This document shows positions 1-64,000 of a DNA stretch of 64,000 nt, one piece after another. The DNA lies in contig JAUCBJ010003734.1 in the NCBI GenBank assembly GCA_032718475.1, positions 62,001 through 126,000 on the forward strand, written 5' to 3'. How positions within the stretch are numbered: position 1 is the first letter of the stretch; the number at the start of each line of letters is the position of its first letter. Under the pieces are notes generated by a model. The model was not told the DNA's origin, did not search any database, and saw only the letters and a program-made list of their open reading frames with translations. The DNA comes from Nemertoderma westbladi (taxonomy: Eukaryota > Animalia > Xenacoelomorpha). The translations under genes and the position numbers were made by a program.

Positions 1-1
1 A

Positions 2-523
2 ATGCCGGTCAAATACATGACTGTCCCTCGTGCAGAGTTACAGGCAGCAGTAGTATTGGTTGAGGTAAGTAAACAAATAATAGAGGAGTTAGACATGACC
101 TTGACATTATTCTATTGGACGGACGCATCTTTGGTGCTAGTGTATATTGCAGCTGACAATATTGCACTAAAGACATTTGTAGCCAACAGACGTGCCCAGA
201 TCATTGACTTTTCGACGAAGGAACAATGGAGACATTGCCTGGGAGTGTTAAACACCGCCGACATAACTTCGAGAGGTGCCATGCCAGCAGAATTCTGTCA
301 GGAAGAATCCCAGGCGTTTTGGTTACATGGACCGGAATTTCTAACAAGGACACAGGAGTATTGGCCAGAGCGGCTGAAGATTGTTACCAACCCGATGCCG
401 ATAGATGCAGAGGTCAAGTTGGATAAGGTTTCCAAGTCTAAGTCGCCAAAGTTTTGCGCTACGCATGGGAATAGGTTAGAAGGTAGTTTAAGAATGAGAC
501 GGGATTTAGAAAGCCGAACTTGA
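2..523 (+). pseudogene. pol: BEL/Pao pol fragment (RNase H C-terminal part), truncated by an internal deletion near 445
   Basis: PRAELQAA, FYWTDAS, FVANR, WRHC..N.ADITSRG match the pol of element B. After VSKSKS the DNA switches to sequence homologous to ~11090-10920, so the integrase is lost. Confidence 0.9.
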
Positions 524-666
524 ACTGCTGGAAGGCAGGCCAGGTAGCTCGGGATGTCGATCCTTCCTTACGATCTAACTGATCCACCTACAGTATAACT
601 AGCTTATGTAACGGCTTATTTGGAATATATATATACATATAATATATGCGCAAGGAATGATTAACA

Positions 667-3600
667 ATGACGAGTAAAGATATCACTGCGGAACCGAGGA
701 GAGGTTGGACCGCGAAAGAGGTAGCGGGACTACCGTTTGCCCGTCATGGTTGTAAGGATTCAAATGTGTACTATCATGGTCAATCTGTGATAGACCTAAA
801 CACCAACTTTAAATCGAATTATGATAAAGGATTGAGGAAGGAAAGAATGAGGGCGCTGGAGGAGAGAATGGAGGTGTTGCGTCGAGAATACCGAACCCGA
901 TACCCCTACGACTTTGCCGTTGATGTGTGCGACATAAGCGCGGATCCCAACAAGGAAATAGCGCAACTATACCATATGAATATGTATTTATTGCACGACG
1001 AACCTCTACCCGCTGTTAGAGATCAATTTGACGGAATGCATCTTTACCGAAGAACCCGAGGGGAAGATGAGGAGACGTTAAGGGTTTTCAGCGTGTATAA
1101 GTTGTTCTACAAATGCAGCGAATGTATGAATAAACAATATGTATCCATCCCCGATCGTCTAAATGAGCTGAATCCCGAACTGCTATTAACGCGGTGCAAG
1201 GCTCATCAGTTTCTTAGGAACAACGAAGGAGGTTACCCGATGAGTAATCCAATGATCAGCATCGATTTTAGCGGAAAGAAACCTCCGAGACCTGTTATCG
1301 TTACGACTTTGGATCCATACACGGAGATTAAACCTCGTACGACTCCCGCTTTGATAGAAACGGCAGCGGCCATTTCACTCTACTGAGCATATAAAGACCT
1401 GGAGGCGCAGCGCGAAGCAGCACGGGACTCGAGCACCAAACCCGCGGGAAAGGAACTCTCGAGTCCCTGGTCCACATTCACTTCGCCACATCCGGAGAAG
1501 AAGCTCACGCCTGAGCACCAGGACGAGATAAATGCGTTGCGACAGGAAGAGCGAGCGGCAAAGGCAAAACAACTATTCATCGAACATATAGCTGAGTATA
1601 ATAAGACTGCGGATAAACACCGGGAAGAAATGAGGAGAGTTACTGGATTTGTTCCACAGGCTGTATCTCAACCTAGACCGGTGTACTATTCCAGTGGTAA
1701 CGAAGCTGCGATGTTGGTAGATCATCCAGAGGCGCGAGATGCCATTTGGTTCTTGCCGATGGTGATGTTGGTGGACCATGGGAACATCGACTGCTTGAGG
1801 GAAGCCCTGCGTGACGTTCCGATGCAGATAACGGACTACAACACATTGGATAAGATTGGAGCTCCGGGGAAGGAGAGTAAGATATTTGGTTGGCTAGACG
1901 AATACATAAAAGGTATGGGTTGCGGTGGCTACGTTCCCAGACGATGACAAGGTAGACCAAGCATGGTTGAGGAGGAAGGGTTCCTATACCCAATATGACT
2001 GGTATGGGTTTTATAGCGCACTTGTTATACAATTGGGATTTCAAGCTAAAGATGCAAAAGAAATACGAGGAGGCGTACAGTGAATATAACATGCCGCCCG
2101 GAGCTGAGTTCAAATCCCATTTCAAGTGGCAAGCATTGGTATATTAGAATATTTGTGCACCACCCCATGCTTTGTTGCAATACTATTTGGTGTTGGAGTC
2201 AAACACGGTAACTTGCCTAATTACGGATATAGTCGCGGGAGTTTTGAAGCACCATCCATTGGTATTTGGAGGAGAACAATACATCAGTTCAAAAAGGGGG
2301 AATTCAGTCTGACGCGATGAAGCGTTTCTTAACCCCGTTCTTCAACCAATCGTTGGATAATACATCGATGGTCAGGAGGGGATCGGCGATATTCGAAGGA
2401 GTATACTGGCAGAACATTGGAGACCGGGGAGATCAACCTTCCATGGAGTATCCGACACCAGAGGCATTGGAGAAGTGGTTTGGGAACCAAACCTGCAGGT
2501 TTGGTACTCCCGTCCACTTGGATGCAGACAGACCCATTAGAGAGAGGAAGGGAGAGGGTTGGCCTGAGACGTTAGTAGAGGTGTTCGGAATGGATCTTCC
2601 GGTGGAGAAGACATATCCTAAACGAATGCAAGAGGAAATATTAGAGATCGAAAACAAAGGCGAGGATGTTTACTTAGTTCCAGATCAGCAACCCTTAACC
2701 GGAGAATATGACATTGTTCTAGATATTGGGAAGGAAGGAAGCACGAAACCGATTGGAGACCTCATATATGAGAGGGCTTGGTTCCCGCAAGCGTGTAGAT
2801 GTAAGTTGTGCGGTAGCACAAGACACAGTCAGAAGACGTGTGATGCTGTGGTCGAAGCAGTGCACAAGGTTTGCCATTGGTGTAATGAGACTGACCATTC
2901 ATTCTATATGTGTACCGTCTTCATTTCTCAGTGCGGATATTATGGGGTGAAGGGACACCGCAGTTCAAAGTGTCAGCTGGGTGACAACGCCTTTCAGAAC
3001 CATAGCGCTAACTTACTTCGAGAGATGGTAGATAAGTGGGAAGACGCGGCGGATTACCATATTCAGGCCCAGATGAGGTGGCTGCCGTTCAAGGCGGGCT
3101 ATGGATTCTGGGCGGTGGATCCTTCACATATAGCGTACGAGCCCTACTTACAATCGCTACCCCAGTACCAAGAATTATTGTTAACTGCTCAAGACCTTCC
3201 GCAGAATACTGGAGTTGTGGTTATCAGGTCATACTTCAGACAACTTAATATGGACAATAAATATACTTGGAACTTTATCGCTATTTGTGATAGGATCACA
3301 AACGGAATATTCTCAGAGACGAGGAAGGTGGTGCACGTGCAGGGCGATTGGAGGATAGCGGCCATCCAATACAGGAACGAATTCCTGTTGACCCACATTC
3401 GTTTAGGGTCATTGACCGCCGAACGGATAGCAGAGCAGCGGGCTGATGCGCCCACCGCAACGACAGCTGGACCTCATAGCTCACGGCAAGGAGCTGATGA
3501 AGCGGTCCTCAGTAAACGCCAAGCAAAGGACGCTCAATATCACGAGATTATTGACGCTCAGCGGCTGCAGCGCAAAGCGCATGGGATGTCCGAAAGGGCG

Positions 3601-3843
3601 CACCTACAATTACAGAAGGAAGAGTTGGCGGAGGCGCCCGCAGCGACATGGCAAATGGGGCAAGGCCGAGGAAGGAGCATCAGTTGGGAACTAGTTAGCG
3701 CTCAGGGGTCGTCCTCATCGCCGGTCCCAGGAAGCGACGCCTCGAGAACGCCATCGTTGGAATCTACTGGGGGCAGACTAGTGTATATGGGAAGGGGAAG
3801 AAAGAGAGGAGTGAGCCCGAGAGACCCAGGAGCCAGCCGGTGA
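667..3843 (+). pseudogene. Disrupted copy of the accessory ORF2 (triple CCHC zinc-knuckle protein)
   Basis: ORF pieces 667-1386, 1537-1947 and 2266-3843 align to the ORF at 7187-10882. Lesions: TGA at 1384-1386 (CGA in B), frameshifts, and a ~0.5-kb deletion near 1998. Confidence 0.9.
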
Positions 3844-4213
3844 TGCCACATATCATCAAGGAGCGACAAACTATAAATATATACATCATCGTCGCTCTGA
3901 TGTATATTGTAGGCTTTAATTGTATATCCGGCTGGACTCATATACACATATAATCATATTTGTTCTAAAATCTATTGAAGGAAGTGAAGAAGGCGAAGGA
4001 GGTGATTGGCGAGACAAACCTGCGGGTTTGGCTTACTCCTTTCACCTACCTGAGCGATCACCAATTGCGATTGCATTTTTTATAATTAAGTAAATGTCCG
4101 AAATGAAAGAAATTATTACGTAATTTTATATTTAGTTTGATTATCGGCCTTTAAACGCAATAATATTTAGTTAACCAAATTCGCCTTATTAGATTGTTAA
4201 TTTGTAAATACAT

Positions 4214-6386
4214 TGATAAACAACCGCGACCTCTATACTAACAGCAGAACTGTTGAACAGACAAATACCCGTTAATATCCTTCTGTCAACCTAATGAGCT
4301 CTCGCCTAACCAATAAGACACAAAGACTGCTCTACCGTTAAGTAAAGGGGATCAGGAGCGTGATATTACTAAATTGTAAAGGTTGCTAAATACAAAACCG
4401 CTACTTACCGTTAGATGGCGCTAACCTGCCGTCCGCTAATATATTTTACTAAATTTACACAGCTCCTGCAAAATCGCTTGTTCCTTTCTCTACCGATCGC
4501 TCGATAGAGAGCTAACTGTTCGAATCTATGAGCCACGCGGGAATAACCAAAACAATAAACCCGAGTCGGCTCCCTAAGCTTACTTAAGACGAGTGCGAGA
4601 GGCCTTGCACTCAGAGTATTCTTACGCCTAATTCTATCACTATTAAAGCACGCTATTGCCTACGCCTTTTCTAATCGCGAATACTGGGGGTTCCCTAACG
4701 TAATGTGTGAATGCGAGAATATTTAAATAATCAAATGATACAGTATTTGTTTCTACGTGGATAATGCCGCTCTGGGTCTAAACTTGCCTGCCGCTGGCTT
4801 TAGGCCAGCTAATTACTAGCGTATTGTGCGTACCGAATAGTGCGATCTAGCTGATTGCCCGCTAATGCAAATAACCACTCAGCGTGAATAGTTTACAGTA
4901 CTCTAATTATTACCTTAGCTACTCTCCGCTATGCTGCGTACTAATTCTTAATTTTTTACTAATCAATTACAGTCACAAATATTTAACAGCGTACTAATTA
5001 CTAAGAGTTCCAGAATGCGTAATTCTAATTTATCACGCAACAGGTTTCGCTAGTAATAGCCTAAATTGCCGTATTACTTTGACCTAATCAGTAACTAATC
5101 GTTGTAACTAAGAAATAGAAATCAATCAAAGAGAAAAGGGCGCCTACCTAAACATTCACAATCATAGGCACACTTCAGTAACACACCAATCAGCGTCAGC
5201 AATCACAGTTCGCAATTATGCAGTTAACTACTGTATAGCCCACAATTGTGCGATTCACTATTCGTACTCCACACTCAACGTTGTAATACGCGCAGGCCTC
5301 TCCCGGATACATCTAGGCTTCCTAACTAACCCGATTCCTGCCCCCCTAATACTAAATAGAGACGAAACCTGGATCATCAGCCCCCTAGTTACTGTATCGG
5401 CGAATGGTCTGCGTGTTACAGTGCAAAATGCCCGCCCGCAACGGTGACCCCCCCGCCAGCGTTGCCCGTCTTTGAATCCTCCGCTCTCCCCTAGTCGCTC
5501 AACCCCCCGATGTGCCCACCGCCTACTGGCACCTTAGCCCTCCATCATGCTAATAGCTACCGTAGCGGCGCATGCAAAATCACAAAGTCTGACAGTCTCA
5601 GAAATCCCTTAGGATTATTGCGTAGAAAGGAATCACATAGAACCATTAATCAAAAGGTAGAAATTATAGTTCCGGTTGTAATTAGCAGTAATCGATAGGA
5701 TTAATTGAGAAACACAATCAAGAATAATCGCACTAGCAAATCATTTCGAGATATTAATCGAAAATAGCAAATTGCAGAAATACGCTAAAATATCCGTCAA
5801 AAGGTGAATAGGGACAGCTCAGCAAGTACAGGGGTGATAGAGATAGAGCTCTACCGGCACACCGCCAATTTATAGGTGATCCGAGTGGGTGATGCAATAG
5901 GGTGACTCAATCGCTCTCCTATTGGCTCTCCAGTCCGCGCTAGCATTAGACCAACCTGGAAGCAGTTAGTCCAATAAGGAGGCCGGATTGTAGCCCTATT
6001 GCTGCCCAAACCTCAAATTATTACCATATATGGTAATGGATCATATCCCTGGCTGCTGAATGGCCAGGACAGCGTCTCTATATGCTAGCCCTATTGATGC
6101 TAATATCAGCAAGCACAAAATCCAGGGTCCGACTAAACTTGCTACCCTGGAACTATCTACATATATCCTAATACAAAATTACGTAGGTAGGGCTACATAT
6201 TATACAAAATGGATGGATTCAAATATATGGGCGTTTTGGTTTCCCTATCTAAATATCACCTCGCTATTATATCTTATCTAAAGTATTATGCTGCACAACG
6301 GACTAATATTGCGTACAGTATAACGGACTAATATATTATACTGCATAATGACTAATAATGTGGATACAGCGCCATATACCGTAACA
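4214..6386 (-). repeat. 3' LTR of element B (2173 bp)
   Basis: Direct repeat of 21215-22994. Sense strand starts TGTTAC (6386) and ends TTTATCA (4214). Confidence 0.95.
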
Positions 6387-6393
6387 CCGCTCC
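6387..6393 (-). other. Polypurine tract of element B (sense GGAGCGG), preceded by a GGGAAA/TTTCCC hairpin
   Basis: Abuts the 3' LTR start. The same hairpin and GGAGCGG are conserved at 23161-23190 in element A. Confidence 0.7.
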
Positions 6394-7186
6394 AAGGGAA
6401 ATCATACAATGTTTCCCTCCAACTGTAGAAGAGTATAAGGTGATGTATACAAACAAAATAAATTTCTATAAATCCTACTATTTACAAAATATTGCTATAG
6501 ATATTGCATAATGAATTGCATACAAATTAAATTTACAAAATATTGTTTCTCGTTCGTTCTACATAATGATTACTACATACAAAATTAAATTTACAAAAAT
6601 ATTACTTCCTTTATTTATTTACAAATTGACTGTCTACCTATTGAAATGGAACATGGCTAGGACAATGTCCCCCATTTCCCATCTCAAATTAACGATCAAC
6701 ATTAACAAGATAAACTAAATATAAACGTATTTGAGGCTAAATTTTTAACTAAATTGCATTAAAGGCCGATAATCAAATTAAATATAAAATACGTAATAAT
6801 TTCTTTCATTTTCGGACTTTACTTAATTTCTTATAAAAAACGCAAATCATCTTGGTTTGATGATTGCTCAGGTAAGTGAAAGGAGTAAGCCAAACCCGCG
6901 GGTTTGTCTCCCCAATCACTTCCTTTGCCTCTTTCAATAAACTTTAGAGTAAATAAAGTCATATACACAAAATCAAATATAGTATAGGCTCAAAATCATA
7001 TTTCCAACGGACTACAAAGTAAAAGTATTTCCTTTCAATATTTTTGGCCTTCGAAAATAAAATTCTAAAATATGGATACGACTAGTGCATATGAGTCCAG
7101 TCGAATGATTGATCAAAACCTACAATATACATCAGAGCGACGATGATGTATATGTCTAGAGTCTGTCGCTCCGTGATATTATAGTC

Positions 7187-10100
7187 TCATCGGCTAGCTC
7201 CTGGGTCTCTCGGGCTCGCTCCCTTCTCCAGATACACCAGTCTACCCCCTGTAGACTCTGTTGACGGCGTCCGTGAGGCGTCACTCCCCGGAACCGGCGA
7301 CAATGTTCCCTGAGCCCCGACAGATTCCCGGCTGGTACTTCTCCCTCGGCCTCGTCCCAATTGTCGTGCTCCCGTGGTCGCTTCCGCCAACTCTTCCTTA
7401 TGCAATTGCACACGCGCTTTTTCCGACGCTCCCTGCGCCTTGCGCTGCAATCGCTGTGCTTCTATAATAGAGTGATAGTGGTCGTCCTTGACTTGACGCT
7501 TGTCTTGGACCCCTCCTCCTGGTTCCTTCCGCGAGCCTTGAGCTCCAGCGGTCGTCGCTGTGGTCGCTGCGATCCTCTGTTCCTGTATCCTCTCAGCGGT
7601 CAATGAACCCACTGGCACATGAGTCAACAAGAATTCGTTGCGGTATTGTATAGCCGCCATCCTCCAATCACCTCGCGCGCGTACCACTTTTCTAGTCTCC
7701 GTAAATACACCCTTCGTGATACGATCGCAAATAGCAACGAAGTTCCAGGTGTACTTGTTATCCATATTCAACTGTCTGAAGTATTCTCGGACTACGATAA
7801 CTCCAGTGTTCTGTGGAAGATCTTGAGCAGTTAGGATGAGTTCCTGATATTGTGGTAGCCATTGTAGATATGGCTCGTACGCAACATGTGATGGGTCTAC
7901 CGCCCAAAATCCATATCCCGCCTTAAATGGCAACCAACGCATCTGCGCTTGAATATGGTAGTCAGCCACACTCTCCCACTTATCTAACATCTCCCGAAGT
8001 AGGTTAGCGCTATGGTTTTGAAAGGAATCATCTTGCAGCTGACATCTCGCGCTACGATGTCCCTTTACCCCACAATATCCACATTGAGAAATGAAGACGG
8101 TGCACGTGTGAAACGAATGGTCGGTCTCATTACACCAACGACAGACCTTATGCGCCGCCTCTACTACCGCGTCGCACGACTTTAGATTGTGCCTTGTGCT
8201 GCCGCACAATTTGCACCTACGCGCTTGTGGAAACCAGGCCCTCTCGTATATGAGGTCTCCAATCGGTTTCGCACTTCCTTCCTTCCCAATGTCTAATACG
8301 ATGTCGTCCTCTCCGGTCAACGGTTGTCGATCCGGAACAAAGTAAACATCCTCGCCCTTGTCCTCTATCTCCAATATTTCCTCCCGCGTTCGTTTCGGAT
8401 ATGTCTTCTCCACCGGAAGATCTACTCCGAACACCTCTACTAACGTCTCCGACCAGCCCTCCTTAACAGGTCTATCAGCCTCTGAGTGGAAGGGAGTACC
8501 AAACCCGCGGGTTTGATTCCCGAACCACTTCTCCAAAGCTTCTGGCGTCGGATACTCCATCGACGGTCGGTCTCCCAAATTTCCGATGTTCTGTCGATAT
8601 ACTCCTTGGAATATCGCTAATCCTCTCCTAACCAATGACGTATTCTCTAACGATTGGTTGAAGAACGGGGTTAAGAATTGCTTCATCACGTCGGATTGGA
8701 TTCCCCCTTTCGAGCGAACGTATTGATCCCCTCCGAATACCAATGGATGACGCTTCAAAACTCGCGCAACGATATCCGCTAATAAACAAGTCACCATGTT
8801 CGACTCAAGCACCAAATAATATTGTAGCGACGCACGGGGTGGCGCGCAAATGTTCCAATACACTAACGCTTGCCGCTTGAAGTGGGATTTGAACTCCGCT
8901 CCCGGTGGCGTGTTGTATTCGCCATACACCTCCTCGTACTTCTTCTGCGTCTTTAACTTAAAGTCCCAATTATACAACAAGTGTGCTATAAAGCCCATAC
9001 CAGTCTTGGCAGAGTTGGGATACTCCCTATAAATTCCAATATCCTGTGCCCATAGCAACAATAGCTTGGTGTCGACAAACGGTCTCGGCAATCTATCTTC
9101 CAGATCAGTCATGGCGTTGAAGTCGCTCTCCAAATCGCTCTGGACTCCCGATCCCACCTTGACGTAATCTTGGTTGAGAATAGCCTCTCTAACTTTCCTG
9201 GGTAGCATCCTGGAGTCGATACACTCCGCTCCGTGCATACCTCCTCGCCTGCATACCTCCAAAATCTGCTCCCTAGGATCCTTCCCCTTCCGATATTGTG
9301 TCGTTATGATGGGCTCCGGTCTCTCTCGATCCGCCCTCACACGCATAAACACATGAGTCACACCATCGGCCGCACGAATTTGAATACACTTGCTGGTCAA
9401 ACATTCTTGATGGGACCCTCCTTCATTGTCGTAGAACATCACCCTCCAATCCTGCAGTGATTCCTCCGTTTTCCTCCACTGACGCTGAATCTCGTCTGAT
9501 GGGGTCCACATGCGCTCGATAGCCTTGTGGTCATCATATCGGGTATAAGAACCCTTCCTCCTCAGCCACGTCTGGTCTACCTCCTCGTCGTCTGGGAATG
9601 TAGCCACCGCGACCCATAACTTGATGTACTTATCCAACCATCCAAATAATTTACTCTCCTTCCCCGGAGCTCCAATCTTATCCAATGTGTCGTAATCTGT
9701 GATCTGCATTGGGACATCACGCAAGAACTTCGCGCATAAAACTTCCCGTAGACCGTCAACGTTCCAATGATCCGCCATTCTTACCATCGGCAAGAATCGT
9801 ATCGCTTCTCGCGACTCCGGATGATCTACTAATATCGCAGGTTCGGTGCCGTCGGAATAATACACAGGTCGGGGTTGAGATACGACCTGTGGAACAAATC
9901 CGGTCACTCTCCTTGTCTCCTCTTGATGTCTATCCGCGGTCTTATTATACTCCGCTATCCTATTCTCGAATAACTCTTTCGCCTTCGCCGCTCGCTCCTC
10001 CTGCCGCAACGCGTCTATGTCGTCCTGATGCTCAGGCGTGAGGCTTCTCGCTCGGTGAGGCGAAGTAAACGCAGTCCAGGGACTTGAGAGCTCCAAACCC

Positions 10101-10882
10101 GCGGGTTTGGTACCCGAGTCCCGTGCCGCTTCGCGCCGCGCCTCTAGATCCTTATAGGCTCGGTACAGCGAAATGGCCGCTGCCGTCTCTATCAAACTGG
10201 GTGTCGAACAGGGTTTAATCTCCGTATACGGATCTAATGTCGTAACGGTCGGCGTAATGGGTCTCGGAGGTCGCTTTCCGCTGAAGTCGATACTGATCAT
10301 CGGGTTGCTCATCGGGTAACCTCCCTCGTCGTATCTAAGGAACTGGTGAGCTGGACATCGCGTTAATATCGGTTCCGGATGTTGCTCGTCTAGTCGGTCG
10401 GGAATCGCCACGTCTTGCTTATTCATGCATTCACCACACTTGTAGAACAGCTTGTACACGCTGAAGACTTTCGGCGTCTCCTGATCCTCGCCTCGAGTCC
10501 TCCGGTACAGATGCATTCCGTCGAACTGATCTCGGACTGCAGGTAGAGGTTCTTCGTGTCGTAAATACATATTCATATGGTACAGTCGTGCGATCTCCTC
10601 ATCCGGGTCTGCACTAATGTCACATACGTCCAAAGCAAAGTCGTAGGGATACCGCATGCGATACTCTCTCCGCAAAACTTCCATCCGGTCCCCCAACGCT
10701 CTCATTCTTTCCCTCCGTAATTCCTTATCATAAGTCGGTTTATATTTTCCGTTTAGCTCCATCACGGACCGCCCATGGTAGTAAACGTTAGAGTCTTTAC
10801 ATCCTGGTCGCGCGAATGGTAGCTCCGCCTCCTCTCTGGCAGTAAATCCTCTGCGCGGTTGCGCTCTAATATCCTTCTCCAT
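7187..10882 (-). CDS. Accessory ORF2 of element B, ~1231 aa, unknown function; three CCHC zinc knuckles, CxxC...CxxH motif, RG-rich C-terminal tail
   Basis: Open for 3.7 kb. First ATG at 10882 (the track start at 10915 is TTG; the homologue in A starts at the equivalent position, 667). Knuckles CKLCGSTRHNLKSC, CRWCNETDHSFHTC, CGYCGVKGHRSARC. Many differences from copy A are synonymous. Confidence 0.88.
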   Translation of the reverse strand: MEKDIRAQPRRGFTAREEAELPFARPGCKDSNVYYHGRSVMELNGKYKPTYDKELRRERMRALGDRMEVLRREYRMRYPYDFALDVCDISADPDEEIARLYHMNMYLRHEEPLPAVRDQFDGMHLYRRTRGEDQETPKVFSVYKLFYKCGECMNKQDVAIPDRLDEQHPEPILTRCPAHQFLRYDEGGYPMSNPMISIDFSGKRPPRPITPTVTTLDPYTEIKPCSTPSLIETAAAISLYRAYKDLEARREAARDSGTKPAGLELSSPWTAFTSPHRARSLTPEHQDDIDALRQEERAAKAKELFENRIAEYNKTADRHQEETRRVTGFVPQVVSQPRPVYYSDGTEPAILVDHPESREAIRFLPMVRMADHWNVDGLREVLCAKFLRDVPMQITDYDTLDKIGAPGKESKLFGWLDKYIKLWVAVATFPDDEEVDQTWLRRKGSYTRYDDHKAIERMWTPSDEIQRQWRKTEESLQDWRVMFYDNEGGSHQECLTSKCIQIRAADGVTHVFMRVRADRERPEPIITTQYRKGKDPREQILEVCRRGGMHGAECIDSRMLPRKVREAILNQDYVKVGSGVQSDLESDFNAMTDLEDRLPRPFVDTKLLLLWAQDIGIYREYPNSAKTGMGFIAHLLYNWDFKLKTQKKYEEVYGEYNTPPGAEFKSHFKRQALVYWNICAPPRASLQYYLVLESNMVTCLLADIVARVLKRHPLVFGGDQYVRSKGGIQSDVMKQFLTPFFNQSLENTSLVRRGLAIFQGVYRQNIGNLGDRPSMEYPTPEALEKWFGNQTRGFGTPFHSEADRPVKEGWSETLVEVFGVDLPVEKTYPKRTREEILEIEDKGEDVYFVPDRQPLTGEDDIVLDIGKEGSAKPIGDLIYERAWFPQARRCKLCGSTRHNLKSCDAVVEAAHKVCRWCNETDHSFHTCTVFISQCGYCGVKGHRSARCQLQDDSFQNHSANLLREMLDKWESVADYHIQAQMRWLPFKAGYGFWAVDPSHVAYEPYLQWLPQYQELILTAQDLPQNTGVIVVREYFRQLNMDNKYTWNFVAICDRITKGVFTETRKVVRARGDWRMAAIQYRNEFLLTHVPVGSLTAERIQEQRIAATTATTAGAQGSRKEPGGGVQDKRQVKDDHYHSIIEAQRLQRKAQGASEKARVQLHKEELAEATTGARQLGRGRGRSTSRESVGAQGTLSPVPGSDASRTPSTESTGGRLVYLEKGASPRDPGASR

Positions 10883-11639
10883 TATGCCTCGCGTATATAC
10901 ATATATATATCCCAATAAGTGCCGTTACGTAACCAATTACACTGTGGGTAAATCAGTTAGATGTCGCCGAAAGACAGACCTCCCGAACCCCCCCGCCTTC
11001 CAGCAGTTCAGGTTCGACTCTCTAGATCCCGTCTCTTCCTAACTAACTATCCTCTAACCTATTCCCATGCATAGCGCAAAACTTTGGAGATAAACTGGCC
11101 GTGACCAACTCACTTTTTGATGCCCAAACTACTCCCATTACTCGTACTAAACTACAGTAGTTAGAAAGGACTATAGCCACAATACTCGACTATACCAAAC
11201 CCACAGGTTTGATAATCGAACATCACACATCCTGCAAACTACTGAGTGGGGTCCATGTATGCCTCTGGTGCTACTAACCTTTAGCACCTTGGTTGCACTG
11301 TTGGCACCAATCTGTGGAAGTTGCTAAACTCAATTTACACTCCTACGTAATATAGCCGTCACCATGGTTTCTAAATGCTATTTTCCAGGCTTCACGACTT
11401 TTCAAATTACTGTATATCTATAGACGAATTCTAAAACGCGTCTATACACAGCGTCTGGAATTGTCTTGGGTTCACTTTTCTAATTTTAAAATTTTTTAAT
11501 TTTCCAAAAATTTTTGAAAATAAAATTTTGTTTTGATACCCACTAGACAAAACTCAACGCAAATCACCACAACCCCGCTCCTATGCATTTCCTTGTATTT
11601 GCATACGAGGAATGCATACGAAGTGAGTTGCGTCCAACA

Positions 11640-14600
11640 CTAATTCTGTTTTGAGGCAGGAGACAAATTATAATCTCCCGTCTCGATACGTGTCTCCTCT
11701 AATAACACAATATCTTGGACCGGTCGGTCCAAGGTGTGTAAACCATTAGTTTTACACTTCTTTGGGTGCGGACACTTGCACCTAATTTTCACAGTGACTG
11801 TGCGCACTATGTTTTGCACGTCTGGGTGTATATGCAAGATCACTCCCGTCTCCCAATACTTTCTCTTGACAATAGGTTCGGTTATCAGTACGTAATCTCC
11901 CCTTTGGAGACTCCGAACCGTTTTGTACCACTTTGTTCTGGTAGATATGGTGGGAAGATAGTATTCCCGCCAATATTCCCAGAATGTGTACGCGACTAAT
12001 TGAGTCATTTTCCAGCTTTTACGACTATATAGGTCGGCACTAATGGGTTCTGATGCCGGCACAAGAAATGCTGGACTCTGCATTAGCAAATGATTCGGCG
12101 TTAATGCAACACCGTCTGGCAACATAGCTATCGGCCTCGAGTTTAGTGTATGCTCGATTTCAATGAAAGCTGTGACCAGTTCGTCGTCGGTAAGTTGTTT
12201 GTTCACAGGCAATGTTTTGGCAATGGCCTGCTTTACAGAGCGAACCAAACGCTCCCAACTTCCTCCTCTCCAAGGACTTTCTGGAGTATTAAATCTCCAT
12301 TCTACTCTTTGCGGCAAAAGTGCTGCAGAAATTTCCTTATTCTGTGCCGCTTTATGAGCCGCGTTCAACTCGCTATTCCCCCCGACAAAGTTTGTACCCT
12401 TATCGGAGTAGAACGCCTTTACTAGTCCTCTCCTGGCCATAAATCTCTTCAAGGCCAGGAGCAGAGATTTGGTCGACATGTCTGCCACACGCTCAATGTG
12501 TATGGCTCTACTAGCCATGCATGTCAGTAGCAGACCCCATCGCTTGTGGGTCAGCCGTCCACTCTTTGCTTCAATCGGACCAAAACAATCCACCCCTGTG
12601 TTCGTAAAGGGTGGGTCATATGCCTGCACTCTCGCTTCCGGGAGTTCAGCCATCTCCTGTTCCAATACTCTGGCGTTCACTCTCTTGCAAACCAGACAGG
12701 CGTCATACATGGTGCCGACTGCCCTGCTTGGCTGCAATAGAATGAATCGCTGTCTCGCTGCCGACAGACAGTGTAACTTTCCCGCGTGATGTAACCGCTT
12801 GTGTATATCCCATAGAATCGCTCTTTGCAATTCTATTGGGTGACTAGGGATTATCACTGGGAACCGAAACTGTGAGTTTATGTCGACAGTCTGGATTCTC
12901 GATCTATGACAAATCAAACCCTTATGGATTAATGGACTCCATTTTCTAAGGGGTTTATAGAGAACTGGTCGTTGAGCCGATAATAGATGGAATTCTTTCG
13001 GGAAGGCACACATTTGATAGTGTTTCAAATGCTTTAATTCCGCTTGATCAATCTCATCCTCTGTCAGAGGTTGTTTCAATTTCTGAATTCGCTCACTATT
13101 AGCGCTCGATGGTTCTCTCAAATGTTTCGAATGTTTTATACAAAGGTACGAAACGTATCGGCTTAACCACGCAGTTCTTTTACAAATTGTCAGCCAAGAG
13201 GCAGACGAATTTAGTAATTTGTCATAAATACTACATGGCTCTAATGCCAGCGACGGTTGTCCGCTAACTAATGGAAGTTTCGAATCCAAACCCGCAGGTT
13301 TGGAAACCAAAGGCTCCATTTTGTCGGTCATTTTCTGTCCGTCACTTACCAATTGTGACTGTCGTCTAGTCTGTAAGGGTGGTTTTACGTCGTAACTTAC
13401 CCTTCCGGACCTAGTCGTCACGTAAGTCTGTTGGTCTGACAGGTCTCCGGGCCGCTCCAATAACTCTCCAGGCCGCTCCAATGACTCTTCAGGCCGCTCC
13501 AATGACTTGAATTTGGCTTTAGACTTCGACTTAGAGACTTTCTCCACCTTGACTTCTGCATCTTTAGGCATCGGATTGGTCACTATCTTTAGTCGCTCTG
13601 GCCAATGTTCCTGTGTCCTCGTTAGAAAATCAGGTCCATGCAACCAAAACTCCTGCGACTCTTCCTGACCGAATTCCGCCGGCATTGCACCTCTCGAAGT
13701 TATGTCGGCCAGGTTCAACACTCCCGGACAATGTCTCCATTGTTCCTTCGTCGAAAAGTCGACGATCTGAGCGCGTCTGTTGGCCACAAATGTCTTTAGT
13801 GCAATATTGTCGGCCGCAATGTATACTAACACCAAGGATGCGTCTGTCCAATAGAATAAGGTCAATGTCGTGTCTAACTCCTCAATTATCTGCTTACTTA
13901 CCTCGACCGAAACTACAGCCGCCTGTAACTCTGCACGAGGGACAGTCATGTATTTGACCGGCATTGTCTTTGATCTAGAAGTCACAAAGGCCGTCTCAAA
14001 TTTGTCCTGACTTACCTCTCGGCGAAGGTAGGCTACCATACCAAAGCCGGTGTCACTTGCGTCACTAAATAAGTGGAGTTCGAGATCAGCTGGGAATACC
14101 AGCTGATTCGGAAAGTAGGAACGGGGTACATCTATATTTTTCAATAGATGCAACTCGGCTTCCCACTCCCTCCACTGCTTTGCATGTATAGGATATATTG
14201 GTTCGTCCCACTCTAAGTCGGACAACCAAATTTTCCTCATGCACGCTCGTGCCTGTAATATAACCGGACTGATAAAGTTCATCGGGGCAAATAGTCTACT
14301 TAAAGTCGATAAGCAAATTCTCTTTGTCAAAATTTTGTCTGGGCTACTGGGCTCAAATCTAACTCTTACCTGGAACTTATCTGAGTTCGGATTCCAAGCG
14401 AGTCCCAGTACTCGCGCCATGGGAATTGGTTCTACCCCCAATTCTATGTCTCCGCTCCCGCGATCTTTCACCGGGAACGACTCTAATATGGCCTCCGAGT
14501 TTGTAGTGAACTTGGTCAGAGGAAATCCCCCTGTAGCCAAGCACTCTTGCAGGCCGTGAGCCACTTCTATGGCTTGTTCCGCTGTGTCCTTGGACACCAA

Positions 14601-17600
14601 TCCGTCGTCCATGTAGAAGTTTCTCAAGATGGACTCGATCACTTCTACTGGATACTTACCAATCTGGGCTGTTGCCGTTTTCTTTAAAACAAACAGCGTG
14701 CCGTTTGGACTATCGCGGGCGCCAAATATCCTAACGTACATCTGGTATGTAACCACTGGGCCGGATAAGTCTTCATTCTCATACCAGAGAAAGCGAAGGC
14801 TATCCTGGTCTGCCTTACAGGCTCTTACCTGGTGGAACATCGCCTCGATGTCACAAGTAAATGCGAATCGCCGCTGTCTAAAATGCAACAGTATTCCAAT
14901 CAAATAGTTATTCAGGTTGGGACCATCCATCAACTCTGAATTCAGGGACATACCTCTATAGACTGCTGCGCAGTCGTTGACTACTCGGACTTTGTCTGGC
15001 TTGTCAGGGTGAGTCACATAGTGGTGTGGAAGGTAATAAGTCTGGTCAGTCACTAAGTCAGGGTCCTCTACCTTCCCAGCAAATCCCTTGGCAAAATAGT
15101 TGTTGATCTGGGCGCAATACTTCTCCCTAATGTTCGGATTCTTTAGCAACCGAGCCCTTACTCCGTTCAATCTTTTCAAGGCTAAGTTGTAGTTGTTCTC
15201 CAATTTAGGAGGTTGTCGACGCCACAACATTCCAACTTCAAAATGTCCAGTCGGTAGCAGACGTATGGTATCTTCCATCATCTCCAGCGACCGCTTCTCA
15301 TCAGTGGACATGGCTAGGTCATATCCACCGGGTTCCATTGCGTCCCTATCCAGCCATTCGACGGTTCTGGCTCCTGTCTCGAGGTCCTGGCGTATCAATT
15401 CCTTCTGTAACTCCTCCTCACTGTATTGGAAAATGTCTAGGTCTCGATATTTAGCCACTTGACCCTCCACTATGTCTGTATAAGTCAAAACGTTAGTCAA
15501 ATAAGTAGCGTGGGCCGCTGAACCAGACCCACGGGTCTGATAACAGTAGTCCTCGGGTTCACTATCTGTCCGGTCGTTATGAAGTGGTTCCGACAACCTA
15601 ACATTATCGGGAATCAACTCCTCGTCCGACTCGCTAAAGTCACTATAGTGGTCGATACAGGTCCTCCTAAACTCGTCTATGTCCGGTGGTTCTACTAACG
15701 GTGGTTGAGTTATAGGCTGTAATTCATCGTATCTGTTCATTGGCTTGTCGCCACCTGTAAACTCATAAGACATGGGTACTCTTGTATACCAACCTAGTAT
15801 GGTCCTATGGGCATGTGGTCCATTGACATGCGGCTCAGCTGGTCTCGTTTCCCATATCTGGTGTGCGATCAGCTGTTCTGCACCAATCAACATAGAAACA
15901 TTCCTATAACCTACCTGATGTCTGGGTATCCTGAGCTTGTCAAAATACTCCTGTGCTATGGGACTCATCGGCGGCACCTTACCTAACTGCCTGCCGAATC
16001 CCTTCATAGCTAGACACTTAAATCCGTCCAATGGCAAAGCTTTCCGTTCTTGTCGAGTGTGTTGGTCTCTCGGAAGTAGGGAGTCTAGTTCCACCGAAAT
16101 TCTGTGTCCCTTGAGGTCTCCTACCCCATGCATAGACTTCAACTCTATTTGGATCTCCTCGGCGTCCTGGAAGCTAGAAACAGCTCTCGCCACTTCTTCG
16201 TCGATATACGATAATGTGGACGCAGTGTCCAACATGACATATATTCGCTTCGATCGCTTATCGCCAGTGAGTTTCACCGGAATCACGCTAAATATTTCCG
16301 ACGTGGCCGATGATAGATACGTCCGCGCGCTGGTCGATGAACTATCCGCGGTGAAACCTTGGCAGGTCACCTCTCTCGCGCTCGACTCGCCATCCTCGTC
16401 CGACGAACCTGGTTGATAACCATCGTCCTGGATGCCAGTGTACGTATTCCTCCTTATCGATATGGGTTCTTTGCTCCCCTTCCTGTGAGGATTTCGCTGT
16501 AAGTAACGGTCCGTTGGGGTATGGAAATCCGCATGTAGCAACTTGTGATGTAGTCTGCCGCATTCCATGCATCCGTCCTTGCTGTTCGGGCACTGCCGCC
16601 GTACATGACCTGGCGCAAGACATGCCCAACAGGTGTCCAACGTCCGCACTTGAACTCTTCTCTGTTCCGAATTTAATTCTTTGAACCGTCTGCAACTATC
16701 CAACTTATGGTCGTCAGATCTTACCTCCTTTAGTAAACAGTATTGGCAACCTACAAATCCATCTGGCAACTCCTGTTGCTTTAACCTAGGTCTATCTAAC
16801 CGCTCACCTGACCATACTCGCGAGTCTGATCTAAAGGCTGGGGTACTCGAATTATATCTGTCTACTGAGTTATAAGTCACAGTGGTCCTGTCATCGTCAA
16901 AACTTACCATAGACTTACCGGTAACAGGTTTAGACTCTCTCATATTCTCCTCTGAGAAGTTTGATTTCATCTCTGCTACTGTGTCTGTGGCTATCATGTC
17001 ATGAATGTGCTGAAGTGTCAACACCTTACCTTGACCCTCCAACTTATTCTCTAATTTGCGCCATTTCTGTCGGTAACGCATGTTTAGACGTCTTATTACG
17101 CTTTTCAAAACTTCGGCGTGATCACCATGATGAGGTAGATTCACCGTCCTTAAGATGTCCAATGCGTTCGAAATAGCGTTCGCTAAGTTCAACAGCTCTA
17201 ACGGAGTTGTAATCCTTCCGCCCTTACCCAAGTCTTCCACTATCGACTGCGCCATCTTGGTTTTATTCCCGTAGATGTCGCTAAGCGTCTTCATCGCTAA
17301 CTCGAATGCTCTTTCATTGCCGACGAAATTATCAGCAATGGCTCTAGGTTCTCGATGGAGCATCTGAAGCAAATAGTTGAACTTCTCATTGGGAGAAAAG
17401 GTGCTGTTGGTTAGCTGCTCGTCGACATAGGTTTTGAAAGTCCTCCAGTGCTTATGGTTGCCCATAAACTTTTGGGGTTGTTGCGTCGGCAGTCCTTGCC
17501 TAGCAGCAAACTTACCTATGTCCCTAAGGGTTGCGTCGTTCCGGGTTAACAAATGGTTTAGTTCCGCAGGGTTATTAAGTCTGGTCCTTTCCCGGTGGTT

Positions 17601-20021
17601 CCAACTTACCTGCTCCGTGTCGGTCCTTCTTTCCTTATAGTTTCGGGACTTCTGACGTCTCATTTCTTCCTCTTCATCACTTGACTCGGTGTCAGTCCTT
17701 AGCGCTCGCGATGGTTTGCGCGCTGAGGCCCTGACCCAAGCGTCCTGAATAAATTTCTCGGCCGAATTTTCGAAATTGGGATTATGAATATTCGGGACAG
17801 GCGTCCTTACCTGAGGTCTATGTGGTATAGTCTCCTCCGATATGCGTACTCGTTGACTAGGCTGGACTTTATCTAACTCAGGCCTGCTAGGATTTGAATT
17901 ACTTCTTACCTGGGCTGCTTCCTTTAACCGTAGGTTACTAAGCATGTCCGTTATAGGTTGGATGTGCGGCGATATAGCTTGCGCTAAACTAGCACTTAAC
18001 TCATCCCTCGTAATAAATTCCTGGCTAGGGTTCTGTTGTATAGTCGGCTCTATCTGAGTAATCCGCTGTCTCTCATATGATCCCTCTTCCGGTTTAACCC
18101 GGAAGTTCTCCGTCGAACTGGGTCGGCGTTCCGTCCGCGTATTCCAAACCCGCGGGTTCGGTTCGCCCAATACTCGTCCCGTTGGAGTTTCTTCTCTAAA
18201 TTCTCCATTGTCTCGTTCGGTGTATAGTGGTGCGGTGTTCCGATGACGTGGATTCTGCGCGATAGGTGAAGCACTAATACCAACTGGCGTGCGATATGTA
18301 GGGAACGGTTTAGCGATCCGTGTACTCGTAATAGCTGGACCGGGTATAGGAATTCTGGTCGTCGTCGACTCGCGTATGGTCGGAGTTCTCGCTTCCTGTT
18401 CGGCCTTCTGCAGTGCGAACAGTTCTCGCAACTCTGTCCCTACACTCGCCCCACATTCTTCGATCATTCGCATCCCCTTCTCGGCGATTTCGTTCGCCTT
18501 CCTAGTCCGTTCTTCGCTCTCTAAACTTAATCTCGCACTTTCCAACTGCGCCAGTTTACGTTCTTCTTCCTCCCTTGCTCGTCTCGCTGCGCCCTCTTCT
18601 TCCACACGCGCCTTCTCTTCATACAACGCCCGTCGCTCCCTCTCGCGCTCAAGTTCGCGCTCCTTGCGCTCGCGTTCGAGTTGGAGTTCGCGTCTTCTTT
18701 GCTCGCGTTCCTTAGCTTCCCGTTCGCGTTCGCGTTGGAGTTGGAGTTCGCGTTCTTCGCGTTCGCGTTGGAGTTGGAGTTTGCGTTCGCGTTGGAGTTG
18801 GAGTTCGTGCTCTTCGCGTTCGCGTTCAAGTTGGAGTTCTCGTTCTTCCAGTTCGTGTTCCGCTTGCTCACGCTTACCTTTGTCTTCCAACTCTCGCAAC
18901 TTTGCGTCTAACTTACGTGTGCGCTCCCGTTCCCGCTCGGCCTCCTTCCGTGCTTCCGATGCACGCAAAACTTCCGCCTGTTGTTCGTCCAGTCGGCGTC
19001 TTCTCTCCTCCGCCGAGTTGTGAGAAACAAGGGATCTAGCACATATCACCTTCCCTCGCGCGTGACTAACCTGGGAATCGCCGCTGTCTCTGGATGCATC
19101 GTCGGGTGGAGTCAACGTCCTCTGTTGGATGTTCTCCGTCGTCGGTAGCACCTGGCCCGGTACCACCACTCCATTCTGCATCAGCCAGCTAGTAACTTCC
19201 CTTTGATACCTGCGCTCCTCCTTGTCTTGGATCTCTTCTCGCTCCACTAAGTCTCTCAACTCTGCGTCACTCACCTGAGTCGCCTGCACTTGTGATGCCC
19301 ATAGCAGCCAGTTCTCCATCCTAACTCGTCGGAATCGCTCCGATAACTCGCGGTGCTCCAACAGGGCTGCCAAAACCCTATCATAAATCCTCGTCGCCAC
19401 GTCGCTCGACTGAGACTCTACTGCCTTCTTCGCTAGGACTGCAAGCTCCTCCGTCTGCTTGAATAACGCTGAGTTATATCCTCTTCTAATCTCTACTAAC
19501 TCTACCCTCCCGATGTTCGCTGAATCTGCTAACATTTTCCTTACCTTGTCCGCCGTCCGAGTTATATGTCCGGCGTGCGCGCGAAGTTTCTTCTTTATCG
19601 CGATATCCAGTTCTCTCTCGCTTACCTGACTCACACTCGGTGGACTTGAAGGATTATTTCGGGAACTACGGGTACTCCTTACAGCCGTCGGGACCACGGC
19701 ACTTACCATACCCACAGGTCTGGAAACTGGGCTCCGGGCTCTCACTTCTGCTACACTACCCTCCCTATCACTCACCTCTGTCCGGGCTGCTGTACAGTCC
19801 TTCCTTACAGTAGCGGTAGGGGATCCTAATACTATTACTTGAGGTTGTTGTTCTTCCTCACTAGTCACTGTCTCGTCCTCCTGTTCACTTACGTCAGCGT
19901 CGCTCGCTGCGTCGTCATAGTCGGCATTGTCGTCAACAGTAATATTTACGCTATCGTCAGTCGGCGGTCCAGCCGCCGTCTCATAGCTGTCCTCTAGTGC
20001 CTCCTTGTCTGAGACACTCAT
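11640..20021 (-). CDS. gag-pol: BEL/Pao Gag-Pol polyprotein, 2793 aa, single intact ORF
   Basis: Coiled-coil N-terminus; BEL-type Cys/His cluster (CQYC..H..C, CWACLAPGHVRRQC, CMECGRLHHKLLH); protease LDTAS; RT YLPHH...DIEAMFHQV...YMDD; RNase H FSDAS/PRAEL/WTDA; integrase HHCC plus DCFGP, SDKGTNF, WERLVRSVK. Order PR-RT-RH-IN. Confidence 0.97.
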   Translation of the reverse strand: MSVSDKEALEDSYETAAGPPTDDSVNITVDDNADYDDAASDADVSEQEDETVTSEEEQQPQVIVLGSPTATVRKDCTAARTEVSDREGSVAEVRARSPVSRPVGMVSAVVPTAVRSTRSSRNNPSSPPSVSQVSERELDIAIKKKLRAHAGHITRTADKVRKMLADSANIGRVELVEIRRGYNSALFKQTEELAVLAKKAVESQSSDVATRIYDRVLAALLEHRELSERFRRVRMENWLLWASQVQATQVSDAELRDLVEREEIQDKEERRYQREVTSWLMQNGVVVPGQVLPTTENIQQRTLTPPDDASRDSGDSQVSHARGKVICARSLVSHNSAEERRRRLDEQQAEVLRASEARKEAERERERTRKLDAKLRELEDKGKREQAEHELEERELQLEREREEHELQLQRERKLQLQREREERELQLQREREREAKEREQRRRELQLERERKERELERERERRALYEEKARVEEEGAARRAREEEERKLAQLESARLSLESEERTRKANEIAEKGMRMIEECGASVGTELRELFALQKAEQEARTPTIRESTTTRIPIPGPAITSTRIAKPFPTYRTPVGISASPIAQNPRHRNTAPLYTERDNGEFREETPTGRVLGEPNPRVWNTRTERRPSSTENFRVKPEEGSYERQRITQIEPTIQQNPSQEFITRDELSASLAQAISPHIQPITDMLSNLRLKEAAQVRSNSNPSRPELDKVQPSQRVRISEETIPHRPQVRTPVPNIHNPNFENSAEKFIQDAWVRASARKPSRALRTDTESSDEEEEMRRQKSRNYKERRTDTEQVSWNHRERTRLNNPAELNHLLTRNDATLRDIGKFAARQGLPTQQPQKFMGNHKHWRTFKTYVDEQLTNSTFSPNEKFNYLLQMLHREPRAIADNFVGNERAFELAMKTLSDIYGNKTKMAQSIVEDLGKGGRITTPLELLNLANAISNALDILRTVNLPHHGDHAEVLKSVIRRLNMRYRQKWRKLENKLEGQGKVLTLQHIHDMIATDTVAEMKSNFSEENMRESKPVTGKSMVSFDDDRTTVTYNSVDRYNSSTPAFRSDSRVWSGERLDRPRLKQQELPDGFVGCQYCLLKEVRSDDHKLDSCRRFKELNSEQRRVQVRTLDTCWACLAPGHVRRQCPNSKDGCMECGRLHHKLLHADFHTPTDRYLQRNPHRKGSKEPISIRRNTYTGIQDDGYQPGSSDEDGESSAREVTCQGFTADSSSTSARTYLSSATSEIFSVIPVKLTGDKRSKRIYVMLDTASTLSYIDEEVARAVSSFQDAEEIQIELKSMHGVGDLKGHRISVELDSLLPRDQHTRQERKALPLDGFKCLAMKGFGRQLGKVPPMSPIAQEYFDKLRIPRHQVGYRNVSMLIGAEQLIAHQIWETRPAEPHVNGPHAHRTILGWYTRVPMSYEFTGGDKPMNRYDELQPITQPPLVEPPDIDEFRRTCIDHYSDFSESDEELIPDNVRLSEPLHNDRTDSEPEDYCYQTRGSGSAAHATYLTNVLTYTDIVEGQVAKYRDLDIFQYSEEELQKELIRQDLETGARTVEWLDRDAMEPGGYDLAMSTDEKRSLEMMEDTIRLLPTGHFEVGMLWRRQPPKLENNYNLALKRLNGVRARLLKNPNIREKYCAQINNYFAKGFAGKVEDPDLVTDQTYYLPHHYVTHPDKPDKVRVVNDCAAVYRGMSLNSELMDGPNLNNYLIGILLHFRQRRFAFTCDIEAMFHQVRACKADQDSLRFLWYENEDLSGPVVTYQMYVRIFGARDSPNGTLFVLKKTATAQIGKYPVEVIESILRNFYMDDGLVSKDTAEQAIEVAHGLQECLATGGFPLTKFTTNSEAILESFPVKDRGSGDIELGVEPIPMARVLGLAWNPNSDKFQVRVRFEPSSPDKILTKRICLSTLSRLFAPMNFISPVILQARACMRKIWLSDLEWDEPIYPIHAKQWREWEAELHLLKNIDVPRSYFPNQLVFPADLELHLFSDASDTGFGMVAYLRREVSQDKFETAFVTSRSKTMPVKYMTVPRAELQAAVVSVEVSKQIIEELDTTLTLFYWTDASLVLVYIAADNIALKTFVANRRAQIVDFSTKEQWRHCPGVLNLADITSRGAMPAEFGQEESQEFWLHGPDFLTRTQEHWPERLKIVTNPMPKDAEVKVEKVSKSKSKAKFKSLERPEESLERPGELLERPGDLSDQQTYVTTRSGRVSYDVKPPLQTRRQSQLVSDGQKMTDKMEPLVSKPAGLDSKLPLVSGQPSLALEPCSIYDKLLNSSASWLTICKRTAWLSRYVSYLCIKHSKHLREPSSANSERIQKLKQPLTEDEIDQAELKHLKHYQMCAFPKEFHLLSAQRPVLYKPLRKWSPLIHKGLICHRSRIQTVDINSQFRFPVIIPSHPIELQRAILWDIHKRLHHAGKLHCLSAARQRFILLQPSRAVGTMYDACLVCKRVNARVLEQEMAELPEARVQAYDPPFTNTGVDCFGPIEAKSGRLTHKRWGLLLTCMASRAIHIERVADMSTKSLLLALKRFMARRGLVKAFYSDKGTNFVGGNSELNAAHKAAQNKEISAALLPQRVEWRFNTPESPWRGGSWERLVRSVKQAIAKTLPVNKQLTDDELVTAFIEIEHTLNSRPIAMLPDGVALTPNHLLMQSPAFLVPASEPISADLYSRKSWKMTQLVAYTFWEYWREYYLPTISTRTKWYKTVRSLQRGDYVLITEPIVKRKYWETGVILHIHPDVQNIVRTVTVKIRCKCPHPKKCKTNGLHTLDRPVQDIVLLEETRIETGDYNLSPASKQN

Positions 20022-21214
20022 AGTCTAAATAATGTTTGCCTTCCGGCAAAATATCTCGCAAAAGTTCGAGGTATAATTATAATTTAACCGAAATACGGTC
20101 AAATTATTTGTCAAATAATCAGTTGGTCCAAATGTCAAATAAATTCACAATGCAATATTGTGAATTTAATGGGGTATAGTTATAGCAAATACTAGCACAA
20201 TATTTAAACAAAAATATTATTATATAGCTACTATATAGTATTAAATACCGGTATAGCACAAAATAACTTTGAATCTAATACAAAATATTCAAAATAAACT
20301 TGCTACCCGAATATTTCTAATTTTATATATATAGCTCTAATCAACGCAATTTTAATTTCAAATATTATATGTATCCACTAGCGCGTGGCTACATCTTCGG
20401 GTTGCGACTCTCTCTAACTCTCTCTCTAACTTGAGCGATTCAAAAAACCATGGCCGGCTAAACCTAAATATCCTAACTAATAAATTGAGTTCAGCTTCGC
20501 AGTTAAACAACCGGTAATTTTTTACTGCTTCCACAAACACAATGGTGCCAACAGAACAACTAACCTTGTTTGCTGTGAGATTCCACGTCCGCGTCCAAAG
20601 ATTCAGGCCCTTCGCTGATTGCAAACCGAACCCGCAGACCCACACGAACCCCAAACTCAGAAGTCCCGTCTTGCCATGTATCTCCAGATGGTATAAAATA
20701 ACTAAGCGGTTACCTAACATACCGGTACAAAACTCTAGAATTTTACAAAATAATTTTGACCGAAACTGAATTCTCGCAAACCTAGCTAAAATTTTCAAAA
20801 CTTACTAATTACAAATTGCCCTAAGGCCTAAGGAACTGCTGTATTCGCAATTAGCAAAAACGCACTACCGTACATCCACTGTATGCAGCACAGTAAGTAA
20901 AACAGTACACCAACCTAATAGCCTAATGATACTGTGTGTGGTACGGCAAAACAAATGTCCCTTCTACCGTACGCAGTAACAGCAATCAGCCTAATGTACT
21001 ACTGTACTATTGTACGCAGCCAATGAATACAGTAATCTAAACTAGTAGCCTAAAAGAATATATTCAATGTTCTACCGTACGCTAGCCTATAACAGTATAG
21101 CCTACAGCAGACGATCACGTGCTCCAACTTATTACTTAATACTGTGATACTACTAATCAGCCTAAGAATACACTATTGACTGCTGCAAGCAACAGCCAAT
21201 AATGCGCGTATTAC

Positions 21215-22994
21215 TGATAAACAACCGCGACCTCTATACTAACAGCAGAACTGTTGAACAGACAAATACCCGTTAATATCCTTCTGTCAACCTAATGAGC
21301 TCTCGCCTAACCAATAAGACACAAAGACTGCTCTACCGTTAAGTAAAGGGGATCAGGAGCGTGATATTACTAAATTGTAAAGGTTGCTAAATACAAAACC
21401 GCTACTTACCGTTAGATGGCGCTAACCTGCCGTCCGCTAATATATTTTACTAAATTTACACAGCTCCTGCAAAATGCAAATAACCGCTCAGCGTGAATAG
21501 TTTACAGTACTCTAATTATTACCTTAGCTACTCTCCGCTATGCTGCGTACTAATTCTTAATTTTTTACTAATCAATTACAGTCACAAATATTTAACAGCG
21601 TACTAATTACTAAGAGTTCCAGAATGCGTAATTCTAATTTATCACGCAACAGGTTTCGCTAGTAATAGCCTAAATTGCCGTATTACTTTGACCTAATCAG
21701 TAACTAATCGTTGTAACTAAGAAATAGAAATCAATCAAAGAGAAAAGGGCGCCTACCTAAACATTCACAATCATAGGCACACTTCAGTAACACACCAATC
21801 AGCGTCAGCAATCACAGTTCGCAATTATGCAGTTAACTACTGTATAGCCCACAATTGTGCGATTCACTATTCGTACTCCACACTCAACGTTGTAATACGC
21901 GCAGGCCTCTCCCGGATACATCTAGGCTTCCTAACTAACCCGATTCCTGCCCCCCTAATACTAAATAGAGACGAAACCTGGATCATCAGCCCCCTAGTTA
22001 CTGTATCGGCGAATGGTCTGCGTGTTACAGTGCAAAATGCCCGCCCGCAACGGTGACCCCCCGCCAGCGTTGCCCGTCTTTGAATCCTCCGCTCTCCCCT
22101 AGTCGCTCAACCCCCCGATGTGCCCACCGCCTACTGGCACCTTAGCCCTCCATCATGCTAATAGCTACCGTAGCGGCGCATGCAAAATCACAAAGTCTGA
22201 CAGTCTCAGAAATCCCTTAGGATTATTGCGTAGAAAGGAATCACATAGAACCATTAATCAAAAGGTAGAAATCATAGTTCCGGTTGTAATTAGCAGTAAT
22301 CGATAGGATTAATTGAGAAACACAATCAAGAATAATCGCACTAGCAAATCATTTCGAGAAATTAATCGAAAATAGCAAATTGCAGAAATACGCTAAAATA
22401 TCCGTCAAAAGGTGAATAGGGACAGCTCAGCAAGTACAGGGGTGATAGAGATAGAGCTCTACCGGCACACCGCCAATTTATAGGTGATCCGAGTGGGTGA
22501 TGCAATAGGGTGACTCAATCGCTCTCCTATTGGCTCTCCAGTCCGCGCTAGCATTAGACCAACCTGGAAGCAGTTAGTCCAATAAGGAGGCCGGATTGTA
22601 GCCCTATTGCTGCCCAAACCTCAAATTATTACCATATATGGTAATGGATCATGTCCCTGGCTGCTGAATGGCCAGGACAGCGTCTCTATATGCTAGCCCT
22701 ATTGATGCTAATATCAGCAAGCACAAAATCCAGGGTCCGACTAAACTTGCTACCCTGGAACTATCTACATATATCCTAATACAAAATTACGTAGGTAGGG
22801 CTACATATTATACAAAATGGATGGATTCAAATATATGGGCGTTTTGGTTTCCCTATCTAAATATCACCTCGCTATTATATCTTATCTAAAGTATTATGCT
22901 GCACAACGGACTAATATTGCGTACAGTATAACGGACTAATATATTATACTGCATAATGACTAATAATGTGGATACAGCGCCATATACCTTAACA
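21215..22994 (-). repeat. 5' LTR of element B (1780 bp; lacks a 392-bp block present in the 3' LTR)
   Basis: Matches 4214-6386 except for the missing equivalent of 4475-4866, one C in a C-run and about five substitutions seen by eye. Confidence 0.95.
22476..22645 (-). promoter_or_regulatory. Candidate LTR (U3) promoter: CArG box, CCAAT boxes, AP-1, C/EBP-ATF site, TATA
   Basis: Palindrome ATTACCATATATGGTAAT at 22628-22645, TGACTCA, TGATGCAAT and sense TATAAAT at 22476-22482. The same cluster is at 5868-6037. Motif match only. Confidence 0.55.
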
Positions 22995-25100
22995 TACATG
23001 AAAGAAGGTATATTTTTGTAATTTAATTTGTATGTAGTATCATTATGCAATAAGAGTAGCAATATTTTGTACGTAATTATTATAGAACGAAGTTGTTTGA
23101 TTTATTTGAAAGTAAATATATTTTGTTATTCCACATCGCCCTATTTCTTCTACAATTGGAGGGAAACATTACTTGTTTCCCTTGGAGCGGTATTACGATA
23201 TATGGCGTTGTGTACCAGAACAGCCCATTATACAGTATGGAGCGATTAGATAAGTTATATCGATGTACAGCATTCATTAGATAGGGAAAATAAAATACAC
23301 GAGTTTATATAATTCATCCGATTTTGTACAGTATGTAGCCTTACATATGTAAATTTGTAATAAAACCTTAGTATATAAATTTACGGTAGCAAACTTTCAT
23401 AAAACATTAATATGAGTTTGCCGTTTATTGACATTAACCGAACTTAATATGTATTTGTACTAATTTCTCTTATATTTCTCTAAAAACTAACGTTGTACTA
23501 AATTGATGCTAATGTGCTTTAATAATCGCGAAATTAATGCTACGGCCATAAACCTATAAGCCCACCGAGACAGATTCATTACCATATATGGTAATAATTT
23601 GAGAAATGGGGAAGCATAGGATCTCGATCCGGCTCTCCCATTGGCCTAGCTATTTTAGGTTGATCTAATGGTAGTAGAATTTGTTGGACCAATGATATAA
23701 CCATTGCGTCATACCAATTTTTTTGTCAGTATCAGTGTTCAGTGTATCAGTACACCAGTACAGTGGTATAGTGCTCGTGTTAGTTGATTTAAATGTTTTA
23801 ATCTTCTTGCTTGTTACTTCTGCTAATTCTGTAAATTGTTATATGCTGATTTCTACTGTTACGCCTTTTGATTACAACTTTGAATAATGATCTTCTTGCA
23901 TTGACTCTTGATTTCTTTAATCTTTGTGATTGCGATGTAGCAAATCCTTACAAGGATTTTCCCTTTCAACTGTCAGACTGTTTGTAAATGCATGCGCCGA
24001 TACGGTAACTATTTGCTTTAGCATGATGGGCTAAGGGTACCGGTAGGCGTAGCGGGTGTACTGAGGAAGCGACGGAAGGAGGAGTGGAGAATCCAATGAG
24101 GGGCAAAGCTGTGCGGAGGGCTAGCAGTTGTGGTTGGGATTATCAATAGGGACCGTGGACCGGTCATCACTACAGTGTTTGGGGGCTGACAATACAGACT
24201 TCGTCTCAACCTTGTAGTACTAGGGTAGTAATAGCGGGTGTAGTTAGGAGGACCGCATGTAGTCTGGGTGACCTTATTGCTCTCTTACACTAATCTATAC
24301 GCTAGTTTACACTAGTCGACACTAGCTGACTAGCGCTGTCGATAGCACTACCAGCGCTGTTGCTAATGCTATTTTATGTTGTGTTGCTGAAGAGTGCCTG
24401 ATGTTTGAATGTAAATGATTAGATAGGCGCTACTTTTCTTGATTGTTTTCTATTTCTAAGTTTATGCTTATTAATTGCTGTTAGGTCAAAATAATACAGT
24501 ATTTAGGCTGTTGCTAGTATAACTCAGTAACGTAATAATTAGTAGTACGTATTCTGGAATACTTCGTAATTAGTACGCAAATCTGTAATTTTGAGACACC
24601 GTAGTTTATTTAGCATGTTAGAATAAAATTAAGAACTTGTACGCTGCATAGCGGAGAATAGTTGGGTAAATTACTCTTAGAATTACCGTAGATTATTCAA
24701 CGCTAGGTGGTTATTTGAAAATAGCGAGTTAGCGGACTGACAGTGGTAGCCAGTGTAGCACAGTAGTAATTTGCTGGCCTAAAGCCAGCGCAAGGACAAG
24801 TTCCGACATTAGGGCAAATTAATAGCCTATCCCATTATAATAGTAAAATATTCTCACATTCGACGTTATTCCGCCCGATAACTGCCTGTAATTCTCTTTG
24901 GGAAGTGGGCGCCGAGTGCTAAGTCACCGCACTCATATTAAGTAGCTTAGGGAGCCATTTCAGATTTATTGTTTTGGTTGCTGCTGTTTTGGATTATAAA
25001 TTCAAACAGTTAGCTCTCTGTTGAGAAATCGACAGAGAAAGGAGCGTGTGATTGTCAGAGCCGTATAGTTCATAACAGTAAAATATTCTTAGAAGACGGT
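22995..25100 (+). mobile_element. Element A, right part: rest of 3' UTR, PPT (23184-23190) and diverged 3' LTR starting at 23191 (right end approximate)
   Basis: Reverse-complement similarity to ~6610-4430 of element B. GGAGCGG is followed by TATTACG (TGTTACG in B); CArG palindrome kept at 23578-23595; similarity fades near 25100. Confidence 0.85.
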
Positions 25101-25399
25101 TCTGGAGGTCCTGCTTGCGTTCGACAGTAAGAGATTGCGTTGGGCTAAGGTGGATCGCTTAACAGATCTCGCATTGAAAAGCCCAATGCAAAAACTAGAT
25201 TCACCAAAACTAAGAGCTGGCTGATCCAGCCAGAGTTTGGATCCGTTCCAGCCACCCTGGGACAAAGGATCTGGAACATCCAGACGATCTGGAACCGAGG
25301 GGAACCGCTTCTACTATTCTAGAACCAAGCAGGAAAACCCCTAGACGTCAATGCAGTGATATTAGAAACAGTCTGGGTTGGAGAGATAAAGTTAACTTT

Positions 25400-26700
25400 T
25401 AGTCAATCATTTTGTGTTGGTATTTCTCCCAAACTCTGCCGAGATTGATATTGATGTTTTGTTGATTTGCAGACTGAAACTCGTGGAGGCGCGATTGTAA
25501 GATCAACCAGTTTGTGCGAATCTCCCAATGATATATGGTTGTTGATTTTTGAAGTGCGCGTTGAATTATCCTGCCGAAATCTATCTGGTCTAGACTCAGT
25601 AGTAGCTTCCACAACTTATCCATTGTATATGACACGGGATTTACCAGGATATGCTGCAATCCGATATCTTCGCTCATCACGCAGCTCAAATTGCAATCGT
25701 CTTTCTTCTGGTGTATATTCGGGAGAAATATACACTCGCTTGTAATGTTCTACATTGCGAAGTTCCCGAGAGTTGCGTAGAAGCTGCTGACCTTTCTCTG
25801 TTGGAAGAGTAACAACTATCGTGGTCGATCGAATACCTTTTTGATATTAACAAAAACGCTTCGTGCTTATATCACTTTTAACTAAACCTTTATGGATCTA
25901 GCAATATCTATTACATTGTAATTACATTGTAATAGTATTACAATCCTTATATTTCCGATCCGTAGATTTATCACTAGATTTACATTTGTTGTGCTCCTAT
26001 TCCTCGCGTTTTATCTGCTTGATTGAACTGCAATGTTTGGAGATTTCCTATTCGATTTTACATTAAAAGCATAAGATACTTCGGTCCATTCACCCCCATT
26101 GTTATAAACTGTGCTTGTTTCCTTAAGCTTGATAACTGATATTTCAGTTTCAAGATCGCTCATCATTGCTGTGGTTTCCTCACTTTCTGTTTCTAGTTGA
26201 ACACGGACTTCCTCCAATCTAGAGAATGCCGATTCTCTAGTGTCATTGCACTTCTTTTCCAATTTTTCCGATCTACTGGAAAAGTTGTCCAATTGCTGCT
26301 GCATCTCGAGTGGATTATCCGCGACTCGCGATTCGTGTTTCTCAAAGTCTGCGACTACTCCAAGCAAAGCGCGTTGGCTCACACAAGGACCGCAGTAAAA
26401 ATCAACTCTGCCAAACCCAGTTCCTTCCCTAGAAAATCATTGAAACTTCGCAGTTAGAACCAGAGCAGTTCCGACCTCGATTTCAGTAAATCCATCAACC
26501 TGGTTGACATCCCGCGGCACATTTTGCCTACTTTTCCTTTTAATTCGTGTAGATTTGGAATTGATTTGACGCGACACTATTTGTCTCTGAGTAGCGATAG
26601 AGTTTCGTCTTGCTTTTCGTCCTGCCTGTTTTTATGCTATTGTCTTGATTTTTCATGAACTCATTTCCGTAATAACGTTTTTGGGCATTACGCATAATTT
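25400..26700 (-). mobile_element. Decayed LINE (CR1/L2/Jockey-like) ORF1 remnant
   Basis: Coiled-coil ORF 26011-26382 ending ..GEWTEV.., and QLLRNSRELRNVEHYKRVYISPEYTPEERRLQFELRDE at ~25670-25795, which resembles the ORF1 C-terminal motif. Interrupted by stops. Confidence 0.65.
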
Positions 26701-27765
26701 TTGTTGTTTCAGTTAGTTTGTGTTTCGGTAGGTTTTATTTTCTGAAAGTTTTAATCCGACGGGTTTTACATGAAAGCAGTGTATAGTTTATTTTTCCTCC
26801 TTACACACTTGAATTGCATGCTTAAATTATCATTTAAAAAATTTGAACATTGTTTAGCCTGGTTGCGATGGTTACTAGATTTTCTAATTAACTTCAATCG
26901 GCTCGGCTATGGTCCTTATAGGTAAATTGGATGTGTATCATGATTTAGTGCACAAGTGCGTCGATTGGTTATAGAGAATGATCAATGTGCAAACTGTAGA
27001 GTGACTAGATGTTAGTATTATTGGTGCATTTAACATGCCGATTTTGGATGTTGACTTCATTCCTAGAGTGTAGTTCTACATCTGTTATCATTGATAATAG
27101 AAACAATACAAGTTTTATGTAACACAAACGTTCTTATTTATGACACTTCCACTGGGGTCCAAACACATCGCTCGACCGGATTATCCAACAGCAGGTACCC
27201 TGTCCGAACCCAGAGTGATAGAGAGAAGGGAGGTAGAGATATTCAACATTCTCACCACCCGAGGAAAGTCATTCTTGAATCATTCTCGAATCATTCTTGA
27301 ATCTTTACAATTGTACATAAATTTCTAGCTTGTAGTCCTGATAACACATGCCAAGTGTCAGAAAATGTTGTCATGAAGTCTACGTCTAAATGAAGAGGTT
27401 GTCATGAAACTGAAAAATTTAACAATGTAATTCGGATGCAGAATAAGTGATATAGTGGGGGATAGGGTTTGTTACCTATAATAAATCTTAAAGATTTGCT
27501 TCAAATTATCATTTTATAAATTTGAACATCTGTTTTGCCTGCTTGCCAATTTTAACTGAAATTTCTAATTAAGCTCAACCTACTCGGCTATGGCCCTTAT
27601 AGTCGAGTTTAGTTTAGTCGAGCCCCCCCGCCCCCACCCCTCCCCCCCCCCCCCCCCCCCCGGTGATGCGCTTTCTCACTTTTTTCCTAATCAAAACAAC
27701 TTATTACACTATCATTTATTAAAGTTGCATTAGCAGCTCAACTACATTTCAATAATAATGCAAAC

Positions 27766-27885
27766 CTGTCATTCATCAATGTATCAGATCTAGTTTGTCC
27801 AGTACTGAAATACAAGGAGATGTCTTTGTTCATTTCACAATATCCTCCAGCACAACCTCCGGTCACTCGTTGCTGATAATATAAT
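27766..27885 (-). CDS. Host gene exon (phase 2-2), continuation of a discoidin/F5-8 type C-like domain
   Basis: tttgcag acceptor and AG|gtttg donor; 120 nt. In frame with exon 48553-48712, giving ITG-LYYQQRVTGGCAGGYCEMNKDISLYFSTGQTRSDTLMND. Confidence 0.7.
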
Positions 27886-28082
27886 CTGCAAATCATGTCA
27901 AATAAAATCAAATAGAATCAAATAAATCATGTATAACTACTTAAGCTTACTACAGATTAATTTGCTTCAGGTATTATATCCGTTATTTTATATATGTTAT
28001 ATTATATCGAACAGGAAATAATTATTGTTTATTTTGTGTTTTTATTTGGATGCATACTTACACTTACACTTACTACTACAGC

Positions 28083-28262
28083 AGGACAATTCGGTCCCGG
28101 ACAATTCGGTCCCGGACAATTCGGTTCGGACAATTCGGTCCCGGACAATTCGTTCCCATTAATTTTGTGTTTTGGGACCGATATATACGGGACTGAATTG
28201 ACCGGACCGAATTGTCCGGGACCAAATTGACCGGACCGAATTGTGCGGGACAGAATTATCCT
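28083..28262. mobile_element. Foldback/MITE-like element built from 14-15-bp subrepeats
   Basis: About five GGACAATTCGGTCCC units followed by about five inverted GGACCGAATTG(T/A)CC units. Confidence 0.65.
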
Positions 28263-28269
28263 ACATCCA

Positions 28270-29875
28270 CATTATTGAGGCAAACTTACACTTACACAAC
28301 CTTTGACTTATTACGGCAGCTTACACAACCTTACATGAATGAAGTCAACTTACAAATACATAACCTACATTATTGAGGTAAACTTACACAATACACAACC
28401 TTACATTATTTAGGCAAACTTAAACTTTAACCTTACATAATTGAGGCAAACTTACACTTACACAACCTTACATTATTGAGGCAAACTTACACTTACAAAA
28501 CATTACATTATTGAGGCAAACTTACACATTATATTAATGAGGTAAACTTACACTTAAACAACCTGACATTATTGAAGGATGCTTACACTTACATAACATT
28601 ACATTATTGAGGCAAACTAAACACATACACAACATTCCGTTATTGAGGCAAACTGACACTTAAACAACATAACATTATTGAGGCAAACTTACACTTACAC
28701 AACCTTACATTATTGAAAAAAGCTTACACTTACACAACATTACATTATTGAAGCAAACTAAACACATACACAACATTCCGTTATTGAGGCAAACTGACAC
28801 TTAAACAACATAACATTATTGAGGCAAACTTACACTTACACAACCTTACATTATTGAAAAAAGCTTACACTTACACAACATTACATTATTGAAGCAAACT
28901 AAACACATACACAACATTCCATTATCGAGACAAACTGACACTTAAACAACATTACATTATTGAGGCGAACTTACACTTACACAACCTTACATTATTGAAA
29001 AAAGCTTAAACTTACACAACATTACATTATTGAAGCAAACTAAACACATACACAACATTCCGTTATTGAGGCAAACTGACACTTAAACAACATAACATTA
29101 TTGAGGCAAACTTACACTTACACAACCTTACATTATTGAAAAAAGCTTACACTTACACAACATTACATTATTGAAGCAAACTAAACACATACACAACATT
29201 CCGTTATTGAGGCAAACTGACACATAAACAACATAACATTATTGAGGCAAACTTACACTTACACAACCTTACATTATTGAAAAAAGCTTACACTTACACA
29301 ACATTACATTATTGAAGCAAACTAAACACATACACAACATTCCGTTATTGAGGCAAACTGACACTTAAACAACATAACCTTATTGAGGCAAACTTACACT
29401 TACACAACCTTACATTATTGAAGAAAGCTTACACATACACAACATTACATTGTTAAGGCAAACTAAACACGTAAGCAACATTACATTATTGAGGAAAACT
29501 TACACATACACAACATTACATTGTTAAGGCAAACTAAACACGTAAGCAACATTACATTATTGAGGAAAACTTACACTTACACAACTTACATTATTGTGGC
29601 AAACTTACACTTACACAACCTTACATTATTGAAGAAAGCTTACACATACACAACATTACATTGTTAAGGCAAACTAAACACGTAAGCAACATTACATTAT
29701 TGAGGAAAACTTACATATACACAACATTACATTGTTAAGGCAAACTAAACACGTAAGCAACATTACATTATTGAGGAAAACTTACACTTACACAACTTAC
29801 ATTATTGTGGCAAACTTACACTTACACAACCTTACATTATTGAGGCAAACTTAAACTTACACAAAATTACATTAA
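28270..29875 (+). repeat. 34-35-bp satellite (CATTATTGAGGCAAACTTACACTTACACAACCTTA) with a 140-bp four-monomer higher-order repeat
   Basis: Tandem array seen directly. Variant pattern recurs every 140 bp over ~28600-29400. Confidence 0.95.
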
Positions 29876-32361
29876 ATTTATAGGAATAAATATAATAAGC
29901 CTATCGTAAATACCGGTATGTCAATTATTTTATAATAACTGAATTTCTGAATTTTAGGGTTACTTTACGTTACTTTATTACCGTTATTTAAGCAGTAGTC
30001 CAACTGATATTAAGACATAATTGATGGATGACAGGCCTACTATTTTATAAATCGGTTTGAGTTGATTTATAATATATATATAACCTTATAATGGGTTTTT
30101 TGACAATATTTGAAATAAATGTTATTATTTCTGGTAAGGAGTCACTACACAGAAGCTGTACGCTCTCAGTGAAGTGCTACTTGTTGGACACTAAAACAAA
30201 TAATTCTACTTGACTAAGTTACTTATTACTACAAATTACGTACAATTACGGGTGAGATTACAATCTCTAAATAAACACAAAAAAATTACACGTACAAATT
30301 TTAGGGTAATTTTACAGGAAATCTACAAACCAGTCTAACAAGGGTTAGAATTTCTGGTTATTACAAACGGACAGGAAACTACGGTATTTGAAAATAATAA
30401 AGCAGTAGTAAATATATTGCCTTGTCTAGATAAGAAAATACCACCGTCTGACGACTTATAGTCTCTAGCTTTACAGCTCTATAAGTACTACGTTATGTAC
30501 CCGGAATGTCCCTACCTAGAAGTTAATTACCGCAGCCAACCATAGCTAACGTGCCTATTAACCACTTTACAACACAAATATACTGCCCACACACTAATTA
30601 CCTTCGGAAAGCACTGTACACTAAAGCCTAAATTAGGTACAAGTACTTATACAACAAATAACCAGCAGTTAAAAATACTTGTACAGCTAAAAGAACCACG
30701 GTATCTGCTGGAGTGACTAGAGCATAAAATCACCAGTCTTTACCTACGCCAAACAGCCCTGATGTAGTACCGGGGTTAATTTAACTATAACGGTATGTAT
30801 AACAAGCACAATTACTGTAGGAATAAACTTGGGGTTGTGTATGTTGCGAATAATCACATAAACTCTGAATAATAAATATTACGCTACCCGTACAGACTAC
30901 ACAAACAACATACAAACCAAATGCTGACAGACTACTATCAAGCCTAAATAAACTACAGTATATGCAGACTCCGAAATGGTTAGTTAGTATGCGTTCTAAC
31001 CGAGTAGTACGACTTATTCTTTCGGAGGGGATTTACCTTACAACACTGGATGCCCCCACCTTCCTAACTAGTATTTTATCGGACATACACTCTACACACA
31101 CTGCAATCTCTTTGGACCTGACAACAGCCAGACAACAATCCAGCCTACAAATTACTTGTACAATCTGAGCAGGCTTACACGCCTTCTGCTCAATATTAAC
31201 TTACAGATAAATAAAACTGACAGAAATTAATAAGCTCAAAAAGAAACAAGGGGTGTACAGTCCCTAATCTCTTAAACAGCCTACCAATATACAATATCAC
31301 AATCGAAATAATACTAGTACCTGTACTGCTGTAAGTACCGGTTCGGGTGGTTAGGCAGTCAGGCCTACAGGTTACCGGTCGACCGCTACTTTCGACTTTA
31401 TTGCCTACGTTGCAATAAAGAAACTAGAATAACTGTTATTGTTCTTACCAGAACAATAGACAACTATATTTATTGCCTACACTGCAATCTGAAACAAATA
31501 ACTGTAATTGTTCGCGCTTTTAGACCTTTAGCAGTTTAACCTGCCAATTTTAGGTGTCTTCTAGTTTATAAATCGACTTTAGCCTATAACAAGTATTTGA
31601 TACACATAAAGCTACATTAGCCGAAGCCAGCCTATGCGCGATCATTCACCCACGGTTAAGGGAGACTGGATTCGGATGCTCTGACCTTATTGCGGTGTAG
31701 ACTCACTGTACTATTCGATTGATCGTTAATATATAATCTCTGACAAATATTATTCACTTTCGGGAAATATTAACATTTCCTTTAGGACGTGGCGCTCTAA
31801 GTATGTAAACAGAGTTATGACTTACACTAAACACAACGGGATGGCTAATGATTTTCGTATAAAGCGCATTCTTTGGGAAATGCTTTGTTATCTGTCACAC
31901 TCATGCACACTACCGCACACTGCTGCACACTGATCTGCCGACCTTCACTAAATTTGATCATATATAAGAAGAATAGCAACTGACACATGTAGGGATTATG
32001 AAATAGCATTCAATTCACTCCAAAACCACTATAATGTAAGTCGCAGTTGCTACAGGTAACTGGCCCCTCTTACCTTCAGTATATCAAGAAGATTGGGGTT
32101 TTATGATTATTTATCGATATTCTCCAAATATAACAACATATCCATCAACTTATAACAATAAATAACCGACAGTAAACAGAAGTAAAATAATGCGGTGAAA
32201 GTTGGGTAGGACGTAATGCATTGAGTTTACTGGACTGTACCGTGTGCCGTGATAACAGTTATATGTTCCTATAATCAAAGCCGTTCTAATGTTTGGCTAA
32301 AGTCTGAAACTCAGAATAATTCCAAAGCCGATGTTCTGGGGCTCAGGAAAAGGTAAACAAA
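29876..32361 (-). mobile_element. Inverted 5' part of BEL/Pao element C: partial 5' LTR (31509-32361) and 5' UTR
   Basis: Reverse complement of ~43412-45466. Its distal end resembles the tandem units at 33200-33410 upstream of gag and joins them when the segment is re-inverted at TTAA. Confidence 0.75.
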
Positions 32362-33199
32362 GTTTGCCACAATAATGTAGGTTGCGTTTGGGTAAGTTTA
32401 CATTTGCCACAATAATGTAAGTTCTGTATGTGTAAGTTTACCTCATCAATGTAAGGTTGTGTAAGTGTACGTTTACCACAATATTGTAGGTTGTAAATAC
32501 TGTAAGTTTACCTCATTAATGTAATGTTGTGTAAGTGTAAGTATTCCTCAATAATGTAAGGTTGTGTAAGTGTAAGTTTGCCACAATAATGTAGGTTGCG
32601 TTTGGGTAAGTTTACATTTGCCACAATAATGTAGGTTGTGTATGTGTAAGTTTACCTCATCGATGTAAGGTTGTGTAAGTGTACGTTTGCCACAATATTG
32701 TAGGTTGTAAATACTGTAAGTTTACCTCATTAATGTAATGTTGTGTAAGTGTAAGTTTTCCTCAATAATGTAAGGTTGTGTAAGTGTACGTTTGTCACAA
32801 TAATGTAAGGTTGTGTAAGTGTACGTTTACCTCATTAATGCTGTAATTTTGTTCAAGTGTAAGTTTTTCTCAATAATTTAAGGTTGTGTAAGTTTAAGTT
32901 TTACACAACAATGTAGGTTGTGTAAGTGTACATTTGCGTTTGCCACAATAATGTAAGTTTGGGTAAGTGTACATTTGCCACAATAATGTAGGTTGTGTAT
33001 GTGTAAGTTTACCTCATTAATGTAATTTTGTTCAAGTGTAAGTTGTTCTCAATAATTTAAGGTTATGTAAGTTTAAGTTTGCCACAATAATGTAGGTTGT
33101 GTAAGTGTACGTTTGCGTTTGCCACAATAATGTAAGTTTGGGTAAGTGTACATTTGCCACAATAATGTAGGTTGTGTATGTGTAAGTTTACCTCATTAA
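32362..33199 (-). repeat. Inverted block of the 34-35-bp satellite
   Basis: Reverse complement of the same monomer. 32362-32755 mirrors ~42328-42725, including rare variants. Confidence 0.93.
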
Positions 33200-33541
33200 G
33201 CTGAAATTATATACCGGTATTCTGTAATTAATTCTAGTCTATAATTATACCTATATATACTATAAGTGTAAGCTGTATACTGGTATTCACAGTAGGCTTA
33301 TTATATATTTATATATATTTGCGCTGAAATTATATACCGGTATTCTGTGATGAACCCTAGTCTGTAATAATACTTATATTATATACTATAAGTGTATACC
33401 GGTATTCTAATATATTGTATATAACACGTTACACTGAGTAACGGTATCGGTAATTAATTACTAGGCTTATAGTTGATACTGAATTACTAGACTTGCTTTA
33501 ACTGTAGTTATAGTAGTAGGCATTCAACTGTACAAACAAAC

Positions 33542-36500
33542 ATGGCTGACACAAAGCAAAATCTGTCAGATAGTCTCCTAGAAATGACAATCTGTGATTT
33601 AGATAGGAGAGCGGAACGTGTGAGACCAAAGTTCAAGTCCCCTCCTACTGTAAGAAAGGTCATCCCTGCAGTAGTAGTATCCGACCCTAGGCTAGTCAAA
33701 TACCGTAGGTCTATCATAGGCACTCGGGCTCAAGTCAAGTGGGACCAAGAGACAGCTGTTAAACAACAGCAACACCCGAGCCGAGAACTTATTTCTCAGC
33801 GGCCCGATAGCTCCAGTAGTTCAGATACTGTAGAGTTGACACCCGAGTGCGGAGGAAAGATGGCAGATGCAGTTTATTCGGATCCACTTCTCATTCTTCC
33901 TGAAGCCGTACTCACTAGAGTATTGATTGCGGTGGAGGAACATCAAATTGATTGGGCTAGAAGTAAGCGATCGACCAAGGACAGTTATGCGGGATACACG
34001 AAGGAGGAACTGAAGTCTATTGTAGAGACGCAATGGAACTTCCCCGGACCCGGACTCCCGTTTAACTTATCGGAAGCTGCCTGGGAGGACTTATAAAGGA
34101 TGGGAGTGGTAAGGGACACTAGAGATCCAACTGTGTGGAAGAGGTCGGCAGCAGGATATGTACAGGGATTCTTCAGCACTTTGGAGTGATTAGAGGAACA
34201 ACTGTTTCAACAACCCCAAGGACCTCAAGAGCAGGGAGAGCTGCTATATCAAGTTCGAGAACGTATCCTAAGAATCAGACTAATCCTATCGGCCTTTGAG
34301 GAAGCTTCGAAAAGAAGCCAAGACACGTCGTTGCAAGTTGCCGTAAAGACTTGGTTCCAGCGGGTGGGTCTCAAAGTTCAAGGAACGGCCCAGTGGAAAA
34401 TTCAGCTGGCCGAGCGCTCAACCCACGGAGAATCAACAGACGCTACCTTTTCTCAAGTGGAAAGTGAAGCGACATTGGATAAACCTCAGAAGAAGGATGC
34501 TATTGACATCTATCTGTCGGACTATCAACGATTTCTAGGTGACGAAGAGTTGAGGAGACGGCTAGACAATTAGATTGGCTAGGTAAGTCTCATGAATATC
34601 AGAGTTCTATGGTTATTGGAGCCGTAGCATCTACTTTGCCAAAGGGTGGAGTAGGTACACGCTGGGACAAGAAAGTGTTATATATGATGGAACAACAACG
34701 AAGAGACCCTACCATGGCTGATCTCATGTCATTCTTAGATGGAGAGGTAAAATTACAGCTCCTAAAGCAGTCCAGAGAGAAGACACCGGAAAATAAGGTA
34801 AGTGAGAAATCCGTTTCTAGGAGAAAGGTAACACCAGTGTGTTATACAGACGACGGCGAAAGCCAGGCTTCTCAAGAGGAGGACAGCGGGAAAGACACTG
34901 AAAGATCTTACTATGTCAACAAAGCGCCTAAAGACGTAAGTAAATTTAAGTCTCGAACCAGTGACAGGAGAGAACATGTAACAAAAACTCCTCCTACGTC
35001 TCCTAAGAGAGTTCATGGAAGAAAGCCCGAGGAAAAAACGAGTGTGCACAACACTACCCAAGGAAAGTAAGTAACATCAAACCAAAATGTGCGTTGTGCG
35101 ATGGGCCCCACCGTTTAAGTGTGTGTGAGGAATTCTTAAAGAAATCCCTAAAAGATAGACGCGAAGTCATGTGGGATAAGCGGTTGTGTTATAATGCGGT
35201 TGTATAACACCAACGGCGAACCTGTTACTCCGACGCAAGGTGTGCGAAGTGCGGCGCGAAACATCATATCTTGTTGCACACCGAATTCGAAAGAAACAAC
35301 CCGAGTCAGGTAAGTGAGTCCGAACTACATGTCCAATTCAGTGATGTGAACGACACTGACCACAGTTCTGAGATGGAAGGATTCTACACGGATGAATTCT
35401 CCAACGAAAACGAATCCTGTTATCTAATAAACACCGCAGTGTATCGAGCACTTACGTATGAGACTGAAACTGATAGTGAGCTCCCCCTAACTATTCCTGA
35501 CCGACAACCATCTTGGAAAGCGCCAACTTCCAACGTAGGAATCCGAGAATTTCCCGTAGTGCAGTTGAGAGTCCACGGGTTAAAAAAGAGCTATATAGTG
35601 AACACCCTCCTTGACTCCGGGCGCACAGGAACATTCATCGACAAAGAACTAGCCGAAGACATCTTTGCTGGACAACCCAAGTTCCAAACTAAGTTGAACC
35701 TTTCAGGAATTATGCAGGTTTGGAAATCTACAGTAGCTACAGACTACTATGTAGACGCGTTGTCCACCCCCCAGGATGAACTAGGAGAACACAGTATAAG
35801 GTCAGTGAAAATGGTGGCGATAAAGAACTTCGCTACCAGCCAAGTGGAACCTTATAACTGGGATGAAGACGATTTCACCCAGCAGCATGAGATACCTAGA
35901 TTCAACACCGACTACCCAGGGGTACAAATACTCATCGGCCAAAATGCGCATGAGGTGCTTGAGACATTAGAGAAACGGCCTGCTCAACCGCAACCACTGC
36001 AAACCTATGCGGGAAGAACTAGAGTAGGTTGGTACTTTACTGGACCTTCCCGTAGAACTCTCATGGAAAGGCTACCTAAAGAACAAGTCTACCAGGTGAG
36101 TGAATGGGAAGAGGAAATCAGTGAGGGAGACGACACACCTGAGGGAACACCATACTCCTCAGATAATGACGATATTCATCAACTATTCGACGAGGAGAAT
36201 ACCATCGACCTCCTTACGGAAAATGAAACTTGGCAAAACCAAGTGAACCTGTGTCACCTCATCCATCCAGCGGGACAAGTCGATTACAATGACGAACTGA
36301 ATGAAGTTATAGATCGTTACAACGCGAAGACTCGCGATGAACATGCCGTACGATTCTTTACTCAAGAGGCTGTAGAGCCCAATTCATACGATAAGGCCCT
36401 ATCGGTAGAAGAGGAAAGAGCCAAGCAGATACAGGAAACGACTACACGTTTTCTTAAAGATCAAGGTAGGTATGAGATTGGTCTGCCTTTCCGACGGCGA

Positions 36501-39500
36501 GAACCCAATTTTATAAACAACCAACCCTTGGCGGAGAAGAGAATTGCGCAACTACATCGACGCCTTACGGCAAATGCTTCAGCTAAGGAGATGTACAAGA
36601 CCCAGTTGAAGAAATTCATTGACAAGGGATATGCGGAGCGAGTACCGGAAGAAACACCCATAACTGAGAGAACGTACTATTTAACACATCATTACGTTCC
36701 CAAACCTGGTAAACCCAACGAAGTCCGGGTAGTATTTGACGGCTCTGCCCTCTACATGGGCCAATCCCTTAACTCCGAGTTGTTGCCGGGACCCAACGTA
36801 CTCCAATTCTTGTTGGGAATACTCTTAAGATTACGACAATATTCGATCGCTTTCGCCTCTGATATAGAAGGCATGTTCTTACAAGTTAAGGCGCTGGATA
36901 GGGACTGGGACAGCCTACGATTTCTGTGGTGGCCTGAAGGAGACCTCAACCAGAAACCGGTGGAGTACTGGATGACCATCCAGGCTTTTGGGATCATCTC
37001 GAGCCCTTCAAACGCCTGCTCAGTAGTGTGCACCACTGCTGATGACAACTGGGATGCCTTCGCCAAAGAGGTTATCGACAACATCAAACGGGATATATAC
37101 ATGGACGACAATTTAAAGTCCCTCCCATCGGTGGAAGAAGCCATTGATGTCGCCAAAGGAACGGTAGAGTGCTTGAAAAGAGGTGGATTTCGATTAACTA
37201 AATTCACCAGTAACTCCCGTGAATTTCTGGAATCGATCCCGGTAGAAGACCGAGGAGTTAAAGATCTAGACCTTATCAAGGACTATCTTCCAGAAACCAA
37301 GGCGCTTGGTTTGAAATGGGACACGGAGAGAGATATCCTGTTTTTCCAGCTAAAACAGCGAGATAATCCAATTCGAACTAAACAGATTTGTCTAAGTATC
37401 CTGAGCACTTATTTCGATCCATTGGGATTTATTAGCCCAGTCATATTGATTGCTCGGAGTTTAGTACAACAAATGTGGCTTGAAAACCACTCGTGGGACG
37501 ATCCACTTAAGGGAGAACTATTAAAGAAGTGGATGAAATGGGAAGATTCTCTACCATCCATCGAGAATTTTACGATTTCCCGTTCTTATTTTGGTCACGT
37601 TCTCCCCACGTATTCCTATCAACTCCATGTGTTTGGAGACGCCAGCGACATGGGAATAGGTATAGTAGCCTACCTGAGGGTTGAAACTCCGGATGGAATT
37701 AAGGTCGCCTTGGTTACCTCTAAGGCCTTGATAAACAACAAGTTGAAAGTTCCTCGAGCGGAGTTAAAAGCGGCTCTATACGCTACAGCCATCGGCCGGA
37801 ATGTAACAGAACAGATCGACTATCCACTGGAGAAAACTGTCTATTGGACCGATGCTTTACTCGTGTTGGAGTATATAACCAATGAAGTCTGTCAGTTCAG
37901 CGTCTTCGTTACCAACAGAGTAGCCATTATACTTAGTCGCACGAAGATAGATCAATGGAGACATTGCCCTGGGACAATTAATCCAGCCGACATCGCCTCC
38001 AGGGGAGCAACTCCACAAGAACTGATAAATACTCCAGACTGGTTAGGTGGACCCGACGTCCTAAGCAAGGAAGAGGATGAATGGCCTCCTCATCTTACCA
38101 CAGCGGAGATTAGACAAGCTAAGGGAGCGGAGAAAGTCAAACCTAAAACCCGGGCAAAATCGAAGTTATTTAAACCCATGATAGATCTGTCTGTACTACA
38201 CATTTCCGGTGACGATGCTTTGGATCCAAAATCCCCCGCCACAAATAAGTCTGTTTTGGAAATCAGAGAGAGAGATTGGAAATCTGGAACACCAGATGTC
38301 TCGCAGGGACTCTCACCCCTCCTGCAGAGAGCGATACATCACTATAGCTCCTGGAATCGGCTTTGTAAGGCCGTTGCTTATTTAAAGCGATGTTTTCATC
38401 ATCACTACTCCAGGACGAAGATCGCTAGTGATACCGCTCCACTGACATCTGCGCAGGTCTATGTTGTTAAAGATATTCCCAAATACAAGATATCAGACAG
38501 ATTTCTGAAGGAGAGGATCAGTTACCAGGAGCATGAAGAAACCAATAAGCAGATACTGAGACTCCTGCAATGCTATGAGGATTCTGATAAGTATTTCCTG
38601 TTGTTGAGAAATCCACAGATGCGCTTAAGGGATCGTTTCTCTAGCACAATGATAGATGGGTTAATACGCGTTGGAGGAAGACTAACTAATGCTCCATTAT
38701 CCTTTGACACTAAGTTTCCCATACTCATTAGAAATCTTGAAATACAAATCAAGATGATTGTAGATGTTCACAGTAAACTTTATCATGCTGGTAGAGAACG
38801 AGTTCTTAGCGAAATTCGAACTCGCTATTATTTTTATAAACCCCGTAGAGCTCTGAACTAAGTTCTTAGGAACTGCATACCCTGTAGGAAAGCATTCAGT
38901 AGGCCTTTAACACAGCGAGAGGCAGAATTACCTAGGGAACGAGTAAGCTTCTATGAACCACCCTTCACAAATGCCGGTGTGGATTTATTTGGCCCTATTG
39001 AAGTATATCGTGCTAGGACTATAGTCAAGAGATGGTGTGTCATCTTTGTCTATATGACTTGTAGAGCTATCCATCTTGATATGGTGAACGATCTATCTAC
39101 CAACAGCTTCATACTGAGCTTATGCCGACAGATCGCTCGCTTTGGAACTAGTAACACGATGAGATCTGATAAGGGAACGAACTTCATTGGTGCCAACAAT
39201 GAAATCAAGGCTTACGTCAAGGATTGGAACCAAAGACAGGTAGACGATCAGCTAAGGGTAACAGCTTCTAGCTGGACCTTCAACGCCGCCAACGCCCCTT
39301 GGTGGGGAGGAAGTTGGGAGAGATTAATCAGGAGCGTGAAGACCGCATTTCACTTTATAGTGCCGTGCCGCGCGTATCTCACCGACGAACTTTTGCGGAC
39401 GTTAATGGAGGAAATCGCCGCCTATCTCAACGAGAGACCGCTTATGCCAGTCTCATCGAGTCCCGATTCTGTGGAAGCGCTAACACCCGCGCCCTTCCTA

Positions 39501-39980
39501 CTGAAGAAACCTGTAGCCATGCTCCCACGATCGGAAATCACGGACGGAGACGAATACTGCCGGCAAACTTGGCAACTTATGCAGTTGTTATCCCGTCGTT
39601 TCGCTGACCATTTCGAAAAACATTATCTGCCTACGCTACAACTTCGAACTAAGTGGTTTGCGCAGCAAGAAAACGTCAGCGCCGGAGACATGGTCCTTAT
39701 TGTGGAATCAGATCTTCCACGTAAGCGGTGGCAGACAGGTCGTATCATCGAGACTCATATCTCAGATGATGGTTTGGTGCGATCGGTAGAACTCGTCGTC
39801 ATGCGACGTAACTTTAAGAAACCTGGAATTGTGTTCGAAACACAACAACTCAATCGCCCAGTTGGTCGTTTATGTTTACTAGAAAGAGACAGAGAACTCT
39901 CCGGAAACTATGGAAGGCAAGATACTCTTCCCGCGACCACCTCCCTAATCCAACCAACATCCAGGGACTCCCCAACGTAA
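33542..39980 (+). pseudogene. gag-pol: BEL/Pao element C gag-pol, decayed (stops and frameshifts in gag, stop at 38859-38861)
   Basis: CALCDGPHRLSVC and CAKCGAKHHILLH knuckles, protease LDSG, RT YLTHH/DIEGMFLQV/YMDD, RNase H FGDAS/PRAEL/WTDA, integrase DLFGP/SDKGTNF/WERLIRSVK. Confidence 0.95.
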
Positions 39981-42327
39981 CAGCGTCTGGAGTGGGTGTG
40001 TGACTATATTATTTTATATATTTTTATTATTTTATATTTATGTATGTGATATTATGTACTTTTATTATAATCGTTTTCTTTAATTTTATTTAGTAGAATG
40101 TTATTTAGCGATTATCTAGTAGATTAGTGCAATATATTAGTCTTATTACTTAATTACTTATATTATATATATTTAGTGCGACGGCGAGAAATAATTCTTT
40201 TTCTCTTTCCTTACTGTCCGTATCATATTATAAATACGTGACTACAGTAAGATGAAATATCCGTACTTATTAAAGTACAATAAAGCTCCTACTATACTCA
40301 AGTATTATTGGTAAGTAGAGTATTAGGAATGCAAAGTTCAGATCCTCGTGTCTCGGCTAAACCAAGCTCTGGGTAGACCTTGGAAACGACTTGCCTCTTC
40401 ACACTGACATTGCTTCGTGCGATATTGCTCTCATACCGTATATTAAATAATACATATAGTAGCGTGATGTCCCTTTAACAGTAGCGTATAACGCAAAATA
40501 AATCTGTTAAACCCTTTGACCATCTGTAATTCTAGTCGATTAAGATATCGCGGCACCCACCGATATACTTGAAAGACAAATTCTAGAATCAGTGGTTAAC
40601 GTCCCCAGACAAGTTCTGGAATAAATCGGTGCCCATCTCAAATATTAATTAATTAATATTTGCAAAATCTAATAAATCAAAATCTGTAAAATTCAGATCC
40701 TTCAATAATTCTAGTCAATTAAGATATCGTAGTATTTACCGATATTCTTAAAAAGACAATTGTCATAGAATTAAGGATCTTGTGTCCCCAGACATTTTCT
40801 GGAATCCAAATATGTCCATTTAATTATCAAATAATAAAATTTCAGGGAATTAATTTAAATTCATGCCTTTTAATGAATTTAATAAATTGCCATTTTTACG
40901 CAATTTATAAAGTTCCCAAAATTCCATTAATTAATAGACCAAGGGAGCGGAGATTTATCTTAGCATGCGTATGAGTGTGTGAAAGTCTCCCAAACATAGT
41001 CAATAGCCGATAAAATTCATAAAGTCATGTATAAAACAGAACATTGACTATTAAAGAATTACTATTAAATAACATCCCAGATCTGTATGCATTGGAATCA
41101 CCCTAATTCTACCGCTAGCTTTGCATAATGTCACCATAGCAACAACCACGCTAGAATTAGAATTGAGTTAAAAGAACAATAGAAAGCTTGTCCCATTGAA
41201 TAGCATAGGGAATAAATAGTGCACTGCTAGTATCCAAGGATACATAATAATACAGTGACATTCTGGAAGGCATTGACTAACGGACAAATGGCCCGAATGT
41301 GTGTAATTTGTGACAAGTTGTGTGTGGTATTTGTGAGTTTATAGGTGAATGTTACTGCTAAGGTGTGTTTACAGTAGCCAGTCGCAATCGTAAAGTAACC
41401 TAACTCTCCAAGGAATACCTGAAGTACATCTAAGCCTTTGGGACGGACAGTTGAGTGACTTGTGCCGGTTGTCGTTGTCGTTGTGCGGCTACGTCGTTGG
41501 CGAAAGTACAGCGGCTACGACACATCGGCGCTGAGGATCTCGTACTGTCCGGGGTTGATTGGGGTAGGCAGCGACGCCCGCTCGCCTAAATATAAACTCA
41601 TTATAATGTGGATAAACTCATATATAGCAGATATGACGGAGTTGATAGAAGATGGTCTTGTCATCCTATCGATTTACACAATACGGACTATGTCGACTAT
41701 ATATCCTGCCCAGCGGAGTCGGAACAATAAACGGAAATTCAAATGCGAAAATTCTATTCGAAATCGACTCGAAAGAAAAGACACTTAAGAAACAAATGGA
41801 CGCGGTAACTCCAACGTATATTTGGAATTCTTGATAGAAGCATTGTAACAACAAATAAATATCACCCGCTTTTACCCTACCAGACGTGCGTCTTTGGTAT
41901 TATGACGATAAATGCCCTAGACCCAACGAATAAACGGAAAGACATAAACATCCACGTAAACCGAAACTTGTTGACGTATCACCTATGCTCACTCGGCTCG
42001 AACGATCCTGGAGTAAACCTACGATCAGAGTCCCGGAATACTCGGTCAAACCTCCTCATTCCTTAGTTGGACCTCAGACCTGCGATCCTGGTGGTGTCGC
42101 GGATCCTCGTGGACTGTATTCACTGTTCAAAGATCTAGTGCTACCCTAACAATTAATCGGTAACACTCCGACAGTGATTTCTAGCTAGCCGCCCATCTTA
42201 CCTAGCCGGATTGTGATGCGGACACCTAATATCACTATCCTACCGTATGGTCGTCCCCGTTTAACGCGATACAACCCTTCATCAAGGTGAAGGAGAGTTT
42301 TGTACGAAACGAGTTAAACGTGATTCT

Positions 42328-43058
42328 ATACTTACACTTACACAACATTACATTAATGAGGTAAACTTACAGTATTTACAACCTACAATATTGTGGCAAA
42401 CGTACACTTACACAACCTTACATCGATGAGGTAAACTTACACATACACAACCTACATTATTGTGGCAAATGTAAACTTACCCAAACGCAACCTACATTAT
42501 TGTGGCAAACTTACACTTACACAACCTTACATTATTGAGGAATACTTACACTTACACAACATTACATTAATGAGGTAAACTTACAGTATTTACAACCTAC
42601 AATATTGTGGTAAACGTACACTTACACAACCTTACATTGATGAGGTAAACTTACACATACAGAACTTACATTATTGTGGCAAATGTAAACTTACCCAAAC
42701 GCAACCTACATTATTGTGGCAAACTTACACTTACACAACCTTACATTATTGAGGAAAACTTATACTTACACAAAAAAAGCAAACAGTCGGCCGAAGCCGG
42801 AGGCGACCCGAAGGCTCCCCTTTCGATAGCTGCTACCCGAGGGTAGGGGTGGGCGCTACTCCTATCCCAAGATTTGCTCCCAGTTATTTAACTGGTACTC
42901 ATTTTATCGACCCCAGTGGATGAAAGGCTGAGTGGACCCTGGCGGGGCTGAACCTACAACCAATAGATTGTAGGCCCGGCGCTCAACCAACTGAGCTACC
43001 CCACCCATTATACTTACACAACATTACATTAATGAGGTAAACTTTCAGTATTTACAAC
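42328..43058 (+). repeat. 34-35-bp satellite block, interrupted by a SINE
   Basis: Same monomer as 28270-29875. Confidence 0.9.
42774..43006 (-). mobile_element. tRNA-derived SINE with Nin/Deu-like core
   Basis: Sense head with A box TAGCTCAGTTGG and B-box-like GGTTCAGCCCC, then core CACTCAGCCTTTCATCC...GGTCGATAAAATGAGTACCAG. TSD TTATACTTACACAA at 42760-42773 and 43008-43021. Confidence 0.85.
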
Positions 43059-45517
43059 TGTAAAGGCTTTTGCGGATATAACCAGTCATTTTTTCTCCGC
43101 AATGAACTGTTTAGTTGTTTTAGCGGACATAACAAGCCATTTTTCCCGCAAAGTACTGTGTAGGTGTTTTAGCGGACATAAAAAGCCATTTTTTCTGTAT
43201 GTGTACTTTAGCGGACATAACAAGCCATTTTATGCCGCAATACGCCAAATACTCTTAACACAGTGTAATTCAGATGACGAAATCTATCAGCTGATTTAAT
43301 GTCGATGTGGAGCTTTCTTAACTCTCTTTGTTCGGCTCACTCGACCAATCAGAGCGATTTTCATTTTATTTGCACAGAAGCCTACGGGAAATCACGCAAT
43401 GCATGACGATTTTTGTTTACCTTTTCCTGAGCCCCAGAACATCGGCTTTGGAATTATTCTGAGATTCAGACTTTAGCCAAACATTAGAACGGCTTTGATT
43501 ATAGGAACGTATAACTGTTAACACGGTACAGTCCAGTCAACTCAATGCATTACGTACTACCCAACTTTCACCGCATTATTTTACTTCTGTTTACTGTCGG
43601 TTATTAATTGTTATAAGTTGATGGATATGTTGTTATATTTGGAGAATATCGATAAATAATCATAAAACCCCAATCTTCTTGATATACTGAAGGTAAGAGG
43701 GACCAGTTACCTGTAGCAACTGCGACTTACATTATAGTGGTTTTGGAGTGAATTGAATGCTATTTCATAATCCCTACATGTGTCAGTTGCTATTCTCCTT
43801 ATATATGATCTAAATTTAGTGAAGGTCGGCAGATCAGTGTGCAGCAGTGTGCGGTAGTGTGCATGAGTGTGACAGATAACAAAGCATTTCCTAAAGAATT
43901 GCGCTTTATACGAAAATCATTAGCCATCCCGTTGTGTTTAGTGTAAGTCATAACTCTGTTTACATACTTAGAGCGCCACGTCCTAAAGGAACTGTTAATA
44001 TTTCCCGAAAGTGAATAATATTTGTCAGAGATATTATAGTAACGAGCAATCGAACAATACAGTAAGTCTACACCGCAATAAGGTCAGAGCATCCGAATCC
44101 AGTCTCCCTTAACCGTGGGTGAATGGTCGCGCATAGACTGGCTTCGGCTAATGTAACTTTATGTGCACCAAATACTTGTTATAGGCTAAAGTCGATTTAG
44201 AAACTAGAAGACACCTAAAATTGGCAGGTTAAACTGCTAAAGGTCTAAAAGCGCGAACAATAACAGTTATTTTAGTTTCTTTATTGCAACGTAGGCAATA
44301 AAGTCGAAAGTACTGGTCGACCGGTAACCTGTAGGCCTAACTGCCTAACCACCCGAACCGGTACTTACAGCAGTACAGGTACTAGTATTATTTCGATTGT
44401 GATATTGTATATTGGTAGGCTGTTTAAGAGATTAGGGACTGTACATCCCTTGTTTCTTTTGGAGCTTATTTATTTCTGTCAGTTTTATTTATCTGTAAGT
44501 TAATATTGAGCAGAAGGCGTGTAAGCCTGCTCAGATTGTACAAGTAATTTGTAGGCTGGATTGTTGTCTGGCTGTTGTCAGGTCCAAAGAGATTGCAGTG
44601 TGTGTAGAGTGTATGTCCGATAAAATACTAGTTAGGAAGCTGGGGGCATCCAGTGTTGTAAGGTAAATCCCCTCCGAAAGAATAAGTCGTACTACTCGGT
44701 TAGAACGCATACTAACTAACCATTTCGGAGTCTGCATATACTGTAGTTTATTTAGGCTTGATAGTAGTCTGTCAGCATTTGGTTTGTATGTTGTTTGTGT
44801 AGTCTGTACGGGTAGCGTAATATTTATTATTCAGAGTTTATGCGATTATTCGCAACATACACAACCCCAAGTTTATTCCTACAGTAATTGTGCTTGTTAT
44901 ACATACCGTTATAGTTAAATTAACCCCGGTACTACATCAGGGCTGTTTGGCGTAGGTAAAGACTGGTGATTTTATGCTCTAGTCACTCCAGCAGATACCG
45001 TGGTTCTTTTAGCTGTACAAGTATTTTTAACTGCTGGTTATTTGTTGTATAAGTACTTGTACCTAATTTAGGCTTTAGTGTACAGTGCTTTCCGAAGGTA
45101 ATTAGTGTGTGGGCAGTATATTTGTGTTGTAAAGTGGTTAATAGGCACGTTAGCTATGGTTGGCTGCGGTAATTAACTTCTAGGTAGGGACATTCCGGGT
45201 ACATAACGTAGTACTTATAGAGCTGTAAAGCTAGAGACTATAAGTCGTCAGACGGTGGTATTTTCTTATCTAGACAAGGCAATATATTTACTACTGCTTT
45301 ATTATTTTCAAATACCGTAGTTTCCTGTCCGTTTGTAATAACCAGAAATTCTAACCCTTGTTAGACTGGTTTGTAGATTTCCTGTAAAATTACCCTAAAA
45401 TTTGTACGTGTAATTTTTTTGTGTTTATTTAGAGATTGTAATCTCACCCGTAATTGTACGTAATTTTGGAGGTTAAAATTGGCAGGTTAAACTGCTAAAG
45501 GTCTAAAAGCGCGAACA
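43059..45517 (+). mobile_element. Element D: internally deleted LTR element (5' LTR 43059-44259, 5' UTR, last 44 bp of the 3' LTR); duplicate of element C
   Basis: Starts TGT and ends AACA; TSD ACAAC at 43054-43058 and 45518-45522 inside a satellite monomer. 45474-45517 repeats 44216-44259. Confidence 0.85.
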
Positions 45518-48392
45518 ACAACCTACAATATTGTGGCAAACGAACACTTACATAACCTACATTATTAAGGAAAACTTACACATACATAACCTACATTATT
45601 GTGACAAACGTACACTTACACAACCTTACATTATTGAGGCAAACGTACACTTACACAACCGACATTATTGTGACAAACGTACACTTACACAACCTTACAT
45701 TATTGAGGCAAACGTACACTTACACAACCTTAAAATATTGAGGCCCACTTACACTTACACAATATTATATTAATGAGGTAAACTTACACATACACAACCT
45801 ACATTATTGTGGCCAACGTACACTTACACAACCTACATTATTGTGGCAAACTTACACTTACACAACCTTGCATTATTGAGGCAAACTTAAACTTACACAA
45901 CCTTACATTATTGAGGAAAACTTACACTTACACAACCTTACATATTGAGGCAAACTTAAACTTACACAACCTTATATTATTGAGGAAAACTTACACTTAC
46001 ACAACCTTACATACATTATTGAGGCAAACCTAAACTTACACAATATTATATTAATGAGGTAAACTTACACATACACAACCTACATTATTGTGGCAAACGT
46101 ACACTTACACAACCTCTTACACAACCTTAAAATATTGAGGCCCACTTACACTTACACAATATTATATTAATGAGGTAAACTTACACATACACAACCTACA
46201 TTATTGTGGCCAACGTACACTTACACAACCTACATTATTGTGGCAAACTTACACTTACACAACCTTACATTATTGAGGCAAACTTAAACTTACACAACCT
46301 TACACTATTGAGGAAAACTTACACATACACAACCTACATTATTGTGGCAAACGTACACTTACACAACCTTACATTATTGAGGCAAACTTACACTTACACA
46401 ACCTACATTATTGAGGAAAACGTACACTTACACAACCTACATTATTGTGACAACGTACACTTACACAACCTACATTATTGAGGAAAAATTACACTTACAC
46501 AACCTTACATATTGAGGCAAACTTAAACTTAGACAACCTTACATTATTGAGGAAAACTTACACCTACACAAAATTACATTAATTAGGTAAACTTACACAT
46601 ACACAATATTCATTATTGTGGCCAACGTACACTTACACAACCTACATTATTGTGGCAAACTTACACTTACACAACCTTACATAGATTATTGAGGCAAACT
46701 TACACTTACACAACCTTACATACATTATTGAGGCAAACTTAAACTTATACAAAATTACATTAATGAGGTAAACTTACACATACACAACCTACATTATTGT
46801 GGCAAACGTACACTTACACAACCTACATTATTGTGGCAAACTTACACTTACACAACCTTACATACATTATTGAGGCAAACTTACACTTACACAACCTACT
46901 TTATTGTGACAAACGTAAGCAAAGCAAGCAAACAGTCGGCGAAAGCCGCAGGCGACCCGAATGCTCCTCTTTCGATAGCTGATACCCGAGGGTAGGGGTG
47001 GGCGCTACTCCTATCCCAAGATTTGCCCCCAGTTATTTAACTGGTACTCATTTTATCGACCCCATTGGATGAAAGGCTGAGTGGACCCTGGCGGGGTTGA
47101 ACCTACAACCAATAGATTGCAGGCCCGGCGCTCAAACAACTGAGCTACCCCGCCCTTGCCAAACGTACACTTACACAACCTACATTATTGTGACAAACTT
47201 ACACTTACACAACCTTACATTATTGTGACAAACTTACACTTACACAACCTACATTATTGAGGCAAACGTACACTTAAACAACCTACATTATTGAGGAAAA
47301 CTTACACTTACACAACCTACATTATTGTGGCAAACGTACACTTACACAACCTACATTATTGAGGCAAACGTACACTTAAACAACCTACATTATTGAGGAA
47401 AACTTACACTTACACAACCTACATTATTGTGATAAACGTACACCTACACAACATTACATTATTGAGGAATACTTACACTTACACAACATTACATTAATGA
47501 GGTTAACTTACACATACACAACCCACATTATTGAGGCAAACGTACACTTACACAACCTACATTATTGAGGAAAACTTACACTTACACAACCTACATTATT
47601 GTGATAAACGTACACCTACACAACATTACATTATTGAGGAATACTTACACCTACACAACATTACATTAATGAGGTAAACATACACATTCACAACTGCATT
47701 ATTGTGGCAAACGTACACTTACACAACCTACATTATTGAGGCAAACGTACGCTTACACAACCTACATTATTGTGGCAAACGTACACTTACACAACCTACA
47801 TTATTGAGGCAAACGTACACTTAAACAACCTACATTATTGAGGAAAACTTACACTTACACAACCTACATTATTGTGATAAACGTACACCTACACAACATT
47901 ACATTATTGAGGAATACTTACACTTACACAACATTACATTAATGAGGTTAACTTACACATACACAACCCACATTATTGAGGCAAACGTACACTTACACAA
48001 CCTACATTATTTAGGCAAACTTACACTTACACAACATTACATTAATGAGGTAAACTTACACATAAACAACTGCATTATTGTGGCAAACGTACACTTACAC
48101 AACCTTACATTATTGTGACAAACTTACACTTACACAACCTTAAGGTATTGAGGCAAACGTACACTTACACAACCTACATTATTGTGACAAACGTTCACTT
48201 ACACAACCATACATTATTGAGGCAAACTTACACTTACACATCATTGCATTAATGAGGTAAACTTACACATAAACAACTGCATTATTGTGGCAAACGTACA
48301 CTTACACAACCTACATTATTGTGGCAAACTTAAACTTACACAACCTTACATTATTGTGACAAACTTATACATACACAACCTTACATTACTGA
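45518..48392 (+). repeat. 34-35-bp satellite array, interrupted by a SINE
   Basis: Tandem array seen directly. Confidence 0.95.
46918..47155 (-). mobile_element. Second copy of the tRNA-derived Nin/Deu-like SINE
   Basis: Closely similar to 42774-43006; B box GGTTCAACCCC; short tandem TGCT(T) tail. Confidence 0.85.
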
Positions 48393-48552
48393 GATAGGCT
48401 CTAAATAGATCTACCCATGTTAAGGATCTATGAGCGAGAAATGATTGACAACTTCAAGTTTGGGATGACAAAAAATCAACTCGAAGATAGAGTTGTAACA
48501 TCATCTCATTTTTATATCTCAAATTTTTATATAAGTTACTAATATTACCCAC

Positions 48553-48712
48553 CCGGTTATTGTTTTAGGGCCATTGAAATTGATCATAAACCACGAACCC
48601 ACAGCCACGCCATGCCACGTTACCCAATCAAGCTGATTATCCTTCAGTGCTTGATTACAGTCGTTTCCATAAAATTCCGAGGATGCTGAACAAGTGGTGT
48701 AACCGATAACAT
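48553..48712 (-). CDS. Host gene exon (phase 1-2), N-terminal half of a discoidin/F5-8 type C-like domain
   Basis: tttacag acceptor and GG|gtgggt donor. Encodes DVIGYTTCSASSEFYGNDCNQALKDNQLDWVTWHGVAVGSWFMINFNGPKTITG (SASS..A..W..W..F...ITG pattern). Phases fit both neighbouring exons. Confidence 0.75.
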
Positions 48713-48772
48713 CTGTAAATAGTAAATAGAAGCGAAATACCAGCGAAAATATTAATTTCACTAAAAACATTA

Positions 48773-48879
48773 CTAGTCTCACAATTTTGGGAGAAGATTT
48801 CGAAACTCGGTTTTTCTGAATGAGCTGCTGATTCAGAAAAACCGAGTTTCGAAATCTTCGCCCAAAATTGTGAGACTAG
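48773..48879. repeat. 107-bp near-perfect palindrome (MITE-like)
   Basis: 53-bp arms CTAGTCTCACAATTTTGGG... with 2 mismatches and a 1-nt loop. Confidence 0.9.
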
Positions 48880-50320
48880 ACTCGGCTCCATAAAACATTA
48901 CATTACATTTTTTGTTTAGGTCTTAAATATTTTTTAAATATTATTAACTAATAATAATTATTATGTAATAGATATTAACTAATTTCAAAAAATTACAATG
49001 GCACAATTCAAAATTCTAACCGATAACGTTTGATCATAACCCGAAAAGAAATCAAACAAAAAAAAAATTTCGAAAATTGGTTAAGGAATGGCTGAGTAGT
49101 AGTATTTTGAATGTGAAAAATAGAATTCCGAGATAAACGCATTTAAAGTTTAAGAACAATATATTTCAAATGTTCCCGCTATTTTCAGTACTGGTATCTC
49201 CTTTTCTTTTCCCATTGGTTATCCCCTATCCATTTTGCGATTTCTCAATGGATTTCATGAAATTTGGTTCAAAAAAACCCCTACCCACAATTTAATAACC
49301 TGTTAAAATAATTTTAGAGTGCTTGCCAAAAAAATTATTTCGCGCAGCACGTGAACAAATTCCATTTTGGCGTATTGATTTGTTCGCATAAAATTTCGTC
49401 ACTTAGTAATAAATAGTCATGGAATAATGAGGCAACCTTAACAAACTTTCAAAATTATATAAAAATTTCTACATAATTTTATAATAAGCCTTTACACAGA
49501 ACATTAAGCTTTGTGCAGCACGTGAAACCTTCGCGCAGCACGTGAAGGTTTCACGTAGCACTTAAAGTTTTCATAAAGCACGTTAATTAATCGAGCAGCT
49601 CGGAAAGCGTCTTGATTAGGATGAGAAGCCTTCACGCGGTAACATGAAAAGTTCATGCAGCACGTGAATTAATTTTAGAGCCTGTGGAGTTTAAAAAAAA
49701 CATAAGTTTGTGGTTGTTCCCCACAATTATTATTACCAGCTATTGCTATATGATAGTTCACAATTGTTATTACTAGTAGACAACTAGTCCATTAGACAGC
49801 TGTTCAATATGTAACACAACACTAACAAATATCTATTAAATATATATTAATTAAAATTTGACGGACACGTTGACAGACAGACAGACAGACGTAATCAGAC
49901 AGACAGACGTAATCAGACAGACGGACAAACTGAGAGAAAGACACTGACATACAGAAATAGTGATTAGATGATTACAAATATGAAAACAGACATCGACATT
50001 AAAAAAAATCCCATCAGCAAACAGTTCGAAGATTGCTTATTTTGTCTGCTTTCTTTTTAATATTTCGATGGACAGACAGACAGACATACAGACGGAAACC
50101 TAGCCATTATCCGAGAAGTAAAAGAGATCTCGCTAAGCCGTTTCCTGATTTGAAATCCTCATTAAATACTACTCTAGATGAAATAGAAAAACGAAAATTT
50201 TGACTTGAGGGGGGGGGGGGGGGGGGGTGTACCCCCCCCCCCCACACCCCCACCCCCCTTAAATAGTTATTGAATTTTATATCATTTCTAACTACAATAT
50301 ATTTCTTGAATAATTAGTAC

Positions 50321-50476
50321 CTGATGGGCATTGCTTACTATTCCCACTGCAAGGTTCTCCGTTTGGGGATGGTGTGGGGTTGTCACATAACCTTATTGAT
50401 ATTTGACTTCCGAATCCAATACATTCATGTTCGGTATCACTCGACCAAGAAGACCATTCACCCCAACCGCCGTCAA
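50321..50476 (-). CDS. Host gene exon (phase 1-1), thrombospondin type-1 repeat
   Basis: DGGWGEWSSWS...C..G.Q...RLCDNPTPSPNGEPCSG; tttttag acceptor and CAG|gtact donor; 156 nt. Confidence 0.85.
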
Positions 50477-51064
50477 CTAAAAATAATTTATTATTTGATA
50501 CATAGAGTATTGTTGTTGTTATATGAAACAAAACTCAAAGGGATTCACACACACACGAACTTAAGTAATAGTGAACGTATTATTTAAAGGTATAATTAAC
50601 CATGCAGCCATGACCCGTAATAATGTAGGCTAGTGTCCGGCACGACCACCCCCCCACCCCCATATTTTTCTACAAATCTTTATTAGAATAAATGGCCTAC
50701 AGCGAACGATAATTCTTCCAATTTTGAACGTAAGTATCTCAGCTGTGTCTCAACGAAATTCAGAAATTGTTACATATTTGGAATCCTTGCCACCCAAGCT
50801 TTCTTTTGATGAGAACGAAATACGACTAATGTGAAGAATGGCCACGATACTGAGGTTGCGAATTCGCAAAAGAAACTTTTTTAAAACGCTTATAATAAAA
50901 ATGTAAAGGAAAAATCGAAAATTCCGGAACAACGACGGTGAGTTGGACTAGTTGTGTTTCAAATTTCAAGCATTATGATAATGGGGGGGGGGGGGGGGGG
51001 GGGGGTGTCAGTGTCATCATAAAATGACACTATATCAGGTTGGCTGAATCTCCAGCTGAACGTC

Positions 51065-51780
51065 TCAATGGTTGGAAAGCCCACTTTGAGAAGCACCTAA
51101 ACAATGACAGGGTATTGCCTGATAACTTTATGGTAGCCTACATCGTGTACCTGAGTCTGTCCTCAGTTGGAGACATCCATTGCTAAAATTATATTGTAAT
51201 GAGTTGTTTGAGAGATGTTCTTATTGCTTAAATCAAAGCAAAGAGCATCAAGTCTGCCAGTGGAGTAGATGGCGTGCCCCTTTAGGGCAATAAAAGTTTT
51301 GTGTGTTTGTAGATCATTCACCCATCATCTTGGACATGTATATAGGACAAAGAGAGTCCCCCAAGAACTGAAAACAAATAAGGTGGCCCCTGTCCCAAAG
51401 AACCACCACCCAAGGCCCCTGTCCCAAAGAACTACCACCCAAGGCCCCTGTCCCAAAGAACTACCACCCAAGGCCCCTGTCCCAAAGAACTACTACCAAA
51501 GGCCCCTGTCCCAAAGATCTACCACCCAAGGCCTCTGTCCCAAAGAACTACTACCAAAGGCCCCTGTCCCAAAGAACTACTGCTAAAGGCCCCTGTCCCA
51601 AGGAACTACCACCCAAGGCCCCTGCCCCAAAGAACTACCACCCAAGGCCCCTGTCCCAAAGAACTACTACCAAAGGCCCCTGTCCCAAAGAACTACTACC
51701 AAAGGCCCCTGTCCCAAAGAACTACCACCCAAGGTCCCTGTCCCAAAGAACTACTACCTTATTAGCCTTATATCGCCGTG
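51065..51780 (+). mobile_element. Decayed LINE ORF2 fragment (region preceding and entering the RT domain)
   Basis: WKAHFEKHLN, SGVDG, VPQELKTNKVAPVPK and NYYLISLIS, resembling the P..WK.A.V.P.PK...NYRPISL motif. Confidence 0.6.
51385..51757 (+). repeat. 29-bp minisatellite, ~13 copies (AGGCCCCTGTCCCAAAGAACTACCACCCA)
   Basis: Tandem array seen directly. Confidence 0.95.
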
Positions 51781-51794
51781 TAACGCCATTAATT

Positions 51795-54640
51795 GTCTAA
51801 TTGATTACCGTTATAAGAAGGGGACCTGTAGGTCTAATTTTACTGTTACAATAAGGGGAACTGTAGTTCCGATTCATTACCATTACAAGTAGGGGAACGG
51901 TAGGTCCAATTCATTACCATTACAAGAAGGGGGACCGTAGGTCCAATTCATTACCATTACAAGAAGGGGGACCGTAGGTCCAATTCATTACCATTACAAG
52001 AAGGGGAACTGTAGGTCCAATTCATTACCATTACAAGAAGGGGGACCGTAGGTCTAAATCATTACTGTTACAATAAGGGGAACTGTAGGTCCAATTCATT
52101 ACCATTACAAGAAGGGGGACCGTAGGTCCAATTCATTACCATTACAAGAAGGGGAACTGTAGGTCCAATTCATTACCATTACAAGAAGGGGGACCGTAGG
52201 TCTAAATCATTACTGTTACAATAAGGGGAACTGTAGGTCCAATTCATTACCATTACAATAAGGAGAACTGTAGGTCTAATTCATTACCATTACAATAAGG
52301 GGAACTGTAGGTCTACTTAATTACTGTTACAAGAAGGGGATCTGTAGGTCCAATTCATTACCATTACAAGAGGACGAACAGTAGGTTTAATACATTACTG
52401 TTACAAGAAGGGGAACTGTAGGTCTAATTCATTACTGTTACAAGAAGGGGAACTGTAGGTCTAATTTTACTGTTACAATAAGGGGAACTGTAGTTCCGAT
52501 TCATTACCATTACAAGTAGGGGAACCGTAGGTCCAATTCATTACCATTACAAGAAGGGGGACCGTAGGTCCAATTCATTACCATTACAAGAAGGGGAACG
52601 GTAGGTCCAATTCATTACCATTACAAGAAGGGGGACCGTAGGTCTAAATCATTACTGTTACAATAAGGGGAACTGTAGGTCCAATTCATTACCATTACAA
52701 TAAGGAGAACTGTAGGTCTAATTCATTACCATTACAATAAGGGGAACTGTAGGTCTACTTAATTACTGTTACAAGAAGGGGATCTGTAGGTCCAATTCAT
52801 TACCATTACAAGAGGACGAACAGTAGGTTTAATACATTACTGTTACAAGAAGGGGAACTGTAGGTCTAATTCATTACTGTTACAAGAAGGGGAACTGTAG
52901 GTCTAATTCATTACTGATACAAGAAGGGGGGATATCTAGGTCCAATTCATTACCATTACAAGAGGACGAACAGTACGTATAATTCATTACTGTTTCAAGA
53001 ATGGGACCTGTAGGTCTAATTCATCCCTGTTACAAGAAGGGGAACTGTAGGTCCAATTCATTACCATTACAAGAGGACGAACAGTAGGTATAATTCATTA
53101 CTGTTACAAGAATGGGACCTGTAGGTCTAATTCATTACTGTTATAAGAAGGGAACTGTAGGTCTAATTCATTACTGATACAAGAAGAGTAATTGTAGGTC
53201 CAATTCATTACCATTACAAGAAGGGGAACTGTAGATCTAATTCGTTACTTTTACAAGAAGGGAACCTGTAGGTCTAATTCATTACTGATACAAGAAGGGG
53301 ATCTGTAGGTCTAATTCATTGCTGATACAAGAAGGGATCTCTAGGTCCAATTCATTAGCATTACAAGAGGACAAACCTTAGGTCTAAATCATTACCATTA
53401 CAAGAAGGGGATCTCTAGGTCCAATTCATTACCATTACAAGAGGACGAACAGTAGGTATAATTCATTACTGTTATAAGAAGGGAACTGTAGGTCTAATTC
53501 ATTACTGATAAAAGAAGGGTAATTGTAGGTCCAATTTATTACCATTACAAGAAGGGGAACTGTAGGTCTTATTCATTACTGTTGGGGATCTGTAGGTCCA
53601 ATTCATTACAATTACAAGAGGGCGAACAGTAGGTATAATTCATTACTGTTACAAGAAGGGGACGTGTAGGTCTAATTCATTACTGTTATAAGAAGGGAAC
53701 TGTAGGTCTAATTCATTACTGATACAAGAAGGGTAATTGTAGGTCCAATTTATTACCATTACAAGAAGGGGAACTGTAGGTCTTATTCATTACTGTTGGG
53801 GATCTGTAGGTCCAATTCATTACAATTACAAGAGGGCGAACAGTAGGTATAATTCATTACTGTTACAAGAAGGGGACGTGTAGGTCTAATTCATTACTGT
53901 TATAAGAAGGGGAACTGCAGGTCTAATTCATTACTGTTACAATAAGGGGAACTGTAGGTCTAATTCATTACCATTGCCAGAGGGCGAATTATAGGTCTAT
54001 ATCATTACTGTTACAAGAAGGGGACCTGTAGGTCTAATTCATTACCATTACAAGAAGTGGGACTGCAGGTCTAATTCATTACTGTTACAAGAAGGGGAAC
54101 TGTAGGTCCAATTCATTACCATTACGAGAGGGCGAATCATAGGTCTATATCATTACTGTTACAAGAATGGGACCTGTAGGTCTAATTCATTACTGTTACA
54201 AGAAGGGGAACTGTAGGTCCAATTCATTACCATTACAAGAAGGGGAACTGTAGGTCTTATTCATTACTGTTACAAGAAGGGGATTTGTAGGTCCAATTCA
54301 TTACCATTTCAAGAAGGGGGACTGTAGGTCCAATTCATTACCATTACAAGAAGGCGAACCTTAGGTCTAAATCATTACCATTACACGAAGGGGAACTGTA
54401 GGTCTTATTATTACTGTTACAAAAAGGGGATCTGTAGGTCCAATTCATTACCATTACAAGAAGTGGGACTGTAGGTCCAATTCATTACCATTACAATAAG
54501 GGGGTCTTTAGGTCAAATTCATTACCATTACAAGAAGGGGGACTGTAGGTCCAATTCATTACCATTATAAGAGGGCGAACCTTAGGTCTAAATCATTACC
54601 ATTACACGAAGGGGAACTGTAGGTCTTATTATTACTGTTA
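51795..54640 (+). repeat. 37-bp satellite (GTAGGTCCAATTCATTACCATTACAAGAAGGGGAACT), roughly 75-80 copies
   Basis: Tandem array with internal block duplications. Confidence 0.95.
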
Positions 54641-54641
54641 A

Positions 54642-55898
54642 TTGGCGAACGCCCCGGTTGAGTATGAAATTAAGTATCCGGCACTTCTGCCAGGAACGTC
54701 TACACTAGCTAAGCTGCTAGTTCAACAATGTCATGAGGAAAACCATCATGTGGGCCAAAACTGGATCATGGGCAATATACGTCAACGATACTGGATCACC
54801 CACATCCATGCGCTAATTCGGGAAGTGTTGAAACGGTGTTTCCCTTGTAGGAGATTTCTGTCGCCACCACTCACCCAAAGAATGGCCGATTTACCGGCCA
54901 AGCGACTCCAATCCGACTCGCCGCCATTCTACGTAACTGGCGTAGACTGCTTCGGACCATTTACAGTCATAGAGCGACGATCAAACATTAAATGTTGCGG
55001 GGCCATCTTTACATGTCTACGGTCAAGGGTGATCTACCTGGATCTTGTAGTGAATCTCACGCAGCACGCATTCATCAATGCCCTGCGTCGGTTCGTGGCG
55101 AATAATGGTTCGTGCCAGCACATGTACTCGGACAACAGAACAAACTTCGTGGGAGGAGAAAGGGAATTAAGAGAGTCTATCGACGGATGGTTCACTAACG
55201 AAACCGCGTCACATGTCTGGAAGGAGCACCACATCCAGTGGCACTTCCAGACACCCTTAGCACCCCATACGAGCGGGGTATGGGAAAAGCTCATTGACTT
55301 GGTTAAACGGTCCATTCGGATCGCGTTAGGGGATACCTGGGTTACTCACGATATCTTACGCACCATATTCTGTGAAATCACGGCTACCTTAAACAACTGG
55401 CCAATAGTTCCCATCCATGACGTCCCAACCGATCTGGAGCCCCTCACACCCAACCATCTCCTTGGTAGACCCAAGACTCACATACTCCCGGATGCTATAT
55501 TCCCGGATCCCAAAGACATCGCGAAACACACAAGTTGGAAGAAAGCCCAAGCGCTGGCAGCGCATTGGTGGAGGATTTGGGCCCAGGAGTATCTCATAAC
55601 GTTACGAACAAGGAGAAAAAAATGGAATAACACGTACTGGATTATCGCAGTTGGCGATATGGTACTCGTCAAAGAAGACCTTAAAGACCGCGTGCACTGG
55701 CCTGTGGTGCGTGTCGTGGAAATATTCCCTAGTATAGACGGACTTGCAAGAACGGTGACAATACGAATGGCAAAGGGCCACTACCAACGCCCTATCCAGA
55801 GGCTTTGCCTTCTCGAAGGCAATGACAGCGGTGACTCCACGAGAGGTGATAAGTTTCCTACTCTGGATCCTGCTGCGGACATTGGTGACAATAACTAA
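54642..55898 (+). pseudogene. pol: BEL/Pao integrase remnant (element E), 5'-truncated at the satellite
   Basis: HHCC zinc motif, GVDCFGP, SDNRTNF, GVWEKLI, LTPNHLL, GDMVLV, RPIQRLCLLE. No upstream RT. Confidence 0.9.
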
Positions 55899-57150
55899 CC
55901 CGTTTAACCCTTCCCATCCTATTGACAAACTCTTTAAATGTGATTTACCGACAATAATTATGGACCCCCCTTAAACCAACTGTAACCACGCATGGTATTT
56001 GTGTTTCCTCGTGTGTTATGTGGAGTCCAGCGTCACCCTGCAGATGTTTCGACTAACACAGGGTAGTTTATGTTTTGTTCACCCTGATTTTGGTCATCAG
56101 GACCAACTACCTTAGATTATCGGAAATGGGAAAGTTTCGAAGTGGAATTCATTGTATCCATTGCTCGATTGCGTTATTCTGGTGGGTTCATGGTGCATTC
56201 CACATGACTTCGTCAATAGAGACTTTATGTTCCTCAGCCACGTTATTCTGGTGGGTCCCTGGTGCATTACACCTGAATTCGTCGGCTGAGCTTTATGTTT
56301 CTGGGAGTGTTATTCTCATGGGTCCCTGGTGCATTCCACGTGACTTCACTTCCAGCGTTCTATTCATCGTCCGTTATGTGTGCAGTTTGGGGTGTAAGCG
56401 GTGTAACGAGTCCAGCTGTTGATACCAGACTGCCGCGTAATAACCCCTCCACAACAAAGAATTCCCAAGAAGATGGTCGAAAGTAGTACGAAACGATGAA
56501 AGGAAACAGATATCTCTACTATAAACTGAATGATGATGTGTACTATTATGATGATGATAATGTGAAAATGCGCATCCCTGGTGTCTTGCACTTATAACTG
56601 AATGGTGCACGTAATATTATGATAATGTGATAATGCACATCCCTGGTGTCTTGCGCTTATAACCCAATGATGATTGCCGGGGGGCTATAAACCTGATGAA
56701 ATGTGAAATAAATGATGAAATGTGAAATAAATGATGAAATGTGAAATTAAATGAAATGGAATGTGAAATGAATAAAATGTAGAAAAGAAAAAGAAGAAAA
56801 AAAATGGGATAAAAAAGTTAAAAAAGAAACGGACATAAAAAGTAAAAAACAAGAAAAAACTGGTTGGATAATAATGAATAGCTATAGTAACTGTAAATGC
56901 TGAATTTAGCACCAAGAAGATGATAGATACCTATACAACAGTAATATTACCTATATTAAGTAGCAAGAAAAACAATTCTGTAGTCGCTATAGAATTCAGA
57001 CTTTCTAGATTTATAATTAACTGTAGTGACTGATTGACCCTTGGTGGGATAAATATTTCTCCATTTGACGCAACACCGCCGCGGCCGCTATGAGGGAGGT
57101 GAATACCGCGGCCGCTCCTAAAGCCGCAGGCCATCGCTAACTATATAGGT
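55899..57150 (+). mobile_element. Probable 3' UTR, PPT (G-run near 56679-56684) and 3' LTR start of element E; right boundary uncertain
   Basis: GCCGGGGGGC followed by TATAAAC (possibly a mutated TG start) and purine-rich low-complexity sequence. No partner LTR is in the window. Confidence 0.4.
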
Positions 57151-57199
57151 TAACTTGGGATTCTGGGGGACTTTTCGATGAAGGAACTGACCAAATTTT

Positions 57200-59190
57200 T
57201 TTATTTTCTCACCAGGGGAGCGGCTCGGAATTCTAAGATATTAGCAACTCTAACATTATTAAATCGAACCCTTTGACGGACAAGGCGGACAAAAAACCGT
57301 CATTTTTTCGACAATTTTAAAATTTTTTTGAAAGGCGCTCTACAGTGGCTCGAAAAAACCCTAGGTTATTGCTTAGCCGACGCCGGGATACGATAGAAGG
57401 GATTAATTAGTGAATTCGTTTTTTTTTTCAAAAAAGATTACCACGCCTTTTTTCCGAAAATGTCCGTCAAAGTTGAAAAAACGGACAAAATGACTTTGCG
57501 GGATCCGCTATAACTCGGCTAATATTAATCGTACGGGGACAAAAGTAACGTGGTTGGAAAGGGGAAGAGTGGTACTACCTTCGTATCGAATGGGGGTAAG
57601 ATATTTATTAAAATTTCGGGTGGAAAAAGGGGCTGTAAATTTGTACGTTTCTGTCCGTCTTTTTTGGAAAACTTATTTCCGAAAAGTTTAATTCGACAAC
57701 GCGGGTAGGAATCCACTAATTCTTTTATGAAACTCGTAGAAGACCATTGGGGCTACGTTCCTATCGAATGGGGGTACAAAAAATATGTCGGCAATAGGGA
57801 CCAAAAAGGGCCAGAATTTGTAAAGTAGTTTTTATCGAATAATTTTTTATTTTTAACTTTAGTTGGTTACGGTACATTCTATACAATCAATATCTATACG
57901 GCGAATTCAAATATGCTATCGGTTTTGCTCCAAGGATGATATTAAAAAAATGAGGGCCAAAATTATAATTTCGCGCTTCAAACTTGCTTCGCGGGAAATC
58001 GTCTAGCTCGAAAACTACTTAACTTACGGGAGATTTGTTTACACAGACTTATAGTGCGTTAAATTATGTATCTAACAGCGTTAATCACAGCGCCGGAGGT
58101 ATTATAAAACTGGAGCGGCAGGCGATCGTGAGAAATATAATATTTATAAAAAGGGACGAAAAATTTTTTTTTTAACAAATCGCTATTCCATTATAATTTA
58201 GCGTATTGCGCCAAAAGTACCTGTAAAATGTAGCAAATTAACTCCGCTATCTTTTATCTTAACATATATAATTAAAATTACGAATTTTAAGGGTCGAAAA
58301 ATATCGCGTTATTTTGGCCCTTTTTTTTAATTTTTTTAGGGCCAAAAATAACCCCTTCTCAAAAGATTAAGAAAAAAATTACGGCAAAGAATATACCAAT
58401 TTTATTGAATTTGGACCATCAGAACCGAAGTTAGGGCGATTTTAGTGAAAAAATAAAAATAATTTTTTTTGCAAAAAAATTAAGAATGGTCAGGTCAATA
58501 TTGGATTTCGAACCCGCGAACTTAGGTTTCCTTAACGTGATTGATAACCACTAGACTATGTGAGCAAGTGAATTTGAAATTTTCGAGTGACTATTTTTAA
58601 ACATAAATAACTTCGGTTCTACAGGGCCGTTTAATCTGAAACTTTTTTCATTGGATAGAGAATAGATCGTAGTGTGTGAAATAGGATAAAACTTGGGAAA
58701 AGACTTATGTGCACTTAGTGCAAAATGCACTTAAATAGTGAACATTTTTTCGATATTTCAAACACTATTATTTCCAGTTCTATTCATCGTAGAATGTTAT
58801 TTTTTGGATTAAAATGTAGTTTGGAATGATTTCTAACTATAATCGTAACATTTGTGTAACTTTTTATGTCTATAAAGTGACTTAAAATGTCCATGAATAT
58901 GGTCCAAAATCGCAAATCCAGATTTATTAAATTGGATTTTTGACACTTTTAGTGACTGACACTTGATCATACACCATCGTAGATCGGTAGAGGATAAACA
59001 TAAGTTTCTTAAATAAGAGCCACCATTACGATCTGCTAAAGTGCATTTGTACAAATAAGTGTGCAAAAGTGCAAATTTTTTAATAAGGTCAAATTATATA
59101 GTATTGGGTTCTTTTCTTTGCAGATACTTTATTTTCATATTGATATGTTGTTTGAACCTTACTGAGCGCATTAGGGGATATGCGTACAAA
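57200..59190. mobile_element. Unclassified non-coding interspersed repeat, probably a non-autonomous DNA element, with a tRNA-like A/B box remnant near 58490-58560 (minus)
   Basis: CpG-rich AT-rich sequence with recurring ACGGACA, TATCGAATGGGG and AACTTCGGTTCT motifs. No credible ORF; termini not resolved. Confidence 0.3.
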
Positions 59191-60218
59191 TAACCGGCCC
59201 TTATGAAGCTTCGATTGGGTAAATTAATAAAACATAAGGTTGTATAGTATAATATTCTAAAAACCAGTGTGATATTAAATGCACTTTAAATAATAAATAG
59301 AGATCAAACAACAAATGGACCACACAATTAAAAACTCGCACAATTTTGTACTTATTATATCGCTTCAAATTAATTCAACAGTGGATATTTGGGGGAAGGG
59401 GGAAGTTACAGTGTGCATTCGGGGGAAGTTTGGTGAACTGCATTTATGCAGTGAATCCAAACTTCCCCCTTTGATATATCATATACTTAAGACATGCTAG
59501 GGTGACGGGGAAATATTTGTTACTGTCACACTTTGCTTCCATTTATCCTATCCTTTATTATTACCCCAGTCAGATAAGAGATAATAAATCAGTAAAAACT
59601 AAACTAAACTGTCTTTCATGCAAACAAATTTCTAACTAAAGACGGGTGAATGACCATGACCATGGAAATAATTTTAAATATAATTGTATATCAACTATTT
59701 GGGGAGGCTTCCAAGTTAAACCCGAAAACAATTATTTTGTTACATAGTAAATAACGTTGTATGTTCTTCTTCCTCTCATAATAAAATATAAATGACATAT
59801 CTCAGATAGCTATGCCCTGTAACATTTCACAACCAAAATATTTAAGTGTGAAAAGTGTAGGCCTACCACACTCCGCCCAAACAACCGCAAACGCATAGCC
59901 AACAAATTTAACAAAAGGTTACATACATGTTGGGTTCATGACGAGATGAGTGAAAATTGATCGCGTAATATAAAGTAAAAAATTAAGAGACGGGCTGGCT
60001 CTCCTCCACTTTCTTACCCAATGGATATGTTGTTGTAATAATCTAATATTGGGGCGGCTTTCTCTCGTTCACTGATTGACCCTTATGAATATTGTGTAAC
60101 TCTTAGTTGTGTTATATAGCTATATAGGAAAGCAGTTTACAGGTGACGGTTTAGTTACAGTAACTTGTTTGATTGTATATTTTGTTCGACATTGATTATT
60201 ATATGTGGCAGTCTACAC

Positions 60219-60236
60219 TGGTGTCAGAAGTGGGAT
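60219..60236 (+). other. Primer-binding site complementary to a tRNA-Leu 3' end
   Basis: TGGTGTCAGAAGTGGGAT, 1 nt after the LTR-terminal CA. Confidence 0.85.
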
Positions 60237-60293
60237 TCATGATCAATATCAATTTACCAGCCGAAGAACAAATTATCAACATTCACAACCAGA

Positions 60294-61310
60294 ATGGAAG
60301 ACAATAAGCCAGACAAACTATTAATACAAACGCATTTTGAAGTTCCACCAAAGTTAGCAAATGAGGACCGCGAATCTATCGAAAATTTCTTTCGCGATTT
60401 CCGCCTGGCTTGCACCGTAAATGGCTGGGTTGATCAAGAGGGAATTCGTCGTTTACCTGCTTATGTTCCTTACAAGATTCGTGTTCTCTTGGATACCAGT
60501 CTTCCCAGTTTCGATGACATCGAAGTAAATCTATATACAAAGCTATGGCCAGGAAATGCAATTAGATTTGTGATGCGACGAGCATTTAAAGCTAAACAAC
60601 AGCCAGGCGAATCTGTTCTCGCTTATTATGCCTCTATTTCAGACATTTGTAAGAACGCATTTGCTGGTATTGCAGTAACCCATAGGAATAATTTAGCAGT
60701 TTCTGTCTTTGTTGCTGGTCTACGTGACGAATTGCGGGAGAAACTTAAATTGAAGGATCCATGAAATTTAGAGAGTGCCTTCTCTCTTGCGCAAAATGAG
60801 GAATTGAAGTCATCATATAAGCAATCTCCATCAATATCGTCTTCGTCTGTGGCAGATAATGAATACCTTAACTATGAAGATGAGGTTGATGCTGTTAGGT
60901 TTTCTGGCGCAAATGCTCAGATACGTGAGTCAATCCTCTGCTACTGTTGTCAAGGTCGTGGCCATATACAACGAGATTGTCCTTCAAAAACCCAACAACT
61001 AAAACAAGGCTATAGACATCAGGCCACTGAGGGAATGCGGCAAAATATGTGACCACCACGGTTTCAACAACCTCGTTATCAATATTTTCGAGCACCCCAT
61101 ATTCAACACTTCCAAAATCCAACAAATTATCGCGCTAGTGTTGCACCAGTTACAGAACAGGCATTTAATAATACGATGGAACAATCAATCAATGGTTTCC
61201 AGTACGCTCAAGATTATAACCAGTATCAACCAGCTACGACTGACGCTAACTACATTTCGGATTCTATGCAACAATCTTCTGCGGTTGATTTAAACTTCCA
61301 ACAACAGTGA
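60294..61310 (+). pseudogene. gag: Gypsy gag with in-frame stops at 60762 and 61050
   Basis: Q.PGESV..Y capsid motif, FVAGL, knuckle CYCCQGRGHIQRDC. The pieces lie in one frame. Confidence 0.85.
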
Positions 61311-64000
61311 TGGTGGGCCACACCACTGTTGCTGTGATAGCCCATGAGAGAACTCAAGGTCGATTCTTTGTTAAAGGAACTATCAATGGGCAGATTTGCG
61401 AGATACTGATGGACTCTGGTGCATCCTCTACAATTCTGCACTCTTCATTAGTTACTGAAAATCAGTTCATCTTAAAAACTGCGAATGGTGTACCCCTTAA
61501 TGTTCGAGGTCGTTGTCAAATTCCAATTCAAATAGGCACTTCTAAGGCCGATGTAAACGTTTTCGTGGCCACAGATTCGGCTCATCCATGCATTCTTGGG
61601 GTCAATGGACTACGTGCTCTAAATGTAACACTAAAATTTTCGGATAGTATTCCTTCTTCTCTTTCAGTAAATGATAAAGTTGTCACATTAAATTTAATCG
61701 AGAAATGTACTATAAATAGAGATGTTCCCAGGGAACATTTAGAAACATTTTACTTTCTAACAAAGGAATATAATGGTTTGTTTGAACCACCACTTGGGCG
61801 TACAAACCTTGTGGAACATCACATAAAAACTAAATCTGAGATACCAATATTTCAGAGGCCATACCATGTTCCTTTGGCTAAAAGAGATCTCCTAGAGTCT
61901 AATATTAAAGATATGCTGGATAAGGATATTATCACTCCTTCTTCCTCACCATATTCATCACCTTTGGTTATTGTTAAGAAGCCTGATGGAAACGACAGAG
62001 TGTGCGTAGATTTCCGTGCACTGAATGCTGTAACAGAGAAAGATGCATTTCCATTACCACGAATTTCTGATTTATTAGATAAACTATACGGAGCGAAATA
62101 TTTTTCATCAATAGATTTGGCATCTGGATTTTGGCAGATACCTCTTGCCTCAGATGATAGACATAAAACTGCGTTTTCGTGTAGTCTTGGCCATTTTGAA
62201 TTTGTTGTCATGGCCTTTGGTCTAAATAATGCCCTACCAACATTCCAAAGATTAATGAGTAATTTATTTGGTGACATGTCATGCGTTGTTTTCTACATGG
62301 ACAACATCTATGTGGTCACAACGGAACTAAAGCAAAATTTAGAGATACTTCGTGAAGTTTTCCGCCGATTAAAAGTTGCAAAATTAAAACTCCAGCCAAA
62401 AAAATGTTCATTTTTACAGAGAAGAGTTGAATTTTTGGGATTCATTGTTGATGAGGACGTCGTACATCCAAGTGAGTCAAAGATAATTGCTGTTAAGAAC
62501 ATGATAGCGCCAACAAATGTTTCTGAAGTGAGAAAATTTCTGGGTTTGGTCAATACCTATAGACAATTTATAAGGAACTTTAACCTTATTGCTGAACCAT
62601 TGTATGAACTTACACGGAAACAAGTCCCATTTGTTTGGAGTGATGAACAGGAATTTTCATTCGAAAGTTTAAAGGAAGCCTTAATTAGTGCCCCAGTTCT
62701 TGTACACCCTAAAGTTGGTGAACCATTCTTTGTCCATTGCGATGCATCTAATCTTGGAGTTGGTGCCGTCATAAGTCAAACAGATAATGCTGGTTTGTTT
62801 CACCCAATAGCATTTGCAAGTAGGAATCTTACTACAAGTGAAAAGAACTATTCCACAATAGAAAAGGAAGCATTGGCAGTTATATTCGCATTGGAACGAT
62901 TCCAGTCTTATACTTATGGCGCTGAAGTACATGTCTTGTCTGATCATGCTCCATTACAATGGCTAATTAATAATAAAACTGCAACTGGTAGACTTGCTCG
63001 TTGGCAACTACGACTTCTAGAGTTTGAAGGATTAAAATCTATCAAACACGAAAAGGGGTCTTCTAATCAAGTGGCAGATGCGCTTTCTAGGTTGCCTAGT
63101 AATTGTTCATATATGGATGTGTTTGTGCTTGATGAGAGTGAAAATGGGGGATTAAAACAACTTTCGAAAGAGGAACTCATTCAGCTTCAAGAAGCTGACA
63201 GCGAATTTGACAGAATTAATTATTGATTCACTAAAACGGTTGAAGGGATATACACTTATAAATCCAGGTTATTTGTGCCCAAAGGACTTCGTTCTAAAGT
63301 TGTCAAATCTGTTCATGGTTACAATAGTGCTCACCTGGGTTATGAGAAAACGTTATCATTATTACAACGGGAATGCTATTGGCCAAATATGGATAAGGAG
63401 TTAAAGACTTACTTAAAAAATTGTGATGTCAGTCTTCGCGCAAGGTTTTACCACCAGCACCGATGCCACTGCAATCCCTACCTGAGGTTACAAGACCTTA
63501 TGAGCGGGTTGCTATGGATTTCTGTGGCCCCTTCCCAAAGTCTTCTACTGGAAACACTCATTTGCTTGTTGTCGTAGATCATTTCTCTCGGTTTCTAGAT
63601 GTGTTCGCAGTAGGAAACACAACTTCAACAACTGTCATTGGATGTTTAATGAAATTGATTAGAAAATGTCAAAAGCCCCTAGAAATAAAAACCATATTGA
63701 CAGATCAAGGACGATGCTTTATTTCAAATGAGTTTAAAAACTTTTGTCGTCAACAGAAAATCAACAATACAGTAACCAGTCCATACCACCCTCAGTGTGA
63801 TGGTATGGCAGAGAGGTTGGTCAGAACCATAAAGGACCACATTAGAGCGCAATTAGTAGAAACTAAAGATGGTACTCAAACTTCATGGGACTGTCATATT
63901 GATTCATTTGTTTCTACTTACAATCACTCTGTACATAAAAGTCTAGGTTTATCTCCAATGGATGTGGTAAATCAAGTTCACTCACCTATACCAGCTCTAT
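61307..64000 (+). pseudogene. pol: Gypsy pol (PR, RT, RNase H, frameshifted integrase)
   Basis: LMDSGAS; RVCVDFRALN, IDLASGFWQI, YMDN (a catalytic D is lost); CDAS, EKEALA, DHAPL, ADALSR; DFCGP, TDQG, GMAER. Confidence 0.92.

Follow-up and report, generated by a model that had tools for sequence, protein, structure and literature searches.

Element B and its decayed relative

The window analyzed here, a 64,000-nucleotide stretch of the Nemertoderma westbladi assembly (GCA_032718475.1, JAUCBJ010003734.1:62001-126000), contains a full-length BEL/Pao LTR retrotransposon, element B, inserted in opposite orientation into the 3' UTR of a decayed relative, element A. The main features are listed below by window coordinates and strand.

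1..4213, resuming after 22999 (+): element A, a decayed relative of B (77% nucleotide identity) with internal deletions
4214..22994 (-): element B, 18,781 bp, complete BEL/Pao LTR retrotransposon flanked on each side by the 5-bp target duplication TACAT
4214..6386 (-): 3' LTR of B, 2,173 bp, no copy of the motif described below
7187..10882 (-): ORF2 of B, intact, 1,231 amino acids, no transmembrane segment
8042..8215 (-): ORF2 residues 890-947, three CCHC zinc knuckles of Lin28/nucleocapsid type, from profile matches
8738..9451 (-): ORF2 residues 478-715, DEDD 3'-5' exonuclease-like domain of EXD2/WRN type, from profile and alignment
11640..20024 (-): gag-pol frame of B, intact, 2,794 codons, with DUF1759, zinc knuckle, Peptidase_A17, integrase H2C2, and DUF5641
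21215..22994 (-): 5' LTR of B, 1,780 bp, missing ~390 bp of the 3' LTR, no motif copy

B is a young, intact, and abundant element, with only five mismatches between its LTRs. Peptidase_A17, DUF1759, and DUF5641 lie within a single gag-pol frame together with the H2C2 integrase, and the LTRs are direct, begin with TG, end with CA, and adjoin a 5-bp target duplication, as in other BEL/Pao elements (Belpaoviridae). B differs from these in its 2-kb LTRs, its length, the large second ORF, the set of hairpins described below, and a Pol just 34 to 42% identical to its closest relatives. A metagenome scan for BEL pol loci gave no confirmed case. Synonymous divergence between A and B is 0.63 per site, and A reads TG or CA at 110 of the 284 CpGs of B (55 TG and 55 CA), while the CpG observed/expected ratio of B is 1.07.

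An 18-base motif spread over the element

An earlier note on this DNA had described an 18-bp palindrome recurring through B and A. With mismatches counted against the 18-base near-palindrome CCAAACCCGCGGGTTTGG, all nine copies that it named are present at the positions it gave (zero to three mismatches), and the three in A are orthologous to sites in B. B carries seven to nine sites in total, genes included, of which the additional one at 15523 is firm, the one at 19706 probable, and the one at 16812 doubtful.

1422..1467 (+): hairpin in A orthologous to that at 10093, lower stem 10 bp, three arm pairs broken (at 1436)
2473..2518 (+): hairpin in A orthologous to that at 8499, loop TGCA, one loop G broken (at 2487)
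4000..4045 (+): hairpin in A orthologous to that in the 3' UTR of B, loop TGCG, lower-stem compensatory pair A-U to G-C
6864..6936 (-), core 6890-6907: 3' UTR hairpin within a conserved island, loop CGCG in B, family contigs mostly with UGCG
8485..8530 (-), core 8499-8516: ORF2 hairpin, loop CGCG
10079..10124 (-), core 10093-10110: ORF2 hairpin, loop CGCG
11181..11226 (-), core 11195-11212: pol/ORF2 intergenic hairpin, loop UGUG
13272..13317 (-), core 13286-13303: pol-linker hairpin, loop UGCG
15509..15554 (-), core 15523-15540: firm extra gag-pol site, loop CGUG, 4 mismatches, arm swap A-U to G-C
16812..16829 (-): doubtful site, loop CGCG, 5 mismatches (chance level), missed by the covariance model
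18130..18175 (-), core 18144-18161: gag site, loop CGCG, one G-U pair
19706..19723 (-): probable site close to the gag start, loop UGUG, 4 mismatches, one G-A mismatch, covariance-model E=0.43

The site at 15523 was recovered by the covariance model (E=3e-7) though it lay outside the training set. A 5' UTR candidate near 20626 was dropped, its fold being unlike the motif, and the 5' UTR and intergenic region share an inverted match of 12 nt that is no better than chance (E 0.8).

Six of eight B sites are coding, and the four coding sites reported earlier lie in phases 2, 1, 1, and 0 and encode the peptides then given. Four coding sites have at most one mismatch, against at most two in 1000 synonymous-codon shuffles, which supports the selection at the nucleotide level that had been proposed; the motif-encoded peptides occurred twice in 128 related proteins, with 1.85 expected. 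Within the window the motif also belongs to this family, as had been noted: the sequence outside A and B holds no site at ≤4 mismatches and three at 5, its other LTR elements show no dispersed recurring 14-mer, and its other BEL elements have neither ORF2 nor a dispersed repeat. In viral contigs we found 32 single matches in 32 separate contigs and none with two, and no Rfam covariance model matched positions 1-25500 at E≤1. Gaps between neighboring sites range from 1.1 to 2.6 kb, with a mean interval of ~1.8 kb. This spread is more even than expected with seven (P=0.004) or eight (P=0.001) sites, and not unusual with the six original sites only (P=0.25).

RNA hairpin or DNA palindrome

Modeled from pairing and substitution patterns, the 18-mers are most likely RNA stem-loops of the element's own transcript. 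Each hairpin would have an upper stem of 7 to 9 bp and a C-G-closed YGYG tetraloop, often extended by a lower stem beyond a 2-nt bulge on the 3' side. Strand bias was assessed on eight B sites (the six original ones plus 15523 and 19706), whose sense-strand arms contain four G-U and no A-C pairs and whose sense-strand loops contain six C-to-T and no G-to-A changes; read on the sense strand, all 10 transitions off the palindrome yield either G-U pairing or a YGYG loop (two-sided p ~0.002). The bias is 6:0 in the original six sites alone, whereas CpG decay elsewhere in the element has no strand bias (55 TG to 55 CA, and 20 to 20). A U is present in the loop at four of the eight sites. In family contigs, a C-to-U change at loop position 1 was the sole variant among those listed for 6850-6950, reaching 74, 91, 90, and 31% of depth at 6890 in four sequencing runs, and the commonest 3' UTR loop is UGCG rather than CGCG, hence non-palindromic. 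Because of the one-sided transitions and this non-palindromic loop, we favor an RNA hairpin over a DNA site bound by a protein dimer.

The flanks, described earlier as unrelated, are in fact 88% alike over 33 nt and 84% over 45 nt between 6890 and 8499, and they pair below the palindrome, best at a 2-nt offset (33 of 54 pairs; 99th percentile of the max-over-offset null, 31). Flank-only shuffles gave p values of 0.02 to 0.11 at each of the five 3'-most sites, and flank structure was non-significant at 15523, 16812, 18144, and 19706. Between the hairpins of A and B there are one double compensatory change and two wobble-consistent changes, and third-position identity is 29/39 within hairpins and 581/1009 outside. 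The predicted energy of the 11195 hairpin is -17.3 kcal/mol in sense and -9.7 in antisense; by folding z-scores the antisense is equally strong at several sites, and at 18144 the local minimum-energy fold favors a different structure without the tetraloop. The perfect palindrome noted in A at 2487 does exist, but as evidence of symmetry it is weak, because it reflects two CpG transitions in a decayed copy in which such changes are frequent (see above).

The ORF2 protein

ORF2 is under purifying selection (dN/dS 0.076 versus A). By itself it has no Pfam match; the DEDDy fold of the EXD2/WRN/RNase D group was recognized by profile: its A3 profile matched the EXD2 exonuclease (E=2e-7) and WRN (E=0.04) in the PDB, and Atlas returned DNA_pol_A_exo1 at 0.92, with alignments over the exonuclease domain at only 15 to 21% identity. 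The full set of active DEDDy residues (Exo I Asp-x-Glu, Exo II Asp, Exo III Tyr-x3-Asp) does not appear in ORF2. The Exo I Asp and Glu align to F512 and R514, while D-x-E is found in four of five homolog parts, the fifth being without the region; D583 is retained, and the Exo III position reads Y689/E693. An upstream D485-x-E487, in a region missing from A, offers an alternative Exo I register. With the Exo I residues replaced, the exonuclease-like fold has probably lost catalysis.

Two AlphaFold models of ORF2 are of low confidence (pLDDT 44 to 45) and gave no Foldseek match at E≤0.001. Two weak phmmer matches of ORF2 alone to rotavirus VP4 in the PDB (E 0.06 and 0.5) were taken as chance. 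Neither single-protein nor profile searches of a 5.8-billion protein set found an ORF2 homolog. Seven distant homologs belong to clusters named merely "hypothetical protein," and a metagenome scan with one of them (P0006) gave no match. The recognizable domains appear to be of RNA-binding type. The 480 N-terminal residues, which include a CxxC...CxxH motif, could bind DNA.

What may read the hairpins

Our leading reading, to which we give a probability of about 0.4, is that evenly repeated RNA stem-loops on the sense transcript are bound by the element's own ORF2. The CCHC knuckles might read the two invariant loop guanines, and the dead nuclease fold might grip the bulged stem. ORF2 placed at regular intervals would then tag the ~17-kb intronless RNA as belonging to the element, whether for export, for protection from RNA surveillance, or for transport, by analogy with Rev on HIV RNA or Egalitarian on localizing RNAs. 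ORF2 is a plausible partner of the hairpins solely by their co-occurrence in one family, A and B being of common ancestry. Its proposal as a trans-acting factor survives in this form, and the earlier lead reading of a dimeric protein on double-stranded DNA is not supported. More doubtful is the fuller scenario, in which the element captured an exonuclease and zinc-knuckle protein, converted it, much as in Egalitarian or EXD1, into an RNA reader with a dead nuclease, and wrote the hairpin for this reader into both genes at 1.8-kb intervals as a private tag that takes the RNA past host RNA surveillance or into the germ line.

The main rival, although we consider it unlikely, is that the hairpins are dispersed packaging signals read by the zinc knuckles of Gag, their even spacing helping to fold and enclose a very long genome RNA (18.8 kb), with another role for ORF2. 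All the RNA-level evidence counts for this as well, Gag bears a CCHC knuckle too, and predicted stem-loops with a shared loop motif are spread over the genome RNA, as in the scattered signals described as driving the assembly of ssRNA viruses (PMC5699041, in part). However, a separate ORF2 message, if there is one, would escape discrimination, since the three sites in ORF2 and the 3' UTR would place hairpins on it as well, and the other BEL elements, with a similar Gag, lack such a repeat.

Less probable again are DNA sites for a dimeric protein, either a host factor or the N-terminal part of ORF2 acting like VANC, as the earlier note had preferred. The palindromes are perfect or nearly so with a CpG core, CpG decay shows that the host methylates these copies while the CpG observed/expected ratio of B is 1.07, the N-terminal CxxC...CxxH is available, and flank pairing is weak at four sites. 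Against this reading stand the 10:0 strand bias on a 55:55 background, the non-palindromic loop most frequent in the family at 6890, the lower stems with their double compensatory change, the RNA-type domains of ORF2, and LTRs devoid of sites. The targets of VANC21 are also of another kind, namely, dense, same-orientation, non-coding tandem repeats in the published description available (PMC5735166, in part).

A host export, localization, or stability factor reading the RNA hairpins, with ORF2 unconnected, ranks slightly lower. It shares the RNA-level evidence, and in size and bulge the hairpins resemble host localization signals, one of them located in the I factor retrotransposon (10.1101/2025.08.03.668247, in part). 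But the motif is missing from other elements in the same host window, Rfam yielded nothing, and arm sequence is strictly conserved here, whereas Egl-bound signals are described as having little sequence in common (same source).

We regard multivalent RNA-RNA dimerization, in which corresponding palindromes on two genome RNAs pair with each other as a kissing complex or extended duplex, as improbable. The entire 18-mer is self-complementary, G-C or G-U pairs could join any two YGYG loops, and the hexamer at the core, CCGCGG, is the one by which oskar RNAs kiss (PMC11567897, in part). The RNA alternative raised earlier thus gains as hairpins and loses as plain palindromic-loop dimerization, given the UGCG, CGUG, and UGUG loops: an exposed 6-nt Watson-Crick palindrome of the oskar SL2b type is not found at every loop, the predicted loops being 4 nt with CC/GG paired, and loop U occurs at half of the B sites and in most family contigs at 6890, and a UU change by design abolishes oskar pairing (PMC11567897, in part). 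Neutral relics of a small insertion or internal gene conversion, suggested by the likeness of 6890 and 8499, are very improbable and already largely refuted by frame-preserving placement in two intact ORFs, with all three phases represented, retention in A and B despite their synonymous divergence, even spacing, and the lack of target duplications.

Comparison with known systems

To our knowledge, none of the GCM, Runx, Grainyhead, and EBF motifs, compared by eye, accounts for the lower stem. In HIV, Rev/RRE and Tat/TAR likewise combine an accessory protein encoded by the element with a structured cis element through which that protein acts on the element's RNA; there, one such cis element per genome contrasts with the evenly spaced array of B, and the protein folds are unrelated.

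The bdelloid LTR retrotransposons Juno and Vesta and the Athena/Terminon elements encode a DEDDy ORF3; that of Juno and Vesta resembles ORF2 in its position as an additional ORF following pol, in its DEDD-type 3'-5' exonuclease fold, and in the lack of a transmembrane segment (PMC5408684, in part). As described there, it differs in belonging to rotifer clades and keeping its acidic residues (DEED). ORF2, in contrast, sits in a BEL element and has a likely inactive Exo I, three CCHC knuckles, and a long N terminus. Hairpins or stem-loops are not mentioned in the available passages on the rotifer ORF3 (PMC5408684).

Egalitarian, in the portions of the report available, binds 40- to 65-nt bulged stem-loops through its DEDDy fold without need of catalysis, and together with its K10 and I-factor stem-loops, EXD1, and Exuperantia it parallels B in using a DEDD fold as an RNA-binding module (10.1101/2025.08.03.668247). 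These are host proteins, however, whose signals have little common sequence, and the ORF2 profile matches EXD2 and WRN rather than Egalitarian. Packaging signals of ssRNA viruses are likewise short-loop-motif stem-loops across coding and non-coding RNA, but they are described as degenerate and read by coat protein (PMC5699041, in part), whereas the 18-mers of B are near-identical. VANDAL/VANC shares with B an element-specific repeated motif and an element-encoded accessory protein; VANC21, however, binds a 9-bp double-stranded DNA motif (PMC5735166, in part), while the B sites are sparse, mostly coding, strand-biased predicted hairpins without the dense same-orientation tandem arrangement, and the protein is of RNA type. 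Finally, the YNHG tetraloop of enterovirus oriL domain d exemplifies a loop class bound by a viral protein (PMC5633025, in part). The B loops (CGCG, UGCG, CGUG, and UGUG) all fit YNMG/YNUG with an invariable G at the second position, in an element unrelated to enteroviruses.

Significance

In the literature searched, we found no LTR retrotransposon described with such a genome design, in which evenly spaced hairpins overprint gag, pol, and ORF2 in every frame. The extra ORFs of these elements, DEDDy type included, have no demonstrated function according to the passages available (PMC5408684). Element B pairs a candidate protein with a candidate RNA site that is both precise and repeated, a combination for which a 46-nt RNA and a single protein fragment would suffice as a test. 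If the reading is true, it would reveal how an intronless RNA of such length is handled and supply an orthogonal protein-RNA pair.

Element B and its surroundings

The sites analyzed here are carried by two related LTR retrotransposons, a full-length element (B) and its decayed relative on the plus strand (A).

4214-22994, minus strand: element B, BEL/Pao, with a TACAT target duplication at 4209-4213 and 22995-22999

B lies inside the 3' UTR of A and runs opposite to it; the two are 77% identical. The LTRs of B differ at five positions and by one deletion, and both gag-pol (2,794 codons) and ORF2, an extra gene lying 3' of it (1,231 aa), are intact. Among the best 120 of 2,156 matches to its Pol, the nearest relatives were 34 to 42% identical, and the named ones came from marine invertebrates and fish. 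The internal region was matched by 23,235 and 10,169 contigs in two sequencing runs, which marks the B family as abundant (summed contig depth does not translate into a number of copies, and the window may itself derive from one of the runs). Some family contigs have internal deletions (9010-10992 and 10407-10737) that remove parts of ORF2; therefore, non-autonomous derivatives exist.

In A (1-4213), the integrase region and ORF2 residues 451 to 621 are missing and ORF2 has stops and frameshifts; its 3' LTR, at ~23190-25050, is ~70% like that of B. The 5' LTR of B is not followed by TGG, and 21155-21214 has instead a 16-bp hairpin with sense-strand G-U pairs. A short inverted repeat, GGGAAAC...TTTCCC (6390-6420 and 23150-23190), lies directly ahead of a weak polypurine tract and is kept in both elements. 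Gag contains a low-complexity Glu/Arg-rich repeat, probably a coiled coil (18600-18870), and different hairpins with CACG loops are found in the pol-ORF2 spacer (10 bp, 11089-11134) and near 14700 (7 bp). Elsewhere, long inverted arms (30233-33140 and 42330-45466), 96 to 100% complementary and partly made of a 35-bp minisatellite, flank another, broken BEL element (33491-39980); a search for its LTR pair found none.

Inventory and spacing of the sites

The nine copies of an 18-bp near-palindrome that an earlier note had located in A and B, among them 6890, 8499, 10093, 11195, 13286, and 18144 in B (named by start coordinate), were all correctly placed, with zero to three mismatches to the 18-mer, and those in B coding sequence do occupy all three codon phases. 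A strand-neutral scan with up to five mismatches allowed raised the B total by three: 15523 and 19706, at four mismatches each, and 16812, at five. It also gave three five-mismatch matches elsewhere in the window. Since 2,000 codon-order shuffles of both ORFs gave on average 0.05 sites at four mismatches or fewer versus 0.41 at five or fewer, 15523 and 19706 are probably genuine, while 16812 is doubtful. When synonymous codons alone were shuffled 1,000 times, so that the peptides did not change, at most two one-mismatch coding sites arose, against four observed. A covariance model trained on six B sites and two A sites (E values are rough) recovered, outside its training set, 15509-15554 (E = 3e-7) and 1422-1467 in A (E = 6e-4), scored 19706 at E = 0.43, and missed 16812.

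The sites are evenly spaced (CV 0.27; P = 0.004 with seven sites and 0.001 with eight), which is not the case for the six original ones alone (P = 0.25). Both LTRs of B are free of them. The earlier note had not seen the motif in other retroelements, and the window's other LTR elements contain no 14-mer that occurs three times at intervals above 300 bp. The peptides that it would force appeared in 2 of 128 fetched proteins, with 1.85 expected, so by this measure it is not general in BEL elements or these ORF2 homologs. Rfam gave no match at E ≤ 1 in 1-25500.

Sense-strand bias and predicted hairpin structure

At the eight accepted sites (the six original plus 15523 and 19706), the sense-strand loops are CGCG (four), UGUG (two), UGCG (one), and CGUG (one), i.e., six C-to-T changes and no G-to-A; all fit the YNMG/YNUG class (PMC5633025). 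The arms contain four G-U pairs and two purine mismatches but lack A-C pairs, and in one case A-U is replaced by G-C (16812, not counted here, would contribute one further G-U pair and a mismatch). The resulting bias of 10:0 has a two-sided p of ~0.002, or ~0.03 for the 6:0 of the original six. The background is symmetric, A having 55 TG and 55 CA at the CpGs of B (20:20 in the reverse comparison). Among family contigs, the sole variant listed at ≥1% in 6850-6950 was a sense-strand C to U at loop position 1. In four runs, which come from no more than three samples, it reached 74, 91, 90, and 31% of depth (at the 80% likeness used, contigs of other sites may cross-map, and the listing excludes variants close to contig ends). 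Loose contig ends gather at 6856-6876 and 6932-6949, on both sides of the 6890 hairpin; similarity to diverged copies is therefore limited to the hairpin, as it also is for A.

The flanks had been thought unrelated; in fact, sites 6890 and 8499 share 88% identity across a 33-nt stretch, and flanks pair with each other. Pairing was optimal with two extra 3' bases, at 33 of 54 possible pairs over nine sites (null 99th percentile, 31; 99.9th, 34). Of 300 flank-only shuffles, those at least as stable numbered 24 (6890), 33 (8499), 15 (10093), 19 (11195), and 5 (13286) and, at the other four, 141 (15523), 186 (16812), 123 (18144), and 288 (19706), so a predicted lower stem is supported only at the 3'-most five. 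Locally, 18144 favors a different fold, and in folding z-scores the antisense strand is often equally good. Between A and B, the hairpins show one double compensatory change and two G-U/Watson-Crick interchanges; two features of decayed A speak against the model: three arm pairs are broken at 1436, and at 2487 a loop G has become A. Third codon positions are identical at 29/39 in two ORF2 hairpins versus 581/1,009 elsewhere. We infer, with good support, that the sites are RNA in nature, and put the probability that they are RNA stem-loops at about 0.8.

The ORF2 protein

ORF2 is under purifying selection (dN/dS 0.076), lacks the hydrophobic segment typical of envelope, and had no Pfam match. 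A word-indexed search returned no homologs; a full HMMER search over 1.84 billion representative sequences found seven (E, 2e-10 to 2e-4), whose alignment has a common exonuclease-like part and a knuckle cluster. These proteins (P0001 to P0007) form an unnamed family with a DEDD exonuclease, three or four CCHC knuckles (the module is present twice in P0001), and a conserved F-E-x-F-A-D-x-G motif; all are singletons or pairs on contigs of 2.5 to 13 kb, and two metagenome scans for their genomic setting gave no match.

Profiles of ORF2 matched Lin28 knuckles, nucleocapsid knuckles, and the CCHC-domain protein 7C45, which we take to be trypanosome RNase D. The exonuclease-like domain (residues 478 to 715) matched EXD2 (E = 2e-7) and, weakly, WRN; Atlas gave DNA_pol_A_exo1 at 0.85 for whole ORF2 and 0.92 for the isolated domain (161 features in common), which is suggestive but no proof. 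Structure prediction added no support. In the alignment, ORF2 has F512/R514 where four homologs carry the Exo I D-x-E, so the domain is likely dead; D485-x-E487, upstream, is a less likely alternative register. The rotifer elements Juno and Vesta have DEDDy extra ORFs with intact acidic residues and function given as unknown (PMC5408684). Searches of the open-access literature turned up no BEL element whose extra ORF combines exonuclease and knuckles, and no LTR retrotransposon with hairpins at even intervals.

Candidate readers of the probable hairpins

As reader of the hairpins we tentatively favor ORF2, because it combines knuckles and a nuclease fold in one protein and because sites also occur in ORF2 itself and in the 3' UTR. 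The next reading, distinctly less probable, is that they are packaging signals recognized by Gag, for which the scattered stem-loops of ssRNA viruses provide a precedent (PMC5699041). DNA sites are unlikely: the dimeric DNA-binding protein proposed earlier should, if symmetric, tolerate both directions of change equally, at odds with 10:0 against a 55:55 background, and the analogy with VANC21 is weak, since its DNA motif lies in dense non-coding tandem repeats (PMC5735166) and the sites of B do not. Recognition by a host RNA-binding protein seems slightly less likely still. RNA dimerization, as through CCGCGG of oskar (PMC11567897), is improbable, and that the sites are mere neutral relics, very improbable.

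The dispersed set of sites is a real and unusual feature, with ORF2 its candidate partner. Lin28 and nucleocapsid knuckles read exposed loop guanines. Egalitarian binds bulged stem-loops of 40 to 65 nt through a nuclease fold whose catalysis is not used (10.1101/2025.08.03.668247). By analogy, the knuckles of ORF2 would read the exposed loop guanines and its nuclease fold would hold the bulged stem-loop, and bound ORF2 may label the element's RNA, which is very long and intronless, so that it is exported, protected, or transported.

Follow-up and report, generated by a model that had tools for sequence, protein, structure and literature searches.

The accessory gene between pol and the 3' LTR of a BEL/Pao retrotransposon in Nemertoderma westbladi is a selected gene of the element, predicted to encode a DEDDy exonuclease with three CCHC zinc knuckles, and its product likely binds RNA and acts as an exoribonuclease, trimming RNA from the 3' end to the element's advantage (probability roughly 0.55). 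The open reading frame lies at the same place in two diverged copies, is under purifying selection, contains the knuckles, and is homologous to seven exonuclease-plus-knuckle proteins.

At 18.8 kb, the BEL/Pao element is unusually long for an animal retrotransposon; its two LTRs are almost identical, and a target duplication of 5 bp flanks it. It lies in a window of 64,000 nt (the whole stretch of DNA that was analysed) together with an older copy, and their parts are as follows.

4209..4213, no strand: target-site duplication, left copy (TACAT)
4214..6386, minus strand: 3' LTR, 2173 nt, TG...CA
6387..7186, minus strand: 3' untranslated region, 800 nt, with a short purine-rich tract at its end adjoining the LTR
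7187..10882, minus strand: accessory ORF, 1231 aa (P0001), dN/dS 0.093
10883..11639, minus strand: spacer, 757 nt, from pol stop to accessory ATG
11640..20021, minus strand: gag-pol, single open frame, 2793 aa, with BEL/Pao domains and YMDD
21215..22994, minus strand: 5' LTR, 1780 nt, TG...CA
22995..22999, no strand: target-site duplication, right copy (TACAT)
1..444, plus strand: pol fragment of the older copy, from the RNase H region (93% aa identity); a deletion has joined it to the spacer
667..3843, plus strand: accessory ORF of the older copy, broken, nt identity about 77%
23014..25043, plus strand: older copy resumed past the young element, end of 3' UTR and 3' LTR

The gag-pol frame has Pfam matches to PF03564 (E 2e-9), PF05380 (E 2e-36), and PF18701 (E 2e-16), as well as a match to PF17921 (E 8e-5) below the cut-off, and the Pao-specific domain order (DUF1759, RT, Peptidase_A17/RNase H, integrase, DUF5641) is present, which places the element in Belpaoviridae. 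Compared with the ICTV ranges for this family (element 4.2-10 kb, LTR 0.2-1.2 kb; PMC8742986), both the 18.8-kb element and its LTRs of 1.8-2.2 kb are larger. The LTRs, which end in TG...CA and together with the target-site duplication enclose the accessory ORF, differ by 5 substitutions over about 1780 aligned nt. The element had been called intact, to which one qualification applies: the 5' LTR is short of 392 nt present in the 3' LTR (4472-4863). No TGG start of a tRNA primer-binding site was found immediately after the 5' LTR.

As the original prediction stated, the accessory ORF (7187-10882) is an open frame of 3.7 kb on the same strand as gag-pol (11640-20021), located between pol and the 3' LTR; it runs on the minus strand from ATG to TGA and encodes 1231 aa without internal stop. 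One candidate splice acceptor is present in the spacer (10883..11639) near 11152. The mRNA for the protein would arise by splicing or from an internal promoter. The young element was inserted in the 3' UTR of the older copy in opposite orientation. The older ORF, damaged by two stops, two one-base insertions, and a 530-nt deletion removing aa 450-625, has the same position in its own element, which agrees with the proposal that the gene is element-encoded. Neither the broken state of the older copy nor the exonuclease core had been mentioned in the original prediction.

The accessory ORF is under purifying selection, the N-terminal half of the exonuclease included. Over 1041 codons, older and young copies differ at 144 first, 98 second, and 435 third positions, reproducing the excess at third positions reported earlier, and the codons quoted at that time for QLNMDNKYT are found in the sequence. 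With a dN of 0.110 and a dS of 1.18, the dN/dS ratio is 0.093 (Nei-Gojobori, 1039 codons; bootstrap 95% 0.073-0.117), which is far from 1, as expected of the selected gene that had been proposed, and close to the 0.056 of the adjoining RNase H fragment. The shared variant sites at aa 448-631 (exonuclease N-half), which bear on the part absent from the older copy, are 25 synonymous versus 3 non-synonymous, compared with a synonymous share of 33% expected for transitions.

The encoded protein is divided into the following regions and motifs.

9503..10882, minus strand: N-terminal region, aa 1-460, dN/dS 0.04-0.17
8738..9502, minus strand: predicted DEDDy-type 3'-5' exonuclease domain, aa ~461-715, through homologue profiles, with weak fold support
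9422..9430, minus strand: favoured ExoI motif D485-x-E487, a candidate register, not significant alone
9134..9136, minus strand: ExoII-like D583, the last residue of VGSGVQSD; six of the seven homologues also have D
8804..8818, minus strand: ExoIII-like Y689-x3-E693, retained in the older copy
8042..8215, minus strand: three CCHC zinc knuckles, aa 890-947, by motif and homologue-only profile
7835..8041, minus strand: helical segment (aa 948-1016) that follows the knuckles and aligns with a motif common to the homologues
7190..7582, minus strand: low-complexity C-terminal tail, aa 1101-1231, including the GRGRGRS run

For aa 1-460, sequence and profile searches found no homologue; this region contains a charged stretch (aa 241-325) and a cysteine-histidine motif at aa 149-179 (10346-10438), which is present as had been noted but is spaced as CxxC-x23-CxxH rather than x22. 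The three knuckles (CX2CX4HX4C, starting at aa 890, 914, and 934) are those of the original prediction, and the nucleic-acid binding proposed there is likely. A homologue-only profile of knuckles plus tail scored 65.4 bits on P0001, compared with 6.2 for the best of 1000 shuffles, while a "tail-only" profile, in which one row was mis-anchored, did not beat shuffles (4.7 bits vs 8.1). The helical segment has a pLDDT of about 52-82 and a profile that is not significant alone. The C-terminal tail is the least conserved part (67% identity and dN/dS 0.19 for aa 1111-1231), and the GRGRGRS run, also recognized earlier, lies about 50 aa before the protein end.

The original prediction recognized no family for this protein. 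Through its homologues, however, aa ~460-715 can now be predicted to form a diverged DEDDy/DnaQ-like 3'-5' exonuclease fold. P0001 or its parts alone gave no exonuclease family match in Pfam, NCBIfam, or PDB sequences, and bacterial exonuclease profiles on P0001 were not above shuffles (47 and 99 of 1000 reached equal score). Seven unnamed remote homologues were found (E 1.7e-9 to 9.2e-4), all of which possess an exonuclease-like N-terminal part and CCHC knuckles in the same layout as P0001, and none of which matches an exonuclease family above the Pfam cut-off. A profile of six homologues, built without P0001, recovered P0001 with an hhalign probability of 99.55 (E 1.8e-23); searched against the PDB, it matched EXD2 (E 5.3e-6) and Egalitarian (E 9.8e-4), and its matches to TbRND (7c42/7c45) lie on the knuckles only. 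For the family exonuclease alignment, the match was 87% to a set of 32 bacterial WRN-like proteins and 53% to one of 67 RNase D-like proteins, with ExoI-III in order. For homologue P0004, the top ESM Atlas cluster was PF01612 plus zf-CCHC of euglenozoan origin (0.86, a lead only), and all 10 of the best family-bearing matches belong to the family or clan of this cluster.

When 48,161 chains were searched by fold, EXO domains of Nibbler took the first two places (Z 5.6 and 5.2, rmsd 4.1-4.2, 126-129 residues aligned, aa 554-714) and TbRND (7c42/7c45) reached Z 3.5; Z below 8 can reflect a common arrangement, and the fold matches do not extend over ExoI. By title, 47 of the 50 matches listed are exonucleases or polymerases or complexes with such a domain. 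The proteins closest to the central domain by structure and profile, Nibbler/Mut-7, EXD2, WRN, Egalitarian, and EXD1 (PF01612 clan), differ from P0001 in being host proteins without the knuckle module and with family-specific insertions, and sequence identity in the fold matches is 9-15%. The structure model of P0001 has a mean pLDDT of 45 (exonuclease region mostly 30-60), and Foldseek with this model returned nothing at E<=0.001; a single-sequence model with a pLDDT of 34 was set aside, and a rotavirus VP4 match (E 0.04-0.3) was taken as chance. No match was obtained in word-seeded homologue searches (proteins of 176-2155 aa), in viral and metagenome contigs scanned with P0001, the exonuclease part, P0003, P0004, and P0009, or for P0004 in phages, and the exonuclease part found three plasmid matches at chance level only.

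The putative catalytic residues D485, E487, D583, Y689, and E693 look present. For ExoI, D485/E487 is the best placement within aa 440-560 (9.3 vs 4.7 for D518) and ranks third across the whole protein; the WRN-like profile selects the same register, with a score reached by 81 of 1000 shuffles. For the two N-terminal blocks of the homologues, the best placements are D485 and G507, which keep the expected order and a spacing of 22 (20-27 in the homologues), and the domain probably carries an insertion of ~45 aa at aa ~515-558. D583 also aligns with the WRN-like GVGxxxD motif, while the position of E693 is occupied by D in 5 of 6 scoreable homologues and by E also in P0004. MAFFT and one hhalign run instead placed the DxE of the homologues on F512/R514, which would imply a dead site; after the block tests, the D485/E487 register is favoured over F512/R514.

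In an active exoribonuclease, the knuckles would hold single-stranded RNA and pass its 3' end to a two-metal site formed by the five residues above, in the manner demonstrated for trypanosome RNase D. In this enzyme (TbRND of Trypanosoma brucei, PDB 7C42), the knuckles raise RNA binding and cleavage (PMC7797062). P0001 resembles TbRND in architecture only, a DEDD exonuclease followed by tandem CCHC knuckles; according to the cited sections, TbRND is a mitochondrial enzyme of the host that has four knuckles and a linker of 28 aa (PMC7797062), whereas P0001 has three knuckles, a linker of ~170 aa, and additional regions at both termini, and is encoded in a retrotransposon. As a tentative guess, the most likely targets would be small RNAs of the host silencing machinery, or else the non-templated tails by which element RNA is marked for decay. 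A putative anti-silencing role, one of the functions suggested originally, is plausible, and nothing in this analysis points specifically to the other two, RNA export or packaging.

Egalitarian, EXD1, and Exuperantia are adaptor-type examples of a dead exonuclease fold, and P0001 might likewise be a catalytically dead, RNA-binding adaptor for the localisation, export, or packaging of element RNA, or for the binding of silencing factors. The alternative ExoI register, the E for D at ExoIII, the presence of Egalitarian and EXD1 among the profile and fold matches, and a long N-terminus that could recruit partners are in line with this, and with CERV of Cer1 an RNA export protein that is not an env has a precedent (PMC10309623). 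Nevertheless, we regard it as rather unlikely, given that homologue blocks and the WRN-like profile favour the D485 register, that the ExoII D and ExoIII Y/E are retained, and that none of the 31 listed variants alters D485, E487, or D583.

Both RNA and ssDNA are bound by CCHC knuckles, and an enzyme acting on DNA during reverse transcription, which would proofread or trim cDNA ends and help to copy an RNA of roughly 17 kb, is an improbable alternative to the exoribonuclease. The length of the element (18.8 kb against 4.2-10 kb for Belpaoviridae, PMC8742986) speaks for it, as do the DEDDy nature of polymerase proofreading domains and WRN (PMC5408684) and the DEDDy ORFs of giant Terminons (PMC6431247). 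Against it, the ORF is separate and has no evident route into the particle, and giant planarian elements are described, in the sections cited, without such a domain. The closest named matches are moreover mostly RNA-acting (Nibbler, Egalitarian, TbRND-like cluster), although EXD2 acts on both RNA and DNA. An unlikely, more far-reaching reading would be a very large, actively spreading BEL/Pao lineage that swapped env for an active knuckle exonuclease of an unnamed family, which may destroy host silencing RNAs or proofread the copying of a ~17-kb genome; nidoviruses keep long genomes through an exonuclease, in parallel to the proofreading reading.

The seven homologues may belong to the host genome proper or to other elements, and the ORF could be a captured host gene or second mobile element riding along without serving the retrotransposon. 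This is highly improbable and largely refuted, since two copies 23% apart at the DNA level both carry the ORF between pol and the 3' LTR, introns are lacking, the dN/dS is near that of the RNase H fragment, and variants among present copies are mostly synonymous; own termini of a nested element were looked for in flanks and spacer, where no terminal repeats were found and the longest flank-to-flank match is 12 nt. A diverged env or second gag, suggested by the env position and nucleocapsid-like knuckles, is almost certainly wrong and is refuted for aa 460-1030, for the central domain is exonuclease-like, the knuckle-plus-tail profile gives 4.1 bits on the element's own gag-pol against 65.4 on the ORF, no env or capsid family matches, no RxK/RR furin site exists, and the Kyte-Doolittle mean over 19 residues peaks at 1.47 (aa 691-709, ExoIII helix), all consistent with the non-env gene without visible signal peptide or transmembrane segment that had been described.

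Known third genes of BEL/Pao elements encode env proteins, such as the F-type of roo, the phlebovirus-type of Cer/Atlas, and the gB-like type of mosquitoes (PMC8742986, PMC9094657, PMC13524379); the gene described here shares their post-pol position inside the element, but a soluble predicted nuclease replaces the membrane glycoprotein. It is an extra ORF of the kind known in bdelloid LTR elements, here in BEL/Pao: Juno/Vesta LTR retrotransposons and Terminons possess a DEDDy-exonuclease ORF3 (Rodriguez et al. 2017, PMC5408684), which is likewise a separate same-strand ORF after pol without transmembrane segment; in both cases its putative product is an exonuclease of RNase D/WRN-like type whose tetrad carries a single D-to-E replacement. 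Set side by side from the published description, the motif is DEED in the bdelloid ORF3s and DEDE here; in the sections cited, these elements form rotifer clades not described as BEL/Pao, and neither triple CCHC knuckles nor a long N-terminal region is described for their ORF3s (PMC5408684). In the literature searched, no DEDDy extra ORF was found for BEL/Pao. An exonuclease in a C. elegans Cer element may already have been reported, by Malik et al. 2000 or in Cer surveys, in which case the present gene would be less new.

What exonuclease ORFs do for retroelements has been a question ever since they were described in rotifers, and the present case comes from a different LTR superfamily, with purifying selection that the cited sections do not show for rotifer ORF3s (PMC5408684). 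It points to an unnamed exonuclease-plus-knuckle family missed by Pfam, and to BEL/Pao elements larger than the 15-kb bound used in one survey (PMC3118150). Because the predicted exonuclease is coupled to RNA-binding knuckles, an arrangement for which an enzyme of solved structure sets a precedent, the question of its role becomes testable in vitro.

The young BEL/Pao element spans 4214-22994 (18.8 kb), is flanked on both sides by a TACAT duplication, and carries LTRs that have TG...CA ends and, over about 1780 aligned bases, only 5 differences from each other. The 3' LTR holds 392 nt absent from the 5' LTR, which partially match the LTR of an older, broken relative, and no TGG-starting primer-binding site was found directly after the 5' LTR (21181-21214). 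Its gag-pol is one 2793-aa frame (11640-20021) with Pao-specific Pfam domains, and is unusually long because of an R/E/Q-rich repeat region in gag (about 18400-19000), likely a coiled coil. As originally noted, the accessory ORF (7187-10882) is open and in the same sense as gag-pol; it lies on the minus strand and encodes P0001, 1231 aa without a stop. The motifs described for it were found, while the N-terminal zinc motif has a spacing of x23, not x22.

The older copy comprises:
1-444, plus strand: RNase H fragment, after which the integrase was lost by deletion
667-3843, plus strand: accessory ORF, preceded by a spacer and followed by a partial 3' UTR
23014-25043, plus strand: remaining 3' UTR and LTR, picking up beyond the young element

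The young element was thus inserted into the 3' UTR of its relative, whose ORF has decayed (two stops, two one-base insertions, and a 530-nt deletion of aa 450-625). The accessory ORFs of both copies occupy the same place and are about 77% identical, and no repeat longer than 12 nt was found between the ORF flanks; therefore, the ORF is a resident gene of the element, as had been proposed, and not a nested element. No other relatives of it were found in the 64-kb window, which contains further repeats:
28267-29900: satellite-like tandem array, about 35-nt period
30233-33116 and 42328-45466: long inverted repeats enclosing a second BEL element, several arms 96-100% complementary
35208-39980: that second BEL/Pao family, pol 33% identical and split by one stop
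45400-48350: satellite-like tandem array, about 29-nt period
51327-54575: satellite-like tandem array, about 37-nt period
54642-55898: BEL integrase fragment
61289-63226: Ty3/gypsy-type protease-RT-RNase H frame

Over 1039 codons, the two copies of the ORF gave dN 0.110, dS 1.18, and dN/dS 0.093 (bootstrap 0.073-0.117; 0.04 to 0.19 over eight segments), which identifies a selected gene; the RNase H fragment gave 0.056. Public contigs were aligned over aa 448-631 to cover the deletion gap of the older copy. Of 31 sites listed there, 28 differ between copies, 25 of them synonymously and 3 non-synonymously, and the 3 private to the window copy are all non-synonymous, the neutral expectation for transitions being 33% synonymous. 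In a wider contig alignment, 24 of the 40 variants listed (292 more are unlisted) fall inside the ORF; the shared ones are 11 synonymous and 1 non-synonymous and the window-private ones 3 and 9. In both alignments each base was classed singly. Such a pattern is typical of a gene that is under selection while its family is active and drifts neutrally once a copy has inserted. A spreading variant, found in DNA runs X1, X3, and X6, has a joint that skips 329 nt at 10408-10736 with two letters between (net 327 nt), an in-frame deletion of aa ~49-159 that removes the first CxxC. The region of aa 1-460 is conserved between the two copies; no homologue of it was found.

P0001 alone had no match in Pfam, NCBIfam, or PDB sequences, and word-seeded searches were blank. 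A full phmmer scan of aa 1-1031 against 1.84 billion representatives (E<=0.001) yielded seven unnamed proteins (514-727 aa, 26-32% identity; six of the clusters singletons, the seventh with two members; source contigs 2.5-13 kb), each with an N-terminal domain that a variable linker joins to three CCHC knuckles and a helical tail. In P0003, one of the seven, the knuckle-plus-tail module occurs twice and the exonuclease motifs are more decayed. A profile of six homologues without P0001 matched P0001 (probability 99.55), EXD2 (E 5.3e-6; 1.7e-4 with P0001 added), and Egalitarian (9.8e-4), and a homologue-only exonuclease profile scored 53.9 bits on aa 551-703 of P0001 (best shuffle 3.0). Matches of the family alignment to two bacterial sets, WRN-like (87%) and RNase D-like (53%), kept the order of the three Exo motifs, and the nearest Atlas cluster of the homologue P0004 offers a lead, a euglenozoan exonuclease-plus-CCHC group (0.86). 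An AlphaFold model from eight sequences was weak, with a mean pLDDT of 45 and values mostly of 50-82 in the knuckles and tail, and Foldseek returned nothing significant with it, EXD2 chains taking ranks 3-5 and 7-9. A wide fold search placed two Nibbler EXO domains on top (Z 5.6 and 5.2); by title, 47 of the 50 matches listed are either exonucleases or contain an exonuclease domain. These profile, Atlas, and fold lines are each modest, and they agree. The ORF is real, selected, and non-env, and its central domain, whose family had not been recognised, is assignable as a predicted DEDDy exonuclease.

ExoII (D583) and ExoIII (Y689, E693) align clearly with the homologues, the E in place of D also occurring in P0004. 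ExoI is ambiguous. MAFFT sets the homologues' D-x-E on F512/R514, as did one hhalign run, not significant alone, and a homologue N-half profile found nothing. Ungapped block scoring of aa 440-560 placed the strand best at D485-x-E487 and the next hairpin at G507, a gap of 22 residues (homologues 20-27); the WRN-like profile gave the same strand register and the RNase D profile the same hairpin, neither significant alone. None of the placements is significant by itself (42-81 of 1000 shuffles reach the score). The D485-x-E487 register is favoured, and would imply an insertion of about 45 aa where the homologue P0008 has one of about 60. We consider the active site probably intact (roughly 65%). 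The main rivals are an adaptor with a dead nuclease, which is less likely, and a DNA proofreading enzyme, which is improbable. A passenger and an env are both close to excluded; P0001 has a hydropathy maximum of 1.47 and no furin site. The third genes of BEL/Pao are described as env-like (PMC8742986; likewise the available parts of PMC554778, PMC9094657, PMC13524379, and bioRxiv 10.64898/2026.03.22.711591).

The knuckles of Trypanosoma brucei RNase D are RNA-binding and increase its cleavage (PMC7797062, available part). By analogy, the knuckles of P0001 would hold single-stranded RNA and its DEDDy domain would trim the 3' end, most likely to counter RNA-level restriction. Within the 757-nt spacer, ATG occurs 11 times and one candidate splice acceptor is present, from which we infer that P0001 may be made from a subgenomic mRNA. 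Both copies retain a TA-rich run just 5' of the accessory ATG (10890-10910 and 625-650), a possible internal promoter element.

DEDDy ORF3s are known from bdelloid LTR elements and Terminons, for which the available parts of PMC5408684, PMC6431247, PMC5718144, and PMC6338049 propose roles in 3' processing or silencing without demonstrating activity. The word "exonuclease" is absent from the main text of PMC3118150, PMC554778, PMC2774666, PMC9094657, PMC13524379, and PMC8220671, and no BEL/Pao exonuclease ORF was found in the open-access literature searched. P0001 is assignable to a known kind, a retrotransposon-borne DEDDy ORF as in bdelloids and Terminons. What appears new is its BEL/Pao host, oversized at 18.8 kb against 4.2-10 kb for BEL/Pao genomes (PMC8742986), the predicted fusion of exonuclease to knuckles, and a long novel N-terminus.

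Follow-up and report, generated by a model that had tools for sequence, protein, structure and literature searches.

A BEL/Pao retrotransposon of Nemertoderma westbladi that may, like Tf1, use its own RNA to prime reverse transcription

Self-priming in the Tf1/sushi group relies on helper RNA structure near the primer-binding site (PBS), a U5-IR-like stem-loop. Tf1, Tf2 and Tj1, the wider Tf1/sushi group and Tcn1 are all Ty3/gypsy chromoviruses, and the predicted self-primers TAR, Houba and Osr-1 belong to Ty1/copia; passages of PMC6317226 and PMC3601003 describe self-priming for Tf1/sushi and Tcn1 and predict it for the latter three. BEL/Pao elements, ranked second in abundance among animal LTR groups in a section of PMC3118150, are assigned tRNA primers. 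According to the ICTV account, the Belpaoviridae carry an 18-nt PBS complementary to host tRNA-Arg or tRNA-Gly, their LTRs measure 0.2-1.2 kb and their genomes 4.2-10 kb, and their replication is 'poorly understood' (PMC8742986); a passage of PMC4580426 gives Achilles a tRNA-Tyr PBS. We found no account of self-priming in BEL/Pao in the openly accessible literature searched, and a word search of the accessible parts of PMC3118150, PMC554778, PMC6238403 and PMC8556966 returned no discussion of the PBS.

Element B, which lies on the minus strand of a 64-kb stretch of N. westbladi DNA (the window), is by descent an intact-looking BEL/Pao element as judged from its sequence (Table 1). Its gag-pol carries PF03564, PF05380, PF17921 and PF18701 in that order, with the integrase last; PF05380 is present in 52 of 52 hits. 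These domains, and a Pfam search that gave no chromodomain match, place the element outside the Ty3/gypsy chromovirus lineage. TG...CA LTRs, a 5-bp target-site duplication (TSD), a single gag-pol ORF and BEL/Pao Pfam domains are shared with the Belpaoviridae (Semotivirus), whereas the absence of a tRNA PBS, an LTR of 2173 bp and a length of 18.8 kb set B apart from the ICTV description. The LTR ends were set by the LTR pair and by the TSD ATGTA on both flanks (22999-22995 and 4213-4209), in agreement with the boundary proposed in an earlier note on this DNA. In a self-comparison of the window the LTRs show 99.6% identity across 1523 bp and full identity across 261 bp, and 390 bp of the 3' LTR (4475-4863) are missing from the 5' LTR; this likeness, together with two open ORFs, suggests that the copy is young. 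B lies, in the opposite orientation, directly ahead of the 3' LTR of A, a related and broken element into which it inserted; the 5' end and post-LTR sequence of A itself lie outside the window. Contig records from runs X1 and X3 map to the region in thousands (5400 and 2520), so the family is widespread in that organism. Neither 12-mer discussed below holds a variable place among the 40 listed of 1097 (contigs, four runs), a sample too partial to speak for conservation. A 27-nt LTR motif had no match in metagenome contigs, and no relatives of B were present in the viral contigs or prokaryote genomes searched.

Table 1. Features of element B and of the adjoining element A, in window coordinates
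Feature	Position	Strand	Remarks
Element B	22994-4214	minus	BEL/Pao LTR retrotransposon; 5-bp TSD; spans 18.8 kb
5' LTR of B	21215..22994	-	1780 bp; TG...CA ends
3' LTR of B	4214..6386	-	2173 bp
TSD ATGTA, left copy	22995..22999	-	
TSD ATGTA, right copy	4209..4213	-	
TATAAA with CCAAT/ATTGG boxes upstream	22477..22482	-	579 nt upstream of primer; TATA not conserved in A
Possible 3' splice site: branch-point-like CTGAT, pyrimidine tract, TAG	21961..21989	-	57 nt upstream of primer; similar in A
TAGTTAGGA, possible non-TATA core-promoter motif (weak)	21929..21937	-	34 nt upstream of primer; at 33 nt in A LTR
GGA within 12 nt upstream of primer	21910..21912	-	Absent in A; in 13% of B LTR windows
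Candidate self-primer in 5' LTR	21892..21903	-	Exact 12-nt complement of PBS; ends in AC
Candidate primer 12-mer, copy in 3' LTR	5283..5294	-	
AGTAAA, likely poly(A) signal	21564..21569	-	322 nt after primer; aligned AATAAA in A (24622-24627)
Putative PBS GTAATACGCGCA	21203..21214	-	Directly after 5' LTR; without tRNA-type TGG
12-bp hairpin, one base past PBS	21174..21201	-	Predicted pairing probability 0.93-1.0; contains first TGG
gag-pol, single ORF	11640..20024	-	2794 aa; Pfam DUF1759, Peptidase_A17, Integrase_H2C2, DUF5641 (BEL/Pao)
ORF2	7187..10882	-	First ATG 10882; EXD2-like DEDDy-type 3'-5' exonuclease domain (aa ~498-707); three CCHC zinc knuckles (aa 904-961)
Polypurine-tract-like bases before B 3' LTR	6387..6393	-	Identical letters ahead of A's LTR
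3' LTR of A	23201..25165	+	Right end inferred, uncertain
A sequence aligned with B primer	24274..24288	+	TGC...TTAC kept, differs between

The feature that drew attention to B is the sequence directly after its 5' LTR. The earlier note had reported that no tRNA-type site begins there and that the 12 nucleotides present are instead an exact complement of a site within the LTR; its coordinates and letters for the three 12-mers are correct (21203-21214 on the plus strand, 21892-21903 and 5283-5294 on the minus strand). Pairing begins at +1 after the LTR, runs for exactly 12 bp and extends on neither side, so that it halts at the LTR boundary as had been claimed, and no TGG occurs within 0-5 nt of the 5' LTR end, which sets B apart from the priming trait described for BEL/Pao. 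An in-silico rule for self-primers in a section of PMC6317226 asks for a match of 10 nt or more that begins 0-5 nt past the LTR, and B has 12 nt complementary to its LTR from +1. The first TGG, at +17, is probably not a PBS, since priming there would be expected to add 16 bases to the LTR; it falls inside the hairpin after the PBS, which, with a structured U5 end, is predicted by folding. Chance agreement in a copy with a decayed PBS is scarcely credible and largely refuted: B is a single copy and many windows were read in the scan, but the complement of the PBS 12-mer appears in just 5 of 20,000 dinucleotide shuffles of the B LTR (24 of 20,000 contain a complement when any 12-mer starting at +1 to +5 is allowed), among 14,817 interior 12-mers the PBS alone has a complement in the LTR, the copy appears young, and the same pattern recurs among distant relatives.

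These relatives, 80 of 586 BEL/Pao loci from a profile search, were found at 33-41% identity. Two diverging copies fixed the LTR 3' end in 17 of the 80, and the other 63 were left out, as was L003, a duplicate of L007, leaving 16 distinct relatives; L050, L075 and L077 have uncertain LTR ends, and the LTR start of L009 was set about 260 nt too early, which leaves the position of its match unaffected. Pairing of 10-15 nt with the element's own LTR was found in 12 of the 16. In nine (L007, L009, L017, L028, L030, L035, L036, L038 and L039) it runs across a GT...AG splice junction with strict splice signals, the predicted LTR introns being 76-186 nt long with mostly GTAAG donors and pyrimidine-rich acceptors, and in three (L047, L060 and L070) it is contiguous over 10-12 nt; L009 can alternatively be read as a TGG site. 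The remaining four pair over less than 10 nt (L020, which has TGG, and L050, L075 and L077). Shuffled controls equalled the spliced matches in 0 to 3 of 200 cases and the contiguous ones in 4, 6 and 0 of 200. For B itself a splice-junction primer was considered and rejected, as the best candidate, of 9 nt, was equalled by 26 of 40 shuffles. The relatives, with LTRs of 177-686 bp, are related to each other, which counts, along with their low identity and the four that fall short of 10 nt, against the self-priming reading.

When each site was compared with its own LTR and with those of the others, pairings of at least 10 nt numbered 13 of 17 (B included) for own combinations and 6 of 272 for cross combinations, most of the latter among three related elements. 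This is covariation between families, as distinct from covariation among B's copies. It also weighs on a further reading, in which the pairing has a structural role, for instance in switching between packaging and translation, while priming falls to a host RNA: a half-tRNA, a small RNA or a tRNA without its terminal CA, for example. The primer ends in AC or ACN in 11 of 13 cases (12 relatives and B) against a 9% background, with AC in 10 of the 12 relatives, and such an end resembles the discriminator A plus the first C of CCA, which counts for a host RNA. Half-tRNA priming is moreover known in Ty1/copia groups, according to a part of PMC6317226. We nevertheless regard a host primer as rather unlikely, because each family's site fits its own LTR or splice junction and the relatives' pairing always ends within 5 nt of the LTR end. 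The window holds no tRNA genes, and no Rfam family scores above chance at 20000-26000, so no known ribozyme is apparent there either. Among the tRNA 3' 12-mers in supplement 1 of PMC13524379, none contains ACAGCCA, which a primer at the +17 TGG would need, and the overlap of one of them with the site is limited to TATTAC.

A FastTree analysis of 91 RT-RNase H rows (BEL/Pao only, no outgroup, midpoint root) put B and C, a further element of the window, on long branches within a group supported at SH-like 98, to which all self-pairing relatives belong, while L020, two insect rows and two nematode rows fall outside it; the placement of the long branches B and C is unsure.

Taken with the match beyond chance and the exact position of the primer end, the pairing in 12 of 16 distant relatives supports the self-priming put forward in the earlier note, and we consider it highly probable that B self-primes in some form. 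That it does so with the 5' end of its own RNA, starting at or near 21903 as in Tf1, is the more specific reading, which we regard as reasonably probable. Transcription would start from a TATA-less promoter at 21903 or a few bases away, a start at the G at 21902 giving an 11-nt primer. The RNA 5' end would then fold back over about 690 nt (about 1080 in full-LTR copies) onto the PBS, where the hairpin that follows it would limit the duplex to 12 bp. Cleavage after the C at 21892 by the RNase H of the element's reverse transcriptase would release a 3'-OH that could be extended directly into the last LTR base, which would explain why pairing ends exactly at the LTR boundary. Copying of the primer during plus-strand synthesis would rewrite the PBS from the LTR in every cycle, and the two 12-mers would thereby stay matched.

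Several properties of the sites bear on where the RNA begins, and with the AC or ACN primer end they fit B to the pattern of its relatives. The primer start coincides with a pyrimidine-purine step in 11 of 13 cases compared with a 50% background (p=0.012), a TATA box 10-45 nt upstream is found at 0 of 13 sites, and every one of the 13 primers precedes a poly(A)-type signal and sits at 0.37-0.72 of the LTR length (0.50 in B). GGA within 12 nt upstream of the primer, the sole trimer of 64 to survive correction, occurs in 9 of the 12 relatives, the carriers being the nine splice-type elements and none of the three contiguous ones. In B the likely poly(A) signal 322 nt past the primer would put the 12-mer either within R or where U3 meets R; a primer at the poly(A) site itself is ruled out by the same distance. 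If transcription starts at the primer, R plus U5 would measure about 1080 nt in B and far exceed that of its relatives, which counts against such a start. A and B share an identity of 0.58-0.84 over the 300 nt leading up to the site and of 0.56-0.58 over the 100 nt that begin there, without a sharp boundary. The motif TAGTTAGGA and the CC/T that follows it are kept in A with matching spacing, although the motif was chosen post hoc and occurs again at 20479, 31070 and 44629. A copy of TAGTTAGGA ahead of ORF2 is not kept in A, and an internal promoter before ORF2 is only weakly indicated by a 13-nt match that reached 3 of 5000 shuffles in a window chosen post hoc and 27 of 1000 for the whole LTR, and that is likewise not kept in A. 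Two further roles considered for the LTR block were dismissed: 67 of 100 column shuffles fold as well as the A and B sequences ahead of the primer, which speaks against a conserved RNA structure there, and no open frame is common to A and B, which speaks against a protein-coding one.

The earlier note had cautioned that the best TATA candidate lies far upstream of the primer, and the box with its CCAAT motifs, together with the acceptor-like site 57 nt upstream of the primer, suggests a longer 5' end. An RNA that begins around 22455, close to the TATA box, and is possibly joined by splicing to the acceptor-like site at 21961, would carry the primer internally, and RNase H would cut on its 3' side only, leaving a long 5' extension. 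Besides TATAAA and the CCAAT/ATTGG boxes, the branch-point-like motif, pyrimidine tract and TAG are alike in A and B, and LTR introns are common in the relatives (9 of 16). We judge this an unlikely, though appreciable, possibility: the TATA is not kept in A, no convincing upstream donor is common to A and B, and plus-strand synthesis under the retroviral scheme would have no natural stop after 12 nt. Folding argues in the same direction, the 12-bp duplex being predicted at 0.92-0.99 for RNA starts from 21912 to 21900, at 0.63-0.85 for 21915-21913, at 0.05 or less for 21960, at 0 for 22200 and at 0.3 for 22455, with the proviso that long-range predictions over 800-1400 nt are unreliable. The box is real and 579 nt away (the earlier note had put it at about 570), but carries low weight, given its absence from A, the lack of a nearby TATA at all 13 primer sites and the duplex predicted for starts close to 21903. 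We therefore consider the caution weak, since B shares the relatives' AC primer end and, like them, has no nearby TATA.

Element A offers a second view of the site. In line with the earlier note, its LTR reads TGCTCTCTTAC at 24278-24288, the place aligned with the B primer. A sequence of A, CA/GTAAGAGA at 25125-25134, was weighed as a PBS or a retained primer copy and is probably a coincidence; the site aligns with an internal donor-like GTAAG of B, and multi-copy cover seems to continue for about 25 or more bases.

B also encodes ORF2, of 1231 aa (1245 codons stop to stop), which A retains at 75-78% with breaks. ORF2 has no direct Pfam match, but a profile built with five distant relatives (27-32%) finds the exonuclease domain of EXD2 (E=1.4e-5) as well as CCHC knuckles, and Atlas scores are 0.84 for the whole protein and 0.91 for the exonuclease domain to PF01612 clusters. 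Candidate catalytic motifs are YDNE 498, KVGSGVQSD 589 and YYLVLE 702, with ExoI D-x-E and ExoII D as candidates and E replacing the last D of Y-x-x-x-D in ExoIII; a structure model was unusable (pLDDT 35). Post-pol ORF3s with a DEDDy-type 3'-5' exonuclease occur in the bdelloid rotifer LTR retrotransposons Juno and Vesta and in Terminons, as set out in a part of PMC5408684. B resembles these by description in its extra post-pol ORF with such an exonuclease and differs from Juno and Vesta in being BEL/Pao, in its 1231-aa ORF2 with three CCHC knuckles and in having EXD2 as its closest solved relative.

Such an enzyme raises the idea that the primer is the 12-mer copy in the 3' R region, freed when the exonuclease trims from the poly(A) end back to the duplex. 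The DEDDy-type motifs (D-x-E, D and Y-x-x-x-E), the zinc knuckles, the retention of ORF2 in A and the position of the 12-mer upstream of the likely poly(A) signal fit this idea, and DEDDy ORFs have been proposed to process retrotransposon RNA 3' ends (PMC5408684, in part). It is, however, very unlikely, since no more than 393 nt separate the pol match from the LTR in the 12 self-pairing relatives, too short a stretch for such an ORF, more than 320 nt would need trimming, the 3' copy is predicted to be masked by upstream U3, and exonuclease activity is predicted only from sequence. The same lack of room in the relatives indicates that ORF2 is not needed for pairing, and a role of its exonuclease in primer making is unlikely. 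A broader proposal would have a wide BEL/Pao branch giving up tRNAs in favor of primers cleaved out of its own transcripts, mostly built by splicing an intron inside the LTR, with B as a long-LTR form whose EXD2-like exonuclease produces or shortens the primer: it would either digest the RNA from the poly(A) end as far as the 12-bp duplex, leaving the genome to prime from its own 3' end, or remove plus-strand overrun; taken as a whole, we hold it to be quite improbable.

Under the favored reading, in which B primes with the 5' end of its own RNA, the element would work like Tf1 without belonging to its group, and as a BEL/Pao element it is equally distinct from the Ty1/copia candidates TAR, Houba and Osr-1. 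Compared with Tf1-type elements, its 12-nt match lies in a 2.2-kb LTR about 1 kb from primer to PBS, an exonuclease ORF is added, and many of its relatives appear to form the primer across an intron, while in B the start site and the cut are those we infer here. If B and its relatives do self-prime, tRNA-independent priming would have arisen or persisted in a third superfamily, and such elements would presumably be beyond the reach of silencing by 3' tRNA fragments at the PBS. Annotation pipelines based on the PBS would misjudge them, and the splice-junction form would be missed by screens for contiguous matches.

The position of env is occupied, both in element B (the BEL/Pao retrotransposon whose primer-binding site, PBS, is exactly complementary to 12 nt of its own LTR) and in A, the related broken element into which B is inserted, by an extra ORF with an EXD2-like exonuclease and CCHC knuckles. 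The LTRs of the two elements also have in common an identical 27-nt block that includes a 16-nt palindrome and is likely to be a factor-binding site in U3, and two further U3 stretches, of 14 and 12 nt, are repeated in the 1.2-kb leader of B (20308-20275 (-)).

Features of the three BEL/Pao elements and other repeats in the window
Feature	Position	Strand	Remark
Extra ORF, B	7187-10882	-	EXD2-like exonuclease, three CCHC knuckles
Extra ORF, A	about 660-3843	+	EXD2-like exonuclease, three CCHC knuckles
27-nt block, B LTR	22648-22622	-	identical in A
27-nt block, A LTR	23576-23602	+	identical in B
GTAAG donor-like sites, U5	21409, 4625, 4583	-	
GTAAG donor-like site and its continuation, U5 of A	25125-25134	+	
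BEL/Pao element C	33540-42327	+	frame broken by stops
Inverted repeats, about 2.1 kb each	30233-32359 and 43414-45466		96-99% complementary
Tandem arrays, 29- and 37-bp	51385-54635		
BEL/Pao integrase fragment	54642-55898	+	
Ty3/gypsy-type pol	60243-64000	+	extends past window end

The RT-RNase H of element C is 45% identical to that of B. Its 3' LTR appears to begin near 39997 and no 5' LTR was seen in the window, so the PBS of C is unreadable. The inverted repeats that enclose C harbor inverted arrays of a 35-bp satellite, an arrangement that resembles a foldback.

One of the three minus-strand GTAAG sites aligns with position 25127 of A, and the three could provide gag-pol or ORF2 with spliced leaders. 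The GTAAG of A runs on into an 8-nt complement to the 3' portion of its primer-aligned site (the LTR place aligned with the candidate self-primer of B), which is probably a coincidence. Among distant BEL/Pao relatives, the pairing partner of the PBS is an exon-exon junction inside the LTR at nine loci (L007, L009, L017, L028, L030, L035, L036, L038 and L039), the junction being created by an LTR intron of 76-186 nt. Only 4-9 nt of this pairing derive from the first exon, suggesting that this exon is tiny. At two other loci, L047 and L070, the gag start codon directly adjoins the PBS or overlaps with it, and primer pairing could thus also gate translation there.
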